64,000 bases of DNA from Candidatus Buchananbacteria bacterium (lineage in GTDB: Bacteria > Patescibacteriota > Patescibacteriia > Buchananbacterales > UBA6539). The notes below the pieces were generated by a model that saw nothing but the letters and a program-made list of their open reading frames with translations, did not search any database and was not told the DNA's origin. Positions 1-64,000 of the stretch are shown here, in pieces. Each line of letters opens with the position of its first letter. Within the stretch, counting starts at the first letter, position 1. The stretch lies in contig JABWCG010000002.1 of NCBI GenBank assembly GCA_013359225.1, positions 113,470-177,469 of the forward strand, read 5' to 3'. A program made the position numbers and the translations under genes.

Positions 1-732
1 TTCCGTCGCTTGGGCTATCAAAAACCGCCGAAGAATTGGGGAATTGTCTATGATAGCACTAATAAAAGGCCAGTGGGCCGGGCAATCGCCAGAATTTATG
101 ACAAGAAATATAATAAGTTGCTGGAAACCAGGGTTACTGACAGCAAGGGTCGTTACTCATTCTTAGTAAACAACAATGTCTATTATGTGACGGCTGAAAA
201 ATTAGGCTATAAGCAGGCTAAAACCTCTGACATTGATTTGTCTGAAAAGGGTAAAGATGCAGTGGTCGGAATGGATATTCCTTTGGAAAAGGGTCAGGGC
301 GTTACTGAAGCTCCGGCGCCAGAAATTAAACCAGCCGCACCGTTACCGGCTAAACCACCGGCCGACAAGGTTGGTTTGCCCGCCGTATCAGCTACTCAGC
401 CAACACACGAGGTTGATCAGCCGGTTTTGGATAGTGATGATATTTTCCAAAAGTTGAGCCATTTGGAAGTGGGTAGGGAATCCCTTGAGGAGCTGATTAA
501 GGCGAAAAAAGAGGTTGAACAAATTGAGGCGGAAGTTGAGGATCGCCAAGAAAATTTAGAACAGCTTGAAGAAAAAATTGATGATATTAAAGAAAATCTG
601 GAAGAAAAAATCGCCAAATTAAATCAGTCAAAAGATAATACGCCTAAACCGGCAACTACCACATCAGCGCCAAAGGCGCCCGAACCACCAAAACCTCAGT
701 CTGGTGGTGAAAAACCTAACATTTTTGGTTAA
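1..732 (+). CDS. Secreted or surface protein, partial at the 5' edge of the window. It has a carboxypeptidase-regulatory-like beta domain, a coiled-coil and a Pro-rich tail.
   Basis: The ORF is open to the window edge. The 'KGRYSF...VYYVTAEKLGYK' pattern fits the CarboxypepD_reg fold. An EEL/KE-rich heptad segment and a PAPEIKPAAPLPAKPP stretch follow. Confidence 0.45.
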   Translation, partial: FRRLGYQKPPKNWGIVYDSTNKRPVGRAIARIYDKKYNKLLETRVTDSKGRYSFLVNNNVYYVTAEKLGYKQAKTSDIDLSEKGKDAVVGMDIPLEKGQGVTEAPAPEIKPAAPLPAKPPADKVGLPAVSATQPTHEVDQPVLDSDDIFQKLSHLEVGRESLEELIKAKKEVEQIEAEVEDRQENLEQLEEKIDDIKENLEEKIAKLNQSKDNTPKPATTTSAPKAPEPPKPQSGGEKPNIFG

Positions 733-734
733 GT

Positions 735-1298
735 ATGTTTAAAGAGGAAAAACGTCAAGCCGTTCATATCTTACTTTTGGTTTTTGCTTTTAGTCTAAAA
801 TATTTAAATCGGACCACAGCGGCGTTGTTGTTGTTCGGATTTTTGTTAGTGGTGCTGTTTATTGTTCCCCGATTGCGTGGACGACATCATTTTTATCGCC
901 GGGAAGATAAAAAATATAGCCAGGGTGCGGTAAATTATTTTTTGGTGCTGTTGGTGTTGGTGTTAGTTTTTCCGTTTGAGGTAGTGGCTGCGAGTTGGGG
1001 GATTCTGGCATTGGGTGACGGCATGGCAACACTGGTCGGTAAAAATTTTAAAACCCAAGAGCTGGCCTGGAACAGGAATAAGAGCTATATCGGTAGTGTG
1101 GCATTTATACTGTTTGGAACAGTCGGCGCTTATGTTTTGTTGCGCTGGATGTCGCCTGATTTGACAACTTTGTTTGTGTTAGGGGTAAGTTTCAAGGCCG
1201 CGACGGTATCGGCTATCGTTGAAAGCCTGCCCTGGAAAATTGATGATAATATTTCCGTGCCCTTAGTTAGCGCTGTCGTTGTGTCCTGGCTTATTTAG
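735..1298 (+). CDS. Polytopic membrane protein of the CTP-dependent polyprenol (dolichol/phytol) kinase-like family
   Basis: It has several hydrophobic helices. The 'LALGDGMATLVGKNF' segment resembles the GDG(L/M)AxLVGK motif of the phytol/dolichol kinase and CdsA-like family. Confidence 0.4.
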   Translation: MFKEEKRQAVHILLLVFAFSLKYLNRTTAALLLFGFLLVVLFIVPRLRGRHHFYRREDKKYSQGAVNYFLVLLVLVLVFPFEVVAASWGILALGDGMATLVGKNFKTQELAWNRNKSYIGSVAFILFGTVGAYVLLRWMSPDLTTLFVLGVSFKAATVSAIVESLPWKIDDNISVPLVSAVVVSWLI

Positions 1299-1349
1299 TT
1301 CGACTGTTTTGGGGTTGAAAAAAATGCTAAAATCAGCTAAGCTATTTTT

Positions 1350-2735
1350 ATGTCAAAAAAGCAAATGAAAAACGAATTGATGGATAAAATTGTCTCTTTG
1401 ACCAAACAAAGAGGCTTTATTTTCCCATCCTCAGAAATTTACGGCGGCTTTGCCAATACGTTTGATTATGGTCCGCTTGGGGTTGAATTAAAAAACAACA
1501 TCAAGCGAAAGTGGTGGCGCCGATTTGTGCATGGTCGTGATGATGTCGTCGGTATTGACGCCTCATTGATTATGAATCCCCGGGTTTGGGAAGCTTCCGG
1601 GCACTTGAAAAATTTCACCGATCCGTTAGTTGATTGTAAAAAATGTAAGAAACGCTTCCGGGCCGATCATTTGCTGGCTGCTAAGGGCATTAAACCTGAT
1701 TTAGGAACAATGAAAGAGGTTCCTAAGGAGTTAAAAATTTGTCCGGAGTGTGGCGGAGAATTAACCGAAGTACGAAAATTCAACCTGATGTTTAAAACGT
1801 ATATTGGTCCGGTTGAAGACGACGGTGCTGTTGCATATTTGCGGCCGGAAACCGCTCAGGCAATGTTTGTTGATTTTAAAAATGTTGTCGATACGACTCG
1901 CGTTGGTTTTCCGTTTGGGATCGCCCAGGTTGGTCGGGCATTTCGCAATGAAATTACTCCCGGAAATTTTATATTTCGTACTCGAGAATTTGAACAAATG
2001 GAAATTGAATATTTTATTCAGGAAAAAGACTGGCAAAAATATTTTGAACATTGGTTGGATGAAATGAAAGCCTGGATTGAGGCGTTGGGTATTTCACAAA
2101 AAGACGTAGTGTATCGGGAAATTCCTAAAGATGAACTGGCACACTATTCAAAGCGGACAATTGATATTGATTTTAAATTTCCGTTTGGACAAGATGAGCT
2201 GTATGGCTTGGCCTATCGAACCGATTTTGATTTAAAGAATCACACCAACTCCAGCGGCCAGGATTTATCCTACACTGACCCAAAAACTTCTGAAAAATTT
2301 GTGCCACATGTGATTGAACCGACTTGGGGCGTGGATCGAACATTGTTGGCAGTGTTGGTCGCCGCCTATCATGAAGAAAAAGCGCCAACTGCCGATGGTA
2401 AAACCGAAACTCGGGTGGTGATGAAATTTCCAAAAGATTTGGCACCATATCAGATTGCGGTATTGCCGTTGTCTAAGAAAGAGGAATTATCGAAATTATC
2501 TAAGGAAATTTCCAAAACATTACGAAAATATTTTTCGGTTAATTACGACGAAACACAAAGTATCGGCCGCCGCTACCGCCGCCAAGATGAAATTGGTACC
2601 CCGTATTGTATTACGGTTGATTTTGACAGTTTGACTGATCAATCAGTGACAGTCCGTGATCGTGATTCAATGAAGCAGGATCGAATTAAGATTGCTCAAC
2701 TGGCAGAATATTTAAAGAATAAATTAGAATTATAA
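1350..2735 (+). CDS. glyQS: Glycine--tRNA ligase, class II, dimeric GlyQS type
   Basis: The N-terminus 'IVSLTKQRGFIFPSSEIYGGFANTFDYGPLGVELKNNIK...' is diagnostic for alpha2-type GlyRS. Class II aaRS motifs and a Zn-binding CxxC insertion are present. Confidence 0.9.
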   Translation: MSKKQMKNELMDKIVSLTKQRGFIFPSSEIYGGFANTFDYGPLGVELKNNIKRKWWRRFVHGRDDVVGIDASLIMNPRVWEASGHLKNFTDPLVDCKKCKKRFRADHLLAAKGIKPDLGTMKEVPKELKICPECGGELTEVRKFNLMFKTYIGPVEDDGAVAYLRPETAQAMFVDFKNVVDTTRVGFPFGIAQVGRAFRNEITPGNFIFRTREFEQMEIEYFIQEKDWQKYFEHWLDEMKAWIEALGISQKDVVYREIPKDELAHYSKRTIDIDFKFPFGQDELYGLAYRTDFDLKNHTNSSGQDLSYTDPKTSEKFVPHVIEPTWGVDRTLLAVLVAAYHEEKAPTADGKTETRVVMKFPKDLAPYQIAVLPLSKKEELSKLSKEISKTLRKYFSVNYDETQSIGRRYRRQDEIGTPYCITVDFDSLTDQSVTVRDRDSMKQDRIKIAQLAEYLKNKLEL

Positions 2736-2736
2736 C

Positions 2737-4005
2737 GTGCACCAAAGCAGTAAATTGAAAAATGGTTTGCGATTAATACTGGCACCGCTTACGGAAACAA
2801 AGGCGGTGACAGTTTTAGTATTGCTGCCGGTTGGTTCTCGCTATGAGACCAAAAAAATTAATGGCGTTTCGCATTTTGTTGAACATCTATTGTTTAAGGG
2901 TACGGCGAAGCGGCCGACTAGCCTAGACATTACCAAAGAGCTTGATGCTGTGGGCGCCGAGTATAATGCTTTTACCGGCAAAGATCATACTGGTTATTAC
3001 ATCAAGGTTGCGGCTGAACGCATTGAATTAGCGTTTGATATTTTATCCGACATGTTGTTTAATTCCACTTTTGACCAGGCGGAAATAGACAAAGAGCGGG
3101 GAGTGATTATTGAAGAAATCAATATGTATAACGACAATCCGCTGATTCATTTGGGTGGACTTTTCGAACAAACGATTTTTGGCAATCATCCGCTGGGTTG
3201 GTTGATTTCCGGCCCTAAGCAGGTGATAAAAACCGTTTCGCGCCAGCAGATTGTGGCTTACAAACAACAACATTATCAGCCGCATAATATTGTATTGACA
3301 GTGGCGGGTAATTTTAAGACTAACACCGTCAAGAGGCTGGCTAATCAATATTTTGGACTCGCATCAAAAACAAAAAACAAAAAAAGTTTCAAAAAAATTC
3401 AGATTAGACAATCTCAACCGCGGGTGAATATATTGTATAAGGATACGCAGCAGGTTCAGTTGGGGCTTGGTTTTCCGGCATTTGAGACGGCAAACCCCAA
3501 AATTTTTGCTTTATATGTTTTGGCGGTTATTTTGGGCGGCAATATGAGTTCCAGGTTGTTTATCAATGTTCGCGAGAAACACGGTTTGGCGTATTATATC
3601 AGAACTGATTTAAGCACTTATCACGATACGGGAAACTTTTTGGTCCAGGCCGGACTTGACCGCAAGCGGATTAAAGAAGCTCTTGTCCTAATTATTGCTG
3701 AACTTCAAGATATTAAGGCTAACGGTGTAACTCCGAAAGAATTGCGCGCCGCAAAAGATTTTTTAAAGGGTAAGCTGATTTTAGATCTAGAAGATTCTGA
3801 AAATATTGCTGATTGGTATGGCAAACAAGTTTTACTTTTAGGTAAAACATATACGCCGGCTGAGAGGCTGAAAAAGATTTCAGCGGTAAGTCTTTTCGAT
3901 GTTGCCACAGTGGCAAAAGAGATTTTTCAATCAAAACATTTTAATTTGGCAATGATTGGTCCGTTTAAGAATTCAGCTGAGTTTAAAAAACTGTTGAAAC
4001 TTTAA
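2737..4005 (+). CDS. M16 family (insulinase/pitrilysin-like) zinc peptidase
   Basis: It has the inverted zinc motif HFVEHLLFKGT (HxxEH). Its length and N-terminal domain architecture are typical of M16B peptidases. Confidence 0.8.
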   Translation: MHQSSKLKNGLRLILAPLTETKAVTVLVLLPVGSRYETKKINGVSHFVEHLLFKGTAKRPTSLDITKELDAVGAEYNAFTGKDHTGYYIKVAAERIELAFDILSDMLFNSTFDQAEIDKERGVIIEEINMYNDNPLIHLGGLFEQTIFGNHPLGWLISGPKQVIKTVSRQQIVAYKQQHYQPHNIVLTVAGNFKTNTVKRLANQYFGLASKTKNKKSFKKIQIRQSQPRVNILYKDTQQVQLGLGFPAFETANPKIFALYVLAVILGGNMSSRLFINVREKHGLAYYIRTDLSTYHDTGNFLVQAGLDRKRIKEALVLIIAELQDIKANGVTPKELRAAKDFLKGKLILDLEDSENIADWYGKQVLLLGKTYTPAERLKKISAVSLFDVATVAKEIFQSKHFNLAMIGPFKNSAEFKKLLKL

Positions 4006-4064
4006 CCTGTTGCTATATCAAAAAGACCCTTCGTGAAAACCAAAGGGTCTTTTTGATTGGACTG

Positions 4065-4535
4065 TCAGGTAAAAATAATCAGCGCCAAAAAAGTTAAAAG
4101 AAATATTGCCTGAATTGTCATGCCGGCTTTAAAAGGCACTGTCAGACCTTTTAAGGCGTAGTGCAGGTTCCAGTGGATCGAAAAATATTTTTCAAGCAAT
4201 TTAGTCTTGGTGAGAACATAAATGCCCTGGAGAAAGTCCGGCATAATTGTTCCGGCAACTGCGAAAAGCGCCACCCAAAAGTTTTGAATCTGCCCGGTTA
4301 AGTATAGGCTGGTGAGGCTGATAGTCATTACAATAACGTCAATGGCGGTTAACTTTTTTAGCAGTAAAACCTCATGCGCCGAAAACTTGAATTTTTCTTT
4401 TACCAGAGTGGTGTCTCCATGGGGGATCATATCAAGCAGGAAATGAGAAAAAAATCCCAGCACAAAAGCAAGGCCGATATTATTAGTTTGTTCGGCGATT
4501 AAAACTCCGGCGGCCGAGTGAACAGTAAGAAACAT
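4065..4535 (-). CDS. Membrane-bound metal-dependent hydrolase-like protein (YdjM/DUF457-like), tandem paralog 1
   Basis: 'HAAAGVLIA...SHFLLDMIPHGD' has conserved His/Asp residues inside the membrane helices. It is paralogous to the adjacent ORF. Confidence 0.4.
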   Translation of the reverse strand: MFLTVHSAAGVLIAEQTNNIGLAFVLGFFSHFLLDMIPHGDTTLVKEKFKFSAHEVLLLKKLTAIDVIVMTISLTSLYLTGQIQNFWVALFAVAGTIMPDFLQGIYVLTKTKLLEKYFSIHWNLHYALKGLTVPFKAGMTIQAIFLLTFLALIIFT

Positions 4536-5008
4536 TAGATCAGCGGTTTAATGATGACAATCAAAGCAATAAGCTGGGTGAGGTGCCCCAGAATAAAAGA
4601 GATATTTTTTTCCGGCGAGTAGTGGACAAGATGATGAAAGTCGTTGAATTTTTTAAGAAAACGGTTTTTGGGGAATAAGAAACTTGATGCCTGGAGAATG
4701 TCAGGTAGGATTGATCCAATTACCCCCCAGATAATCGGTCCGGTAATAAGGTGAATATTGTTAGTTAAAAGTGCCGCGACAATAATGACGGCAACACAGA
4801 TTTCAAAGTAGACTAGGGCGACGATTTTGTTAAAGTATTTTCTTCGTAATGTTTTGGCGTTGTGGCCTTTAGAATCGATATTGGCGTCGGCATGTGGCAT
4901 CATGTCCAGGAAAAAGTGGGAAATGAAGCCGACAATGAATGAAATCAGTGAGTGATTAATGGTGCTGCCAATTAAAACCCCGGCGGCAGCATGGATTGAC
5001 AAGTACAT
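4535..5008 (-). CDS. Membrane-bound metal-dependent hydrolase-like protein (YdjM/DUF457-like), tandem paralog 2
   Basis: 'HAAAGVLIG...SHFFLDMMPHAD' has the same architecture as its neighbour. Its stop overlaps the start of the downstream paralog. Confidence 0.4.
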   Translation of the reverse strand: MYLSIHAAAGVLIGSTINHSLISFIVGFISHFFLDMMPHADANIDSKGHNAKTLRRKYFNKIVALVYFEICVAVIIVAALLTNNIHLITGPIIWGVIGSILPDILQASSFLFPKNRFLKKFNDFHHLVHYSPEKNISFILGHLTQLIALIVIIKPLI

Positions 5009-5120
5009 AGTTTATTTTATTAGTCCTTTATTTGTCTTTGAATTAATTTTAACAAAAAAAAATTGACTTGAAAAGACAAACAAAAAACCCTTTAAACAAG
5101 AAAGGATTTTTTAATCTATC

Positions 5121-5196
5121 TGGTAGCGAGGGTGGGGATCGAACCCACGACCTAAGGGTTATGATTCCTTTGCTCTACCAACTGAGCTACCTCGCC
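5121..5196 (-). tRNA. tRNA-Met (anticodon CAU; elongator Met or possibly Ile2/lysidine type)
   Basis: The reverse complement reads GGCGAGGTAGCTCAGTTGGTAGAGC...T-CAT-AA...GGTTCGATCC...CTCGCTACCA. It has a cloverleaf, a TψC arm and an encoded CCA. Confidence 0.8.
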
Positions 5197-5213
5197 GTAT
5201 GTATAAGACACTT

Positions 5214-5288
5214 TGGTTGCGGGGGCGGGATTTGCACCCGCGACCTCCAGGTTATGGGCCTGGCGAGCTGCTACTGCTCTACCCCGCG
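5214..5288 (-). tRNA. Initiator tRNA-fMet (CAU)
   Basis: The reverse complement reads CGCGGGGTAGAGCAG...CCCATAACC...GGTGCAAATCCCGCCCCCGCAACCA. The C1 x A72 mismatch, the G:C pairs in the anticodon stem and the close match to E. coli tRNA-fMet support the call. Confidence 0.8.
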
Positions 5289-5299
5289 TCGGTTTGATT

Positions 5300-5340
5300 A
5301 CCTGGTTACTATATAGTAAATTGTCTCTACTGTCAACGTT
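5300..5340 (-). promoter_or_regulatory. Sigma70-like promoter for the tRNA-fMet/tRNA-Met pair
   Basis: On the minus strand: TTGACA, a 17-nt spacer, then TATAGT. It sits about 20 nt upstream of the mature 5' end of tRNA-fMet. Confidence 0.4.
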
Positions 5341-5345
5341 TAAAC

Positions 5346-5378
5346 ATATAAAAAAGCGACAAGCTGGTCAGCTGGTCG
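5346..5378 (-). terminator. Rho-independent terminator at the end of the RlpA-like gene
   Basis: On the minus strand a GCGACCAGCTGACCAGCTTGTCGC hairpin is followed by TTTTTTAT. Confidence 0.45.
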
Positions 5379-5733
5379 CCTGTGGCAGTACTTCGTACTG
5401 CAGCTGTGTTACCCCCTTGCGGGTAAAACCTAAAAATTCCGCTGCCGCTTTGGAGACGTCGAGGTCTCGGCCTTTAACAAAAGGACCGCGGTCGGTGATA
5501 GTGACGGTTAAGGTTTTACCGTTATCCGGATTGGTCAGTTTGACCGGTGTTCCGAATGGGAGATCTTTGTGGGCAGCCAGGTGCTTATCTCGACTGTTGA
5601 AGACGTCACCGTTTGCCATCTTGTTGCCAGGTAGGTTATACCAGCTAACGGTGAGAGTCGGTTTTTCCGACAATGGCGTCATTTGGGGGCCGACGATCAG
5701 ACTTACTGCCACGACAAAAATAGCACAGTTCAC
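5368..5733 (-). CDS. RlpA-like double-psi beta-barrel (septal ring lytic transglycosylase-like) secreted protein
   Basis: It has a signal peptide. 'GDVFNSRDKHLAAHKDLPFGTPVKLTNPDNGKTLTVTITDRGPFVKGRDLDVSKAAAEFLG' is the RlpA/DPBB signature. Confidence 0.7.
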   Translation of the reverse strand: MNCAIFVVAVSLIVGPQMTPLSEKPTLTVSWYNLPGNKMANGDVFNSRDKHLAAHKDLPFGTPVKLTNPDNGKTLTVTITDRGPFVKGRDLDVSKAAAEFLGFTRKGVTQLQYEVLPQATS

Positions 5734-5940
5734 TTTCTTTCCCTCTCATTTGAGCTTTAAGTAGATGAATAGCGCGACAAGGCCCACCCTTGTCTTTAGA
5801 GCCGTTCTTTTATTCAAAGCTGCAGTTTCCTAAAGAGCTAAGTTTTTATTATACACTTTTATTTCAGTCTGTCAAGAGTTTTTAATAAAAGAAGAAGAGT
5901 TTTTTAAAAAACTCTTCTTCTTTGTTTATTTTTTATTGTT

Positions 5941-6438
5941 TTAGAGTTGCTCTCGGTAGTAACCAATTGGTGTTGGATCAAATATTTTTCCATCTAAATA
6001 GTGGGAAACTGCATCAATAATATCGTGATCTCGCAGGACGCCGTCGGCTTTAAGCTTTTTAATTTCTTCAAGAGTAAACCAGCGGGCATCCATAATCTCT
6101 TCTGGATCAAGCTGGATATTTTCTGTAACTGGTTCGGCGGCAAAGATGAATTTAACGGCATGGACTGTCCGGCCGGTCCGGGCACTTTTTTTAATAAGGG
6201 AATAGACTCCAAGAAAACCGACAATTTTTATTTTTAGGCCTGTTTCTTCTTCTGCTTCTCGTTTAGCGCCATCAATGATATTTTCGTAAAGGTCAATCCA
6301 GCCTGCCGGATGATTCCAACTGCCTTTTTCAGCCACATTTTCTTGGACTAACAAAAAACGGTCGTCTTTTTTGATCAGACAACCACCGGCGATGAAGGGT
6401 TGGGTTACTACTCGGTTTTCTACTGGAACTTGTTCCAT
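5941..6438 (-). CDS. NUDIX hydrolase
   Basis: The Nudix box is GWIDLYENIIDGAKREAEEETGL. I moved the start to the internal Met (MEQVPVENR), which is preceded by GGTGAAAAAATT. The longer six-frame ORF would run through tRNA-Leu. Confidence 0.75.
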   Translation of the reverse strand: MEQVPVENRVVTQPFIAGGCLIKKDDRFLLVQENVAEKGSWNHPAGWIDLYENIIDGAKREAEEETGLKIKIVGFLGVYSLIKKSARTGRTVHAVKFIFAAEPVTENIQLDPEEIMDARWFTLEEIKKLKADGVLRDHDIIDAVSHYLDGKIFDPTPIGYYREQL

Positions 6439-6475
6439 AATTTTTTCACCCACCTTGCTTGATGGCAAGGCGAGA

Positions 6476-6561
6476 CTGGTGCCCGAGGAGAGACTCGAAC
6501 TCTCATGCCTTTCGGCACACGATTTTGAGTCGTGCGTGTATACCAATTTCACCACTCGGGC
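6476..6561 (-). tRNA. tRNA-Leu (anticodon CAA), long variable arm
   Basis: The reverse complement reads GCCCGAGTGGTGAAATTGGTA...ACGA-CT-CAA-AA-TCGT...(long variable arm)...GAGTTCGAGTCTCTCCTCGGGCACCA. Confidence 0.8.
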
Positions 6562-6636
6562 GTAATTACAACAAAGTCAATTATAATGCACTATTTTAAA
6601 ATTGTCAAAGGAGGTTTTTTCTACTATAATATAGTC

Positions 6637-7410
6637 ATGTCGCGCACCATTGCTATTGTTAATCAGAAGGGCGGAGTCGGCAAGACTACTACCGCTATCA
6701 ATTTGGGAGCTTATCTGGCCTGGCTGGGTAAGTTTGTTTTATTGGTTGACCTTGACCCGCAGGCTAATGCCACATCCGGCCTGGGACTTGATTTAAGTAA
6801 ATTAACCCAGGGTGTTTATAACACGCTGATTGAACCAATTTCATTTCGGGAGATTATTAAAGGCACGTCGCATCCGGGCTACAAGATTGCGCCGGCAACG
6901 GCTGACCTGGCTGGGGCGCGCGTTGAATTAGTTAATATGGATGAACGGGAATTTCGGCTTCGCCAGACCATGCTTGAAGTAAAACATGATTATGATTATA
7001 TCATCATTGATTGTCCGCCTTCGCTTGATTTACTGACCATTAACGGTTTGGTAGCGGCTGATGAAGTTGTAATCCCAGTTCAGGCTGAATATCTTGCTTT
7101 GGAAGGTTTAGGGCAACTGCTTGGCACGGTTGATTTGGTTAAAAATAATCTTAAGCCCGAGCTTAATGTTTTGGGCGCAGTAGTAACAATGTATGACAAA
7201 CGAAATAAGCTTTCGGCCCAGGTGGTTAATGAACTAAAAGAGCACTTTCCTTTTAAGCTTTTTAATACCATCGTTCCGCGTAATGTCCGCCTGACTGAAT
7301 CGCCCAGTTTTGGACAGACAATTTTATCATATGACAGCCGGTCAAGTGGTGCTAAAGCCTACGAAGATCTGGCGCGGGAAATTATTGAACAAGAAAATTA
7401 TCTTTATTAG
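6637..7410 (+). CDS. parA: Chromosome partitioning ATPase ParA/Soj
   Basis: It has the deviant Walker A motif 'IAIVNQKGGVGKTTTAINL'. A strong RBS (AAAGGAGG) sits before the ATG at 6637. The longer six-frame start is ignored. Confidence 0.9.
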   Translation: MSRTIAIVNQKGGVGKTTTAINLGAYLAWLGKFVLLVDLDPQANATSGLGLDLSKLTQGVYNTLIEPISFREIIKGTSHPGYKIAPATADLAGARVELVNMDEREFRLRQTMLEVKHDYDYIIIDCPPSLDLLTINGLVAADEVVIPVQAEYLALEGLGQLLGTVDLVKNNLKPELNVLGAVVTMYDKRNKLSAQVVNELKEHFPFKLFNTIVPRNVRLTESPSFGQTILSYDSRSSGAKAYEDLAREIIEQENYLY

Positions 7411-7412
7411 CT

Positions 7413-8279
7413 ATGAATAAAACTCAAGGATTAGGCAAAGGATTAAGTTCGCTTATTCCTCCCAAAATTGATCGAACCATCATGCCGTCAGGTTCGGAAG
7501 TGTTGCCGGGCGAAGAAACTGTTGTTCAGATGCCGATTGAAAAAGTTAAAGCTAACCCAATGCAGCCGCGGAGTAATTTTGACCATGAGGGCCTAGAAGA
7601 CCTAACTAATTCAATCCGAGAACACGGTATTTTGCAACCGCTAATTTTGACGCACGGCGATAATGGTACCTACCAGGTAATTGCCGGTGAGCGTCGTTTG
7701 CGCGCTTCACAAATTTTGGGGCTTAAAACTGTTCCATCAATTGTCCGTGATATTAAGGAACAACAGAAGCTGGAGCTGGCGTTGGTTGAAAATCTACAGC
7801 GTCGGGATTTAAACCCGATTGAAGAGGCGGTGGCATATCAACGCCTGATTGATGAGTTTAGTTTAACTCAAGAAGAAGTTGGCAAGCGGGTTGGTAAAAG
7901 CCGTTCAGTCATTACGAACGCATTGCGACTGTTAACACTGCCGTCAGAAATTCAGAAAGCCTTGATTAACAATAAAATAAATTACAGCACAGCCAGGGTT
8001 ATTGTTGGTTTGCCGCCTCAGGAGCGCTTGAAATTTTTTCAGAAGGTATTGCAGCAGGATTTGACGGTCCGGGCTGTTGAAAATCAGGCGCGTCAAGTCA
8101 CCGTGAAACGTCAGGCGCATAAAACTAAAGATCCTAATATCGCTACCCTTGAAGAGCGGATTGAATCATTGTTAGGGACGAAAGTAACAATTAAAAAATC
8201 AGGCGATGGCGGCCAGATTATTATTGACTATTATTCCCCAGAAGAGCTAGAAGGACTTATTGAAAAATTTGGTGATTAG
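7413..8279 (+). CDS. parB: Chromosome partitioning protein ParB/Spo0J
   Basis: It has the ParB box 'IAGERRLRAS' and an HTH. It lies immediately downstream of parA. Confidence 0.9.
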   Translation: MNKTQGLGKGLSSLIPPKIDRTIMPSGSEVLPGEETVVQMPIEKVKANPMQPRSNFDHEGLEDLTNSIREHGILQPLILTHGDNGTYQVIAGERRLRASQILGLKTVPSIVRDIKEQQKLELALVENLQRRDLNPIEEAVAYQRLIDEFSLTQEEVGKRVGKSRSVITNALRLLTLPSEIQKALINNKINYSTARVIVGLPPQERLKFFQKVLQQDLTVRAVENQARQVTVKRQAHKTKDPNIATLEERIESLLGTKVTIKKSGDGGQIIIDYYSPEELEGLIEKFGD

Positions 8280-9802
8280 TAGTTTTGGCTAGCAGACTTA
8301 ATTCTTCCTTTAGCGGCTCCGGTTTTAACAAATTGGAGCCAGTCTCGGCTGGGGCCCCTGCGATTTTTATCGGTGATGATATCAACGACATCACCGTTTT
8401 TTAATTTAGAGTCCAGACTGGCAATTTGATTATTAATTCTAGCACCGGCGCAGTGGTCGCCGATCCAGCTATGAACGTGGTACGCAAAATCAACCGGTGT
8501 CGCGCCTTCGGGCAGATCGATAACGTCACCCTTGGGTGTAAAAACAAAAATCCGGTTTTGGAAAAAATCAATCGTTAAAGATTGTAGGTACACTTCATTG
8601 TCTTGGATTTCTTTTTGCCATTTAACTAAATCTTCAATCCAGGTTAATTTTTTTGGCAACGTGTAGCCAGGGTCGCCGATTTTTTTATTTGTCTGGCGAC
8701 TTTCTTTTTCTTTGTATTGCCAGTGGGCGGCGATACCGTTTTCTGCCTGGTCGTGCATTGCCGGAGTACGAATTTGAAACTCTACAATTTTTCCTTCAGT
8801 ACAAAAGACAGTGGAATGTAGTGATTGATAGCCATTTGGTTTTGGTTGAGCAATATAATCTTTAATCCGGCCCGGCAATGGTTTCCATAATTTATGGATA
8901 ACTCCAAGTGCTTGGTAGCAGTCCTCAACTGTTGGTACAATGATTCGCAGTGCTACTAGGTCGTAAATTTTTGAAACGTCCCCATTGTAATGAGGTTTTT
9001 GTAGTTTAAGATAGAGACTGTAAAGCCGTTTCTGCCGCCCATGGATGGAAGTGGTTTTTATTTTTTGAGCCGCTAATTCTTTTTCAACGATTTTAATCAC
9101 CCGGTTAATGTATGCCATTTTCAGTTCAATTTTTGGCAAGATATCTTTTTTCATCCATTCATATTTTTGTGGGTAAACATAAGGAAAAGATAAATCTTCA
9201 AGTTCACCTTTAATTTGTCCCATACCGAGACGATTGGCGATTGGTGCATATATTTCTAGGCTTTCCTGGGCAATTCTTTTTTGTTTTTCTTTGGGCAGTG
9301 CTTCCAAGCTACGCAAGTTATCTAGGCGATCGGCCATTTTAATGAGAATAATACGAATATCTTGGGCCATTGAAATAAACATCTTTCGTAGATTCTCGGC
9401 ATATTTTTCCATTCCGCGGTATTTAATGATACCAAGCTTACTAATGCCGCCGACTAGTTTGGCAATATCTTCGCCGAAGTTTTTTTCCACTTCAACCAAG
9501 CTGTATGTTGTGTCTTCCGGAACGTCATGGAGCAGAGCGGCAATGACAGTGTCTTGGTCAAGGCCCAGTTTAGCAACGGTTATGGCAGTTCGCAGAGGAT
9601 GATTAATATAGGGCTCTCCCGACTTTCTATTTTGTGTCTTATGAGCTTCTTCGGCAAATTCATAAGCGAGTTTAATCAAGTCAAAATCATAATTGGCGGG
9701 CGCTCGTTTGAGATAAGGGAAAATAGGCACTCGGCTAGTGACTTTATGGTTTTCTTTAAGAATTCGAAATAGTTCTTCAATTGGTAATTTGTTGCTAGTC
9801 AT
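8276..9802 (-). CDS. rel: Small bifunctional (p)ppGpp synthetase/hydrolase of the Rel/SpoT family (HD, synthetase and TGS domains, no ACT domain)
   Basis: It has the HD motif 'HDVPEDT', the RelA_SpoT synthetase region and a TGS domain. I chose the start at [10 protein letters not shown]. Confidence 0.85.
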
Positions 9803-9857
9803 GGCATTTTTTAGTATAATAATTGTAAAGGAATTAGATATAAAAATCAATTTTTCT

Positions 9858-10859
9858 ATGAGTTTACCTTTTTTTAGTTATTCAACATTACCGTTGGTGT
9901 TATTAGTGGTCTTGGTAGCCATTATTTTTTTTATGTGGCGTAAGGGTGGAGCAAGTGGCCCATATAATGCTAGTGGTAATGCAACTCCAACTTTAAATCA
10001 GTATGCTAAAGATTTAACCAAAATGGCCGCCGACGGAAAGCTTGATCCGGTGATTGGTCGCAATGAAGAAATTGAACGCGTGATTCAAGTGTTGAGCCGC
10101 CGGACTAAAAATAATCCTGTCTTAGTCGGAAAGTCCGGCGTCGGCAAAACCGCCATCGCTGAAGGTTTGGCACAAATGATTGCCGGAAAGAAAGTGCCAA
10201 AAATTTTAGAAAATAAGAAAGTGCTCGCCCTAGATCTGACCGGTATTATCGCCGGCACAAAGTATCGGGGAGAATTTGAAAAACGGATTAAACAGATTGC
10301 CGACGAGATTACCGCTGCGAAGCGCAGCATCATTTTATTTATTGATGAGATTCATACTTTGGCGGAAGCCGGTGGGGCTGAGGGAGCAATTGACGCCGAT
10401 GACATCTTAAAGCCGGCCTTAGCGCGTGGTGATCTGCAGGTAATTGGCGCAACCACTGCTGAAGAATACAAAAAATTTATTAAAAAAGATGTGACCCTTG
10501 ATCGACGGTTGCATCCAATTTTAGTTGATGAGCCGACCAAGGAAGAAACCGTTAAAATTTTAGAGGGAATTAAGCGCAAGTATGAGCAGTTTCATAAAGT
10601 GAACATTACCAAAGAAGCAATCTTAGCGGCGGTTCATTTGGCTGAACAGCATATTAAGAATAAATCATTTCCAGATAAAGCAATTGATTTAATGGATGAA
10701 GCGGCGTCGAAGGTCAGCATTGAAAATGTTACTGATGAATCAACTGCTAAAAAAACAACGTCCCAAAAGAGGCTGGCGGATAAAAAATCATGGCCGCAGG
10801 TTGGCGTAGCGGAGGTGCAGGAGGTAATGCAGGAGTGGCAGGAAAATAAATTTTTATAA
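9858..10859 (+). CDS. Membrane-anchored ClpA/ClpB-type AAA+ ATPase with a single D1 module; no N-domain, M-domain or D2
   Basis: There is an N-terminal TM helix ([17 protein letters not shown]). The protein matches ClpB D1 ([40 protein letters not shown]; Walker [11 protein letters not shown]) and ends just after the D1 small domain. Confidence 0.6.
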
Positions 10860-10874
10860 ATTGTTACTATTTTA

Positions 10875-11495
10875 ATGTCTAAGACTAAATCGGCACTATT
10901 AAACACCCTCGGCTTGTTCTTTTTATTTTATGGCGTTTATGCTATTGATTATTCGGTATATCGTGATCATTGGTCGTGGGTTTTTTGGATTTGTTATATC
11001 GGCTTGGTAATTATGGGTGCGGCAATATTATTGCGGAATTCAATGGTAATTATCAGTCAATTATATATTTTAACTATTCCACTATTAATTTGGCTGACTG
11101 ATTTTTTTTCGCGCGTTTTTACCGGACACCATTGGTTTGGAACCACAGATTATTTCTTTGAAGAATTATTATTACCGGCCCGGATTATCTCGCTGGAACA
11201 TTTTTTCCTTTTGCCCTTGGGGTATGTGGCATTTTGGGCTTTGGGAGCAAAAGCTAAGGGGGCGTGGGTCATTAGTATTATTGAGGTGGCAGTCATATAT
11301 TTTATGGTCAGATTATTCACCGACGCTGTCCAAAACGTTAACTGTGTTTTTGAGTCGTGCTTTCCTTCAGTTCCGTCCGACGCGCTTTATCCAATTCGTT
11401 GGTTTGCAATAATTCTAGGGATGATTTTAATTACCTGGTTTTTAAATTTCATGGTACTTTATTTAACTAAAAAAATTAACTATAATAAAAAATAG
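10875..11495 (+). CDS. Hypothetical polytopic membrane protein
   Basis: It has 5-6 predicted TM helices and no recognisable family. Confidence 0.4.
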   Translation: MSKTKSALLNTLGLFFLFYGVYAIDYSVYRDHWSWVFWICYIGLVIMGAAILLRNSMVIISQLYILTIPLLIWLTDFFSRVFTGHHWFGTTDYFFEELLLPARIISLEHFFLLPLGYVAFWALGAKAKGAWVISIIEVAVIYFMVRLFTDAVQNVNCVFESCFPSVPSDALYPIRWFAIILGMILITWFLNFMVLYLTKKINYNKK

Positions 11496-11520
11496 GTTTG
11501 GAAAATAACTAATAAATTTT

Positions 11521-12396
11521 ATGAACCAACAAAACGATTTGCAAACTAAAGTAAAATCTCGGGTAAGCAGCAAAGTGGTCCTGGCGGGTATTGCCATTGC
11601 CACGCTGGTTGGTGTTTCGCTGGTTACTGCCAGTCTGGTAACTCCGGCCGGTACCGGAAATTTTTATGCCGGCAGCGGTGATATCAAACTCCCGCCGCCA
11701 AAGCCGGCTTGTCCGGTGGGAGGTTATGCGGAGAATGGAAAGTATGTTTATATTTGTGAAGAGGACGGTACGGCTGCTCGACATACGTGTGATAAAAGAT
11801 TAGAAGATGCTAATGGTGTTGAGTTGTATCGCTGTTTAGATTCAAGTGGCAATACAGACAATGATCAGGTGTGTTGCTTGGAGGAAGCTCCTACGTGTCC
11901 GGCGAATTATTCCATTTGTGGCAAAGACGCTGGTGCTGTCTGTTGTAGTGCTAATGAAACTTGTGAATCTAAAAAATGGCCACCGGTTGTGGGGGATACA
12001 ATTTATTTTTGTAAACCAAAAACGTGTCCCGATCCGGCGAGGCCAAAATTGTGCACCGGTAGCACCAATAATGCTTGTTGTGCAAGTACCGATAGCTGCG
12101 GCACGAGCGGCATTGGTATTGCATACTGTAAGCCCACAGGCTGCACTGATCCAAACTGTGGTGATATCTGTTGTACTGATAATGAAATTTGTGTGACCAA
12201 AACTGGCACACCTCCAGTTTGTCAGCCAAAAGATCCTTCATCTTGTGATACCGATGGGGTTGATAATGTCCCTGGTAATAATGATGATCAAGAGTATTGT
12301 CAGGGAAGGGGTGAGTATGCCGAAAGAAAACGTTGTTGTCCGGTCCGTACTTGTTTTGTAATGCCTAATGGATATCCGCAATGTAAGACAAATTAA
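11521..12396 (+). CDS. Cysteine-rich secreted or anchored protein with a distinctive N-terminal leader (TM helix followed by TPAGTGNFYAGSG)
   Basis: It has about 40 Cys residues and a CCx5-6C motif repeated five times. The N-terminal 60 residues are shared with the product of 13547..14629. Confidence 0.5.
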   Translation: MNQQNDLQTKVKSRVSSKVVLAGIAIATLVGVSLVTASLVTPAGTGNFYAGSGDIKLPPPKPACPVGGYAENGKYVYICEEDGTAARHTCDKRLEDANGVELYRCLDSSGNTDNDQVCCLEEAPTCPANYSICGKDAGAVCCSANETCESKKWPPVVGDTIYFCKPKTCPDPARPKLCTGSTNNACCASTDSCGTSGIGIAYCKPTGCTDPNCGDICCTDNEICVTKTGTPPVCQPKDPSSCDTDGVDNVPGNNDDQEYCQGRGEYAERKRCCPVRTCFVMPNGYPQCKTN

Positions 12397-12404
12397 ATTT
12401 GTTT

Positions 12405-12450
12405 TAGAAATAGAGCCCGCTAAAGCATAGTGCTTAGCGGGCTCTTTGGT
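12405..12450. terminator. Bidirectional rho-independent terminator between convergent genes
   Basis: There is a perfect hairpin GAGCCCGCTAAAGCA/TGCTTAGCGGGCTC, followed by a T-rich run. Confidence 0.6.
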
Positions 12451-12462
12451 TTTCGGGGGGGG

Positions 12463-13374
12463 TTATTTAAGCAAAGCCCATTTGACAGGCCCTGCAAGCT
12501 CTTTGGCAGTTTGGACAAGAAAGACCTTGTCGCGAATGCTTAGTTCCTGAAGGTTGATCCAGGGAAACAAGTTGACGAACTTTATTCCAAGCTCATCGAG
12601 GTTCTCCTGGGTCCAGGCTTGCTGGTTGAACTGAGTGAGTGCTTCTTGTTGTGGCGGGGTCAAATCGTTGGGAATTGATTCCCAGACTTTGTAGTACTGA
12701 GAAGCTTGGTTGCTGATGATATTGGTGCTGACGCCGATGTCTTGGAGCGCTTGGAGGCGCTTGATGATGTCGGCGGTGTTGCCGACTGTCAGCCAGGTGA
12801 ACCCGGCACCAGAAATTTCGGGGCCGTTTTCCCATTGCTTCTCTCCGTACTTGACGGAGGTGTAGTAGCAACGAACTGCCGTCCAGCGCCCATCCTGATT
12901 GACTTCAGTAACCGTTGACAGCTCGTAGTCGCCAAGTTTCGGCGAGTTGAACGCGATGTTCATGCCGTTAAGGTCGCACCAGGCCACCCAGACCGTTTCC
13001 GTTGTCGAAGCTTTGACTTTCTCTTGTTCGTTGGCGATGACAACTGCCAACGGCTTAGGTTCCGGGTAAATCGGATATGCGTCCGAGCATTCCCCGGGTT
13101 TCGGATTCGGGTTGCCGCGACCGCAACGGATCTTGGATTCACGGTGCGAGTCCAGCAGGAGTGCGGTACCCCAGCCAAGCAGTTCAACGGCTTGCGGGTT
13201 TTTGGTTTCAGCCTTTGTGACAGCGGCTGTTAACTGTTTGACGAACATTTCGTCGGAGATGTTGGTTGGGCGCTCGGCAGCAAAGCTTGCCAAGCATAGC
13301 GTGCAGGTGAAACCTGCAAGAACTAACGTCTTCATCTTAAATATCCTTCCCCATGGAAAGTGGCTTGTAACCAT
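12463..13374 (-). CDS. Secreted hypothetical protein encoded by a compositionally atypical, GC-rich gene
   Basis: It has the signal peptide MKTLVLAGFTCTLCLASFAA. A sampled ~76-nt stretch of the gene is about 62% GC, against about 40% for the neighbouring sequence. I recognise no domain. Confidence 0.5.
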   Translation of the reverse strand: MVTSHFPWGRIFKMKTLVLAGFTCTLCLASFAAERPTNISDEMFVKQLTAAVTKAETKNPQAVELLGWGTALLLDSHRESKIRCGRGNPNPKPGECSDAYPIYPEPKPLAVVIANEQEKVKASTTETVWVAWCDLNGMNIAFNSPKLGDYELSTVTEVNQDGRWTAVRCYYTSVKYGEKQWENGPEISGAGFTWLTVGNTADIIKRLQALQDIGVSTNIISNQASQYYKVWESIPNDLTPPQQEALTQFNQQAWTQENLDELGIKFVNLFPWINLQELSIRDKVFLVQTAKELAGPVKWALLK

Positions 13375-13477
13375 AATTCACAACAGGTGAATAATGGTTT
13401 TCAAGACCGTTGTAGGGTACATTTTCTATAGTATATATTATACTATATATTCATTTTTTTGTCAATAGTAAGACAAT

Positions 13478-13516
13478 ATAATTAAAAACACCTGCTAGTT
13501 ATAGCAAGTGTTTTTA
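13478..13516. terminator. Hairpin terminator downstream of the 13547..14629 gene
   Basis: ACACCTGCTAGTTATAGCAAGTGTTTTT lies in an AT-rich spacer. Confidence 0.4.
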
Positions 13517-13546
13517 AACGACTAAAATTTATTGTTGATTATATTA

Positions 13547-14629
13547 TTATAAATCGCCGCAACTAGAAAAATTACAATTAATGTAATAGCAGGCCTTGTT
13601 GTCCGGATTGTTGGTGCCGCGAGTTTTTTCATCAACGTGAACTAACTGGGTTGAGCCGGCTTGGCCACAAATATTTTTTTCGGTGACATTGCATTCGCGT
13701 AAGACATTTAGGCCGGAAGCGGCACCCCTAATTTTTGTTTCGGCGGTAGCAGCGTCGCCAGTGCAGCCGCTACCGGCTGAAGTGGCAGCGCCGGCACAAG
13801 CGATATCTGCAGCTTGTCCGGTGTCGTGCGCGCTTTTGTTTTCATTGTTCCAATCGCTGAAGGGGACAAATTTATCGTCTTCATCACCGCGGTAACTGCT
13901 GTTGAGTACGCAGCTAGCTGGCAGTGATTCGCACTTGGGTGGTGCGCCGTACATTTTGCTGTACATTTTTGCAACCTTTCTTAAGAAGGTGTGAACGCCG
14001 GTAACATCTTTACCGCCGATACCAACCGTGTAAAGCTTTCGCGCTGGATCAGCAGAAGTGTTGGCATTGTTATCGGTTGCTGCGCCGTCATAATTTCCGG
14101 CGCTGTAAACAGGGCAGGCGCAATCAATGTGGACTGCAATCATGAACTTAAATTGTTTTTCCATATCAGTTTGGCTGATGTTGCCGTCGTTTAGCGCATC
14201 AATCAATCCGGCGCGTAGACTAATGACATCACTTAAGGCGGAGCTTTTTTCAATATCAGTGGCATTACAATCGCAAGAGCTTTCATCTCGTTCGCCTTGT
14301 CCGGCAATGTCTGGGCAAAATGCATACCAATTAGTGTTAGGATCGTTGTCAGTTGCTCGAGCTTTGCAATTGTCTCTGGTAGTATGATCGCCATTATCGC
14401 CAAATAATCCTAACCCCGTAACGCACCAACCAGAAACGGGGATTGGGATATTACTGAGATTAATGTTGCCGCTGCCGGCGTAAAAATTACCAACTCCTCC
14501 GGGAGTTAAAAGAGAAGCAGTCACCAGAGAAGCGGCGGCAATGATTATGATTATTACTGAGGTAATAACAACCCTATTATTAACTTTAGTTGTTGAAGTT
14601 ACCTTTAGTTTTGGTTTTTTGGAAATCAT
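13547..14629 (-). CDS. Cysteine-rich secreted or anchored protein; a paralogous leader (TM helix followed by TPGGVGNFYAGSG) with a different Cys-rich body
   Basis: Its N-terminus '...SLVTASLLTPGGVGNFYAGSGNINL' nearly matches that of 11521..12396. The body is Cys/Asp/Asn-rich. Confidence 0.5.
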   Translation of the reverse strand: MISKKPKLKVTSTTKVNNRVVITSVIIIIIAAASLVTASLLTPGGVGNFYAGSGNINLSNIPIPVSGWCVTGLGLFGDNGDHTTRDNCKARATDNDPNTNWYAFCPDIAGQGERDESSCDCNATDIEKSSALSDVISLRAGLIDALNDGNISQTDMEKQFKFMIAVHIDCACPVYSAGNYDGAATDNNANTSADPARKLYTVGIGGKDVTGVHTFLRKVAKMYSKMYGAPPKCESLPASCVLNSSYRGDEDDKFVPFSDWNNENKSAHDTGQAADIACAGAATSAGSGCTGDAATAETKIRGAASGLNVLRECNVTEKNICGQAGSTQLVHVDEKTRGTNNPDNKACYYINCNFSSCGDL

Positions 14630-14689
14630 ACATATTTCCTTAATTTGTTAATACTGTTTTAAGTATATCATAATCTTGACAAATTTAAA

Positions 14690-15140
14690 AAAGTATGCTA
14701 AGGTGTCTTTGTTGATGCTGGGGAAACCCTGCAAACTTGGAAAAATACCTTGTGGCTTTGCTCAAGGTATTTTTCTTTTTGTGATAATTTTTTGACAATT
14801 TTCTTTTTTTAAGCTAAATACTACTTGTATCTTTCTTCCTGGTCTTTGGAGCAATCCTTGGCCGGGAGGATTTGCGGATACGCATTTGCCCCACTGGGCG
14901 TGCGGAAGTCAACGTAAGCGACCGGGATTTTCAGGTCGTCGAAACTTCCACATCACTCATGCGGACGGGCAACCCGCTCGGAAGAAAATCGGCCCATCGG
15001 CGGCAGCATTAACTGGCTCAAATTCGGTTAACGTTGCCGCCACTATTTATTATCGGTTGCCAGATTCATTCCATTTTGTTATGATTTGTTTGCGGCTTGA
15101 AAGAAGCACCCTAGCATCAACAAAGTTTCGGGGTTTAACT
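14690..15140 (+). ncRNA. Candidate structured non-coding region, closed by a ~17-bp long-range helix and containing several strong hairpins
   Basis: 14706-14722 (CTTTGTTGATGCTGGGG) is complementary to 15110-15126 (CCCTAGCATCAACAAAG). Internal hairpins include GGCGGCAGC...GTTGCCGCC and a GNRA-loop stem (UGCUGGGGAAACCCUGCA). Its GC content is higher than the AT-rich flanks, and there is no credible ORF. Confidence 0.25.
14739..14781 (+). terminator. Intrinsic-terminator-like hairpin on the plus strand
   Basis: GAAAAATACCTTG-TGGCTTTGCT-CAAGGTATTTTTC is followed by TTTTTGTG. No plus-strand protein gene lies upstream, so it may end a small RNA. Confidence 0.3.
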
Positions 15141-15436
15141 TTCTTTCAGCCGCTTTTGTTTTTACTTTTTATTGAAGCGGGGGATTGACAAAATTATTTA
15201 GGCATGCTATACTGTATTTAGATAGATAAGATAGGTTTCTAAGCAAAGCACCTATCTTTTTAAATTAGCCCCAAGATAAACCGCGGGCGAGAAAATAAAA
15301 ACAAAAACAAGTAAATTTCCGACTTTGGCTGCGTTTGATGCAAGCACTGTTTTTAACTCGGTCGTTATCAGTCGGATTTTTTTGTACCTTAAAAAATTAA
15401 ATAGTTTTTAAAAAACTAAAAAATAAAAACAAAAAT

Positions 15437-15577
15437 ATGAATGCTCAAGAACTGTCTCAGGCACAGGATATGGATTTTGACATCACCCGTACGTTCGCGG
15501 TGCTGTCGGCGACGCTGATCTTGCCAGTCTATTTGGCCCTGTCGGTCGTCTCATATTCTATGGCCGCAATCTTATGA
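15437..15577 (+). CDS. 46-aa hydrophobic micro-protein (small ORF), GC-rich
   Basis: It runs from ATG to TGA with one TM helix (MNAQELSQAQDMDFDITRTFAVLSATLILPVYLALSVVSYSMAAIL). It is below the cutoff of the ORF track, and a strong terminator follows it. Confidence 0.25.
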   Translation: MNAQELSQAQDMDFDITRTFAVLSATLILPVYLALSVVSYSMAAIL

Positions 15578-15599
15578 CATAATAATTTTGTTTAGGATG

Positions 15600-15635
15600 C
15601 AAAAAATCCCGCGTTTGTTAGCGGGATTTTTTGCG
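15600..15635. terminator. Bidirectional terminator shared by topA (minus strand) and the small ORF (plus strand)
   Basis: AAAAAATCCCGC-GTTTGTTA-GCGGGATTTTTTG. Confidence 0.6.
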
Positions 15636-15642
15636 TTTGTTT

Positions 15643-17868
15643 TTATCGTTTGTATTTACATTCGCGACTGCTACACTTGATTGAATCTTTTGGTCCATGG
15701 ACTAGAATTGAACCGCAGTCTGGGCATTTTTCTGGCTCACTTTGTCCTTCTTCAATATAAGGTTTGCCCCAGAGCGCGTTTTTACAATCAGGGTACTGAT
15801 CACAGGCGTAGAAGAATCCGCGACGCGACCGTTTACCGACAATTTTACCTTTGCCGCAAGCAGGACAAGTGCCGAACGTTTGGGCCGCTTCTTTTTTGAT
15901 GTATTTACATTTTGGATAGTTTGAACAGCCGACAAATTCGCCGTATCTTCCTTTTCGCTTTACTAACGGATGTTCACATTCCGGACATTTTTCGCCGGTT
16001 TCAACTGGTCCTTGCGGTTCGCCGGTTTCACCATCAAGCGGCTTGGTATTTTTACATTCCGGATATCCGGTGCAGGCTAAAAATTTTCCGTAGCGGCCGA
16101 CTTTAATAACCATTGGTTTGCCACACTTATCACATACCTCGTCGGATGCTTGTTCGGTGAGTTCTTTTTTGGTCAGCTCGCTGTCTTTTTTGTCTAGGTT
16201 TTCTTTGAACGGTTCCCAGAAATTTTTAATAACCGGCTGCCATTCTTTTTTACCTTCCGCCACTTCGTCCAAATCATCTTCCATGTGGGCGGTAAACTGG
16301 TAGTCAACAATTTTAGGGAAGTGTTCGACGAGTAAGTCATTAACCAGAAATGCCATTTCAGTCGGCTTTAATTTTTTTTCTTCCTTTTCAACATAGCCGC
16401 GCTCTTGCACAGTTGAAATAGTTGGAGCGTATGTTGACGGTCGGCCAATGCCGTATTCTTCCAATGCCTTAACCAAGGCTGCTTCCGTATAGCGCGCAGG
16501 TGGTTGGGTAAAATGTTGTAACGGCTTTAGTTCAACAAGGTTCACTGTTTGATTTTCGGAGATATCAGGCAAGATGTTTTCTTTGGTACTGGTTGGATAA
16601 ATTTTTAGAAAGCCGTCGAACTTGATAATTGAACCGGTTGAACGAAAGGTGTAGGGAGTTTTTTGGGCTTTGATGTCGACAGTAGTGTTGTCCATAACGG
16701 CCTCGGCCATCTGACTACTAATCGCGCGTTGCCAGATAAGTTGGTAAAGTTTAAATTGGCGGTCATTGAGATATGGTCGAACGGACGCTGGATCATTTTT
16801 AGCCAAAGTCGGTCTAATGGCTTCGTGAGCTTCCTGGGCTAATTTTGATTTTGCAGAATATTTCTTAATTCCGGCGTGGTACTGCTTGCCAAGCTGAGTA
16901 GTAATATATTCAGCAGCTTCGTCTAAAAATTTCGTTGCTAGATTCAGTGAGTCGGTTCTCATGTAGGTAATCAAACCAACTGAGCCTTCTGATCCAAGTT
17001 CAATACCTTCATAGAGCTGTTGCGCTAGCATCATAGTCTGTTTGGCGGAAAAACCCAGCCGTGAGTTGGCAGCCTGTTGTAAGGTAGAGGTAGTAAACGG
17101 TGGCAGCGCTTTTTTCTTGGTTTGCTTTTTTTCAACCTTTTCAATGACATAGGTGGCCTGTTCTAAATCTTTTAGGATCTTATTGGCTTGCTCCTCATTA
17201 CTGATTTCTAATTTATCAATAACCTTGTCGTCAATCTTATTAAGTTTTGATTCAAAGTTTTGATTATTGGCATTAAAAATGCTTTCAATGCTCCAGTATT
17301 CTTGGGCGTTGAAAGCCTGAATTTCTCGTTCCCGTTCGACGATGAGCCGGACCGCGACTGACTGAACTCGGCCGGCTGACAATCCGCGAGCAACTTTTTT
17401 CCATAAAAATGGGGAAAGTTGATAGCCGACCAGTCGGTCCAAAACGCGCCGGGCTTGTTGGGCGTCAACCAGGTGCAGATCAAGCTCGCGCGGATTTTTT
17501 AGCGCCTCTTTGATTGCGTCTTCGGTGATTTCATGAAAAACGATTCGTTTAATTTTATTTTTTGGGGTTTTAAAAATATTGACCAGGTGCCAAGAGATCG
17601 CTTCACCTTCGCGGTCTTCGTCGGTGGCGAAGTAAATATTTTGGGCTTTGTCGGCTAACTTTTTTAATTCAGTGGCTCGTTTTTTTGATTTAACCGGAAT
17701 GACGTACTGCGGGTCAAAATTATTTTCAATATCAACGCCAAGCTTGCTTTTTGGTAAATCTCGAATATGACCAAAAGAGGATTCGATTTTATAATCGGAT
17801 CCCAAAAATTTTGAAATTGTTTTTGCTTTGGTTGGCGATTCGACAATCACCAAATTTTTGATAGCCAT
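15643..17868 (-). CDS. topA: DNA topoisomerase I with C-terminal zinc-ribbon repeats
   Basis: It has a TOPRIM N-terminus (LVIVESPTKAKTI), the type IA core and four C-terminal C4 Zn ribbons. Confidence 0.9.
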   Translation of the reverse strand: MAIKNLVIVESPTKAKTISKFLGSDYKIESSFGHIRDLPKSKLGVDIENNFDPQYVIPVKSKKRATELKKLADKAQNIYFATDEDREGEAISWHLVNIFKTPKNKIKRIVFHEITEDAIKEALKNPRELDLHLVDAQQARRVLDRLVGYQLSPFLWKKVARGLSAGRVQSVAVRLIVEREREIQAFNAQEYWSIESIFNANNQNFESKLNKIDDKVIDKLEISNEEQANKILKDLEQATYVIEKVEKKQTKKKALPPFTTSTLQQAANSRLGFSAKQTMMLAQQLYEGIELGSEGSVGLITYMRTDSLNLATKFLDEAAEYITTQLGKQYHAGIKKYSAKSKLAQEAHEAIRPTLAKNDPASVRPYLNDRQFKLYQLIWQRAISSQMAEAVMDNTTVDIKAQKTPYTFRSTGSIIKFDGFLKIYPTSTKENILPDISENQTVNLVELKPLQHFTQPPARYTEAALVKALEEYGIGRPSTYAPTISTVQERGYVEKEEKKLKPTEMAFLVNDLLVEHFPKIVDYQFTAHMEDDLDEVAEGKKEWQPVIKNFWEPFKENLDKKDSELTKKELTEQASDEVCDKCGKPMVIKVGRYGKFLACTGYPECKNTKPLDGETGEPQGPVETGEKCPECEHPLVKRKGRYGEFVGCSNYPKCKYIKKEAAQTFGTCPACGKGKIVGKRSRRGFFYACDQYPDCKNALWGKPYIEEGQSEPEKCPDCGSILVHGPKDSIKCSSRECKYKR

Positions 17869-19158
17869 TTAGATTTTCCTTTCTTTTAAAATTTGTTGTT
17901 CGCTACGCCAATTTTTTCTTAACTGGCCGGCGAGGTAAAACGAACCGGTAACTAAGACTAAATCATTTTTTGTTGCCTGACTCAGGGCTGATTCAAGCGC
18001 CATTTGCGGATCTAAAAATACCTTTATTTTTTTCGGACACTTGAGCGCGTCGCCTAATTTTTTTGGTGGGTAGGCCTTTCGATGCAGCGATAATTGTCTG
18101 GTGATAAATATTTTATGAGCGTGTTTACTGATCTCGCCGAATACTTCTTTAGGATTTCGCTCTTTAGTTAAGGCAATAATAAGATAAAGCTTTTTATATG
18201 TCAAATGTTTGATAATTTCAAGTGTCGTTTTAATTTTTGATTCATTGTGGGCGCCGTCCAAAATAACTAGCGGATTTTTTTGGATGATTTCGGTTCGGCA
18301 AGACATGGTTACGTTTTTCAAACCGGTACTGATGTGCCGGTCTGAAATGCCAAGGGTACGGGCAACTTGTGCGGCCAATTCGGCATTATACTGTTGATGT
18401 TGTCCTAATAATTTAAGCGGGTAGCGCTTCGCGGGCGCGTCAACCAGGTTAAAATATGCCTTTTGTTTTTTACAGGCTTGGCTTATAATTTTTAGCGCTT
18501 CAGGTGCATTGTAGGCAACAGTAAACAGTTTCGTTTTTGGTTTGATTATTGCTGCTTTTTCCCGGGTAATGCTCTTAATATCGTTGCCTAAAATTTCGGT
18601 ATGATCAAAACCAATTTTATTAATTACGGTAACAGCAGGTGAATCAATAATATTGGTGGCGTCATGCCGGCCGCCCAAACCAACCTCTAGGACGACATAC
18701 TCACATTTTTTTTCTTTAAAATATAAAAAGCCAATAGCGGTGAATATCTCAAAATATGAAGGTCGACCGTAGCGCGACTTAAGATAGGTTTGATCAATAG
18801 CTGGTTTTATTTTTTCAACTAGTGCGGCAAACTCATCAGGGCTAATGAGGCGGTTATTAACTTTAATTTTTTCAATTGAAGTGGTCGGAAACGGGGAAGT
18901 AAAAAGGCCGGTCGTGTTTCCGGCAGCAACCAAAATTGATTGAATCATGTTGGATACAGAACCTTTGCCGGAGGTGCCACCAACGTGGATGTATTTTAGT
19001 CCTTTCTGGGGATTACCCAGAACATTAAGGAGGTATTTAGTTCGTTTTAAAAAAATGCTCCGGCCACCTTTTTTTACAAAATAGTCATCTTGGGAGATAT
19101 TGGTGATGGACTCAAGATATTGAACGGCGGAAAAGTATTTTTCAAAGTTGTTTTTCAT
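17869..19158 (-). CDS. folC: Folylpolyglutamate synthase/dihydrofolate synthase (Mur ligase family)
   Basis: It has the Mur-ligase P-loop 'HVGGTSGKGSV' and a C-terminal Mur ligase domain. Confidence 0.8.
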   Translation of the reverse strand: MKNNFEKYFSAVQYLESITNISQDDYFVKKGGRSIFLKRTKYLLNVLGNPQKGLKYIHVGGTSGKGSVSNMIQSILVAAGNTTGLFTSPFPTTSIEKIKVNNRLISPDEFAALVEKIKPAIDQTYLKSRYGRPSYFEIFTAIGFLYFKEKKCEYVVLEVGLGGRHDATNIIDSPAVTVINKIGFDHTEILGNDIKSITREKAAIIKPKTKLFTVAYNAPEALKIISQACKKQKAYFNLVDAPAKRYPLKLLGQHQQYNAELAAQVARTLGISDRHISTGLKNVTMSCRTEIIQKNPLVILDGAHNESKIKTTLEIIKHLTYKKLYLIIALTKERNPKEVFGEISKHAHKIFITRQLSLHRKAYPPKKLGDALKCPKKIKVFLDPQMALESALSQATKNDLVLVTGSFYLAGQLRKNWRSEQQILKERKI

Positions 19159-20267
19159 GATAGTTGCGCAGTGGTTGAATAAACGTTTGAGCCGATATGT
19201 TTAATCAGCCCCTTAATTTCCATGACGCTTAAGTTTGCATTAACAACACTGATATCAAGTCTAACGTATTGCACTATTTTGTCAACGTGAAGCGGTCCGT
19301 CAAGAAGTATTTCAATTATCTTTTTTTCAGTTGGGGTAACTGATGGTGTTGGTGCAGCGGTTTGTTTTTCTTTTAGTGTTTCAACGTTCAGCGTTTCAAT
19401 GATGTCAGTAATGCTATTAACTAATCTGGCGCCGCTAGTAATCAGGCGGTGTGGTCCAGCGCTACCGATGTGAAAGATATTACCTGGAACGGCAAAAACT
19501 TCCCGGCCTTGTTCCAGGGCATAAGCGGCCGTAATGAGCGCACCGGATTTTTCGTGAGCTTCAATAACTAAGGTGCCAAGCGATAAACCGGAAATCAGCC
19601 GGTTACGAATTGGAAAATTGTGTTTTAGCGGCGGCATGGTGATTGGAAATTCCGAAAAAATAAGTCCGCCCTCCAGGGTAATTTTTTTCGCCAGGTTGCG
19701 ATGGCTAGCCGGATAGATTTGTTGTAGCCCGCAACCCAAAACGGCAACGGTGGTGCCGTGATTTTCAAGCGTCGTAGTGTGCGCGCAGGCATCAATGCCA
19801 AAGGCTAGGCCGGAGGTGATAACAAAACCTTGTCGGACGAGATCACTAACCATTTTAGCGGTGACGAGCCGGCCATACTCGGAAATTTTCCGGCTGCCGA
19901 CTACTGCCAGATTTTTTGGTCGCAGATTGTTTAATTCACCTAAATAATACAGCAGGGGAGGTGGGGCATAAATTTCTTTTAGTAGGTGTGGGTATGTATC
20001 GTCTTTGATAGTTACGGTTTTGACGTTAGCTTTTTCAACCTTGTCTGCTTCGGCCTCGGGGTTGATGGTTGATTTTAAATTGATAATCTGGCTTGAAATT
20101 TTTTCCTCAATGCCGGCCGCTAACAACCCTTTTTGGCCGGCGTGCCAGGCGGCTTTCAGGTCGCCAAAATAGTTAAGCAATTTTTGCAAACGCACCGGGC
20201 CGATGATTGGTAGCTGGTTAAAACCAATCCAATATTTAAGTTCAGATTTTGGTACTTTGCTTGACAT
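19155..20267 (-). CDS. dprA: DNA processing protein DprA (Smf)
   Basis: It has a Rossmann-like DprA core (LAVVGSRKIS...GLAFGIDACAHTTTLE...) and a C-terminal winged-helix domain. It lies next to topA, a conserved gene order. Confidence 0.85.
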   Translation of the reverse strand: MSSKVPKSELKYWIGFNQLPIIGPVRLQKLLNYFGDLKAAWHAGQKGLLAAGIEEKISSQIINLKSTINPEAEADKVEKANVKTVTIKDDTYPHLLKEIYAPPPLLYYLGELNNLRPKNLAVVGSRKISEYGRLVTAKMVSDLVRQGFVITSGLAFGIDACAHTTTLENHGTTVAVLGCGLQQIYPASHRNLAKKITLEGGLIFSEFPITMPPLKHNFPIRNRLISGLSLGTLVIEAHEKSGALITAAYALEQGREVFAVPGNIFHIGSAGPHRLITSGARLVNSITDIIETLNVETLKEKQTAAPTPSVTPTEKKIIEILLDGPLHVDKIVQYVRLDISVVNANLSVMEIKGLIKHIGSNVYSTTAQLS

Positions 20268-20346
20268 AATTAACTTTTTATGATATAATAAAATGTTGTA
20301 GTTTTTGGTGGTTCATTAGCCAAAAAAAGGAACAGGAGACTGGTTC

Positions 20347-20505
20347 ATGAAAAAAGGACGTCCAGCTTGCTGTCATTGTGGGTATGTCGACCCGGTCACG
20401 ATTCGCCCGGACAACTGCCCAAACTGTGACGAAACCTGGTATTCGTCGCATCATTCCGAGGAGGAAGCGCTTCGGCGCCCCTCCTCTTTACTATTTTTAA
20501 TATAA
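20347..20505 (+). CDS. Small (52 aa) zinc-ribbon protein (Cx2C...Cx2C)
   Basis: A GGAGA RBS precedes MKKGRPACCHCGYVDPVTIRPDNCPNCDETWY.... The 3' end contains the GAGGAGGAAGCGCTTCGGCGCCCCTCCTC hairpin with a UUCG loop. Confidence 0.3.
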   Translation: MKKGRPACCHCGYVDPVTIRPDNCPNCDETWYSSHHSEEEALRRPSSLLFLI

Positions 20506-20561
20506 ATTATTCCCCTTGACTTTTTTAAAAAAATGTGTTAAGTTGCCGTAATATCTTTAAA

Positions 20562-20713
20562 GATAATAAAGATATATATGGTAGCTTTTAGTGTCCTGCG
20601 TACCAGCGGCAAAAATTCAGACTAACCCTCCTAGTCTAATGAGTAGCCACAAGTCCGAGGGATCTATCGTTTATTCGATTAGGTTCCTTGCGCTGGTAAG
20701 CAGGATAGTGAAA
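20562..20713 (+). ncRNA. Candidate ~150-nt structured small RNA of unknown class
   Basis: A long closing helix pairs GGTAGCTTTTAGTGTCCTGCGTACCAGCGG with CTTGCGCTGGTAAGCAGGATAGTGAAAGCTAC around structured internal hairpins. No ORF is present and a terminator follows immediately. Confidence 0.3.
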
Positions 20714-20727
20714 GCTACTTTTTAATT

Positions 20728-20760
20728 AAAAAAGCGCCTCTTGGGCGCTTTGTTGATTTT
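20728..20760. terminator. Bidirectional terminator (end of pth and end of the candidate sRNA)
   Basis: The GCGCCTCTTGGGCGC hairpin is flanked by T/A runs on both strands. Confidence 0.5.
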
Positions 20761-20774
20761 TGTTGGAGCGGATC

Positions 20775-21347
20775 TTAATTGAATTCGTTCATAGCTTCGG
20801 CAATGCCCGTTGCCAGACCGACTTCAATGGCGGATAAAACGGTTTGCAGATTTTCTTCCAAGGTTAATTTACTGGTTTGGTCAATTTTTTGCAAGACATA
20901 TTTTTCGGTGGGAATTTTTGTCGGTTCGTTTGGCCGAATGCCAACCCGGAAGCGGACAAAAGCCTGGCTGCCGATTTCATCAATAATAGACTGCACTCCT
21001 TTATGACCGCCAGCGGAAGCGTTGTGGGAAATTCTGATTTTACCAAGTGGTAAATCAATTTCATCGTGGATAATCCAAATGTCGGCCGGGTTGATTTTAT
21101 AGAATGTTGCTAATGCTTTAACGGCCGCGCCGGAGTTGTTCATAAAAGTTGTTGGTTTTGCCAAAATGATTTTTTCATCAGCGTTGGCAACTTCGCAGAC
21201 TTCAGCCTTAAACTTTTTTTGCACTTTAAAGCCGAGGTCTGACTGGGCATATTTTTGTTTAACCTGATCAACGACAATAAAACCCAGATTGTGCCAGGTG
21301 TTTTGATATTCACTTCCCGGATTGCCTAAACCGACAATTAATTTCAT
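20775..21347 (-). CDS. pth: Peptidyl-tRNA hydrolase
   Basis: MKLIVGLGNPGSEYQNTWHNLGF... is the canonical Pth N-terminus. Confidence 0.9.
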   Translation of the reverse strand: MKLIVGLGNPGSEYQNTWHNLGFIVVDQVKQKYAQSDLGFKVQKKFKAEVCEVANADEKIILAKPTTFMNNSGAAVKALATFYKINPADIWIIHDEIDLPLGKIRISHNASAGGHKGVQSIIDEIGSQAFVRFRVGIRPNEPTKIPTEKYVLQKIDQTSKLTLEENLQTVLSAIEVGLATGIAEAMNEFN

Positions 21348-21351
21348 ATAT

Positions 21352-22752
21352 TTATTCTCTGCCTGAAGCTACCCGTATTGTAACAGGTACCCCAAGAAAG
21401 TTAAAACGTTCCCGCAGGCGGTTTTCAATAAACCGTAAATATGAGAAGTGAACTGATTCTTGCGCGCCGACGGTGACGATAAATATTTGTGGGTTAGTTC
21501 GCAGTTGACTTAGGGAACGTATTTTTGGTCGCTTGGGACCTTTGGCCTGGGTTGGGCGGTGTTTTTTCAGAATTTCTTCTAAGACAGTTTGTAGTACCTC
21601 ATCGGAGATTTCTTTATTTAGTTCTTCATAAATTTCTAAGACCAAGTCAAGCAGTTTATCAACATTTTTACCGGTTAGAGCAGAAGTAAAAACTAATGGT
21701 GCAAAAGACAGGTGAGGCAGATTTTTTTGATAATAGTTACGAAATTCCTGGTCGCTGGCGGTGGTTTTGCCTTCAACCAAGTCCCACTTGTTGGCGATGA
21801 TGATTAAACCCTTGCCCTCGTCGCGAATCATGCCCGAGATTGCTGAATCTTGCTTAGTTAGGCCCTGGCTAACGTCCGTCATAAACATGATAACGTCGGC
21901 ATTTTTGATGGTATTAAGACTTTTCCTGGTAGCCGTTTTTTCAATCCCGGGTTCAACTCGAGCCTTTTTTTTGATGCCGGCCGTATCAATCAAAATTACT
22001 TTTTTACCTTTGTAGATAATTTCGGTATCCTGTGGTTCGCGGGTGGTTTGTGGCGTTTCAGAAACAATCACGCGCTTTTCGCCTAAGATTTGATTAACCA
22101 AAGACGACTTTCCGGCATTTGGCTTGCCAATTAGCGCGACGCGAATACCTTTGGTTTGTATTACTTCTTTAGCTGGTCGTCCGGACCGACCCTTAATTTT
22201 TTTTATCAATTCATCCAGAAAGTCGCCAACACCGCTACCGTTTGCGGCCGAAACCGGATAGGGCTGACCCAGACCAAGCGCAAAAAAATCGTTAATTTGG
22301 TGGCGGTATTTAGGGTTGTCAATTTTATTGCAGACTAAAAAAGTTGGAATATTTAATTTTTTAATTACTAACGCGAGCTCGCGGTCTTCGGGCAACAGGC
22401 CGGATTGGCCGTCAACGACCATCATGACAACGTCTGCTTTGCCAAGTGCTTCCTTGGTCTGCAGAATAATTTCTTTTTCAATCGTAGTGGTTTGCCGTAA
22501 AATTTTTTGACTTTCTTTATTATTTGGCAGCAGTGCCTGAATGCTGTTTTTGAGAATATCAATATTAACGCCGCCAGTATCGATTAGCTGGAAGGTTTTT
22601 TTTCGCCAGGCAACGGTTCCTAAGTTGTAGTCGCGGGTTGTGCCGGCTTGTTGGGAAATCAGCGCTTTGCTGCTTTCGGTGAGCCGGTTAAATAATGACG
22701 ACTTGCCGACGTTAGTGCGTCCAACAATAACGACGGAGGGTAGTTTGATCAT
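21352..22752 (-). CDS. der: Ribosome biogenesis GTPase Der/EngA (tandem GTPase domains plus KH-like domain)
   Basis: It has two G domains (GRTNVGKSSLFN; GKPNAGKSSLVN) and a C-terminal KH-like domain. Confidence 0.9.
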   Translation of the reverse strand: MIKLPSVVIVGRTNVGKSSLFNRLTESSKALISQQAGTTRDYNLGTVAWRKKTFQLIDTGGVNIDILKNSIQALLPNNKESQKILRQTTTIEKEIILQTKEALGKADVVMMVVDGQSGLLPEDRELALVIKKLNIPTFLVCNKIDNPKYRHQINDFFALGLGQPYPVSAANGSGVGDFLDELIKKIKGRSGRPAKEVIQTKGIRVALIGKPNAGKSSLVNQILGEKRVIVSETPQTTREPQDTEIIYKGKKVILIDTAGIKKKARVEPGIEKTATRKSLNTIKNADVIMFMTDVSQGLTKQDSAISGMIRDEGKGLIIIANKWDLVEGKTTASDQEFRNYYQKNLPHLSFAPLVFTSALTGKNVDKLLDLVLEIYEELNKEISDEVLQTVLEEILKKHRPTQAKGPKRPKIRSLSQLRTNPQIFIVTVGAQESVHFSYLRFIENRLRERFNFLGVPVTIRVASGRE

Positions 22753-24197
22753 GGGTTTTTGCGATCTTGCCCTAAAATAATTAAGATGTCAGTTTGTACA
22801 TTAACTTTGGGAGTAGTGGTTGATTTTACCCAATCGGGCAGCGTTGGTGCGAGCTCGGCCGTTAAGAGTTGTGCAATGCTTTGAGCGGTTGTGTCTTCGG
22901 CCTCAGTAATCCGGTTATAGACCACGGTTTTTTGATAATCCTGGGTTGGGGCATTGCCGATTTTAATGACTTGGTAACCGAGGCTTTCCAAATACTGTGA
23001 AATTTCATAGGCTAAGCCACCAATTTTGGTGCCGTTTTGGATTTCGATCAGTTTTGGTTTCATGGCCACCAATTTTTCCGGCTCAAAGATGTTTTGGGCA
23101 ATCAATTGCATTTCCGAAAAATTTCCAGCCTTTGGTTGAAGTACAAATGCACCGTCGGCAGTAACCGATGAGTATAAAACACCGTCCGGACCGTCGTCAA
23201 AAATTCTTCGGGTGATTTTTTCTTCATCAACGTCTTTACCTAAGTTAAACAATCTGATAATCTCCCAGGCCTTTAAGTCGGTTGCTAGGTGTTGGCTAAG
23301 CGTATCCATAAGCCTGCCAATTTTATAGGGGTTAGCCAGAGTACCAAAGGACAGGGCTTTTTCTTTGGCAGCAAGCAACACCTTTTGCTGGCGTTTACTT
23401 CTGGCAAAGTCCGAGCCTTCAATACCTTTGGCATGGCGACTACGAACAAATTTTAAGGCTAAATCTCCATCCATTTTGACCCGGCCCGGCTCAATATAGA
23501 GATGTTCGTACCGTTCAGATGTTGTGGCCGTTTCTTTTCCTTTAATCGGGTATTGCGGATCGTCAACAGTGTTTTCTACTTCAACGGTAACACCGCCCAA
23601 GTCGTCAATCACTTGTTTGAAGCCGGCAAAGTCAATTCGGACATAATAGTGGATTGGAATGTTAAAAACTTGGCTAATGACTTTTTTAGTCAGCTCCGCG
23701 CCTTGGCCGGGGTTATCAAGTTCACCAAAGGCATTGGCGTGATTGATTTTGCGCCAGCCATAGTTGGGGATTTGCACGAGTAAATCGCGCGGCACGGATA
23801 GCATCGCGACCTGATCAGTCGACGGTTTATAACTGGCAACGATAATGGTATCGGTTAAAAATGGTCCATCGTGGTCCAGGCCGCCCATGCCCAGCAGTAG
23901 AATATTGATCCGATCCTCATCCTCACCCAACAATTTTTTGTCGTCGCTACCGATAAGGAATTTGAGCTGGCCCCATAGGCTGGTGTTACCAAGTGTTTTG
24001 GCAAGGTTTTCGCCGGAAGTAATCACCCCGATGCCAAAAAATATGCCCAGAATTACAAAAATTATCAGTAAATAGATTATTATTTTACTGATAGTTCTTT
24101 TCTTTCGCTTAGGTTGCTCGACGATTTTTCCTTCTTCGCTTAGAAAGTTTGGTTCCGTTCTGGTCATAGTGATTGTAGTGTTATAATTTTGCCACAA
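22749..24197 (-). CDS. LytR-CpsA-Psr (LCP) family cell-envelope phosphotransferase
   Basis: It has an N-terminal TM helix and the LCP core (DTIIVASYKPSTDQVAMLSVPRDLLVQIP...). Confidence 0.8.
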   Translation of the reverse strand: MWQNYNTTITMTRTEPNFLSEEGKIVEQPKRKKRTISKIIIYLLIIFVILGIFFGIGVITSGENLAKTLGNTSLWGQLKFLIGSDDKKLLGEDEDRINILLLGMGGLDHDGPFLTDTIIVASYKPSTDQVAMLSVPRDLLVQIPNYGWRKINHANAFGELDNPGQGAELTKKVISQVFNIPIHYYVRIDFAGFKQVIDDLGGVTVEVENTVDDPQYPIKGKETATTSERYEHLYIEPGRVKMDGDLALKFVRSRHAKGIEGSDFARSKRQQKVLLAAKEKALSFGTLANPYKIGRLMDTLSQHLATDLKAWEIIRLFNLGKDVDEEKITRRIFDDGPDGVLYSSVTADGAFVLQPKAGNFSEMQLIAQNIFEPEKLVAMKPKLIEIQNGTKIGGLAYEISQYLESLGYQVIKIGNAPTQDYQKTVVYNRITEAEDTTAQSIAQLLTAELAPTLPDWVKSTTTPKVNVQTDILIILGQDRKNP

Positions 24198-24358
24198 AAA
24201 TCCGCTGTTGACAATTGTTTTTGTTTCGGTTTACAAGTCAAAGCTTTTGTGTTATATTTGATTGCGTAATAAATAGTAGTTGGGCATACACCGCTTGAGC
24301 GTGCAACAGGTGTACCGTGAACCCAAAGGCGCTTCTTTTTTATACCTGTAATTAAGAA

Positions 24359-24435
24359 GGACAATTAGCTCAGTTGGTTAGAGCGCTGCGTTCACATCGC
24401 AGAGGTCGCTGGTTCGAGCCCAGCATTGTCCACCA
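24359..24435 (+). tRNA. tRNA-Val (anticodon CAC)
   Basis: GGACAATTAGCTCAGTTGGTTAGAGCGCTGCGTT-CAC-ATCGCAGAGGTCGCTGGTTCGAGCCCAGCATTGTCCACCA. Confidence 0.85.
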
Positions 24436-24452
24436 GACTTTTTAGAACAAAA

Positions 24453-25178
24453 ATGCTCAAAATCGGACATCGGGGTGCGAAAGCCTACGCTCCGGAAAAC
24501 ACTATTGCTTCTTTTAAGAAAGCGCTTGACCTTGGCGTTGACATGGTTGAATTTGACGTTCGGATTACTAAAGACAAACATCCGGTGGTTATTCACGATA
24601 ACCGGTTGCGCCGCCTGACGAAGGAATTTATGCGCGTTAATCATCTGACTTTATCTCAGATTAAGAAGTTGCGCGTCAAAGAAACAGAGCAGGTACCGAC
24701 GCTTGGTGAGGTGCTCAGTGTCATTGACAATAAGGTTGGCATTTTAATTGATTTGAAGGTTAAGGGTGCGGCCCAAATTGTAGTGCAGACTCTGCGGGAT
24801 TATAAAATTGATTTTGATAATGTCATGATTTCGTCGGTGCATCCGTCTGAACTGCGCTTAGTTGAACAATTAGAGCCCGATATTACCACAGCACTTATCT
24901 TTCGGTCAAACAACGCATCAAACTTTTGGTTGGTAATGGATTTTTTGGCCGTCTTGTTCTTGCCGGTTACTAAATATTACATTTCTTGGTTGGTTCGTAA
25001 TGCAAACGCCAACTACTTGAACATCAATCATCGTTTGCTGAATGAAAAAAAGGTCAAAATGTTTAAAAAACAAGGAATAAAAATTTGCGCCTGGACCGTC
25101 AACAGCAAGCGCAAAATTGAATATCTTAAAAAAATAGGAATTGACGGCATTATAACTAATTATCCAGATCGCCTATGA
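24453..25178 (+). CDS. Glycerophosphodiester phosphodiesterase
   Basis: The GDPD motif is 'IGHRGAKAYAPENTIASFKKALDLGVDMVEFDVRITKDKHPVVIHD'. I took the start at MLKIGHRG to avoid the tRNA overlap. Confidence 0.8.
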   Translation: MLKIGHRGAKAYAPENTIASFKKALDLGVDMVEFDVRITKDKHPVVIHDNRLRRLTKEFMRVNHLTLSQIKKLRVKETEQVPTLGEVLSVIDNKVGILIDLKVKGAAQIVVQTLRDYKIDFDNVMISSVHPSELRLVEQLEPDITTALIFRSNNASNFWLVMDFLAVLFLPVTKYYISWLVRNANANYLNINHRLLNEKKVKMFKKQGIKICAWTVNSKRKIEYLKKIGIDGIITNYPDRL

Positions 25179-25789
25179 AAATTTTTAAAAAAAATCATTA
25201 TCCGGCCTATTTGGAGGATGATTTATCCGTCGGCAAACAAGCTGCAATTTTTGTTTGGGAAATTTTTAAAGTGGTTGTCATTTCGTTGGCGATCATTATT
25301 CCGGTTCGTTACTACCTGATTAAGCCGTTTTATGTCAAAGGGGCATCAATGGAGCCGACATTCTATGATCATGAATATCTGATTATTAATGAACTAAGCT
25401 ACCATCTTGGTAGCCCGGTCCGCGGCGATGCAGTCGTTTTTAAATATCCGATGGACCCGACTCAGTATTTTATCAAACGAGTTATCGGTTTGCCGGGAGA
25501 AACGGTTAAAATTGCCGACGGTGAAGTTACCATTATCAATAGTGCTAATCCGCAGGGGGTGACGCTGGATGAGCGGTATCTTGACAGTACTGCAAAAACA
25601 ATCGGCGATATTGAAGTAACGCTCGGGCCCGATGAATATTATTTGCTTGGCGATAATCGTTTGGCTAGTCTGGACTCTCGGGTTTTTGGGCCGGTTAAAG
25701 AAGATTTTATTGTCGGTAAAACGCTTTTCCGTGGTTGGCCAATCAGTCGAGCGGGCCTTATAACCAATAATTTAGAATATAATTTATAA
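25175..25789 (+). CDS. lepB: Signal peptidase I
   Basis: It has the S26 boxes 'GASMEPTF' and 'GDNRLASLDSRVFG' and an N-terminal TM anchor. Confidence 0.85.
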   Translation: MKIFKKNHYPAYLEDDLSVGKQAAIFVWEIFKVVVISLAIIIPVRYYLIKPFYVKGASMEPTFYDHEYLIINELSYHLGSPVRGDAVVFKYPMDPTQYFIKRVIGLPGETVKIADGEVTIINSANPQGVTLDERYLDSTAKTIGDIEVTLGPDEYYLLGDNRLASLDSRVFGPVKEDFIVGKTLFRGWPISRAGLITNNLEYNL

Positions 25790-25794
25790 CACTT

Positions 25795-27144
25795 ATGAAT
25801 ACTAAGAAACCAGAAAAAGATTTAGAGCCAAAGAAGCCCAGCAAGAAGGGGGCATTAAAGACCGCTCAGCTGTTGCGGGGGTTTAAGGATATTTTGCCCG
25901 CTGAACAGCCGTATTGGGAATTTATCCGTAAAACCACGGAGAGCTTTTATAAAGGGTATGGTTTTTCCAGAATTGATTTGCCAATTTTAGAAGAGGCTAC
26001 CTTGTTTGTCCGGTCAATCGGCAAGGGCACTGACATCGTTGAAAAAGAAATGTTTAGCTTTGTTGACCAGGGGCAGGGGATGGTCGTGATGCGTCCGGAA
26101 GCAACCGCTTCGGTGGTACGGGCATACTTAAATCATGGCATGGTTAACCTGCCACAACCGGTTAAGCTGTTTTATTTTGGGCCGATGTTTCGTCGTGAAC
26201 GACCACAGTCCGGCCGACAGCGCCAATTCCATCAGTTTGGATTTGAAATTATCGGGGATGAAAATCCGGTCATTGATGCTCAGATTATTGCCATTACTAA
26301 CAACTTTTTCCAGGAAATTGGTCTGGGGCAGGTAAGTATTCAGGTTAACAGTATCGGTTGTCCTGATTGCCGGGCGACGTATGTTAAAGAATTAGTGACT
26401 TACTATCGTTCTAAGCGAAAATTGCTGTGTGAAGATTGTAAAAAACGTTTGACCAAAAATCCGCTACGCTTGCTCGATTGTAAAAAACCATCGTGTCAGT
26501 TTGTTAAAAATGAAGCGCCGCAGATTATTGATTGGCTAGACGACGGTTGCAAACAGCATTTCATGAAAGTGGTGGAATATTTGGACGAGCTAAATATTTC
26601 TTACATTTTGAATCCGTATTTAGTACGCGGACTTGATTATTATACCCGAACCGTGTTTGAAGTCTGGCCAAAAGAAATTAAAGAAGGCGCTCAGAGTGCG
26701 TTGTGTGGTGGCGGTCGTTATGATGGTTTGGTTGAACTCCTCGGCGGTCGACCAACGCCGGCAGTCGGTGTTTCAATTGGGGTTGAGCGCGTTATTAGCC
26801 AGTTGCGTCATAATGAAGTGGAAATTGCTGTGGGTAAAACGCCGGAAGTGTTTTTGGCACAGATTGGCGATCAGGCAAAAGTTAAGGCGTTACAGCTGTT
26901 TGAACAGTTACGAAAAGAAAATATTGAAGTGGCCGAAAACTTTTCTAAAGACAGTCTTAAGGCTCAGTTGGAGTTGGCTAATAAGCATAAAGTGAAATAT
27001 GCGCTTATTTTAGGGCAAAAAGAAGTGATGGACGGTACGATTTTGGTTCGCGATATGGAAAGCGGGGTCCAGGAAGTAATTGATTTTAAGAAGACAGTCG
27101 GTGAAGTTAAAAAGAAATTGTTAAACGGCCGGATCAAAGAATAA
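25795..27144 (+). CDS. hisS: Histidine--tRNA ligase
   Basis: It has class II motifs, the HisRS-specific 'GGGRYDGL' motif and a C-terminal anticodon-binding domain. Confidence 0.85.
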   Translation: MNTKKPEKDLEPKKPSKKGALKTAQLLRGFKDILPAEQPYWEFIRKTTESFYKGYGFSRIDLPILEEATLFVRSIGKGTDIVEKEMFSFVDQGQGMVVMRPEATASVVRAYLNHGMVNLPQPVKLFYFGPMFRRERPQSGRQRQFHQFGFEIIGDENPVIDAQIIAITNNFFQEIGLGQVSIQVNSIGCPDCRATYVKELVTYYRSKRKLLCEDCKKRLTKNPLRLLDCKKPSCQFVKNEAPQIIDWLDDGCKQHFMKVVEYLDELNISYILNPYLVRGLDYYTRTVFEVWPKEIKEGAQSALCGGGRYDGLVELLGGRPTPAVGVSIGVERVISQLRHNEVEIAVGKTPEVFLAQIGDQAKVKALQLFEQLRKENIEVAENFSKDSLKAQLELANKHKVKYALILGQKEVMDGTILVRDMESGVQEVIDFKKTVGEVKKKLLNGRIKE

Positions 27145-27249
27145 TTTTGTTGACTTATAGTGTTAAAAGTGGTATTGTTTAGTCAGTCGAACCATAAAAA
27201 TTTGATTAAAAATTTATTAATTATTCCTCATAAAGGAGGTGAATTGTAG

Positions 27250-27492
27250 GTGGCAGAAGTAAAAAGAAAGAAAAGTGAGACTTTTGAAAGCTTGCTTCGG
27301 CGGTTTCATAAGAAATTGCAGCAGAGCGGTCGCTTAATCCAGTCTCGAAAGATTCGTTTTCACGAAAAACCAAAGAACAAGACCAAGGTCCGAGCGGAAG
27401 CTCTCCGTCGGAAAGAAATTACTGAAAAGCGAGAATACTTAAAGAAAATCGGTAAATTAAAAGACGAAAAAACACCTAGTTCTTATCGTTAA
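27250..27492 (+). CDS. rpsU: 30S ribosomal protein S21
   Basis: It uses a GTG start after AAAGGAGG. MAEVKRKKSETFESLLRRFHKKLQQSGRL... is canonical S21. Confidence 0.9.
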   Translation: MAEVKRKKSETFESLLRRFHKKLQQSGRLIQSRKIRFHEKPKNKTKVRAEALRRKEITEKREYLKKIGKLKDEKTPSSYR

Positions 27493-27497
27493 ATTCA

Positions 27498-27953
27498 ATG
27501 GATATTGTTTCGCAGCTAGAACAAGATTACGTCCAGGCATTCAAGAAGAAAGATGAACTGGCGGTTTTGGTTTTACGGCAGCTGAAAACCTCAATTGCTA
27601 ACGCCGAAATTGCCAATAATCGAGCGAAGCTTGATGAAGCTGGCTTAATTAAACTACTTCGCAGTGAAGTAAAAAAACGTCGCGATGCCGCCGGATTGTA
27701 CCAGCAGGGTGGCCGTGCCGAATTAGCTCGCAAAGAAGAACAAGAAATTGAAATTATCAGCCGCTATTTACCCGCGGCGTTGAGTGAAGATCAGATCAAT
27801 CAAAAAATTGATGAGGTGATTGCCAAAACAGGCGCCAGTTCAGTCCAGGATATGGGCAAAGTGATTGGCGCCGTTATGGCCTCTTTGGGTGGTGCGGCCG
27901 ACGGGAGCGTAGTGAGTGAATTGATCAAACAAAAATTAAACAAAAAAAGTTAG
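27498..27953 (+). CDS. yqeY: GatB/YqeY domain protein
   Basis: It has the full-length YqeY-family pattern (…LRSEVKKRRDAAGLYQQGGRAELARKEEQEIEIISRYLP…). The rpsU-yqeY linkage is common. Confidence 0.8.
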   Translation: MDIVSQLEQDYVQAFKKKDELAVLVLRQLKTSIANAEIANNRAKLDEAGLIKLLRSEVKKRRDAAGLYQQGGRAELARKEEQEIEIISRYLPAALSEDQINQKIDEVIAKTGASSVQDMGKVIGAVMASLGGAADGSVVSELIKQKLNKKS

Positions 27954-28051
27954 ATTTCTGGCAAAGGGGGTTAATCTTTATCTAAACACTTGCTTATTTT
28001 TAGGGAAGTACATAATTTTAAATATTTTTTGAAAAATAAAATTATCATATT

Positions 28052-30928
28052 ATGAATAGTAAAAGACTGTTTAATAACTTCCTAAAGATTTTTGAAACTA
28101 AAGCTACCATGGTGGTTTGCGCCGTGGTAGTTTTTGTTTTTGTTTTTGCGCCGGCGGCGTTTGCCTTAGAAACCGGTCTGCAGTATGGTACAGCATCCGG
28201 GCTTGGTACCCAGGATTTGCGGGTAAGTATTATGAAGATTATCCGGATTATTTTGGGATTTGTCGGGATTATTGCCATTTTGATTACGCTTTATGCCGGG
28301 TTTATTTGGATGACGTCCGGCGGCAATGCCGATAAGATTGATACCGCCAAGCGGACTCTACGCAATGCCGTCATTGGTTTGGTGATTATTTTTTCTGCGT
28401 TTGCCATTGTCAGCTTTATTATCGGAGCGCTTGAAGGCGCGCTGACTCAGCCGGGTTTGCCGGGCGGCCAGCCGCCGGATACCGGCTGTGTTAACTGCGG
28501 CCACTTGGGCGGCGGCATCATTGAAAGCGTTTATCCGACACCATTCCAGCGCGATGTTCCTCGTAATACCAATATTCAAGTTACTTTTAAAGTGCCGATG
28601 CAGCCAAATACCATTATTGACGGCGCTCCAGCCAGCTGTTCAGTGAGCAGCCCCTGCCAGGGTGAATTAGTTGCTGATAACGTTAAGATTTTTAAAGCGG
28701 ATGAGGATGAAGACGATGATAAGCTGGCTGCAGACGAAGTGGTGGTTACTAGCACCGACGGTAAAACGTTTATTATGGATGTTATTGATTATTTAGGTGA
28801 CTCGGCTAATAAAACGTGGTATTCGGTCAAATTGGATAATGATATCTTGAAAGATAATGGCCAGCTGGCTTTTCCGGGAGTTGACGATTTCTTCTTGTGG
28901 CAGTTTGAAGTTGGCACTTTCTTGGACCTTGATCCGGTTGAAGTGTTAAACGTTTTTCCGGCCCCTGATGACGCCAGTGACGACTATGATCAAACCAGTC
29001 CGCAGGCCGCCTTTGCGACATTGACAGTGCTTTCAAATCCGATTGCGGAAGTGGTGGCTGACGTTGATACGCCGGTCGTTACTGCCGGTACCACCGCTGC
29101 CTCGGTTAGTGGCACCTATAATGGATCATTTAACGGCAATGTGCGGGTAACGATTAATCCCGGTTCAAACACTGCTGAAGTTTTTTGGGAAACCGGTAGT
29201 GCAGACAACAACTCGGCGGCAGCAATTAATAATAATACGATTGGTTTAGGCAGTGGTTTACTGTTAACTTTGAGCGACGGGTATGCTGCCGGCAATCAGT
29301 GGACAATCACTGTTACGGCTGCGCGGCCGGCTGATACGTTACGAATCGGTTCCCGGCTTTATACATTTGTATCCGGCACCGCGGCGACCAATCAAATCCA
29401 AATTGGTAATACCTTGACCGTTACTGCCGGCAACATTGTCTCGGCGCTGGCGGACAATCTTGATGTTGAGGCCTCAAATACCGGTCCGTCTATTACCGTC
29501 ACCGCCAAGTTGGCCGGTAGTCAGGGCAACAGTATTGTGGTCCAGACCCGCGGCACCTGGTCTGATATCTGTAGTGGCAGTCCGCTGGTGTGTAATGCGA
29601 ACCAGAATAATTTGGCGCGTGGTGCAAATCAGGTTTTAACTCCGACGACTAACGATGCTCCTGACCAACCAAAAAATAGTATTATCAGTATTGATTTTAA
29701 TGAACCAATTGATGTTTCAAAAGTTAGTAATGCAACGATGATTGTCCAATACGAGGCTACACCCGGCAATTGGCAGACGGTTAATGGAGTGTATTTGTTT
29801 AGCAACCAGTATAAGACTGTTGAATTTTTGTCGGAGAATGCCTGTACCGACGTTTTTGGCAATCCAGTGATTAATTCCTGCGGCGAAGGCATCTTTTGTC
29901 TACCAACCGTTTCGCCCGATCCCGATCCGTACCAGGCAACTCATTATCGGGTAATTGTTAAGGCCGGGCTATTAAAAGAATGTGCTAGTAATTCCGACTG
30001 TTCAGACCCCAACTTCAACACGTGTGTTGCAACCGGTTCGGGTCAGGCCTGTCAGGGAACCTTTGATGCAGTTGAAGCGTTTTACCCAGAAACGCGGGAT
30101 CTTAACGCCAATGGCATTACGGATGCCGCCAACAATTCATTCAACGGTAATAAAGATGAGTACGTCTTAAACGGCCGGTCGTATGGCAAGGCTGACGGTC
30201 CGGCTGAACAAAGCGGCCAGGCCGAGTATAACCTTAACGATGGTGTTACCGCTAATCTTGGTGACGATTTAGTTTGGTATTTCTATATTAATAAGACACT
30301 TAATTTGGTTCCGCCAAAAGTGTCAACAATGGGGCCAACCATCAACCAGAGCGCCATTAGTCTGACCGAAGCGCCAAATGTGACTTTTGATAAATTGGTT
30401 AGCAGCAGCAGCTTGAAGCCGGGCAATAACTACCGTGATGGTTTTTGCTACTGTCAAAACGATTCAGAATGCAATCAAACCGCTGGAGAAACGTGTGATA
30501 CGATGCGCAACAAATGTGTTAATGCCAATGATGATGCCCAGACTTTCTGTGAACAGGATAATGAGTGTGAAACTAATCGTTGTGACAATAAGAAGTACGT
30601 TACTTTAATTGATCGTGCCACACCGAAAGTTGGTTGGTGGACTACGAAAGAAGATTTGGATACCGGTACGCCGCGCGATGGTTATGGTGACCAGACTAGG
30701 GGTTCGATCCGACACACTATCTTTAATGAAATCACGAATTACGGTGCGGAATTTGGTTCGGGGGTTAAAGATATCTATCAGAACTGTTACTTCCCGGGCG
30801 GTGGACCGGATGTTGGTCCGCTACCAAACTCTGATTGTCCGGTAACAGTTAACTTGCCGTACTGTTGTAATGGTGTGGCCTATAGTCAGGCTGATTGGGA
30901 AAACACGTCGTGTTTTACTGGGTATTAG
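28052..30928 (+). CDS. Large (958 aa) surface protein. The N-terminus is a TrbC/VirB2-like two-helix pilin module; the body holds beta-rich, Ig-like extracellular domains and a Cys-rich C-terminal region.
   Basis: After the signal peptide comes 'GTQDLRVSIMKIIRIILGFVGIIAILITLYAGFIWMTSGGNADKIDTAKRTLRNAVIGLVIIFSAFAIVSFIIGAL'. That is two hydrophobic helices separated by a short polar loop, with the I-W-M-T-G motif as in VirB2/TrbC pilins. The N-terminal ~130 residues are paralogous to those of the giant ORF downstream. Confidence 0.55.
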   Translation: MNSKRLFNNFLKIFETKATMVVCAVVVFVFVFAPAAFALETGLQYGTASGLGTQDLRVSIMKIIRIILGFVGIIAILITLYAGFIWMTSGGNADKIDTAKRTLRNAVIGLVIIFSAFAIVSFIIGALEGALTQPGLPGGQPPDTGCVNCGHLGGGIIESVYPTPFQRDVPRNTNIQVTFKVPMQPNTIIDGAPASCSVSSPCQGELVADNVKIFKADEDEDDDKLAADEVVVTSTDGKTFIMDVIDYLGDSANKTWYSVKLDNDILKDNGQLAFPGVDDFFLWQFEVGTFLDLDPVEVLNVFPAPDDASDDYDQTSPQAAFATLTVLSNPIAEVVADVDTPVVTAGTTAASVSGTYNGSFNGNVRVTINPGSNTAEVFWETGSADNNSAAAINNNTIGLGSGLLLTLSDGYAAGNQWTITVTAARPADTLRIGSRLYTFVSGTAATNQIQIGNTLTVTAGNIVSALADNLDVEASNTGPSITVTAKLAGSQGNSIVVQTRGTWSDICSGSPLVCNANQNNLARGANQVLTPTTNDAPDQPKNSIISIDFNEPIDVSKVSNATMIVQYEATPGNWQTVNGVYLFSNQYKTVEFLSENACTDVFGNPVINSCGEGIFCLPTVSPDPDPYQATHYRVIVKAGLLKECASNSDCSDPNFNTCVATGSGQACQGTFDAVEAFYPETRDLNANGITDAANNSFNGNKDEYVLNGRSYGKADGPAEQSGQAEYNLNDGVTANLGDDLVWYFYINKTLNLVPPKVSTMGPTINQSAISLTEAPNVTFDKLVSSSSLKPGNNYRDGFCYCQNDSECNQTAGETCDTMRNKCVNANDDAQTFCEQDNECETNRCDNKKYVTLIDRATPKVGWWTTKEDLDTGTPRDGYGDQTRGSIRHTIFNEITNYGAEFGSGVKDIYQNCYFPGGGPDVGPLPNSDCPVTVNLPYCCNGVAYSQADWENTSCFTGY

Positions 30929-30954
30929 AACTAATTTGATTTTACGTTAAGGGA

Positions 30955-33900
30955 ATGATCCCGAAAAAATCAAAAATAAAAAAATTAATCTTACCAATCG
31001 TATTTGGTTTGGTTCTTGGCAGCTTTTTAGTTGGTAGTTCAGTTTTGGCGTTAGAAACCGGTCTTGGATACGGCACATTCTCCGGTTTGGGCACCCAGGA
31101 TCTGCGGGTATCGGTCATGAATGTCGTTCGAGCGATACTTGGATTTTTGGGAGTGTTAGCCATCGTGATTATTTTCTACGGCGGCTTTATTTGGATGACC
31201 GCTGGTGGTAATGCGGACCGGATTGCAACGGCTAAAAAGATTTTAACCAACGCTGTAATTGGGTTAGTCATTATCTTTACTTCGTTTGCCATCACTAGTT
31301 TTGTCATTAATCAGCTGATTAATGCGACTGGTGCTGGCGGTGGTGGTATTACTCCGGGTAGTTGTGATGAACCTTCGGATGTTGGTGCAGTGAATGGCTG
31401 TTATGTTTGTACCGATTTTGGCAGTAACTACGGTTGGCAGGTTGATTGCAGCATTAACGGTTGTTGTCCGGGTCCTGCGCAATGCGGCGTGGTAAGCATT
31501 ACACCATCGTCGCCACCAAATCAGCCGATGAACGCGGTGGTGCGAGTTCGGTTTAATCTGCCCACAATTACCGGGGTTGATGAAATCCAGGTTATTGATA
31601 CGACGACCGGAAATCCGGTGGCCGTTAACCGAACGGTTGTTGGCAACGTGGTTGAGATTAGACCCACCGCTTTTTGCGCCGCGCCACAAGATGCTTTGAA
31701 TTGTTTTCCGGCAAACACCACCTTTAACATTGCCATGAATTCCGGATCAATTCAGTGCGGCGGTCAGAACTTGGTGTGTGGTGGTTTTCCGGACCCCTGT
31801 CAGGGCAGTTTTACCACAGGGGATTTTGTAGACATCGCCGGTCCGACGGTTGAGCTGGTTGATCGCCAGATTTGTCAGGGCACAACTAACGAATTGCGGG
31901 CGTTGGTCAATGACGATTATGGTATTGATAACGTTCAATTTTTTGATACAACATACGGTGTTTTGATTAGTACTGATACTAATGTCAGCGTACCACCGGA
32001 AGGTTTTGCTACTGGTAATTGGGACACTTCAACATACGCAATCAATGAGTTTGTGACCGTGGAGGCGCGAGCGTCTGATTATGATAGTCATGTTGCGACT
32101 GATCAGTTGCAATTTACCATTCGCGCCGGTCATTGCTGTAACGCGGTGCAAGATGGCGATGAAACCGGCTTGAATTGTGGTGGTAATGATTGTGAAGCGT
32201 GTAATCCGGTTATTGAGTGGGTGTCGCCGTTAAACGGCGAACAGGGTAACTTGATAACGGTTCATGGCCGTCATTTTGGCGATATCCCCGGAACAGTGAC
32301 TTTTTTGGGCGCACCAAATGACGGTGGTGCCGATAATCAGGATGGACTCAATCCGGCTTCAATTAACCCTCAGTGCAGTAACTATTGGACCGATACGGAA
32401 ATTGTCACTGTTGTTCCTGATGCTCAGGACGGACCAATTATGGTCCGGGCGAACAATGGTACGGTTGACACCACTAATGAGTTGCCGGGCAATACGATTG
32501 CCGATTTTGATCGTAACGATGTTGAGCGCCCCGGTATTTGTACGGTTGTGCCATCCAGTGGCGAGCCCGGTGATGCGGTTGTGATTCATGGTCTGCGCCT
32601 TGATGCTGGCAGTGAAGTATATTTCAGTTCGGTGTTAGCCGGCGGTACCCCGGTTGCTGATGGTTTAATGGTAACTGGCGCCACGGTGCCGAATCTGGAT
32701 CCGGCTCAGGTTGGTCTGCGGGTTAAAAATCAAACCCAGTTTAGTAACCCTAAAACTTTTTCGGTTGGCGACGCCAACGCTCCCGGCCAATTTCAGTGCA
32801 GCAGCGATCAGTTGACGTGTAGTCCGGATCAGTCAAAATGTACGCCGGACAAATTCTGTAATAGTTCTTGTAACTGCGAACCGCGTCAGACCTGTGATAC
32901 TAACACCGGCACACCCAGTTGTGAACCGAGTCAGGGTTTGTGTGATCCTGGGTGGTTTTGTTATAACCCGTTGCCCGATGGAACCCATCAGCCAGATCCA
33001 AACAAGCTTGCTTGTCACTGCTATCAAGCCCAGTTTTGTGACGATCCGACCTTAGCCGCTGATGTTCAAAATCCGGCCTGTCACCCTAATGATGGAGCAT
33101 GTCCGGATAATTATACCTGTGACCCTAATAGTAATTGTACTTGCCAGCCTGTCAGTTCGATTGGTGACGATTCAGCTTACGGCTGGTTTTTCCAGTCGGG
33201 GATTAAGCCGGGATCGTGTAGCAATGAAGCGGGTATTTGTGATCCAAATAGCGCGTTATGTAATAACGGCGAGACATGCAATCCAACGACTTGTAATTGT
33301 GAACCAACCACTCAATTTGCTTGTAGTAGTGACCCTAACGTTTGTAGCCCCGATCCTGATTTGTGTGAAACGGGAACTTTTTGTAATCAAACTTGTCAGT
33401 GTGAAACTCTGGTTCCTTGTGATGCCGATCCAAACAGTCCCAGTTGCGAACCCAGTGCCTGTCCACAGAGTTATTTCTGTTACAGCGCTTCGGTCGGTGA
33501 CCCGGGGTATGATGCGAAAAAATTAGATTGTTATTGTTATCCGGGCATTTTGTGCGACGGAGATATTAGCACGCCGGTTTGTGATCCGGATAACGATTTT
33601 TGTCCAACCGATTATGAATGTAATCCAAACAGCTGTTTTTGTGAGGCTCAGGTAAAGGTTTCAGACAGTTCGACGTATACATGGTTTTTCAATACGACAT
33701 CGTTTGGTCCGCGGGTAGTTGAGAGTTGTAACCGATCAAACACTTGTGACATTGACAGCTATTCCAGTCCGTCACCATATAATGTTTCCGGCACCAGAGC
33801 GGGTGGTTATACGGTGAGTGGTGCTCGACCTGACGACGGTGCGATTCCGGTTGATTCGATTATTACGGCAATGTTTACTACCGAGATGGTTGAAAATTCC

Positions 33901-36900
33901 ATCAACGAAACATCGGTAATCGTCTTGCGATGTAATGAGGCGAGTCAGCCGTTTAATCCGACTAGTTGTGGTGCCCAGCAAATTATTGACGATAACGGCA
34001 TAGACGTTCATGGCTGTGATTATCTTGGTGAGGCGGTAACGTGTTTTGATTTTGAACCTTCGGCCTTGCTAACTAAGAATTATTGGTACCAGGTCACGTT
34101 AAATACGAGTCAAATTTTTGGCACCAATGGTGTCAATTTAATTGGTAACAGTATTGATAATAATTACCGCTGGGTCTTTAAGACGCGTGACAGTGATGAA
34201 CTTAGCCGCGTTGCCTGTGTTTATGTTGAACCGACATATCAAACAGCATACAACTTAGGAGCTGAACATGACTGGAATGCCTATGTGTCACCGGAAGATT
34301 TTGTGTGTGTTTTGATGAATCCGGATCGATCATGCACTTGGGATTGGACAACTTCCGACGGTCGGGCCACGGTGATTGACCAAAACGGCAATGAAGCAAC
34401 AACACAAGCCTTGGCAGAAACACTGCCTGATCCGCCGGTTGACGTGATCGCGAGCTGTACCTTTAGTGACGGCCAGAAAGATGGTGAAGGTAAGCTGACA
34501 ATTGATTTAACCTCGCCATATGTTATTGATAAGTTTCCTGATTGTGGTACGGCGTGTTTGAATGCCAGAATTGGTGCGACGTTCAGTCGGGCGATGGATG
34601 CGGTGAGTGTGACTGACGCAATGACTTTGTATATCTGCTATAACAATCCAAATTGTGAGATTGGTCCCGCCAATGAAGTTACGAGCTTTAGTAAGCCAAC
34701 TGCTCCAGCGCCGGATGAAGCACCAAACACTTTTGTTGGTGACATGCCGTGCTTTGACGTTAATGATGATGGAAAATATGATTATTGTTTGCTGCCCGAT
34801 ACGTATTACCGCGTAGTTATCAACAATACGGCAGTCAGCGCCAATGACAATAAGCCGTTGGCAGGGTTGAATTTTGACGATCCGACGCTTGGTGGTACCG
34901 GCGACCTTGATTCGTATTCTTGGATTTTCAAGACCCAGGCTGATGCCGGTCTTTGTCTGCCGGATCGTATTGATGTTTTCCCACAAGACGAAGTAACACC
35001 GGTTGATACTACTATTAATTATGCCTCGCGTCCCCGCACTGCCGGCGATGCCTGCGATCCGGAATTCGGCCAGCGGTTAAATCCGTATATTTGGAGCTGG
35101 GATTATGATACTAATTTAGTCTCTCGCCAGTTTGATAATCCGTTTTGTAGTGGTTACGAAGTAGCAAACCTTTTGAGTACCGCGCCGCAAAATTATTGTA
35201 CTGAGCGCTTGCCGGGTAGCTTGCGCCAGTCATGCGGCAATAATGTAATTGAAATTGGCGAATCGTGTGACGATGGTAATCTGGTTAATGGTGATGGCTG
35301 TTCGAATTCTTGTTTGCATGAAGGGACAGTGACGCCGACCTGCGGCGATGGCAAAATTGGCGCCGGTGAGGAGTGTGAAACTCCCGGATCAAATTATTGT
35401 GGTGCGGACTGTTTGTGGGTTGGTAATACTGATTATGATTTGGAAGTGTGTGGCAATGGCATTGTTGAGCTTTCTGAAATGTGTGAATATCCAAACACTC
35501 CTGGGTGTGGGGCAACCTGCTTGTTGAGCGGTACTACTGGGGCAGCGATTTGTGGCAACGGCGTAATTGATCGGGGAGAAGAGTGTGATGAAGCCGAGCG
35601 GTTGAATGGTGATGCTCCGTCAAGCGGTGATTATAACGGCGACGGTATCAGTTGTGGCCCGACTTGTTTGATTGAAAATCGTGGTATTGGCGTCTGTCGC
35701 TCAGTTGCCACTAACAAGTTTGATTTTACACAAAACGGTGGCAGCTGTAACACTGGATATGTAGCGGTGCCACTTAATACTGCTACTGGCAACAGTAATG
35801 TTGGTTCGGTTTGCGGCAACCGGATTACCGAGCTTGGTGAACAGTGTGATCTTGGCGGCCGGTGTAGTGATAATAATAAACCTTGTACAGTTAGTAATCT
35901 TTCTAATTGCGCGAATTCGGCGACAGCGACCTGCGAGCCGCGTGATACGTATTGTTTTGACCCAGGCAACGCGACCGATGGTCAAACTTGTCCGACGCCT
36001 GGTTCGGCGTGCGGCACTAGCGGTGTGTGTATTGCCAATACTTGTACTGTTGAGTGTTTAAATGCCGGTTATCCGAGCGGATTTTATTCTGACAATATCA
36101 GTCCATATCAGATTGCTGCAGCCACCAAAGACGGTGAAACATATATCCAGTCATGGATTGGTGGCTATTCGCCGGTGGATACTGGGCCGATGGGCGAGGG
36201 GCATTTGTTGGTTGGTAATGGCGGCGGTAATCAGTTTGTGATCGTTGAACGCTGGCCTGATTGCGGTAGTGCATGTTTGAACGCCGACATTGGCGGACGC
36301 TTCAGTAAGTCGGCAGATCCGAATACGGTTAATGATTTGCAGGCAATTGATTTAGGTGCTGACCGAATTTTCCTCTACGAATGTGGCTTAGACTATAGTT
36401 GTGCAATTGATAGCCTTGAACCGATTGAGGTGAGTGTTGATTCCTATATTGAAGAATATGTTAATGATGCTTTTCGTATCAACCTGCCGCTTTTCTATAA
36501 TTTGATTGATCATGACAACAATCCGTCCACGCCAATGGTGAACGCCTTGTTGCCGAATACTAATTATCGTGTCGTGGTTCGTAATACGGTAACCAGCGCC
36601 GAAGGCTTGGCTTTGACTGGCTTAAATTTTGACGATCCTTATTACGATTACCAAAATCCCGACACTGGCAGCCGTCTTGATTCTCATTCTTGGGTCTTTA
36701 GAACACAAGACACCAGCGAGATTTGCAGTCTGGACAGCGTAAATGTTAATCCGGATGATTATTACTCGGAATCAGATGCCAGTGTGAGGTATAGCTCGGA
36801 GCCACGCAGTGAGCCTGACGTATGTGATCCGCGTTACGGCCAGCGGTTAAATCCGTTTTACTACGATTGGAATTGGGATGATGAAGAGGTGACTGGAAAT

Positions 36901-39900
36901 CCGACACCGCCACCGACCTTCTTGAACTCGGCTGAGTTTGCGTTGCCATTACGCGACGGTTGCGGCAATGCGTTGCTGCAATTTGGCGAGGATTGTGATG
37001 ATGGTAATTTAGATAATGGCGACGGTTGCTCGAGCGTTTGTCTGAACGAAGGAACGACCGCGCCGACTTGTGGTAATAACAAAATTGATCGGGGAGAAGA
37101 GTGTGAGCCGCCAAGTACCGGATATTGTGGTGCCAACTGTTTGCTGATTGGTAATGATAATTATACGCCGATTGCTTTGGGCGGTTATCGACTTGATGAT
37201 GTATGTGGTAATGGCGTGGTTGAGCCAGGTGAGGAGTGTGACGAGGGAACAGAGCCAAACGGCAATGAGGCAGACGGTTGTACGGATTACTGCCGGTATA
37301 CCGGTTCAGTGCCGGCAGCGCTGTCGATTTGTGGCGACGGCCAGATTGGCCTTGGCGAAGAATGTGATGACGCCGATTTTTCAAACGGTTCTCCGGTTGC
37401 TTCCGGCGATGGTTGTAGTGGCACTGATCCAATCGCTGCTTGTACTGGACTGGATCGAACAGCTTGTACGGCATTTCCGGCAGCTAACACCTGTTATTGG
37501 ACTGGTAGTACCTGTAAAACCAGGCCGTGTTTAGTGGAAAATAGAAACGTTGCGATTTGCCGTTCTGACCGTGCGGGCGAGTTTGATTTTAATCAGAGTC
37601 CGGCCGCATGTGAAGATGGTTATGATCCGTATAACCTAACTTCGGTGAGTGGTAATAATAATTTTGAAACTCCAATTTGTGGTAACCGGGTGATTGAAGA
37701 AGGTGAAGAGTGTGATTTGGGTGGCCGGTGTAGCGATAATGGTCGCCGCTGTATTCCAACCGATCTTTCTAATTGTGCAAATCCTAAAACAGCCGTCTGT
37801 GAATTGGCGCTTGGGATTTGTACTTCAGACGGTACAACCTGTACAGTCATTGGCTCAGCTTGCGGTAGTGGCGGAACCTGTTTTTCTACCGGGTGTAGCG
37901 CGGAGTGTTTAAATGCCGGTGCGATTGAAGATTCCTTATTACAAGACACTTTGATTGACCCGTACCAGGTGGTTAACACCCTTTCCGTGCCGACTGTTTT
38001 GGCTGAGGTAAATGAAGAAATTAAAGCGTTTGCGACGATTCAGCCAAATGCCGTTGGCGTTGGGTTGCTGCATGTGGTACCCGGTTCACAGGTTGATTTT
38101 GCGGTTATTGGTCATCAGCCGGCAATTGGTGCCACTAACCAATGTTTGAACGTTGGTATTTGGGCCTTGTTCTCACGGCCATTGAATACGGAAACGCTTA
38201 GCGCCGACAGCATCAGATTGTGTCAGGGAGGCGATTGTAGCTTGGTGAAAAATTATTCATACCGCATTGTTCAGGGTGAATGTGGCGATGACAGTTTCTG
38301 TCATTTCCCAGAACACCTGTCAGATGTTGATAGCTTTGGCGTTTGTCATAACGATTTTGATTGTGTTGGCGGCCAGCTGATCGTTCGAAGCCTTAATACT
38401 GACACGGGCTTTCTTGACCCAAACCAGGATTACGAAGTAAGAGTTGATCAAAACAATTTGCAAGATATTAACGGCATGACGCTAGCCGAAGCAAATACCT
38501 GTAACGGCCAGACTTCGTGTGAGTGGGGCTTTAGTTCCGGCACTGATTTTTGTGAATGTGAATATGTCAGCGTTTCCATCAACCCGACAACTGGTGGCTC
38601 GGAAACCGTTAAAGATTTGTTTACTTGTGCCGGTGATGACTGCGGTTCTGGGACCGTCTCGCCGTTTGACGACGACGCCGCAAACGGCAATCCGGCTACT
38701 GAGCAAAATTTGGCCGGTAACCAGCATTTATATGATACCGTCTGTTATGACATTCATAATAACGAGGGTGGCCGAATTCCGCTTTTGCCGACTGGGTTAC
38801 GGTTTGAGTGGGCGGTATTCCCGAATGACGATTTAATTTATCTCACCGATTCAGACGCAACGGACTTTATTAACGATGCTTCGTTTGTCACGCCGAACAA
38901 TAAGAATGGTGATTCTGATGTCTTTATTACCGCTTATGAATACCATTGCGGTGACGGGCCAAATTTCTGTGATCCACAAAGCGCCGGCGCTTGTGGCGAC
39001 TGTGGCGGCGATAAGGCAGTTAACCAGACGGTCCGGGTTACCAACTTCATGTGTAATAACCCTTGGCCCGGTGTAGAAGTGTTTGAAGATTCTGATACTA
39101 ATTGTGATGACGCTAATAATTGTTATGACACTAATTTCACCATGCTGTATTGTCGTGACCAGGGGCAAGAGGGAGTCCATGACGATTTGCCGCCCCTGTA
39201 TGAAGATCCGTTGGTATTGGGAAATAATCCGGCGTCGCCCGCGATTAAAGATTTTATTTTCACCTTTGCTTCAACCGGTGTTAACCGAACTGTTAATGAC
39301 CGGACGCCAAGCAATAAAACCTGGACCGGCGGGGTGGGCAGTAATTATCAGTTTACCGTTGCTCAAACCGGGAATTACGCCGTAAAAATTGACGGCTACA
39401 ACTATCCGACCCCGGGCTGGGGAAACAGTGCCGACTTGTCGAGTCGCGTTCAGCCAAATCCGGCATTGTTTGATTCAAATGTAAATTATAATGGTTTTAA
39501 TATTGATGTGTATTTGCGGACCGGCACCTGTTCGGCGTCGCCGGCTCAAAAATCCGGTACTGCTGTGTTACTGCCGTATGATGAAACTAACCCCCAAACC
39601 GGTTCGGTGTCGCTAGGCCAGTTAACGGCGGGTGAAACCTACTGCATGGAATTTCGCTGGACTAATGATTGGTGTAAATGTAATCCAGAGTGTCTGGCCT
39701 CTGGCGGTACGCTTGATGATCAGTGTGACGCCAATTTCCATTTCTTGGGTTGGCAGGTTATTTCGGAGAACACTTCCAACGATGCAATTGGTATTCGAGT
39801 TTTGGAAAATCCGCTCCACTTGTCGCCAACAACGTGGTACAGTTCCGGTTTGTGCGGCGGGGTGGCCGAATTTGACAGCCTGTGTTTCAGCGATGCTGAT

Positions 39901-42900
39901 TGTTTGGTGCCAAATGACAACGGGTTGATTGCGTATTATCCGCTTGATGGGGTGGAGGCTGATTACTCCGGAAATGAGTTGGATGGTTTGAAAAACACAA
40001 ACGCTCCGTACCTGCCAGGCAAGTTTGGTCAGGCGGCGAATTTCTCAAGTGCTGATGAGTGGATTGAGGTTGCCAGTAACAGCAAGTTGCAGGTCTCTGG
40101 AGAGTTAACGGTAAGCGCCTGGGTTAATCTTAATGAAGGACTAAGCGGCGCCAACCCTGATGAACGAGGTCTTGGCATTATTGCTTCCGAATATGATTGG
40201 AATAGCGGCGGTGGCACTGAAACCGGCTGGACTTTAGGAGATGACTGGGGATGCAGCAATGCCGCCGGCAGTCCTTGTCCACCCGCCGATCAAATTTACT
40301 TTTCGGTTTTTGGTTCGGGCGGCTCGGTAGTTCGTGCCTATGCTAATAATTTTGCTCAAAACTATCTAGACCAGTGGGTATTAGTAACTGGTGTGTTTAA
40401 GCCTGGGCAGTATGTAAAACTCTATATTAATGGTGAAGAAAAATCGAGTACGGCGACAAATATTTCGTCTATTGTTTATAGCGCTGATACACCGCTACGA
40501 ATTGGTCACCGAGCTGATAATGATTATCAGGGTAACTGGATTGGCCGAATTGATGATGTCAAAATTTACAATCGGGCGCTAAGCGCTTCGGAAATTGCCG
40601 GACTGATGAAGCCAAATGTTTTGGAGTGCGTTTTCAATGTGCCGGCCAGAGGTAACCCGCAGCAAACTATTACTGATAATTATCAGTCGGTCGCTGAAGG
40701 CCGTAGCGTGTATGTTGGTGCCACTAATCGTCGGGCCAATGCGTTATGGTCGGATATTTACTTGATGTCCTATAGCCAGGGTGCGTCAAATAATACCATT
40801 GAAATTTTCAATCGGTTGCTTGATCCGGAACAGCTGACTGGCCGTTGGAGCTTTAATGCAAACGTTTCAAACCATCGGGTTTGTGATATTTATGGCTACT
40901 TTGAAGACACGACTAACATCTGTAGTGGTATTGGCACGTCCAATTTTGATTATTGTTCAACACTAGGAACCCCCGCCGCCTGTAATAATGACGCCGTTAC
41001 GTATGGCTGTTATTGGGATAGCCAGTTTGAAGTTTGTCTGGGTAAGATGTGTGAAGCAATTTATTGTGAAAATGATTTTGAATGTCCGAACTTAAGTTGT
41101 AATGCCAATAAGGAAAAAATTGTTCGCGATGCCGAGCGGTATGGTGACTTGCGTGATTTGCAGCTGGCCTTAAATCGATACGGCCAGACTAAGGGTGGTT
41201 ATCCGACCCTGGGCGGCGGTACCTACGTTCCAAACACGACGTTCTCGCAATGGCCAAGCTGGCAGCAGACGCTTGGAGCGGACTTGGGCGGGCGGCTATA
41301 TGTTGATCCGATTAATCGTTTTGTCGGTTGTTCAGATCATTATTGCGATGATAATGAAAGCGGTACTATTGACTCGGGTGAACGAACATTCTGTTTGGTT
41401 GGTGATGTTGATGCTTGCAGCAGCCGGCCGTACCTTTGTCTGGCGATTGATCCAGATCAGGAAGTAACTTGCTGGGATGAAATTACCAAGCAGTTCAGCT
41501 GCCCGGCTCAAATGTTCTCGTATGCCTATAACGCCATTAACGGCGGTGGTGACTACGCGCTTTATACTTCTTTTGAATATGATCAAATTGGCAGCTGGCG
41601 CAGTTTGCCGGGGTATTTCTGTGATACCAATAATAACGGTTCAATTCAAATCGATCAGGAAACAATCCGCTGTACGGTGAATGCCGACTGTACCAGCGGT
41701 GCCTGTTTGGCTTCAGCGGAAGCGGATTTATATGAATTGCCATTAACATCAACTGATGTTGAGTGTCGTGAATTAAACTTTACTTTGGATGCGGCAACAA
41801 TTAGCGGGGGAGTGAGTCCGGCTGAGTGCGCTGCCCGACGCTGTTATGGCGGTACTAATGATCCGGAAAACGATGAGTGTAATAGCGGAGAGGTAACTGA
41901 ATGTCCGGATTCCGGTCCTGGTACGTATTGTACGGGCGACGCTGATTATGATGGCATTTGTGATGTGGATGTCGGAACCGATAACTGTAATCCGTTCCTG
42001 GATTGTAAAGCTAACCCTCGTGATTGTTATAATCCTGATCAGCGCGATAGCGGAGGTATCCCCGGAAAAGGAGACGTTTGCGACGCGACGTGCGGTGCCG
42101 ACACCGACTCTGATGGTGTTTGCGACAGTTCGGATACTTGCCGCAACGTGTATAATCCGGCCAATGCCAGCTGTCTGGATGGCCATAGCAATCGAACCAA
42201 TGGTCAGTGTGATTATGACCTGGACAACATCGGCGACGCGTGTGACCCGTGTACTGATTTAGACCGTGATGGTTTTTGGGACAAAAATACTCCCGCCAAC
42301 ACCTGTTTGGCCGACAACTGTGCGGTAGGTCTGACCGTTTCAAATGATCGTTTTGGTTATTGCAGTGGTGATTTATCTATTCAGTGTAGTCCGGGCGCGG
42401 CCGGCAATACCATTTGTGCGGGCGCTGGAGCCGGTAGTTGTGTCCAACAGACTGGTAGTCTGGCTACTTATAATCCGTACCAGGAAGATTATGACGGAGA
42501 CGGCGTGGGATATATTTGTGATTTTTGTATTGATTTTGACGGCGATAGTCATGGTGATTATCCGTTTTATACCAGTTCAATGTTCGTGACAACCTTAACT
42601 CCTAACCAGCAGCAACATTTTAGTAGTTGTACTTCCGGCACGGCTTGGCCGGGCAACCCGGGAAATATTAATGACATTGACAACTGTCCGGGCGGACCGT
42701 TTGGTGCTGAATGTACAGATGAGTTCGGCATTGAAGTTTCTTGTTATAACCCCAGCGGCACGGCTTGGGAAGACCTGAATGGCACAAGCCACACCGGACA
42801 AAAAGATTTTAACCTAGATGGTATTGGTGACATTTGTGATGAATTTCGTGTTGGACTGGTTAATTGTGGCGACGGTATTACCGACCCGGGAGGCGGGGAA

Positions 42901-45900
42901 GCGTGTGACTGTGGTAAGTATGCCCTAACTTCCGATCCCTCAAGCCCGATTGTCTGCAGTACGATTAACGACCAACCCTGCAATCCCGGATATGATTCCA
43001 ATGTTGGCAATGGTTTGAATAATTGTAATTGGTGTTACCGCTGTCAGGAAGTAAAGAATGAAGAGGCGGGATATTGTGGTGATGATATCGTTCAGGCGCC
43101 TCAGGAAAACTGTGAACGTGGCAACGCTGGTTGTGATAATTCCTGCCAAAATTTTGAGCCGGCGGAATATTGTGACGCCAATGGGTATGATTCGGAAGTT
43201 ATTCATTTTAATTCGCCCACCGGCCAAACTTCTCATAATTTCTTAAATACCACTCCGGTTTACTTTTATATTCCGGAATGTAGTATCACTAACAGCACAG
43301 AGGTTAGTTTTGATATTGATATTACCGGCTCATTGCCGGATACGGGTATTGTTTTTGTAACAGATGTTTCCGGCAGTATGGCCGGCACCCGAATTACTGA
43401 CGCCAAGGCAGCAATAATTAATACTATTAATGATTTTGCTGCTACCGCCTTTGCCGGTAAAATTCATATTGGTTTGGTGAGCTATTCCACTGATAAAAGC
43501 CTTGATTCACCATTGGTGAAGGTTGATAACCCCACTAATGTCCAAAACTTGATCGCTAAAGTCAACGCATATGATGCCGTTGGCGGTACTGAACCGGATA
43601 AAGCAGTTCAGGAAGCAACTACAATGTTAGGCAGTTTTACCGGTAATCGTATTATGATTTTTATGACGGACGGTGATTCTCATTATACTTATGGTAATTA
43701 TGGTCCAGGTGAACCAGTCTGTTATGGCAGCCTTGATCACGGTAGTAACTGTCACGTAGTGCCAGTCTGTGAACATACGTGTGCGTATACTTGTAATGGC
43801 TCTGCTTGCCAGGAGTGCACAGCGACAAATATTTGGGGAGCCTGTACTACTTGGACAAATCGTTCGGGAACCTGCTGTCCTGATTGTCCCGGTAGTGTAG
43901 CGTATGAATTTACCTGTTCAGCCGCAAGTGTTTGTACTGGCTGTATTGCGAGCTCATCTAGTTTTACAAATGATTCTGATATTGCCAAGGGCGCACCTTA
44001 TAATATTGTTATTTATGGCGCGGCTTTTACGGGAGGCACTCAGACCGCTAACCCCACAGAAGTGAATTTAACTTCTTCTAACTGTCTTGGTGGTTCATGC
44101 AGTTCGAATTTCTGTAATAGTGGGTATTGTTTTGGTGAAGGTGGTTTAACTTTTGAAGATATTTATGGTGCAATTTATGATCAGATTGTTGAGGAGTTGG
44201 GGTATAGTTTTTCCGTTCTGGTTGATGGTGTTATGACAACTCCGATTGATTTGCCATATCAATCGCCCACGGGCGGTAGCTATCCGAATCAAACTATTGA
44301 TTTACCAAGTAACATTTGTACCAGCGGCACGGTTAATCCGTCTTATCCTGATTTTGGCCAACACACCTTGCAATTGGTTGGGCTGCCAAGCGGCATTCAA
44401 GCCAGTTTTAGCGGCGCGGCGGTGAATTATTGTACGACGTGTGATGAAGATAATGACGGCGTGATGGACGCGTCTTGCGGCGGCGCTGACTGTAATCCGG
44501 CGAACGCTAATATTCCGGTTGCGGAGTTAATTGCCGCCGGTAACTGTACTGACAATATTGATAATGACTGTGATGGCACTAAAGACGGAGCGGATATCGG
44601 GTGTGTTGATCCCGGAGGTGGGGGAACAATCCAAGAAGGAATTGGCAACTGTGCTGACGGCATTGATAATGATGTTGATTCCCGAACTGACTGCGCTGAT
44701 CCTGAATGTGTCGGAAAGCCCGGCCCTAACGGTGTGACTTGTTGCCAGGTGGGAACTGATTGTTCAACTTACGGCACGGGGCAATGTAACGCCTGTTCTA
44801 ACAATGTTTGTGTTGCGGTAACGGCCATTAATGGCAGTAATTGCGAAGGTACTTGCAGTTTTTGTAGCAATGGTACTTGTGTTAATCGCGAAACAGGTGA
44901 CGGTCGCGAATGTCCGGCCGGTTGGGCCTGTACTGGTCCGGCGGCAACAGCATACTGCTCGCCAAATGTTTCAGCTGAAAATTGCAGCCAAGCCGGCGAT
45001 GAAGACGGTGATGGTTTGGCCGATTGTGCGGACGTTGACGATTGTGACGGCCATACTGCGCCGGATGGCGGCATTTGTTGTACTGATAGTTTTGACTGTG
45101 GTGGTACGTGTCAGACTTGTTCGCCCACTGCTAAGCGGTGTGTACCTTATACCGGATTAAACGGTGGTCTGTGTTCTGGCGCCTGTACATATTGTAGTAA
45201 CGGCAGCTGCGTTGCCCGAACTAATGGCGACGGGCTTGAATGTCCGGTTGGTACTGTTTGTTCTGGTATGAGTTGTGTTGATCCGGGCGCTTCCAATGAT
45301 TGTACGGTGCCATCCTCAAAAGTTTGCCCATTCCAGCAGGGTGTTTGTAGTGGTTCGCGGGAAAATTGTGTGGCGCCGGGTGTCTGGCCGGGCTGTGATT
45401 ATCAAACATATGTAAACCATGCCGCCTCAACCGGCAAAACATATGAGGCTGGATTTGAATCACTTTGTACGGACGGTCAGGATAATGATTGTGACGGGCA
45501 GACTGACAGTGCCGATTCTGATTGTGGCGCGGTTTGTAACGATAATGGCACTTGCGACGGAGCGGAGAACTGTTCTAACTGTCCGGATGAATGTGCTTGT
45601 CTGCCGGGACAGTTGTGCTGTGGCGCGGCGACGTATAGCTGCGAAGTTCCGGATTGTAATGCTAATATTGATTGTAACGACAGCAACGCATCAACAATTG
45701 ATGTCTGCCAGGGTGCGGCGACTTGTAATGCAACTTGTATTCATACGCCGATTACGGCTTGTAGTAATGGGGACGGGTACTGTCCGGCCGGTTGTACGGC
45801 GTCTAATGATACTGACTGTGCTCCGGTCGCCGCATGTCAGGATACGGATGGCGGCAGCACGGTGTATACCACCCAGGGAACGGTTAGTGACGGCGTTGGC

Positions 45901-48225
45901 GGTGCCGTATTTGCGCCAAGAACTGATTCGTGTTCCGGCAATGTTTTAACGGAATATGGCTGTAACGGTGCCAACTTTACTTCATCAACCTATAATTGTG
46001 CCAGCGTTGCAAATACTATTTGTAGCAATGGTGCCTGTGTTTTACAGGCGGGAGTTAATAGCTGCAGCGACTCTGACGGCGGCGCTAACTATACGACGAT
46101 TGGCACGGTTTCCGGACAAGTTGATAGTGCAAACTATACTCATACTGATCAATGTGCCAGCGGCACCACTTTAACTGAATGGACTTGCAGTGGCACTCAG
46201 GCCGTTTCTTCGTCGCCAGCTTTTGACTGTACGACGCTTGGTGCCGGCTATACCTGTAGCAACGGCCGTTGTATTGCTCCGCCGCCAGTTTTTGTAAATT
46301 ACTATTGTAATACCGACGGTGACAGCGCGGTCAGCAGTTCGGTAACGATTAACTGCCAGCAGGGCACTGTTAATTGTCCGCCGGCCGGTCAGGGCTGTGT
46401 GACCGCACCAGGCACTGATTGTAATGATTCTAATTCTCAAATCTATCCAGGCGCCCCGGAGACTGCCTGCAATGGTGTTAATAATGACTGTGACGCTCAA
46501 ACCGATGAAGATTATGCTGTTATTTCCGGTCCAACGTGTGGTGTTGGCGCCTGCCAGACCACTGGCCAGCTCGTTTGCCAGAGCGGTACGATTACGGATA
46601 CTTGTACGCCCTTGCCGCCTTCAACTGAAGTGTGCGGTGACAGCGTCGACAACGATTGTAACGGAATCGTTGATAATGGTTGTATAAACGAGTGCACTCC
46701 GGGAGAACAAATTTCGTGCGGCGCTTTGGATCCAGTAAACTACAAGGGCGTTTGCGCTGCTCCAACAATTACCTGTAACGCTTTAGGCGCCTGGCCGCGA
46801 ACTGAATGTACGGCCCAAAAGAAAACCAGTGAAGTCGGTTTTTGTACGGATAATTTAGATAATGATTGTGATGGTTTTGCTGACTGTCAGGAAACCACTG
46901 ATTGTCCGGCGGGTAACGTTTGTTCCGGCAACTGTTTAGCTGGTGCGACGTGTAATGTTAGCGCCGGACCGACACAGTTTGACTGGATTTGTAATGCTCA
47001 GCCAGCGGCTTTTTGCGGCGGCACTGGCACGGCGTGCGGCTTGTGTGTTGAGGTTTCAGCTGGTAATTTCCAGTGCCAATCAAACGCTTCGGCCTGTAGT
47101 GGCGGTGCTGGGTATTGTGGTGTCTGTCAAGATCAGGGTGGCGGCGTGAATTTCAGCTGTGCACCAAACAATAATGCCTGTACGGCAGTTTGTACAACTT
47201 GTAGCAGCTCAACATTGTCGTGTGTTACTGTGGTGAATAATCAAGATACTGACGGCGCAAACCAGTGTCATGATACGGTTGGCTGCTCCGGTACGTCGTG
47301 CTCATGTAGCGTTGCCGGCGTTTGCCAAAACTGTGAAGATAATGATCATGACGGTTTATGTAATGAAATTGATGTTTGTCCGTATGATCCGGATAATGAC
47401 TTGGACAATGACGGTCTGTGTGCAGTTGGTTGTTTTAGTGGCCCGTCTCGTTTTGGCTCGCTAACCAACGGGTATATTTGTGATGCGGCCGCGTCCAATG
47501 TGTTACGCGACACTTGCCAGGGCGGCAGCAATCAGGACAGTGGCGGCTTGGGTGGCGTGCCGGACGACTGTGAGATCAATAGCTGCAAGGTGGTATTTGG
47601 CGCTCAAGACTACCTAAATATTTATATCAATGGTAAACTGGTTACTGGTAATTTATCTTTGCCGCAATATGTAAGCGGCAACCCGCCGGCGGATGTGATT
47701 GACAACGTGTTTGTCAGCCTTGATGATTATATTGCGTCCGGTGAAAACGTTATTGCAATTGAAGCTTACGTCGAAAAAGCCCGCGGTTCATATCCAGATT
47801 ACGCTCAGGCATATCGTCAGATTAGGGGAGCGTTTGCCAAGGTGACTGATCCGAGCTGTACTACCACCGGCTGTGGTTTATGTGATGCGTCCAGTTTAAG
47901 CGGCACGGCTTTAAGGACCGATCCGGTTTCCGGCAGTACGAATACTCCGGATATGCCGCTGAAATGTTTAGTGGTAAATGATACTACTAGTCCGGCGCCG
48001 ACAAACTGGAACAAGGTTGGTTTTAGCGAATCCGGCTGGTCTGATAGCGCAAACGGTTCAGCGCAAATTACTAATCCGTTCCAAGAAATTGAAGAGCGGC
48101 TCTGGAGTTCAGCCTACTATAGCAGCGTAACCAGTCCGCGCTACAACAGTCCGAAAGCGGTTTGGGCGGGCGGTAATTATACTTCAACTAGCAAGATTTA
48201 CTGTCGCTATACTTTCATTAAATAA
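30955..48225 (+). CDS. Giant (5756 aa) multidomain surface adhesin-like protein with a TrbC/VirB2-like N-terminal pilin/anchor module. It also has IPT/TIG-like Ig domains, Myxococcus-type cysteine-rich repeats (two clusters), a LamG/ConA-like lectin domain, thrombospondin type-3 Ca-binding repeats, a VWA domain with MIDAS, and many MopE-like 'CxDxxDNDCDGxxD' metal-binding motifs.
   Basis: A single 17,271-nt ORF has no stop codons. I recognise these motifs directly:
- CxxxCGDGxxxxxEECDDGNxxxGDGCSxxC repeats at about 35233-35700 and 36958-37560
- LamG-like 'LIAYYPLDG...KLYINGEEK...DDVKIYNRALSASEI' at about 39925-40610
- TSP3 'NPDQRDSGGIPGKGDVCD', 'DYDGDGVGYICD' and related repeats at about 41930-42850
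- VWA 'IVFVTDVSGSMAG...MIFMTDGDS' at about 43330-43690
- MopE-like motifs scattered across 44400-46900. Confidence 0.7.
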   Translation: MIPKKSKIKKLILPIVFGLVLGSFLVGSSVLALETGLGYGTFSGLGTQDLRVSVMNVVRAILGFLGVLAIVIIFYGGFIWMTAGGNADRIATAKKILTNAVIGLVIIFTSFAITSFVINQLINATGAGGGGITPGSCDEPSDVGAVNGCYVCTDFGSNYGWQVDCSINGCCPGPAQCGVVSITPSSPPNQPMNAVVRVRFNLPTITGVDEIQVIDTTTGNPVAVNRTVVGNVVEIRPTAFCAAPQDALNCFPANTTFNIAMNSGSIQCGGQNLVCGGFPDPCQGSFTTGDFVDIAGPTVELVDRQICQGTTNELRALVNDDYGIDNVQFFDTTYGVLISTDTNVSVPPEGFATGNWDTSTYAINEFVTVEARASDYDSHVATDQLQFTIRAGHCCNAVQDGDETGLNCGGNDCEACNPVIEWVSPLNGEQGNLITVHGRHFGDIPGTVTFLGAPNDGGADNQDGLNPASINPQCSNYWTDTEIVTVVPDAQDGPIMVRANNGTVDTTNELPGNTIADFDRNDVERPGICTVVPSSGEPGDAVVIHGLRLDAGSEVYFSSVLAGGTPVADGLMVTGATVPNLDPAQVGLRVKNQTQFSNPKTFSVGDANAPGQFQCSSDQLTCSPDQSKCTPDKFCNSSCNCEPRQTCDTNTGTPSCEPSQGLCDPGWFCYNPLPDGTHQPDPNKLACHCYQAQFCDDPTLAADVQNPACHPNDGACPDNYTCDPNSNCTCQPVSSIGDDSAYGWFFQSGIKPGSCSNEAGICDPNSALCNNGETCNPTTCNCEPTTQFACSSDPNVCSPDPDLCETGTFCNQTCQCETLVPCDADPNSPSCEPSACPQSYFCYSASVGDPGYDAKKLDCYCYPGILCDGDISTPVCDPDNDFCPTDYECNPNSCFCEAQVKVSDSSTYTWFFNTTSFGPRVVESCNRSNTCDIDSYSSPSPYNVSGTRAGGYTVSGARPDDGAIPVDSIITAMFTTEMVENSINETSVIVLRCNEASQPFNPTSCGAQQIIDDNGIDVHGCDYLGEAVTCFDFEPSALLTKNYWYQVTLNTSQIFGTNGVNLIGNSIDNNYRWVFKTRDSDELSRVACVYVEPTYQTAYNLGAEHDWNAYVSPEDFVCVLMNPDRSCTWDWTTSDGRATVIDQNGNEATTQALAETLPDPPVDVIASCTFSDGQKDGEGKLTIDLTSPYVIDKFPDCGTACLNARIGATFSRAMDAVSVTDAMTLYICYNNPNCEIGPANEVTSFSKPTAPAPDEAPNTFVGDMPCFDVNDDGKYDYCLLPDTYYRVVINNTAVSANDNKPLAGLNFDDPTLGGTGDLDSYSWIFKTQADAGLCLPDRIDVFPQDEVTPVDTTINYASRPRTAGDACDPEFGQRLNPYIWSWDYDTNLVSRQFDNPFCSGYEVANLLSTAPQNYCTERLPGSLRQSCGNNVIEIGESCDDGNLVNGDGCSNSCLHEGTVTPTCGDGKIGAGEECETPGSNYCGADCLWVGNTDYDLEVCGNGIVELSEMCEYPNTPGCGATCLLSGTTGAAICGNGVIDRGEECDEAERLNGDAPSSGDYNGDGISCGPTCLIENRGIGVCRSVATNKFDFTQNGGSCNTGYVAVPLNTATGNSNVGSVCGNRITELGEQCDLGGRCSDNNKPCTVSNLSNCANSATATCEPRDTYCFDPGNATDGQTCPTPGSACGTSGVCIANTCTVECLNAGYPSGFYSDNISPYQIAAATKDGETYIQSWIGGYSPVDTGPMGEGHLLVGNGGGNQFVIVERWPDCGSACLNADIGGRFSKSADPNTVNDLQAIDLGADRIFLYECGLDYSCAIDSLEPIEVSVDSYIEEYVNDAFRINLPLFYNLIDHDNNPSTPMVNALLPNTNYRVVVRNTVTSAEGLALTGLNFDDPYYDYQNPDTGSRLDSHSWVFRTQDTSEICSLDSVNVNPDDYYSESDASVRYSSEPRSEPDVCDPRYGQRLNPFYYDWNWDDEEVTGNPTPPPTFLNSAEFALPLRDGCGNALLQFGEDCDDGNLDNGDGCSSVCLNEGTTAPTCGNNKIDRGEECEPPSTGYCGANCLLIGNDNYTPIALGGYRLDDVCGNGVVEPGEECDEGTEPNGNEADGCTDYCRYTGSVPAALSICGDGQIGLGEECDDADFSNGSPVASGDGCSGTDPIAACTGLDRTACTAFPAANTCYWTGSTCKTRPCLVENRNVAICRSDRAGEFDFNQSPAACEDGYDPYNLTSVSGNNNFETPICGNRVIEEGEECDLGGRCSDNGRRCIPTDLSNCANPKTAVCELALGICTSDGTTCTVIGSACGSGGTCFSTGCSAECLNAGAIEDSLLQDTLIDPYQVVNTLSVPTVLAEVNEEIKAFATIQPNAVGVGLLHVVPGSQVDFAVIGHQPAIGATNQCLNVGIWALFSRPLNTETLSADSIRLCQGGDCSLVKNYSYRIVQGECGDDSFCHFPEHLSDVDSFGVCHNDFDCVGGQLIVRSLNTDTGFLDPNQDYEVRVDQNNLQDINGMTLAEANTCNGQTSCEWGFSSGTDFCECEYVSVSINPTTGGSETVKDLFTCAGDDCGSGTVSPFDDDAANGNPATEQNLAGNQHLYDTVCYDIHNNEGGRIPLLPTGLRFEWAVFPNDDLIYLTDSDATDFINDASFVTPNNKNGDSDVFITAYEYHCGDGPNFCDPQSAGACGDCGGDKAVNQTVRVTNFMCNNPWPGVEVFEDSDTNCDDANNCYDTNFTMLYCRDQGQEGVHDDLPPLYEDPLVLGNNPASPAIKDFIFTFASTGVNRTVNDRTPSNKTWTGGVGSNYQFTVAQTGNYAVKIDGYNYPTPGWGNSADLSSRVQPNPALFDSNVNYNGFNIDVYLRTGTCSASPAQKSGTAVLLPYDETNPQTGSVSLGQLTAGETYCMEFRWTNDWCKCNPECLASGGTLDDQCDANFHFLGWQVISENTSNDAIGIRVLENPLHLSPTTWYSSGLCGGVAEFDSLCFSDADCLVPNDNGLIAYYPLDGVEADYSGNELDGLKNTNAPYLPGKFGQAANFSSADEWIEVASNSKLQVSGELTVSAWVNLNEGLSGANPDERGLGIIASEYDWNSGGGTETGWTLGDDWGCSNAAGSPCPPADQIYFSVFGSGGSVVRAYANNFAQNYLDQWVLVTGVFKPGQYVKLYINGEEKSSTATNISSIVYSADTPLRIGHRADNDYQGNWIGRIDDVKIYNRALSASEIAGLMKPNVLECVFNVPARGNPQQTITDNYQSVAEGRSVYVGATNRRANALWSDIYLMSYSQGASNNTIEIFNRLLDPEQLTGRWSFNANVSNHRVCDIYGYFEDTTNICSGIGTSNFDYCSTLGTPAACNNDAVTYGCYWDSQFEVCLGKMCEAIYCENDFECPNLSCNANKEKIVRDAERYGDLRDLQLALNRYGQTKGGYPTLGGGTYVPNTTFSQWPSWQQTLGADLGGRLYVDPINRFVGCSDHYCDDNESGTIDSGERTFCLVGDVDACSSRPYLCLAIDPDQEVTCWDEITKQFSCPAQMFSYAYNAINGGGDYALYTSFEYDQIGSWRSLPGYFCDTNNNGSIQIDQETIRCTVNADCTSGACLASAEADLYELPLTSTDVECRELNFTLDAATISGGVSPAECAARRCYGGTNDPENDECNSGEVTECPDSGPGTYCTGDADYDGICDVDVGTDNCNPFLDCKANPRDCYNPDQRDSGGIPGKGDVCDATCGADTDSDGVCDSSDTCRNVYNPANASCLDGHSNRTNGQCDYDLDNIGDACDPCTDLDRDGFWDKNTPANTCLADNCAVGLTVSNDRFGYCSGDLSIQCSPGAAGNTICAGAGAGSCVQQTGSLATYNPYQEDYDGDGVGYICDFCIDFDGDSHGDYPFYTSSMFVTTLTPNQQQHFSSCTSGTAWPGNPGNINDIDNCPGGPFGAECTDEFGIEVSCYNPSGTAWEDLNGTSHTGQKDFNLDGIGDICDEFRVGLVNCGDGITDPGGGEACDCGKYALTSDPSSPIVCSTINDQPCNPGYDSNVGNGLNNCNWCYRCQEVKNEEAGYCGDDIVQAPQENCERGNAGCDNSCQNFEPAEYCDANGYDSEVIHFNSPTGQTSHNFLNTTPVYFYIPECSITNSTEVSFDIDITGSLPDTGIVFVTDVSGSMAGTRITDAKAAIINTINDFAATAFAGKIHIGLVSYSTDKSLDSPLVKVDNPTNVQNLIAKVNAYDAVGGTEPDKAVQEATTMLGSFTGNRIMIFMTDGDSHYTYGNYGPGEPVCYGSLDHGSNCHVVPVCEHTCAYTCNGSACQECTATNIWGACTTWTNRSGTCCPDCPGSVAYEFTCSAASVCTGCIASSSSFTNDSDIAKGAPYNIVIYGAAFTGGTQTANPTEVNLTSSNCLGGSCSSNFCNSGYCFGEGGLTFEDIYGAIYDQIVEELGYSFSVLVDGVMTTPIDLPYQSPTGGSYPNQTIDLPSNICTSGTVNPSYPDFGQHTLQLVGLPSGIQASFSGAAVNYCTTCDEDNDGVMDASCGGADCNPANANIPVAELIAAGNCTDNIDNDCDGTKDGADIGCVDPGGGGTIQEGIGNCADGIDNDVDSRTDCADPECVGKPGPNGVTCCQVGTDCSTYGTGQCNACSNNVCVAVTAINGSNCEGTCSFCSNGTCVNRETGDGRECPAGWACTGPAATAYCSPNVSAENCSQAGDEDGDGLADCADVDDCDGHTAPDGGICCTDSFDCGGTCQTCSPTAKRCVPYTGLNGGLCSGACTYCSNGSCVARTNGDGLECPVGTVCSGMSCVDPGASNDCTVPSSKVCPFQQGVCSGSRENCVAPGVWPGCDYQTYVNHAASTGKTYEAGFESLCTDGQDNDCDGQTDSADSDCGAVCNDNGTCDGAENCSNCPDECACLPGQLCCGAATYSCEVPDCNANIDCNDSNASTIDVCQGAATCNATCIHTPITACSNGDGYCPAGCTASNDTDCAPVAACQDTDGGSTVYTTQGTVSDGVGGAVFAPRTDSCSGNVLTEYGCNGANFTSSTYNCASVANTICSNGACVLQAGVNSCSDSDGGANYTTIGTVSGQVDSANYTHTDQCASGTTLTEWTCSGTQAVSSSPAFDCTTLGAGYTCSNGRCIAPPPVFVNYYCNTDGDSAVSSSVTINCQQGTVNCPPAGQGCVTAPGTDCNDSNSQIYPGAPETACNGVNNDCDAQTDEDYAVISGPTCGVGACQTTGQLVCQSGTITDTCTPLPPSTEVCGDSVDNDCNGIVDNGCINECTPGEQISCGALDPVNYKGVCAAPTITCNALGAWPRTECTAQKKTSEVGFCTDNLDNDCDGFADCQETTDCPAGNVCSGNCLAGATCNVSAGPTQFDWICNAQPAAFCGGTGTACGLCVEVSAGNFQCQSNASACSGGAGYCGVCQDQGGGVNFSCAPNNNACTAVCTTCSSSTLSCVTVVNNQDTDGANQCHDTVGCSGTSCSCSVAGVCQNCEDNDHDGLCNEIDVCPYDPDNDLDNDGLCAVGCFSGPSRFGSLTNGYICDAAASNVLRDTCQGGSNQDSGGLGGVPDDCEINSCKVVFGAQDYLNIYINGKLVTGNLSLPQYVSGNPPADVIDNVFVSLDDYIASGENVIAIEAYVEKARGSYPDYAQAYRQIRGAFAKVTDPSCTTTGCGLCDASSLSGTALRTDPVSGSTNTPDMPLKCLVVNDTTSPAPTNWNKVGFSESGWSDSANGSAQITNPFQEIEERLWSSAYYSSVTSPRYNSPKAVWAGGNYTSTSKIYCRYTFIK
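34531..37922 (+). repeat. Diverged internal tandem duplication inside the giant gene: two ~1.6 kb units (34531-36066 and 36247-37922)
   Basis: Protein segments align between the units:
- FPDCGTACLNARIGATFSRAMD / WPDCGSACLNADIGGRFSKSAD
- LPDTYYRVVINNTAVSAN...SYSWIFKTQ / LPNTNYRVVVRNTVTSAE...SHSWVFRTQ
- CDPEFGQRLNPYIW / CDPRYGQRLNPFYY
- both end in ...TVECLNAGY / ...SAECLNAGA. Confidence 0.7.
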
Positions 48226-48243
48226 TTAATCAAGTAAAAACGT

Positions 48244-48948
48244 ATGTTTGATGATAAACCAAACAAGCCAAATCCAATGGCGCCTACCAATTTGCCGACT
48301 GCTCCCCAAAAATTAAGCCGGGAGCCGGAAGACATCTTAGATACTATTGATGAGGCTCCGGCCGCCGCGGCTCCAGTTTCCCGGCCTCAGCCGACTATTC
48401 CGGCGATGCCAGTGCCACCAGCAATGCCAAAGGCGGAAAGGGCAACTACCAAAGAGCCGTTTGCTTTTCATTATAAAAAGTTTGTTGTAGTTATTCTCGG
48501 CATATTATTGTTGGCGGGCTTGGCGTGGGGTGGCTGGTATGCGTATACGACGTTTTTAAGGCCTGATAAAACTGCAACCAATACCAATCAGCCGACGACC
48601 ACTAATCAGAATAACGCTAATACCAATCAGCCGAATGGTAATGCCGGCGCTGCAAACGTCAATCAACCCGGCAATGTTAATGTCGGTGGCGAAGGAACAC
48701 CGGTAGATCCAAAGCCAGTTGACTCCGACAGCGATGGTCTTGATGATGAAGAGGAAAAACTATATGGGACCAATCCGGACCGAGTTGATACGGATCTTGA
48801 CGGTTTAACTGATCGTGATGAGGTAAAAGTTTTTAAAACTGACCCGAATAATCCAGATAGCGATGGGGACACCTTCTTGGACGGTAATGAAGTTCGCGCC
48901 GGCTACGACCCGAAAGGGGACGGCAAACTCTTGGAAATAAATAATTAA
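48244..48948 (+). CDS. Single-pass membrane protein with an Asn/Thr-rich low-complexity linker and thrombospondin type-3-like Ca-binding repeats
   Basis: It has the TM helix FVVVILGILLLAGLAWGGWYAY, an NQPTTTNQNNANTNQPNGN linker, and the repeats 'DSDSDGLDDEEEKLYGTNPDRVDTDLDGLTDRDE...DPNNPDSDGDTFLDGNE'. Confidence 0.5.
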   Translation: MFDDKPNKPNPMAPTNLPTAPQKLSREPEDILDTIDEAPAAAAPVSRPQPTIPAMPVPPAMPKAERATTKEPFAFHYKKFVVVILGILLLAGLAWGGWYAYTTFLRPDKTATNTNQPTTTNQNNANTNQPNGNAGAANVNQPGNVNVGGEGTPVDPKPVDSDSDGLDDEEEKLYGTNPDRVDTDLDGLTDRDEVKVFKTDPNNPDSDGDTFLDGNEVRAGYDPKGDGKLLEINN

Positions 48949-48979
48949 TTAATATCTTGAGCGAAAAAATAATCAAGCT

Positions 48980-49966
48980 ATGTTTAAGTTAGGGAAAAAT
49001 AAAGTCAGTGAATCAAAAACAGATACGGCGTTAACGTCCGGCGGGTCTGAAAGTGTTCATGTGATGCCGAGAAAATTTTATGTTGCACCTAAAAAGGGCA
49101 ATAACGGTCTAGTTATTATTATCGTTGTGGGAGTGCTGGTGGTTGGCGGCCTGGCGGCGGCGGCGATTTTTCTTAACTTAAGCCTTGGCAAAAATCAGGC
49201 CAGCAATCAAAATAGTAATACAAACACTTCAGCGTCGGTTACTACAAATACGGGCAATACTAACGTGAATATTAATAGCAACGTGAACGCTAATATTGGT
49301 ATGCCTGCAACGACTACGATTGATGTGCCGACGACAACCGATCCGGCAGTTAATATTAATGTGAATACCAATACATCAATTGATGATCCGGATATCAAAG
49401 ATGTAGAAGTAAAGCCCTTACCTTCAGCGCCTGATTCTGACAACGATGGTCTAACGCTTGAGGAAGAAAATTTATACGGCACCGACCCGTCGTTACTAGA
49501 TTCTGACAATGATGGCTTTTCCGACGGCTCGGAGCTTTTGAACGGGTATGACCCGACGCATGTCGGCCAGACGCTTGAGGCCTCAGGAGTTTTTACCAAG
49601 CACACTGGCGCTGGGTATTCAATTAGTTACCCGACCGGCTGGCAAGTGAGGCCGCAAAGTGACAATAGCGAAACATTGTTTATTTCAAGTACGGGCGAAT
49701 TTGTCGCTGTTATCATCATGGAAAATCCGGACAAGCTTCCTTTGGCAGAGTGGTATGCTAAGCAGTACCCGGATATTGATATTACCAATGCTGTTTCGGT
49801 CCGCTTAAATAGTTTTTCTGGATACCGCCATCCTGATAATCGGATTTATTTCCTGACCAAATCCGGCGACATTAGCAAGATTTTTATGGTTAATTATAAT
49901 GTTGGCAATTTCCGGCTGACTAATTTTGCCACCACGTTCAATTTGATGGTTAAGAGCCTTAATTAA
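48980..49966 (+). CDS. Paralogous single-pass membrane protein with an Asn-rich linker, TSP3-like repeats and a C-terminal globular domain
   Basis: It has the TM helix LVIIIVVGVLVVGGLAAAAIFL, an NQNSNTNTSASVTTNTGNTNVNINSN linker, and the repeats 'DSDNDGLTLEEENLYGTDPSLLDSDNDGFSDGSE'. Confidence 0.5.
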   Translation: MFKLGKNKVSESKTDTALTSGGSESVHVMPRKFYVAPKKGNNGLVIIIVVGVLVVGGLAAAAIFLNLSLGKNQASNQNSNTNTSASVTTNTGNTNVNINSNVNANIGMPATTTIDVPTTTDPAVNINVNTNTSIDDPDIKDVEVKPLPSAPDSDNDGLTLEEENLYGTDPSLLDSDNDGFSDGSELLNGYDPTHVGQTLEASGVFTKHTGAGYSISYPTGWQVRPQSDNSETLFISSTGEFVAVIIMENPDKLPLAEWYAKQYPDIDITNAVSVRLNSFSGYRHPDNRIYFLTKSGDISKIFMVNYNVGNFRLTNFATTFNLMVKSLN

Positions 49967-49980
49967 CAGGAGTTGTTTTT

Positions 49981-50412
49981 ATGGTACGGTTTGAAGTCAA
50001 CCAACAAGCAGGAAAAAAGATTACAGCAAGCGTCTGGCGTAGTTACTTAAAGCCAATTGAGGCGGCTTTGAAGCTCAAAAAACCGTTAGAGATTTCAATT
50101 GGTATTGTCGGGGATGCAGCAATTAAGAAACTTAATAAGATATACCGTCATAAAGACAAGGTTACTGATGTGTTGAGTTTTGGCGAAACCAATCAGCTCG
50201 CCGGCGGTAATAAAAACTATCTGGGCGAAATCATTATTTGTTACCCTCAGGCAGTGCGTCAGGCGAAGAAAGCCGGGCATCCGCTTAATCGGGAATTACA
50301 GCTTTTATTCACGCACGGTTTTTTGCACTTGTTAGGGTATGACCATGAAAAAGACAGTGACGCTGAGGTGATGGAGGGCTTAGAAGAAAAAATTTTGGGG
50401 TTTAGGCGTTAA
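49981..50412 (+). CDS. ybeY: rRNA maturation endoribonuclease YbeY
   Basis: It has the H3xH zinc motif 'FTHGFLHLLGYDHEKD'. Confidence 0.85.
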   Translation: MVRFEVNQQAGKKITASVWRSYLKPIEAALKLKKPLEISIGIVGDAAIKKLNKIYRHKDKVTDVLSFGETNQLAGGNKNYLGEIIICYPQAVRQAKKAGHPLNRELQLLFTHGFLHLLGYDHEKDSDAEVMEGLEEKILGFRR

Positions 50413-50417
50413 AGGTT

Positions 50418-50452
50418 GTTGGAAATAGGGTTTTATGGTAAAATATTTTTAT
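50418..50452 (+). promoter_or_regulatory. Putative extended -10 promoter for ftsA-ftsZ
   Basis: TTGTTG, a spacer, then TGGTAAAAT (TGn extended -10). It lies about 45 nt upstream of the ftsA RBS (AAAGGGAAAAAT). Confidence 0.3.
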
Positions 50453-50490
50453 AATTTTTCATTGTTAAAATTGTATTTAAAGGGAAAAAT

Positions 50491-51744
50491 ATGGCTGAAC
50501 AAGAAATAATTGCCGGGCTCGATATTGGTTCAAGTGCAGTTCGCTTAGCAATTGGTCAAATCTCCGCCAAAGGGGAACAAATCCACATTATTGGCTCTGC
50601 CGAAGTGCCCGCTGAGGGCATTAGCAAAGGAGTCATTTCCAGCATTGAAGACGCTGTTTCTTCAATTTCAGCTTGTTTAGAAAAGGCGGAACGCATGATT
50701 GGCGTGCCGGTGCAAAGAGCCTGGGTGGGCATTTCTGGCAGTCATATTATTTCTCAGGAAAGTCAGGGTGTGGTTGCAGTTGCGCGTAGTGATGGTGAGA
50801 TTTCCGAAGATGATATTGAGCGTTCAATTGAAGCGGCTCGAACCGTAGCAACGCCGCCAAACTATGAAATTTTGCATGTCATTCCCAAAAGTTTTACGGT
50901 TGACGGCCAGTCGGGGATTAAAGACCCGCTTGGTATGACCGGTGTTCGAATTGAGGTTGAAACGCAAATCATTCAGGGCTTAACGGCTCAAATAAAAAAT
51001 TTAACAAAGGCGGTATATCGCACCGGTGTTAACATTGAGGACCTGGTGCTTTCTATTTTGGCAACATCTGAAGCGGTGTTAACTAATCGACAAAAAGAGC
51101 TGGGAGTAGCGGTTATTAATATCGGCGGTTCTACTACGTCGTTGGCGGTTTTTGAAGAAGGCGACATTTTACACACAACTATTCTGCCGGTTGGTTCCGA
51201 CCATATTACCTCTGACATTGCCATTGGTTTAAGAATTTCCATTGATACGGCAGAAAAGATCAAATTGGAATATGGTTCGGCATTGTCGGAAGGAATTGGC
51301 AAGCGAGACGAAATTGATATCGGTGAATTGGAAGGTAAAGAGGCAAATTTTGTTTCCCGAAAATACATTGGTGAAATCACCGAAGCGCGCGTTGAAGAAA
51401 TTTTTGATAAGGTTGACGCTGAGTTGAAGAAGATTGATAAAAGTGGTAAACTACCGGCAGGCGTCGTGATAACTGGCGGCGGTGCCAAGCTTCATGATTT
51501 GGTTGAAGCGGCAAAAAAACGTTTACGCTTGCCCGCGGTGATTGGTACGCCAACTAACATTACTAGCGCCATTGATAAAGTTAATGATCCGAGTTTTTCT
51601 ACAGCAATCGGTTTAGTGATTTGGGGCAGTCAGCTTGCAAGCCAGCGCTCGCAAGGAGGTTTTGGTAAGTTGATGAATTATTTGCCGAATCTCAAGGGCG
51701 TTTCCAGTCAAGCTAAGAAATGGTTTAAAAAAATAATTCCTTAA
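50491..51744 (+). CDS. ftsA: Cell division protein FtsA
   Basis: It has the actin-like fold and the 'IIAGLDIGSSAVRLAIGQ' N-terminus. It lies immediately upstream of ftsZ. Confidence 0.9.
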   Translation: MAEQEIIAGLDIGSSAVRLAIGQISAKGEQIHIIGSAEVPAEGISKGVISSIEDAVSSISACLEKAERMIGVPVQRAWVGISGSHIISQESQGVVAVARSDGEISEDDIERSIEAARTVATPPNYEILHVIPKSFTVDGQSGIKDPLGMTGVRIEVETQIIQGLTAQIKNLTKAVYRTGVNIEDLVLSILATSEAVLTNRQKELGVAVINIGGSTTSLAVFEEGDILHTTILPVGSDHITSDIAIGLRISIDTAEKIKLEYGSALSEGIGKRDEIDIGELEGKEANFVSRKYIGEITEARVEEIFDKVDAELKKIDKSGKLPAGVVITGGGAKLHDLVEAAKKRLRLPAVIGTPTNITSAIDKVNDPSFSTAIGLVIWGSQLASQRSQGGFGKLMNYLPNLKGVSSQAKKWFKKIIP

Positions 51745-51747
51745 GGT

Positions 51748-52926
51748 ATGGCTGAAATCAAGCCGGAAATTGAAACATTTGCAAAAATTAAAGTTATCGG
51801 TGTTGGCGGTTCGGGTGGCGCAGCCATCAATCGCATGGTCGCCTCTAAAATTCGTGGAGTCGATTTTTTGGCGATTAATACCGATGTTCAGGCTTTGCAT
51901 CATTCTCAAGCCAAAACTAAATTGCATATTGGTAAATTAACCACCCGCGGTCTGGGTGCTGGGATGGATCCTGATATTGGTGAGAAGGCGGCTGAAGAAA
52001 GCCAGAATGATATTCGTGAGTTGATAAAAGATGCTGATATGGTGTTTGTCACTTGTGGTTTGGGTGGTGGTACCGGAACCGGTGCCGCACCGGTTGTTGC
52101 CAGCATGGCTAAAGATGCCGGTGCATTGACCGTAGCCGTTGTTACCAGGCCGTTTTCGTTTGAAGGCGCTCAGCGTGCTCAAATTGCTCAGCAGGGATAC
52201 GACAGTCTAAAAAATAAAGTTGACGCTATTGTCACGATTCCTAACGATCGACTGTTGCAAATTATTGATAAAAAAACCTCCTTACTCGACGCTTTTAAAA
52301 TTTGTGACGAAGTGTTGCAGCAGGGCGTGCAGGGGATTGCAGAATTAATTACCATACCTGGTTTAATCAACGTTGACTTTGCGGACGTCAAAACCATCAT
52401 GAAAGACACCGGTTCAGCATTAATGGGCATTGGTCAGGGTACCGGCGAGAATCGGGCCGTGGAAGCGGCTAAATCAGCTATTTCTAGCCCATTACTTGAG
52501 CTATCTATTGATGGTGCTAAAGGCATATTGTTTACCGTGGTAGGCGGACCAGACTTGGGTATGCATGAAGTCAATGAAGCCGCTAAAGTTATCACTCAGT
52601 CAGCCGATCCAAATGCTAAGGTCATTTTTGGCGCGGTTATTGATGACTCTATGAAAGATGAGGTTAAGGTTACCGTTGTGGCTACTGGTTTTTCCGACCG
52701 TGAGATTAGGGCGGCAAGTGAAAAATCGTTTGCTTCTAAGGAGAGTAATTACACGCCAAGCACTTTTGTTGAATCAAAGAATAAGGTTGAAGAAAAAACC
52801 GCTTCGGCTGTCAGGCGCATTTCAACCAAAATCCCGACAAAAAGAACAATTCCGTCCCAACCGGATATCATTGCTGAAGATGATGAGCTTGAAATCCCCG
52901 CATTTATTCGAAAAAAGATGAGGTAA
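51748..52926 (+). CDS. ftsZ: Cell division GTPase FtsZ
   Basis: It has the tubulin signature '[13 protein letters not shown]' and '[15 protein letters not shown]'. Confidence 0.95.
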
Positions 52927-53086
52927 AGTAGTCTTTACAAGTTATCCTCATAGACAACAAAAAAAAATAGGACTAAAATAAACAGTACCCCCAAAAAAAT
53001 TTAAAACCAAAATAAAACAGGCTTCGGGAGGTTTAAAATTTTAACTACATAAGGCAAAAAATGTCTTATTTTTTATCGCTCAAAAT

Positions 53087-55465
53087 ATGATATTTGGTGT
53101 TGGAGAATCAAAACTAAAGCTTACCAAGAATGCTTTAAAGGTCTTGGAAAGCCGATATTTATTGAAAGATAATGACGGCAACGTAATTGAAAAGCCGATT
53201 GAAATGTTTAGGCGCGTTGCCGGTTTTATTGTAAAAGCGGAAGATAAGTATGGCTTGACCCAGGAAGAAAAAGATGACCTGGCTAAGGCTTTCCTGGAAG
53301 TGATGGTTGATTTTGAATTTTTGCCAAACAGTCCAACCTTTACCGGCGCTGGTACGCCTTTAGGGCAGTTGTCAGCCTGCTTTGTGCTGCCGGTGGGAGA
53401 CTCTATGGAAGAAATTTTTGAAGCGATCAAAAATACCGCTTTAATCCACAAATCCGGTGGCGGAACTGGTTTTTCATTTTCTCGTATTCGGCCGGCCAAA
53501 GATCCGGTGAAGTCCACTAGCGGTTTGGCATCGGGTCCAATTTCTTTTATGACCGTTTTTGATGCTGCGACCGATACGGTGAAACAGGGTGGCACTCGTC
53601 GTGGAGCTAATATGGGCATTCTGCGGGTGGATCATCCGGATATTATGGAATTTATTGTCGCTAAGGAAGATAACAATCGACTAAACAATTTTAATATTTC
53701 AGTGGCAATCACCGACAAGTTTATGGATGCGCTTGATAAGGGTGAAGAATATGATTTGCTCAACCCCCGTGACGGCAGGGCAATCGGTAAGTTAAACGCC
53801 AAAGAAGTGTGGGACAAAATTATTGATCACGCCTGGAAAAACGGGGACCCTGGTGTTATTTTTATTGATAAAATCAACAAACATAATCCTACGCCTCATG
53901 TTGGTAAAATTGAAAGCACCAATCCGTGTGGAGAACAGCCGCTGTTACCCTATGAATCTTGTAATTTAGGTTCAATTAACTTGGCCAAATTCGTTAAAGA
54001 AGGTGAAATTGATTATCAGCGCTTAGCTTTTGTTGTACAAACAGCAGTCAGGTTTTTAGATGATGTGATTGATATGAATAAGTATCCAATCCCGCAGATT
54101 TCTCAAATGACCAGAGCTAATCGTAAGATTGGTTTAGGGGTAATGGGTTGGGCTGACATGTTGGTTGATTTAGGTATTTCCTATAATTCAAACGAGGCGA
54201 TTGATTTGGCTGAAAAAGTAATGAAATTTATCAAAAACACAGCCGATCAGGCGTCGGTTGTTTTAGCTAAAGAAAAAGGAGTATTTCCTAATTTTGAAGG
54301 CAGTATTTATGACACGCCAGATAGCACCGGAATTAGAAATGCCACCAGAACCACTATCGCGCCAACCGGCACTATCAGTATTATTGCTAACTGTTCTTCC
54401 GGGATTGAGCCGCTATTTGCTTTGGCATATGTTAGAAAATCGCGCATCGGTAAGAAAGGCGATGACTGGGTTGAGTTAGTAGAGGTTAATCCTTATTTTG
54501 AAGCAGTTGCTAAAGAACGGGGATTTTATTCCAAAGAACTAATGGAAAAAATTTCTCAAGTTGGCTCGATCCAGCACCTTGATGAAGTGCCAGACGATGT
54601 GAAACGAGTATTTGTCACCTCTCACGACATTACGCCGGAATGGCATATTCGAATGCAGACTGCTTTTCAAAAATATGTTGATAATGCCGTTTCTAAAACC
54701 ATCAACTTTCCTAACGCCGCTACTCGTGATGATGTCGCCAAAGCGTATTTATTGGCGTACGAGAATGATTGCAAAGGAGTAACTATTTATCGGGATGGCA
54801 GTCGAGATGTTCAAGTTTTAACAACCGGTCAATCGCACAAAAAGGAAGAGGCTCCAAAGGAAACCACTACTCCTGCTGCGCCGTTTTATAAGCGCAAGCG
54901 CCCGATGATGATGCGCGGCACAACTTATAAAGTAAAAACGTCGTATGGTGATTTGTATATCACCATTAATGACGACGAACAGGGTAATCCCTTCGAAGTG
55001 TTTGCTACTATTGGTAAGGCTGGCGGATTTTTTTCAGCCAAGTCAGAAGCAATTTGTCGTTTAGTTTCCTTGGCGTTACGCGCCGGCATTCCGGCCCAGG
55101 AAGTAGTCAGTCAAATTAAAGGTATTCGTGGTCCGATGCCGTCTTGGGGTGAAGGGGGAATGATTTTGTCGCTTCCTGACGCTATTGCTCAGATTATTGA
55201 AAAACATCTCAGTCAAAATCAGCAGCGGCTGGAATTAGAATTTCATAATGGCAAAGTGACCAAAGAACAGTTATCTAAAACCCCGGCCTCCTATGATCCG
55301 GCTTCATCTTTGCCGGTAGATAGCGCCAAGCCTTCCAATGGCAACGGTAATCGGGAAATTGCCGATTTTGGTACCGCGCCAGAATGTCCTGATTGTGGCA
55401 ATATTTTGGAAATCGCCGAAGGTTGTTTGAAGTGTCGATCCTGTGGCTTTTCCCGCTGCGGGTAA
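53087..55465 (+). CDS. nrdJ: Adenosylcobalamin-dependent (class II) ribonucleotide reductase NrdJ with a C-terminal Zn ribbon
   Basis: The class II RNR core includes the active-site 'TNPCGEQPLLPYESCNLGSINL'. The C-terminal CPDCGNILEIAEGCLKCRSCGFSRCG segment is a Zn ribbon. Confidence 0.9.
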   Translation: MIFGVGESKLKLTKNALKVLESRYLLKDNDGNVIEKPIEMFRRVAGFIVKAEDKYGLTQEEKDDLAKAFLEVMVDFEFLPNSPTFTGAGTPLGQLSACFVLPVGDSMEEIFEAIKNTALIHKSGGGTGFSFSRIRPAKDPVKSTSGLASGPISFMTVFDAATDTVKQGGTRRGANMGILRVDHPDIMEFIVAKEDNNRLNNFNISVAITDKFMDALDKGEEYDLLNPRDGRAIGKLNAKEVWDKIIDHAWKNGDPGVIFIDKINKHNPTPHVGKIESTNPCGEQPLLPYESCNLGSINLAKFVKEGEIDYQRLAFVVQTAVRFLDDVIDMNKYPIPQISQMTRANRKIGLGVMGWADMLVDLGISYNSNEAIDLAEKVMKFIKNTADQASVVLAKEKGVFPNFEGSIYDTPDSTGIRNATRTTIAPTGTISIIANCSSGIEPLFALAYVRKSRIGKKGDDWVELVEVNPYFEAVAKERGFYSKELMEKISQVGSIQHLDEVPDDVKRVFVTSHDITPEWHIRMQTAFQKYVDNAVSKTINFPNAATRDDVAKAYLLAYENDCKGVTIYRDGSRDVQVLTTGQSHKKEEAPKETTTPAAPFYKRKRPMMMRGTTYKVKTSYGDLYITINDDEQGNPFEVFATIGKAGGFFSAKSEAICRLVSLALRAGIPAQEVVSQIKGIRGPMPSWGEGGMILSLPDAIAQIIEKHLSQNQQRLELEFHNGKVTKEQLSKTPASYDPASSLPVDSAKPSNGNGNREIADFGTAPECPDCGNILEIAEGCLKCRSCGFSRCG

Positions 55466-55473
55466 AACTAAAC

Positions 55474-56010
55474 ATGTTGAAGGGTGCTATGAAAAGTGAT
55501 TTAGGTAAAGTTCATGTGTATACCGGCGACGGTAAGGGCAAAACTACTGCATCGCTTGGTCTTGCTTTACGCGCCATCGGTGCTGGCTATCAGGTTTATA
55601 TTGTTCAATTTTTAAAAGGCCAAGACTATAGCGAATTAACCAGTCTAAAACCGCTTAAAGAAATTACCTTAAAGCGTTTCGGCCAAAAAAGTTTTATTAT
55701 CAAAAAGGCTAAGCCGACTGACATCGCTTTGGCAAAGCAGGGGTTGGCATGGGCGCGCCGGGTGATAAAAAGTAAAAAATTTGACGTGGTAATTCTGGAT
55801 GAGATATTTTTGGCGGTTTTTTTCAAAATGTTGAAAGTGTCCGATCTAGTTTCGTTGATTAAAATCAAACCAAAAAATGTTGAGTTGATTTTGACCGGCC
55901 GCCGCGCACCGGCGGCGGTAGTAGCTTTAGCTGATTATGTTACTGAAATGAAAGAGGTAAAACACCCTTATAAAAAAGGGGTAGTGGCCCGACGAGGCAT
56001 TGAAAACTAG
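55474..56010 (+). CDS. cobO: Cob(I)alamin/corrinoid adenosyltransferase (CobO/CobA/BtuR family)
   Basis: It has the P-loop 'VYTGDGKGKTTASLGLALRAIGAGYQVYIVQFLKG', which is typical of the CobA/BtuR family. The start is at the ATG at 55474, just after the nrdJ stop. The six-frame ORF begins at an upstream TTG inside nrdJ. Confidence 0.8.
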   Translation: MLKGAMKSDLGKVHVYTGDGKGKTTASLGLALRAIGAGYQVYIVQFLKGQDYSELTSLKPLKEITLKRFGQKSFIIKKAKPTDIALAKQGLAWARRVIKSKKFDVVILDEIFLAVFFKMLKVSDLVSLIKIKPKNVELILTGRRAPAAVVALADYVTEMKEVKHPYKKGVVARRGIEN

Positions 56011-56039
56011 GTTATCCACCGTCGTGATTCTTGACAGGC

Positions 56040-56300
56040 TCACTGGTAGTTCTAAAATTTAATTACTTAAAAATTTGGTTGCATCTTAATTTTCCGAAGT
56101 AAGGTTACATTCCTTCGCTGACCCGCAACTGTGAAGTCTTTTTTCACCCCCTAGGTGGAAAAAGAATAAGCCAGGTCGAGAAAATAAGAGCTTAATTAAC
56201 CCACGTAACTCTTCGAGGATATGAGAGGCATCGTGTCGCTGGTTTTAAGCCAGCTCTTAAAATTGCTCTAACTACGAGGAATTTTTTTATTTAATAATTC
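56040..56300 (+). promoter_or_regulatory. Cobalamin (B12) riboswitch in the 5' leader of the 56314 operon
   Basis: It contains the highly conserved core 'GCTGACCCGCAACTGTGAAG' (consensus gCUGcCCCCGCAACUGUAA). Preceding it are GGTTGCA...AAGGTTACATTCC (the GGUG.AA.UCC region). After it come a B12-box-like 'AAGCCAGGTCGAG' and a 3' hairpin GCTGGTTTTAAGCCAGC, which may be the expression platform. Confidence 0.6.
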
Positions 56301-56313
56301 ATAACTAACAGAT

Positions 56314-58110
56314 ATGATTAAAAAAAACGCATTACCTATTTTTCGAATAATCGTTGTTTTTTCACTGCTGCTGCAGCCGGTGTTTGTTTCGGCCAGTTTG
56401 TCGGGCGCTGTTAGTTATTTGGAAAGTCAGGTTGATGATCCTTGGATTACAATGGCACTCGTGGCTTCTGGCCAGACGAATATCCCAACCGGTCATTTAA
56501 AACAAGTTTCCGGAACAAGTGCCACTGATTATGCTAAAACGATTTTAGCCTTAGCGGCCCTGGGCAAAGACCCCTCGACATTTGGCAACGTTGATTATGT
56601 CGCTGCGTTGGAAGATACATTTGACGGCACACAAATTGGCGACGTGAATTTGTTAAATGATGACATGTGGGGCATATTAGCATTGGCAAGCGTTGGCAAA
56701 AAAACTTCAGCGGCAGTTACTGCCACTAAAACCTACTTATTGTCAAAACAAAACAGCGACGGCGGTTGGAGTTATTCAGCGGGAGCTGGTTCTGATACTA
56801 ACGATACCGCTGCTGCAGTCATCGCGTTAATTGAAGCAGGAGTTGGAGCAAATAATGAAGTAATTACTAAGGCGTTAGCGTATATCAAATCAGCGCAAAA
56901 CAGCGACGGCGGCGTTGGTTATCAACCGGGCAACGGCTCAGACGCCGGCTCAGACGCTTGGACGATTTCAGCCTTAATTAAAGCGGGAGTCAACCCGAGT
57001 GGCTGGACGAAGAACAATATCAGTCCGATTCAACACCTTGAATCCTTGCAAGACGAAGATGGCGGTTATTGGTGGGTTACCGAAGGTACCTCAGAATGGA
57101 ACAATAAAGCTATGACTGCATATGCGGTTATCGCTTTAAGCGGTGCCACCTATCCGGTTGGGTATTATCAATCAGGAGCTGCTAACGATGGTGAATTTCA
57201 TTTGAGAATTGAAGGTGCTAGTAATACTATTTGTGATACGTTTGTCGCCGGCGTTACAGCGCTTGATTTAGTTAAAAATGCCGCGGCGGAATGTGGATAT
57301 TCATATACGATTACTCAGGAGTCATTTGGTCCGTATTTGCGAGAAATCGCTGGCGAGACAGCTTCCGGATTGAATGGGTGGTTATACTTTGTAAACAGTG
57401 CTTCACCAATCGTTGGCGCGGCTGATTACCATTTAGCGTCTGGTGATGAAGTGTTGTGGTATTTTGGTGAGTGGGGAGTTATGCCGACGCGCTTGAATGT
57501 GAGTGAAACTCAAGTTGATCCCGGCCAGGCAATTGATGTAGTGGCTGAATATTTTGATGGCAGTTCTTGGCGTCCGGTTTCCGGTGCAACTATTAAGGTG
57601 AATGATGAAGTCCGGCAAGCGGGTACTAACGGTACGCTTGCCCTACAAATTTATGAAAATGGTATTTATCGGATTTATGCCGACCATGCTGGGTATGTCA
57701 GAAGTAATACAGTGACAGTGACGGTTGGTGACACAGTTAATCAGAATGTTGGTTTACAGGTTGAGATTAATCAGGGCACGGCTGGCGTTATCGGCGGTGA
57801 GGCAATTGCTTTAGTGGTTGATGCTTCTGATATTGATTTTGGCCCATTGGCTCCGGGACACGGCAGTGAGGCTGAGGTGGTCATATCAAATCAGGGAACA
57901 GTTAATCTTGGTGTTGGCACCCAGGTCAGCGGTGACGTGGTTTTCACCAAGGGTTTAAAGATTAACGACGCCGCTCATGCCGAGTATGCCGACACCCTGG
58001 TTGCCGGCCAGAGTAAATCAACAAAAGTTGTTTTAAATGTACCTAGTGATTATCTGGCTTCTGGCGTCAAAACGGGAGAGCTAACTTTTTGGGCAACTGT
58101 TCAACCGTAA
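56314..58110 (+). CDS. Secreted transcobalamin/intrinsic-factor-like putative cobalamin-binding protein. It has a signal peptide, a prenyltransferase/terpene-cyclase-like alpha/alpha-toroid, a DUF4430 (transcobalamin-like C-terminal) domain and two beta-sandwich domains.
   Basis: The repeated 'SDGGWSYSAGAGSDTNDTAAAVIALIEAG', 'SDGGVGYQPGNGSDAGSDAWTISALIKAG' and 'EDGGYWWVTEGTSEWNNKAMTAYAVIALSG' match alpha-toroid repeats. The DUF4430-like segment is '...GPYLREIAGETASGLNGWLYFVNSASPIVGAADYHLASGDEVLWYF'. The gene lies directly downstream of the Cbl riboswitch. Confidence 0.5.
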   Translation: MIKKNALPIFRIIVVFSLLLQPVFVSASLSGAVSYLESQVDDPWITMALVASGQTNIPTGHLKQVSGTSATDYAKTILALAALGKDPSTFGNVDYVAALEDTFDGTQIGDVNLLNDDMWGILALASVGKKTSAAVTATKTYLLSKQNSDGGWSYSAGAGSDTNDTAAAVIALIEAGVGANNEVITKALAYIKSAQNSDGGVGYQPGNGSDAGSDAWTISALIKAGVNPSGWTKNNISPIQHLESLQDEDGGYWWVTEGTSEWNNKAMTAYAVIALSGATYPVGYYQSGAANDGEFHLRIEGASNTICDTFVAGVTALDLVKNAAAECGYSYTITQESFGPYLREIAGETASGLNGWLYFVNSASPIVGAADYHLASGDEVLWYFGEWGVMPTRLNVSETQVDPGQAIDVVAEYFDGSSWRPVSGATIKVNDEVRQAGTNGTLALQIYENGIYRIYADHAGYVRSNTVTVTVGDTVNQNVGLQVEINQGTAGVIGGEAIALVVDASDIDFGPLAPGHGSEAEVVISNQGTVNLGVGTQVSGDVVFTKGLKINDAAHAEYADTLVAGQSKSTKVVLNVPSDYLASGVKTGELTFWATVQP

Positions 58111-58113
58111 ATT

Positions 58114-58593
58114 ATGTTTAGATCAATTGGAGCATTACTTTTATTGATACACTTCCTGGTTGGGCCGGCGGCTGCGGCGGTTGGCGTGGCGGTTAAACCG
58201 GTGCAGCTTACTTTGCAGGGAACAACGATGCGGGCCGCGGCGGGAGAATTTTTGGTGGCGAATGTTGATCAAGTTCCGGCATTGTATCAGGTGTCAGCGG
58301 ATCAATTTGGTGATATAATTTCATTTGATTCGGCTGATTTTCAGCTGCAGCCTCAGGAAACCAGAATTGTTAAGTTTAAAGCTTGGTTTGTCAGTCCAGG
58401 AACTTTTCAAACCAATATTTCAGTTGCCGCTAAACCGCTTGGGAACAGCGGTCTGGCCGCCGCTTCAGGCGTTAAAGTTCCGCTTACCATTACGGTGGGT
58501 GGAATTTCACTCATGGCGTTGATTGGCTTAATCATGGTTTTTTGTTTAGTCTTGGCAATATTGCTGATGATAAGATTAAAAAAGAAAAAATAA
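58114..58593 (+). CDS. Small surface protein with an N-terminal signal peptide, a beta-rich domain and a C-terminal TM anchor ending in KKKK
   Basis: MFRSIGALLLLIHFLVGPAAAAV...GISLMALIGLIMVFCLVLAILLMIRLKKKK. It is translationally coupled to the upstream gene, with a 3-nt gap. Confidence 0.4.
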   Translation: MFRSIGALLLLIHFLVGPAAAAVGVAVKPVQLTLQGTTMRAAAGEFLVANVDQVPALYQVSADQFGDIISFDSADFQLQPQETRIVKFKAWFVSPGTFQTNISVAAKPLGNSGLAAASGVKVPLTITVGGISLMALIGLIMVFCLVLAILLMIRLKKKK

Positions 58594-58624
58594 TTTTTAA
58601 GAAATAATTCTTAGCCATAATCAT

Positions 58625-59056
58625 ATGAAGTTAATCGTTCGGGCCGTCATCATTGTCGCGATTTTTATTGCGGGATTTTTCGTCGGCAATCAATATCAGA
58701 CAATTTTTGACAGCAGTGTTAAACAAACTGAAAACCAATCAACAGCGATTAATGTCATGATTGATAGCGGCAAAGAGATTAAACTGTATGAAAGAGTTTC
58801 TATTGCCGAAAATGAAACGGTATTTGAATTATTGAAAAAGATTGCCGATGAAAACAATCTGGAGTTAGGCTACAAGGATTTTGGCGGTGAGCTGGGCGTC
58901 ATGATAGAATCAATCGGCGGTGTTAAGAATGACGTTAGCAGTAACGGGTTTTGGCAGTATTGGGTTAACAATTCTTATGCTCAGGTTGGGCCAAGCAGCT
59001 ATCGGATACACGCCGGTGATTCAATAACCTGGAAATATGTCACTAATCAATTTTAA
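58625..59056 (+). CDS. Membrane-anchored standalone DUF4430 (transcobalamin-like beta-domain) protein
   Basis: It has an N-terminal TM helix. The segment '...LELGYKDFGGELGVMIESIGGVKNDVSSNGFWQYWVNNSYAQVGPSSYRIHAGDSITWKYV' parallels the DUF4430 segment of the upstream gene. Confidence 0.45.
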   Translation: MKLIVRAVIIVAIFIAGFFVGNQYQTIFDSSVKQTENQSTAINVMIDSGKEIKLYERVSIAENETVFELLKKIADENNLELGYKDFGGELGVMIESIGGVKNDVSSNGFWQYWVNNSYAQVGPSSYRIHAGDSITWKYVTNQF

Positions 59057-59069
59057 TAACTCATATACT

Positions 59070-59609
59070 ATGAATACCAAGTTTAAATTAGCCACTGCAG
59101 CCCTATTAATTGTTTTAGGAGTAACCTGTCGTTTGTTGCCACATTTGTGGAACTTTGTTCCCGTAACTGCCATTGCTTTGTTCGCCGGATTTTATTTTGG
59201 TCGGCGGTATGCTTTGGTGTTGCCGTTAGTGATCGCTTTCGTCAGCGATTTATTTCTTGGGTTTTATCAGTGGCAATTAATGCTGGCAGTGTATCTGAGT
59301 TTTATGGTGGTCGGTATGATTGGTTTTATGGTTAGAAAATACAAGAACGTTGAAACAATTATAGCCGCCAGCATCAGTTCGTCGGTTTTGTTTTATTTAG
59401 TAACTAACTGGGCAGTCTGGCGATTTTCGCCGTGGTACGAAAAGTCTGTTAACGGATTACTTAGCTCTTATGTTTTGGCCGTGCCGTTTTTTAGGAATGC
59501 CCTGCTGGGTGATTTATTTTATACGGCGGTATTGTTTGGCTCGTATGAATTAGTGCATTTGATGGTTAGCCGCCATCGTCGTCTGTCAGCATTGGTTGAA
59601 ACAAAATAA
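59070..59609 (+). CDS. Small polytopic membrane protein; candidate ECF S-component-like (CbrT/BtuM-like) corrinoid transporter
   Basis: It is about 180 aa with 5-6 TM helices (LIVLGVTCRLLPHLWNFVPVTAIALFAGFYFG...). It is the last gene of the riboswitch-controlled unit. The function is assigned by context only. Confidence 0.3.
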   Translation: MNTKFKLATAALLIVLGVTCRLLPHLWNFVPVTAIALFAGFYFGRRYALVLPLVIAFVSDLFLGFYQWQLMLAVYLSFMVVGMIGFMVRKYKNVETIIAASISSSVLFYLVTNWAVWRFSPWYEKSVNGLLSSYVLAVPFFRNALLGDLFYTAVLFGSYELVHLMVSRHRRLSALVETK

Positions 59610-59611
59610 AT

Positions 59612-59652
59612 CTAAAACCCCGCCCCCGATGTTTCAAGAAGGCGGGGTTTTT
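59612..59652 (+). terminator. Rho-independent terminator ending the B12 operon
   Basis: AAAACCCCGCCCCCGATGTTTCAAGAAGGCGGGGTTTTTATTTTTGG. Confidence 0.6.
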
Positions 59653-59685
59653 ATTTTTGGCTAAATATTGTATAATATATTTCGT

Positions 59686-60054
59686 ATGGACCAAAAAGAT
59701 CAGCCAATTTTTGACCAGAGTCAGGCTCGTAGCTCGGTTAATGAAATAGGTTTTGCCGATAGTGATATTCGCCAATTATTGGAAGAAAATTTGCAAGCCA
59801 CCAAGCAGGTGCAGGAGTCACTGGCAAAAATTAACCGTTGGATTGCGTTTCAAAAAGTGTGGGGGGTTATTAAAACATTGATTATTATTATTCCGCTGCT
59901 GTTAGGGCTGATCTATTTGCCTGCTTTATTGCAGAATGTTATTAGTCCATACCAAGAATTGCTTAAAGTTGGTTTGCCTGATACTGCCGGTGATGAAGGA
60001 CTGCTTGATAAAGTTAATGAACTTTTAAATGCCAACCAGAACACAAATCAGTAA
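59686..60054 (+). CDS. Hypothetical protein with one TM helix, possibly leaderless
   Basis: TATAAT sits 9 nt upstream of the ATG at 59686 and there is no SD. The six-frame ORF starts at an upstream TTG. Confidence 0.35.
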   Translation: MDQKDQPIFDQSQARSSVNEIGFADSDIRQLLEENLQATKQVQESLAKINRWIAFQKVWGVIKTLIIIIPLLLGLIYLPALLQNVISPYQELLKVGLPDTAGDEGLLDKVNELLNANQNTNQ

Positions 60055-60367
60055 ATCCGGGTTGACTCAGTTCCAAATTGCGGTTTTGCAAAAATTACAG
60101 TCGGTGCCAAGGGGTAGGGTAACAACATATCAGTATTTAGCGCGCGCCATCGGCCGGCCGAGGGCAGTTCGAGCGGTTGGCAACGCTTTAAACGCTAATC
60201 CATGGATTATTAGCGTGCCCTGTCATCGGGTGGTGCGAAATAACGGCGAAATTGGCGGCTATGCGCGAGGAGCGAAAAGGAAAGCATTGGTTTTAAAAAA
60301 TGAGGGGATTATGACGCGGCAGGGAAAAATTGTTGATTTTGAAAAAAAGCTTTATCGTTTTGGTTAA
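60029..60367 (+). CDS. ogt: Methylated-DNA--protein-cysteine methyltransferase (DNA-binding and active-site domain only)
   Basis: It has the active site 'ISVPCHRVV' and the helix-turn-helix 'YQYLARAIGRPRAVRAVGNALNANP'. Confidence 0.7.
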   Translation: MPTRTQISKSGLTQFQIAVLQKLQSVPRGRVTTYQYLARAIGRPRAVRAVGNALNANPWIISVPCHRVVRNNGEIGGYARGAKRKALVLKNEGIMTRQGKIVDFEKKLYRFG

Positions 60368-60395
60368 TTCAATGTCTAATTAATATTAGGTACAT

Positions 60396-60794
60396 ATGTC
60401 TCAAAGAACTATTGTCATCTTTGGCTTATTCCTGGTTATTTCAATTGTCGGAGGAATTTTTATTTATTTCTATCAAGGCTACGCCGAGCAATTGATTAGC
60501 CGGTACGTTTCAAAAATTACGGTTTGTGAAAATATTTCAAACGAAGAAGTGTGCTATGCTAAAGAATTCTGCGAGGGCATTTATGGCCCCACTTGTCCTG
60601 ACTGCAACGATAGTGCTTTTCGTCGCTGTCAGCGCATACCATTGAACGTGTTAGCTAAAACTGAACAGTCAAAATCGTTATGCACTAAAACCGGCGGCGA
60701 ATGGTTTCATGGTAAAATGGGTGATTTTTGTGTCTGCCAGGAAATTGGAGTTAACAAAGTATTTGATGCAGCGCAGGGCTGTATTAATAAATAA
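60396..60794 (+). CDS. Hypothetical membrane-anchored Cys-rich protein
   Basis: It has an N-terminal TM helix and 10 Cys residues, with no recognisable family. Confidence 0.3.
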   Translation: MSQRTIVIFGLFLVISIVGGIFIYFYQGYAEQLISRYVSKITVCENISNEEVCYAKEFCEGIYGPTCPDCNDSAFRRCQRIPLNVLAKTEQSKSLCTKTGGEWFHGKMGDFCVCQEIGVNKVFDAAQGCINK

Positions 60795-60800
60795 TTATTT

Positions 60801-61902
60801 ATGAAAGACATTGTTCAAAATTTTAAGGCCTTAGCCAAAGCAATTGCGGCAACCAGGAGGTTACTTTGACCTTGATGGTTTGAGGCGAGAAATAAAAATA
60901 TTAGAATCAGAAATCGTTAAACCTGATTTTTGGCAAAACCAAGACCGGGCAAAACAAATTTCTCGACGCAGTGAAAGTATTCGATCAACCGTTGAGCAGT
61001 GGGATACGCTTGACCGAGAAGTTGCTGATAACGCCAAACTAGCCCAGGAGGCTATTGATCAGCAGGATGAATCATTGCTTGGTGAACTAGAACAAGAATA
61101 TATTCGGCTGAGAAAAGTTTTTGAGAAGCTGGAATTTCTTGTTTTATTTTCTCAAAAATATGATAGTAATGATGCGATCATCTCCATTCATGCCGGCACG
61201 GGCGGCATCGAGGCGCAAGATTGGGCCGAAATGTTGTTGCGAATGTATCTAAGATTTTGTGAACGTAAAAATTTTGTTGTTACTGTTATTGATGAAACCA
61301 GGGGGCAGGAAGCGGGGATTAAAAGTGCAACAGTTCAGATTGGAGGGTATTACGCGTATGGTAACCTGAAATCAGAAGCTGGAGTTCACCGTTTGGTTAG
61401 AATTTCGCCATTTGATGCTGAAAAGATGAGACACACGTCTTTTGCTTTAGTTGAAGTATTGCCGGTTTTGACCGATACTCAAGCAGTAAAGATTAATGAG
61501 TCGGATTTAAAGATTGACACTTTTCGTTCCGGCGGTCCGGGCGGGCAAAGTGTTAACACTACTGACTCGGCGGTTCGCCTTACTCATCTGCCGTCAGGAC
61601 TGGTGGTTAAAGTCCAAAACGAACGGTCGCAGCAGCAGAATAAGCAAACAGCGCTTAAGTTGTTGCAGGCTAAACTGGCTAAATTGCAGGAAGCGGCTAA
61701 GGGGCAAGAGCTGGCAAAAATCAGAGGGGAAGTGCTTTCAGCGGAATGGGGCAATCAGATCAGATCATACGTACTTCAGCCGTATAAGCTGGTGAAGGAT
61801 CACCGAACTGATTTTGAGAGCAAGGAGCCTGATGATGTTTTGAACGGAGAGCTTGACGGTTTTGTCGAAAGTTATCTAAGATATATAAATAAAAATTCAT
61901 AA
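60801..61902 (+). CDS. prfB: Peptide chain release factor 2, expressed through a programmed +1 ribosomal frameshift (join 60801..60866, 60868..61902)
   Basis: It has the GGQ motif 'SGGPGGQSVNTTDSAVRLTHLPSG'. The zero frame runs ATG...AGGAGG TTA CTT TGA and stops after 22 codons. A +1 shift at CTT-T-GAC continues into the RF2 body (…YFDLDGLRREIK…). Confidence 0.9.
60855..60870 (+). promoter_or_regulatory. prfB autoregulatory +1 frameshift site (internal SD AGGAGG, then CTT TGA C)
   Basis: This is the canonical RF2 recoding signal read directly from the sequence: an SD-like AGGAGG 3 nt upstream of the CUU UGA C slippery/stop context. Confidence 0.85.
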
Positions 61903-61911
61903 TTGGTAAAT

Positions 61912-62847
61912 ATGCCGAAAGTATTGGTCACTGGCGGGGCGGGGTTTATTGGGTCACATTTGTGTCGTTATCTATTGGAACGGGGAAACCAGGTTGTTTG
62001 CCTGGATAATTTTTTTACTGGCCAAAAACGTAATATTAAAGATTTGTTGGATAACAAAAATTTTTTGCTTTTAGAACATGACGTCACTAATCCGTTTGAG
62101 GCAGAAGTTGACCAAATTTATAATCTAGCTTGCCCGGCGTCGCCGGTTCATTACCAAAAAACGCCGGTGGAAACGGTACGAACCAATGTTTTGGGAGCCA
62201 TTAATTGTCTTGAACTTTCTAAGAAGTTGGGCGGGATTCGGGTGTTGCAGGCATCCACTTCCGAAGTCTACGGTGATCCCGAGGTTCATCCACAAACGGA
62301 AAAATATAATGGCAATGTTAACCCGATTGGTCCGCGCGCCTGCTATGACGAAGGCAAACGTTGCGCCGAGACATTATTTTTTGATTATCATCGTGAAAGC
62401 CGGGTACCAATTAAAGTTGTCAGAATTTTTAATACTTATGGGCCAAACATGTCCTGGGATGACGGACGAGTTGTCTCAAATTTTATTACTCAGGCACTTA
62501 AGGGTGAACCGATCACTATTTATGGCAGTGGTAATCAAACCCGGTCATTTTGTTATGTTGATGATATGGTTTCTGGTTTGTATCAGATGATGGAGCTTGA
62601 TGATGATTGGACCGGTCCGGTTAATCTTGGTAATCCCGGAGAGTTTACTATTAAAGAGCTGGCGGAAACAATTATCAAAATGACTAACAGTACGAGTAAG
62701 ATTATTTTTAAAGATTTGCCGCAGGACGATCCGAAACAGCGAAAGCCCGATATTAGTCTGGCTAAAACGCGATTACAGTGGCAGCCGAACGTTGACCTTG
62801 CGGCTGGGCTAGAAAAAACCATTAATTATTTTAAAGACGTGTTATGA
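61912..62847 (+). CDS. uxs: UDP-glucuronate decarboxylase (UDP-xylose synthase), SDR family
   Basis: '[59 protein letters not shown]' closely matches UXS. YxxxK is present. Confidence 0.8.
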
Positions 62848-63494
62848 AAAAATATTATTTAGGACTGATGCTGATTCTGGCTGCGGTGATGGTCGGTTGT
62901 GTTGGCCAAATTAAAACCCTGGCCGACGTGGTGGCGCTTTCTGCTAAAAATACCAACTATAAGTATCAGCAGATTGATCCGGCGAATCCGAGTGAATCAA
63001 CAGAAATATTTTTTAAAGATGGCAAAGTAAAAATTAAGAGTCCAATTGGCGACACATATATTGATCAGGCCGCTAATCGGTTATATGCCGGATCCAGTCA
63101 AGAAGCGCTGCAAAACATTTTTATTTTTTCTGATATTCCAACTCAGCTCCAGGAATTTTTGAAATATAATTTAGTTATTCCAGTTAATCAGCTTGATATT
63201 AGTAAAACGTATCTGAAAAAAGAAAAGATTGGCGATAAAGACACTTTTGTTTTTGAACTGTTGGATGCTCAGGAAGAGTATGACTACACTACGACGGTTT
63301 GGTTTTGGGATGAAAACGGTTTGCCGGTACAATTTAGAATTACCAATAATACGACTGGTAACAGTATTGATATTCAAGTCCAAAATATTGAGTTTGGAGT
63401 CGTCACTGACGATGACGTCACAGTGCCGGCTACGGCGCGGTTGTTGGATTCAACCCAGGCCATACCGGAAGACTTAATTAATAATAATCAATAA
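62844..63494 (+). CDS. Hypothetical lipoprotein
   Basis: The signal peptide has a lipobox (LAAVMVGC). No recognisable domain. Confidence 0.4.
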
Positions 63495-63495
63495 T

Positions 63496-64000
63496 GTGAA
63501 GTTGTTAGTTACCGGAGGCGCCGGGTTTATTGGCAGTAGCGTTGTTGATGCCCTGATTGAAAAAGGGCACGACGTTGTGGTAGTTGATGATTTGTCAACC
63601 GGTGAGAAAAAAAATATCAATCCTAAAGCCAAGTTTTATAAGTTGGATATTGGTGACGAAAAGAAAATAGAAAAAGTTTTTAAAGCTGAAAAGCCGCAGG
63701 CAGTGTTTCATTTGGCGGCCCAAATTGACGTACGTAAATCGGTTGCCGATCCGGTCGGTGACGCGCACAAGAATATTATTGCCGGGTTAACGCTTTTGGA
63801 ATCTTGCCGAAAACATCAGGTTGCTAAAGTAATTTTTTCTTCAACCGGCGGCGCGATTTATGGTGATACTGAATCGCGACCAACCGCCGAAAACCACCCC
63901 GAGTCGCCGGTTTCGCCTTATGGTATTGCCAAATTGACCCTGGAAAAATATCTTTATTTTTATCACTATGCCTATGGCTTATCGTACGTTGTGTTACGCT
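63496..64000 (+). CDS. galE: UDP-glucose 4-epimerase-like NAD-dependent epimerase, 3' partial (runs off the window)
   Basis: It uses a GTG start. '[41 protein letters not shown]...' matches GalE. The ORF is open to the window end. Confidence 0.7.
   Translation, partial: MKLLVTGGAGFIGSSVVDALIEKGHDVVVVDDLSTGEKKNINPKAKFYKLDIGDEKKIEKVFKAEKPQAVFHLAAQIDVRKSVADPVGDAHKNIIAGLTLLESCRKHQVAKVIFSSTGGAIYGDTESRPTAENHPESPVSPYGIAKLTLEKYLYFYHYAYGLSYVVLR

What the first reader, a model, noticed from the sequence alone, without database searches (positions are those of the whole stretch)
58625..59609. Standalone DUF4430 protein paired with a small polytopic membrane protein as a candidate minimal corrinoid transporter
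Two genes close the riboswitch operon. The first is a membrane-anchored protein whose only domain resembles the transcobalamin-like beta domain (…GFWQYWVNNSYAQVGPSSYRIHAGDSITWKYV). The second is a ~180-aa protein with 5-6 TM helices, with no ECF A/T or ABC genes in the window. This resembles solitary S-component-like B12 transporters of the BtuM/CbrT type, but a DUF4430 partner for such a transporter is not an established pairing.
Basis: inference. Interest (0 to 1): 0.6.

Follow-up and report, generated by a model that had tools for sequence, protein, structure and literature searches.

The report
Vitamin B12 uptake operon, CbrS/CbrT-like
The two genes are the last part of a vitamin-B12-sensing operon in a tiny-genome (Patescibacteria) bacterium: a surface-anchored transcobalamin-like B12 catcher next to a small membrane transporter distantly related to the known B12 transporter CbrT. 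This gene pairing is already known from lactobacilli, but the transporter family (DUF6580) has no assigned function.

Summary
58625-59056 encodes a 143-aa N-terminally anchored DUF4430 protein whose model matches the beta domain of transcobalamin, intrinsic factor and haptocorrin. 59070-59609 (ORF from 59037) encodes a 6-helix membrane protein. Both close a four-gene unit running from a promoter-like site through an AdoCbl riboswitch to a terminator hairpin.

- The membrane protein belongs to Pfam DUF6580 (E 3e-48) and has the ECF S-component fold.
- As a profile, its only solved sequence relative is CbrT, the cobalamin S-component of Lactobacillus delbrueckii (E 9e-5).
- CbrT lies in the published nrdJ-cbrS-cbrT-pduO cluster. 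I show that cbrS is a DUF4430 (lipo)protein, so the pairing is established.
- It is not BtuM: there is no invariant cysteine and no sequence match.

The new part is a functional assignment for DUF6580.
- In 80 related loci, 68 have a B12-linked neighbour (DUF4430 in 55; also NrdJ, adenosyltransferases, TonB receptor).
- Cobalamin riboswitches sit directly upstream in two phyla.
- One natural DUF6580-DUF4430 fusion exists.

Whether the transporter works alone ("minimal") or needs an ECF module encoded elsewhere could not be tested. The operon also encodes two more surface proteins, so it is not minimal.

The parts
53087..55465 (+). Class II (adenosylcobalamin-dependent type) ribonucleotide reductase NrdJ. 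It is the likely consumer of the imported cofactor and lies upstream of the operon.
   Evidence: PF02867 E 2.4e-146, PF00317 and TSCPD. NrdJ lies upstream of DUF6580 in 22 of 80 related loci.
55474..56010 (+). CobA/BtuR-type ATP:cob(I)alamin adenosyltransferase, which converts imported corrinoid to the adenosyl form.
   Evidence: PF02572 E 1e-60. NF004637 and TIGR00708 both score above their cutoffs. The start at the internal Met is my reading of the ORF. An adenosyltransferase (CobA or PduO) is present in 28 of 80 related loci.
56031..56058 (+). Sigma-70-like promoter match just upstream of the riboswitch.
   Evidence: TTGACA-16-TAAAAT, 11 of 12 matches. This is a consensus match only.
56067..56236 (+). 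AdoCbl (cobalamin) riboswitch aptamer.
   Evidence: RF01482, 42.1 bits (gathering score 50), E 2.7e-5, full model 1-149. Its conserved core aligns with threshold-passing riboswitches at the same place in L003, L005, L010, L013, L015 and L057.
56314..58110 (+). 598-aa secreted protein with transcobalamin-like architecture: signal peptide, alpha/alpha toroid, DUF4430 beta domain and C-terminal Ig-like domains.
   Evidence: PF14478 E 2.7e-10 (residues 313-385) plus Prenyltrans and SQHop_cyclase matches. Against the PDB: squalene-hopene cyclase E 4e-13 (residues 138-252) and the human transcobalamin beta domain 5no0 E 0.002 (residues 310-380). Orthologues occur in 8 loci, with more distant large DUF4430/toroid proteins in others.
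58114..58593 (+). 159-aa protein with a signal peptide, an Ig-like domain and a C-terminal TM helix ending in KKKK. It is a possible membrane tether for the 598-aa protein.
   Evidence: Sequence. Only weak Ig-like Pfam matches. Orthologues are found only in the 8 loci that also carry the 598-aa orthologue. The tether role is inference.
58625..59056 (+). CbrS-like protein: 143 aa, N-terminal membrane anchor plus a single DUF4430 / transcobalamin-beta-like domain facing outward.
   Evidence: PF14478 E 3.9e-17. The model has pLDDT about 90 for residues 39-140. The top 19 Foldseek hits are intrinsic factor, haptocorrin, transcobalamin and 3u7z; the isolated TC beta domain 5no0 gives TM 0.75 and rmsd 2.7 A. 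The domain is shared with Lactobacillus CbrS-position proteins. 56 of 57 small DUF4430 proteins in related loci carry an N-terminal hydrophobic segment or lipobox.
59070..59609 (+). DUF6580 membrane protein (179 aa; the ORF can also be read from 59037, 190 aa). It is an S-component-type, CbrT-related putative corrinoid transporter.
   Evidence: PF20221 E 3.3e-48; PF12822 E 2.3e-5, below its cutoff. Model pLDDT 96.1. Foldseek gives BtuM, RibU, ThiT and PanT on top. The profile hits only CbrT 6fnp_A in the PDB, E 9.4e-5. hhalign against the CbrT family gives probability 80.8%, E 1.3e-5.
59614..59658 (+). Intrinsic-terminator-like hairpin plus U-tract that closes the operon.
   Evidence: Sequence. 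The RNA fold is -18.6 kcal/mol, z = -2.4, followed by UUUUUAUUUUU. The pattern scan missed it, probably because the loop exceeds that scan's 3-8 nt limit.

Best explanation
This is the distal half of a B12-repressed corrinoid-salvage operon: promoter, AdoCbl riboswitch, a 598-aa transcobalamin-like alpha+beta surface protein, a 159-aa anchored Ig-like protein, the 143-aa anchored DUF4430 protein, the DUF6580 membrane protein, and a terminator. It sits directly behind the B12-dependent ribonucleotide reductase NrdJ and the adenosyltransferase CobA.

Proposed mechanism:
1. When intracellular AdoCbl is low, the riboswitch lets the operon be expressed (inferred).
2. The extracytoplasmic transcobalamin-like proteins capture scarce corrinoid at the cell surface (inferred from fold and family).
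3. The membrane-anchored beta-domain protein, the counterpart of Lactobacillus CbrS, keeps the corrinoid at the membrane and passes it to DUF6580 (inferred).
4. DUF6580, a divergent relative of the cobalamin S-component CbrT, carries it across the membrane by the toppling motion typical of S-components (inferred).
5. CobA adenosylates it for NrdJ (established roles of these families).

Shown here:
- the domain and fold identities;
- the remote homology to CbrT;
- the operon anatomy;
- the conserved synteny with B12 genes;
- riboswitch control in two phyla.

Not shown:
- ligand binding or transport;
- the energy source.

I put about 50% on ECF-independent operation (as for BtuM or solitary BioY) and about 50% on use of a shared EcfAA'T module encoded elsewhere in the genome.
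For: Family and fold of the membrane protein:
- DUF6580 E 3.3e-48, with a weak ECF_trnsprt match.
- Confident model whose best structural matches are BtuM-hydroxycobalamin and the S-components RibU, ThiT and PanT (probability 0.97-1.0, TM 0.52-0.62).
- The DUF6580 profile finds exactly one PDB sequence, CbrT of ECF-CbrT (6fnp_A, E 9.4e-5).
- Profile-profile comparison with a CbrT family alignment gives probability 80.8% and E 1.3e-5 over TM helices 1-3.
- Invariant residues lie mostly in or next to loops L1, L3 and L5. From the positively charged cytoplasmic loops I infer that these loops face outward, where S-components bind substrate.

DUF4430 protein:
- PF14478, and the top 19 fold hits are all B12 carriers or 3u7z.

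Same cluster as a validated system:
- The order nrdJ, DUF4430 (one or two genes), cbrT, pduO is seen in Lactobacillus (named nrdJ-cbrS-cbrT-pduO in PMC5997447).
- The identical order nrdJ, DUF4430, DUF6580, pduO is seen in L034 and L048.

Synteny in 80 loci:
- 68 have a B12-linked neighbour.
- DUF4430 is present in 55 and directly adjacent in 44.
- NrdJ is present in 22, an adenosyltransferase in 28 and a TonB receptor in 8.

Riboswitches at Rfam gathering score:
- Directly upstream of the DUF4430-DUF6580 unit in 12 of 26 Patescibacteria-type loci scanned.
- Upstream of DUF6580 or its operon in 5 of 9 Bacteroidota/Ignavibacteria loci, at 75-89 bits. There the neighbours are a TonB receptor plus a DUF5074 propeller, or a TonB receptor plus a BtuF-like binding protein.

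Fusion:
- P0189 has DUF6580, then a TM helix, then DUF4430.

Literature:
- The isolated transcobalamin beta domain has been crystallised bound to cyanocobalamin (PDB 5np4, listed; paper PMC5599065 seen only by title).
- Bacterial transcobalamin-like proteins were predicted to be B12 scavengers (PMC1796856).
Against: - No binding or transport data exist for any DUF6580 or bacterial DUF4430 protein in the searchable literature.
- The homology to CbrT is remote: it covers only about 66-90 residues, the Pfam ECF_trnsprt score of 24.9 is below the cutoff of 30.7, and 6fnp was not among the 50 Foldseek matches shown.
- The window riboswitch is below Rfam's gathering score.
- 12 of 80 loci have no B12-linked neighbour (glycosyltransferase or housekeeping contexts), and three Bacteroidales loci scanned have no riboswitch. 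Not every family member need carry B12.
- Some DUF6580 genes next to NrdJ/PduO lack DUF4430 (L028, L049, L053, L056), so the DUF4430 partner is accessory rather than obligatory.
- A related transcobalamin-like/ECF operon in L. sakei was assigned to heme uptake (bioRxiv 10.1101/864751).
Confidence: 0.75

Rival explanations
1. Conventional group II ECF transporter. DUF6580 is simply a divergent CbrT that docks onto a shared EcfA-EcfA'-EcfT module encoded elsewhere in the genome. The system is therefore ATP-driven and not 'minimal'.
For: - The closest sequence relative is CbrT, which needs the ECF module for transport (PMC5997447).
- In Lactobacillus, cbrS-cbrT also lies far from the ECF module, in an nrdJ/pduO cluster with no ABC genes nearby. 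Absence of ABC genes in the window therefore says nothing.
- Some DUF6580 members also hit PF12822.
Against: - No ECF or ABC gene lies next to DUF6580 in any of 80 loci (only 6 ABC-motif ORFs in about 1 Mb, none adjacent apart from an ABC-2 exporter pair in L071).
- No other S-component or ECF part is present in the 64-kb window.
- DUF6580 also occurs under riboswitch control beside TonB receptors in Bacteroidota and Ignavibacteria, with a BtuF-like protein in L058. To my recollection (not tested) these lineages rarely carry ECF modules, which mirrors the BtuM situation.
Confidence: 0.4
2. One reading: a genuinely minimal, solitary two-gene transporter in which a DUF4430 binder plus an S-component-like protein form a previously unrecognised pairing.
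For: - There are no ECF or ABC genes in the window.
- BtuM is the top structural hit.
- The Bacteroidota contexts resemble BtuM's co-localisation with BtuB (PMC6072759).
- The fusion protein P0189 suggests the two parts can act as one unit.
Against: - The pairing is not new: cbrS = DUF4430 next to cbrT (PMC5997447), and transcobalamin-like proteins with ECF genes are described in PMC1796856 and bioRxiv 10.1101/864751.
- The operon has four genes, including a second, larger transcobalamin-like protein.
- The defining features of BtuM are absent.
- Solitary operation is untested.
Confidence: 0.3
3. The system imports a different tetrapyrrole or corrinoid precursor (heme, cobinamide only, or another soluble ligand) rather than cobalamin.
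For: - The L. sakei operon lsa1836-1840, with an ECF S-component and transcobalamin alpha-like and beta-like proteins, was linked to heme uptake (bioRxiv 10.1101/864751).
- The SLBB superfamily binds diverse soluble ligands (PMC1796856).
- 12 of 80 DUF6580 loci lack B12 neighbours.
Against: - Cobalamin-class riboswitches lie directly upstream in many loci of two phyla.
- The association with NrdJ and with CobA/PduO adenosyltransferases is tight.
- Cobinamide as a co-substrate remains possible, because CbrT also transports it (PMC5997447).
Confidence: 0.07
4. DUF6580 is not a transporter. It could be a membrane dock or receptor for the surface transcobalamin-like proteins, or a corrinoid-processing membrane protein, with translocation done by something else.
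For: - No transport data exist.
- BtuM itself has a chemical (decyanation) activity (PMC6072759).
- L058 pairs DUF6580 with a BtuF-like binding protein, which normally serves BtuCD.
Against: - The S-component fold and the homology to CbrT point to substrate binding and translocation.
- No other candidate importer is encoded in these operons.
- DUF6580 occurs without DUF4430 next to NrdJ/PduO, so it is not merely a dock for that protein.
Confidence: 0.08

Closest known systems
ECF-CbrT and the nrdJ-cbrS-cbrT-pduO cluster of Lactobacillus (Rodionov et al. 2009 prediction; Santos et al. 2018, PMC5997447; PDB 6FNP)
   Same: - A small 6-helix S-component-type membrane protein sits immediately downstream of one or two about 130-aa extracytoplasmic DUF4430 proteins, beside NrdJ and a cobalamin adenosyltransferase.
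- CbrT is the only PDB sequence detected by the DUF6580 profile.
- Shared motifs lie in TM helices 1-3.
   Different: - It belongs to a separate Pfam family: DUF6580, not PF12822, whose score is below cutoff. The similarity is remote.
- The adenosyltransferase in the window is CobA-type rather than PduO-type.
- An AdoCbl riboswitch is present here, but none was found in the Lactobacillus loci scanned.
- There are two extra surface proteins, one of them a full alpha+beta transcobalamin-like protein.
- The DUF4430 protein carries an uncleaved-looking TM anchor instead of a lipobox or signal peptide.
[quoted passage not shown]
BtuM (Thiobacillus denitrificans; Rempel et al. 2018, PMC6072759; PDB 6FFV/8OVV)
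   Same: - S-component fold, and top Foldseek hit.
- No ECF genes nearby.
- Family members in Bacteroidota and Ignavibacteria lie beside TonB-dependent (BtuB-like) receptors under B12 riboswitches, as BtuM does beside BtuB.
   Different: - There is no detectable sequence similarity (no hit at E<=10).
- The invariant cysteine that ligates cobalt in BtuM has no counterpart; no cysteine is conserved in DUF6580.
- BtuM has no DUF4430 partner described.
Bacterial transcobalamin-like SLBB proteins (Burroughs et al. 2007, PMC1796856) and the L. sakei Lsa1836-1840 ECF operon (bioRxiv 10.1101/864751)
   Same: - Extracytoplasmic beta-grasp (DUF4430) proteins.
- Fusion to an alpha/alpha toroid.
- Paralogous pairs in one operon.
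- Occurrence in organisms lacking B12 synthesis.
- Association with ECF-type membrane components.
   Different: - Those operons include CbiO/CbiQ-type (EcfA/EcfT) genes, and this one does not.
- The L. sakei system was assigned to heme, whereas here the riboswitch and neighbours point to corrinoids.
Mammalian transcobalamin, intrinsic factor and haptocorrin
   Same: - The beta domain fold (TM 0.75 to the isolated human TC beta domain).
- The 598-aa protein has the same order, alpha/alpha toroid then beta domain.
   Different: - Here the small protein is beta-domain-only and membrane anchored.
- The toroid resembles squalene cyclase and prenyltransferase repeats more than PF01122.
- Delivery would be to a membrane transporter rather than to an endocytic receptor.

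Membership tests
Pfam PF20221 (DUF6580) | HMM score at or above the gathering score (27 bits) over the full domain. | tested here: met
   164.4 bits, E 3.3e-48, profile positions 4-156 of 162. All 120 listed homologues carry PF20221.
ECF transporter S-component (superfamily) | Six-helix S-component fold. | tested here: met
   Model pLDDT 96.1. The Foldseek top five are BtuM, RibU, ThiT (two chains) and PanT, with probability 0.97-1.0 and TM 0.52-0.62, although E-values are only 0.05-0.7.
ECF transporter S-component (superfamily) | Match to PF12822 ECF_trnsprt at the gathering score (30.7 bits). | tested here: not met
   24.9 bits, E 2.3e-5. A few family members do carry PF12822.
ECF transporter S-component (superfamily) | Works with an EcfT/EcfA/EcfA' module encoded in the same genome. 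| not testable with these tools
   None is present in the 64-kb window or next to DUF6580 in 80 loci. The rest of the genome could not be read; look-ups at the window ends returned only 1.5-2.3-kb contigs.
CbrT (cobalamin S-component) | Sequence homology to characterised CbrT. | tested here: inconclusive
   The profile hits 6fnp_A at E 9.4e-5 (residues 10-103). hhalign gives probability 80.8% and E 1.3e-5 over 66 columns. This is significant but partial and remote, and the two belong to different Pfam families.
CbrT (cobalamin S-component) | Gene context nrdJ-cbrS-cbrT-pduO, that is, a DUF4430 gene upstream with B12 enzyme neighbours. | tested here: met
   The window order is nrdJ, cobA, riboswitch, two surface-protein genes, DUF4430, DUF6580. 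L034 and L048 have nrdJ, DUF4430, DUF6580, pduO.
CbrT (cobalamin S-component) | Binds and transports cobalamin and cobinamide. | not testable with these tools
   This needs an experiment.
BtuM | Invariant cysteine (Cys80 in loop 3) as the axial cobalt ligand (PMC6072759). | tested here: not met
   No cysteine is among the invariant or nearly invariant columns of 41 DUF6580 sequences. Loop 3 instead carries D60, G64 and F65.
BtuM | Sequence similarity to BtuM. | tested here: not met
   The DUF6580 profile finds no BtuM chain in the PDB at E<=10.
DUF4430 / transcobalamin-like SLBB clade (CbrS-like) | PF14478 match above the cutoff and the beta-grasp fold of the transcobalamin beta domain. | tested here: met
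   62.9 bits against a cutoff of 23.8. The top 19 Foldseek hits are intrinsic factor, haptocorrin, transcobalamin and 3u7z, E 1e-5 to 2e-4.
DUF4430 / transcobalamin-like SLBB clade (CbrS-like) | Extracytoplasmic location (signal peptide, lipobox or anchor). | tested here: met
   An N-terminal hydrophobic helix is preceded by K2 and R6. 56 of 57 small DUF4430 proteins in related loci carry such a segment. The topology itself is inferred, not measured.
DUF4430 / transcobalamin-like SLBB clade (CbrS-like) | Binds corrinoid. | not testable with these tools
   Only the human beta domain has been shown to bind (PDB 5np4, listed).
Cobalamin riboswitch (Rfam CL00101) | Covariance-model score at or above the gathering score. 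| tested here: not met
   RF01482 scores 42.1 bits against 50 (E 2.7e-5). The element nevertheless spans the full model and shares the conserved core with orthologous elements that pass, so I treat it as a real but divergent member.

The most novel reading that the evidence does not exclude
DUF6580 is a widespread, ECF-independent corrinoid importer: 4,716 clusters at 50% identity, mainly Patescibacteria but also Bacteroidota and Ignavibacteria. It is fed by extracytoplasmic binders of different kinds: membrane-anchored transcobalamin beta domains and secreted alpha+beta transcobalamin-like proteins in Patescibacteria, and a BtuF-like protein or BtuB/propeller systems in diderms. On this reading the window shows a bacterial 'transcobalamin relay' handing B12 to a solitary S-component-like carrier. 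That would be the main route by which ultra-small symbionts with B12-dependent ribonucleotide reductase obtain their cofactor.
Probability: 0.35. Interest if true: 0.65.

Novelty: new variant of a known kind. Interest (0 to 1): 0.45.

Why it matters
Patescibacteria (the Candidate Phyla Radiation) have minimal genomes. To my knowledge they generally lack B12 biosynthesis. Many depend on an adenosylcobalamin-type ribonucleotide reductase to make DNA precursors, so B12 acquisition would be essential for them, and I found no paper describing their importer.

The evidence here assigns a probable function (corrinoid uptake) to the Pfam family DUF6580, a 'domain of unknown function' with thousands of members. 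It links that family to the experimentally characterised CbrT. It also shows that the poorly studied CbrS/DUF4430 partner is conserved across very distant phyla and is even fused to the transporter in one protein.

This gives concrete, cheap experiments on how transcobalamin-like proteins work in bacteria and on whether S-component-type carriers can work without an ECF module.

It is not a new principle. The pairing and the predicted scavenging role were already in the literature.

Tried and rejected
- Rodionov et al. 2009 (PMC2612444) is not held. I therefore tested the identity of cbrS directly in Lactobacillus loci.
- The look-up of P0149 found nothing.
- I tried to extend beyond the window with edge proteins to search for an ECF module. 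Only 1.5-2.3-kb contigs came back.
- An idea that the invariant GxxxG in the DUF4430 anchor helix marks a specific helix-helix contact with DUF6580 was dropped. The motif is present in only 12 of 57 small DUF4430 proteins.
- The AxxxA helix-1 motif used by group II S-components to dock on EcfT was inspected by eye only. The corresponding positions vary in DUF6580, so no conclusion was drawn.
- P0166 (372 aa, with an N-terminal extension before DUF6580) has no second Pfam domain and looks like a merged gene call. It is not used as evidence.
- Single-sequence phmmer of both proteins against the PDB gave nothing significant. NCBIfam has no model for either protein.
- Literature searches for DUF6580, and for Patescibacteria combined with cobalamin or ECF transporters, returned nothing.
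Full report
**1. What is there**

The window comes from a Candidatus Buchananbacteria (Patescibacteria) genome, because the membrane protein is 100% identical to P0001 from that organism. The region reads as follows on the + strand:
- ftsZ;
- class II ribonucleotide reductase NrdJ (53087-55465);
- CobA/BtuR adenosyltransferase (about 55474-56010);
- a promoter-like site (56031-56058, 11 of 12);
- an AdoCbl riboswitch match (56067-56236; 42.1 bits, E 2.7e-5, below the gathering score of 50);
- a 598-aa protein (56314-58110);
- a 159-aa protein (58114-58593);
- the 143-aa DUF4430 protein (58625-59056);
- the membrane protein (ORF 59037-59609; start at 59070 inferred from the 179-aa database protein P0001);
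- a hairpin plus U-tract (59614-59658; -18.6 kcal/mol).

The riboswitch core aligns with elements at the same position in orthologous loci that pass Rfam's threshold.

**2. The DUF4430 protein**

PF14478 is its only domain (E 3.9e-17). The model is confident for residues 39-140. Its 19 best PDB matches are all intrinsic factor, haptocorrin or transcobalamin, plus the Ruminococcus DUF4430 structure 3u7z. Against the isolated human transcobalamin beta domain it gives TM 0.75 and rmsd 2.7 A.

The N-terminus is a hydrophobic helix preceded by Lys and Arg, which places the domain outside the cell (inference). The same arrangement, either an anchor, a signal peptide or a lipobox, is found in 56 of 57 small DUF4430 proteins of related loci.

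**3. The membrane protein**

It is a clear member of Pfam DUF6580 (E 3.3e-48), with a sub-threshold match to the ECF S-component family PF12822. The AlphaFold model has pLDDT 96.1. Foldseek puts BtuM-hydroxycobalamin first, followed by RibU, ThiT and PanT, which is the S-component fold.

A profile of 41 family members finds a single PDB sequence: chain A of 6FNP, which is CbrT, the cobalamin S-component of L. delbrueckii (E 9.4e-5). Profile-profile comparison with a CbrT family alignment gives probability 80.8% and E 1.3e-5 over helices 1-3. CbrT itself belongs to PF12822.

BtuM is not detected by sequence. BtuM's defining invariant cysteine (PMC6072759) has no counterpart, because no cysteine is conserved in DUF6580.

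The conserved residues of DUF6580 lie mostly in or next to loops L1, L3 and L5. By the positive-inside rule I infer that these loops are extracellular, which is where S-components bind substrate.

**4. Is the pairing conserved, and is it new?**

A genome scan found 582 relatives, and 80 loci were kept. The results were:
- A DUF4430 gene lies on the same strand in 55 loci and directly next to DUF6580 in 44, of which 42 are upstream.
- NrdJ is present in 22 loci.
- CobA or PduO adenosyltransferases are present in 28 (c10 = PF01923).
- At least one B12-linked neighbour is present in 68.

The pairing is not new. Santos et al. (PMC5997447) state that cbrT lies in an nrdJ-cbrS-cbrT-pduO cluster. I retrieved CbrT homologues and read their loci. 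The order there is nrdJ, then one or two PF14478 DUF4430 genes of about 128 aa, then cbrT (PF12822), then pduO. One of the DUF4430 proteins has a lipobox and the other a signal peptide. Loci L034 and L048 have the same order with DUF6580 in place of cbrT.

Burroughs et al. 2007 (PMC1796856) had already described several of these features:
- bacterial transcobalamin-like proteins;
- their fusion to alpha/alpha toroids;
- paralogue pairs in one operon;
- association with CbiO/CbiQ genes;
- a predicted B12-scavenging role.

A related L. sakei operon has also been studied (bioRxiv 10.1101/864751).

**5. Independent support for a B12 role of DUF6580**

At Rfam gathering score, cobalamin-class riboswitches lie immediately upstream of the DUF4430-DUF6580 unit in 12 of 26 Patescibacteria-type loci scanned.

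In Bacteroidota and Ignavibacteria, where DUF4430 is absent, riboswitches of 75-89 bits lie upstream of DUF6580 or its operon in 5 of 9 loci. In three of them (L055, L065, L066) the riboswitch directly precedes DUF6580. A second riboswitch, a TonB-dependent receptor and a DUF5074/NHL propeller then follow.

In L058 the order is riboswitch, TonB receptor, a PF01902 protein, a BtuF-like periplasmic binding protein, then DUF6580.

A profile search of 1.84 billion representatives finds 4,716 clusters at E<=1e-10. One of them, P0189, is a fusion of DUF6580, one TM helix and DUF4430, with the topology expected if the two proteins work together.

**6. The rest of the operon**

The 598-aa protein combines four parts:
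- a signal peptide;
- a squalene-cyclase/prenyltransferase-like alpha/alpha toroid;
- a DUF4430 domain that matches the human transcobalamin beta domain;
- Ig-like domains.

This is the transcobalamin domain order. The 159-aa protein has a signal peptide, an Ig-like domain and a C-terminal anchor, and it occurs only together with the 598-aa orthologue. The system is therefore a four-gene surface-capture plus import unit, not a two-gene minimal one.

**7. What remains open**

No ABC ATPase signature, EcfT-like protein or other S-component is present in the window, and none is adjacent to DUF6580 in the 80 loci. Group II S-components are normally unlinked to their ECF module, as in Lactobacillus, and the rest of the genome could not be read. 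Solitary and ECF-dependent operation are therefore about equally likely.

Caveats:
- Twelve loci have no B12 neighbours.
- Some DUF6580 genes next to NrdJ/PduO lack DUF4430, so the partner is accessory.
- 6FNP was not among the 50 Foldseek matches shown.
- No experimental data exist for DUF6580 in the searchable literature.

**8. Verdict**

A BtuM type is wrong, the pairing is not novel, and 'minimal' is unproven.

The value of the finding is a well-supported functional assignment for DUF6580 as a CbrT-like corrinoid transporter family of Patescibacteria and some Bacteroidota. It is a new variant of a known kind and of moderate interest.

Noticed in passing
window 30955-48225 (+): A single ORF of 5,756 aa with about 3 predicted TM segments, preceded by a 958-aa ORF (28052-30928). 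It looks like a giant surface protein typical of Patescibacteria.
   Followed up: no
L058 6213-6905 and L035 5763-6431: A PF01902 (Diphthami_syn_2-like, ATP-pyrophosphatase type) protein of about 225 aa sits inside B12 uptake operons of two unrelated lineages. In the Ignavibacteria locus it lies between the TonB receptor and the BtuF-like protein. In the Patescibacteria-type locus it lies between DUF4430 and DUF6580. I know of no described role in B12 uptake.
   Followed up: partly
L034 9133-9210 and L048 9085-9222: A second cobalamin-class riboswitch lies just downstream of pduO, in front of the next gene. In L048 that gene is a roughly 465-aa protein of cluster c56, also present in L028 and L060. 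In L034 it is an unclustered 361-aa ORF. Neither was identified.
   Followed up: no
L058 6965-7963: A BtuF-like periplasmic binding protein (PF01497) is encoded directly upstream of DUF6580 with no BtuC/BtuD nearby. This suggests a binding protein feeding an S-component-like carrier, an unusual combination.
   Followed up: partly
L033 5776-6951 and L042 1916-3091: A conserved 391-aa protein with no Pfam match lies between CobA and the riboswitch/DUF4430-DUF6580 unit.
   Followed up: no
L027, L033, L042, L067 (just downstream of DUF6580): A second, short (about 107 aa) ORF that clusters with DUF6580 follows the full-length gene. It may be a partial duplicate or a split gene.
   Followed up: no
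L081 4829-4999: In the L. helveticus locus the DUF4430 (cbrS-position) gene is only 56 aa, with about 280 nt of apparently non-coding DNA before it. It is probably a decayed copy.
   Followed up: partly
window 58535-58590: A weak chance-level Rfam match (mir-737, E 0.22) lies in the A/T-rich 3' end of the 159-aa gene. I regard it as noise.
   Followed up: no
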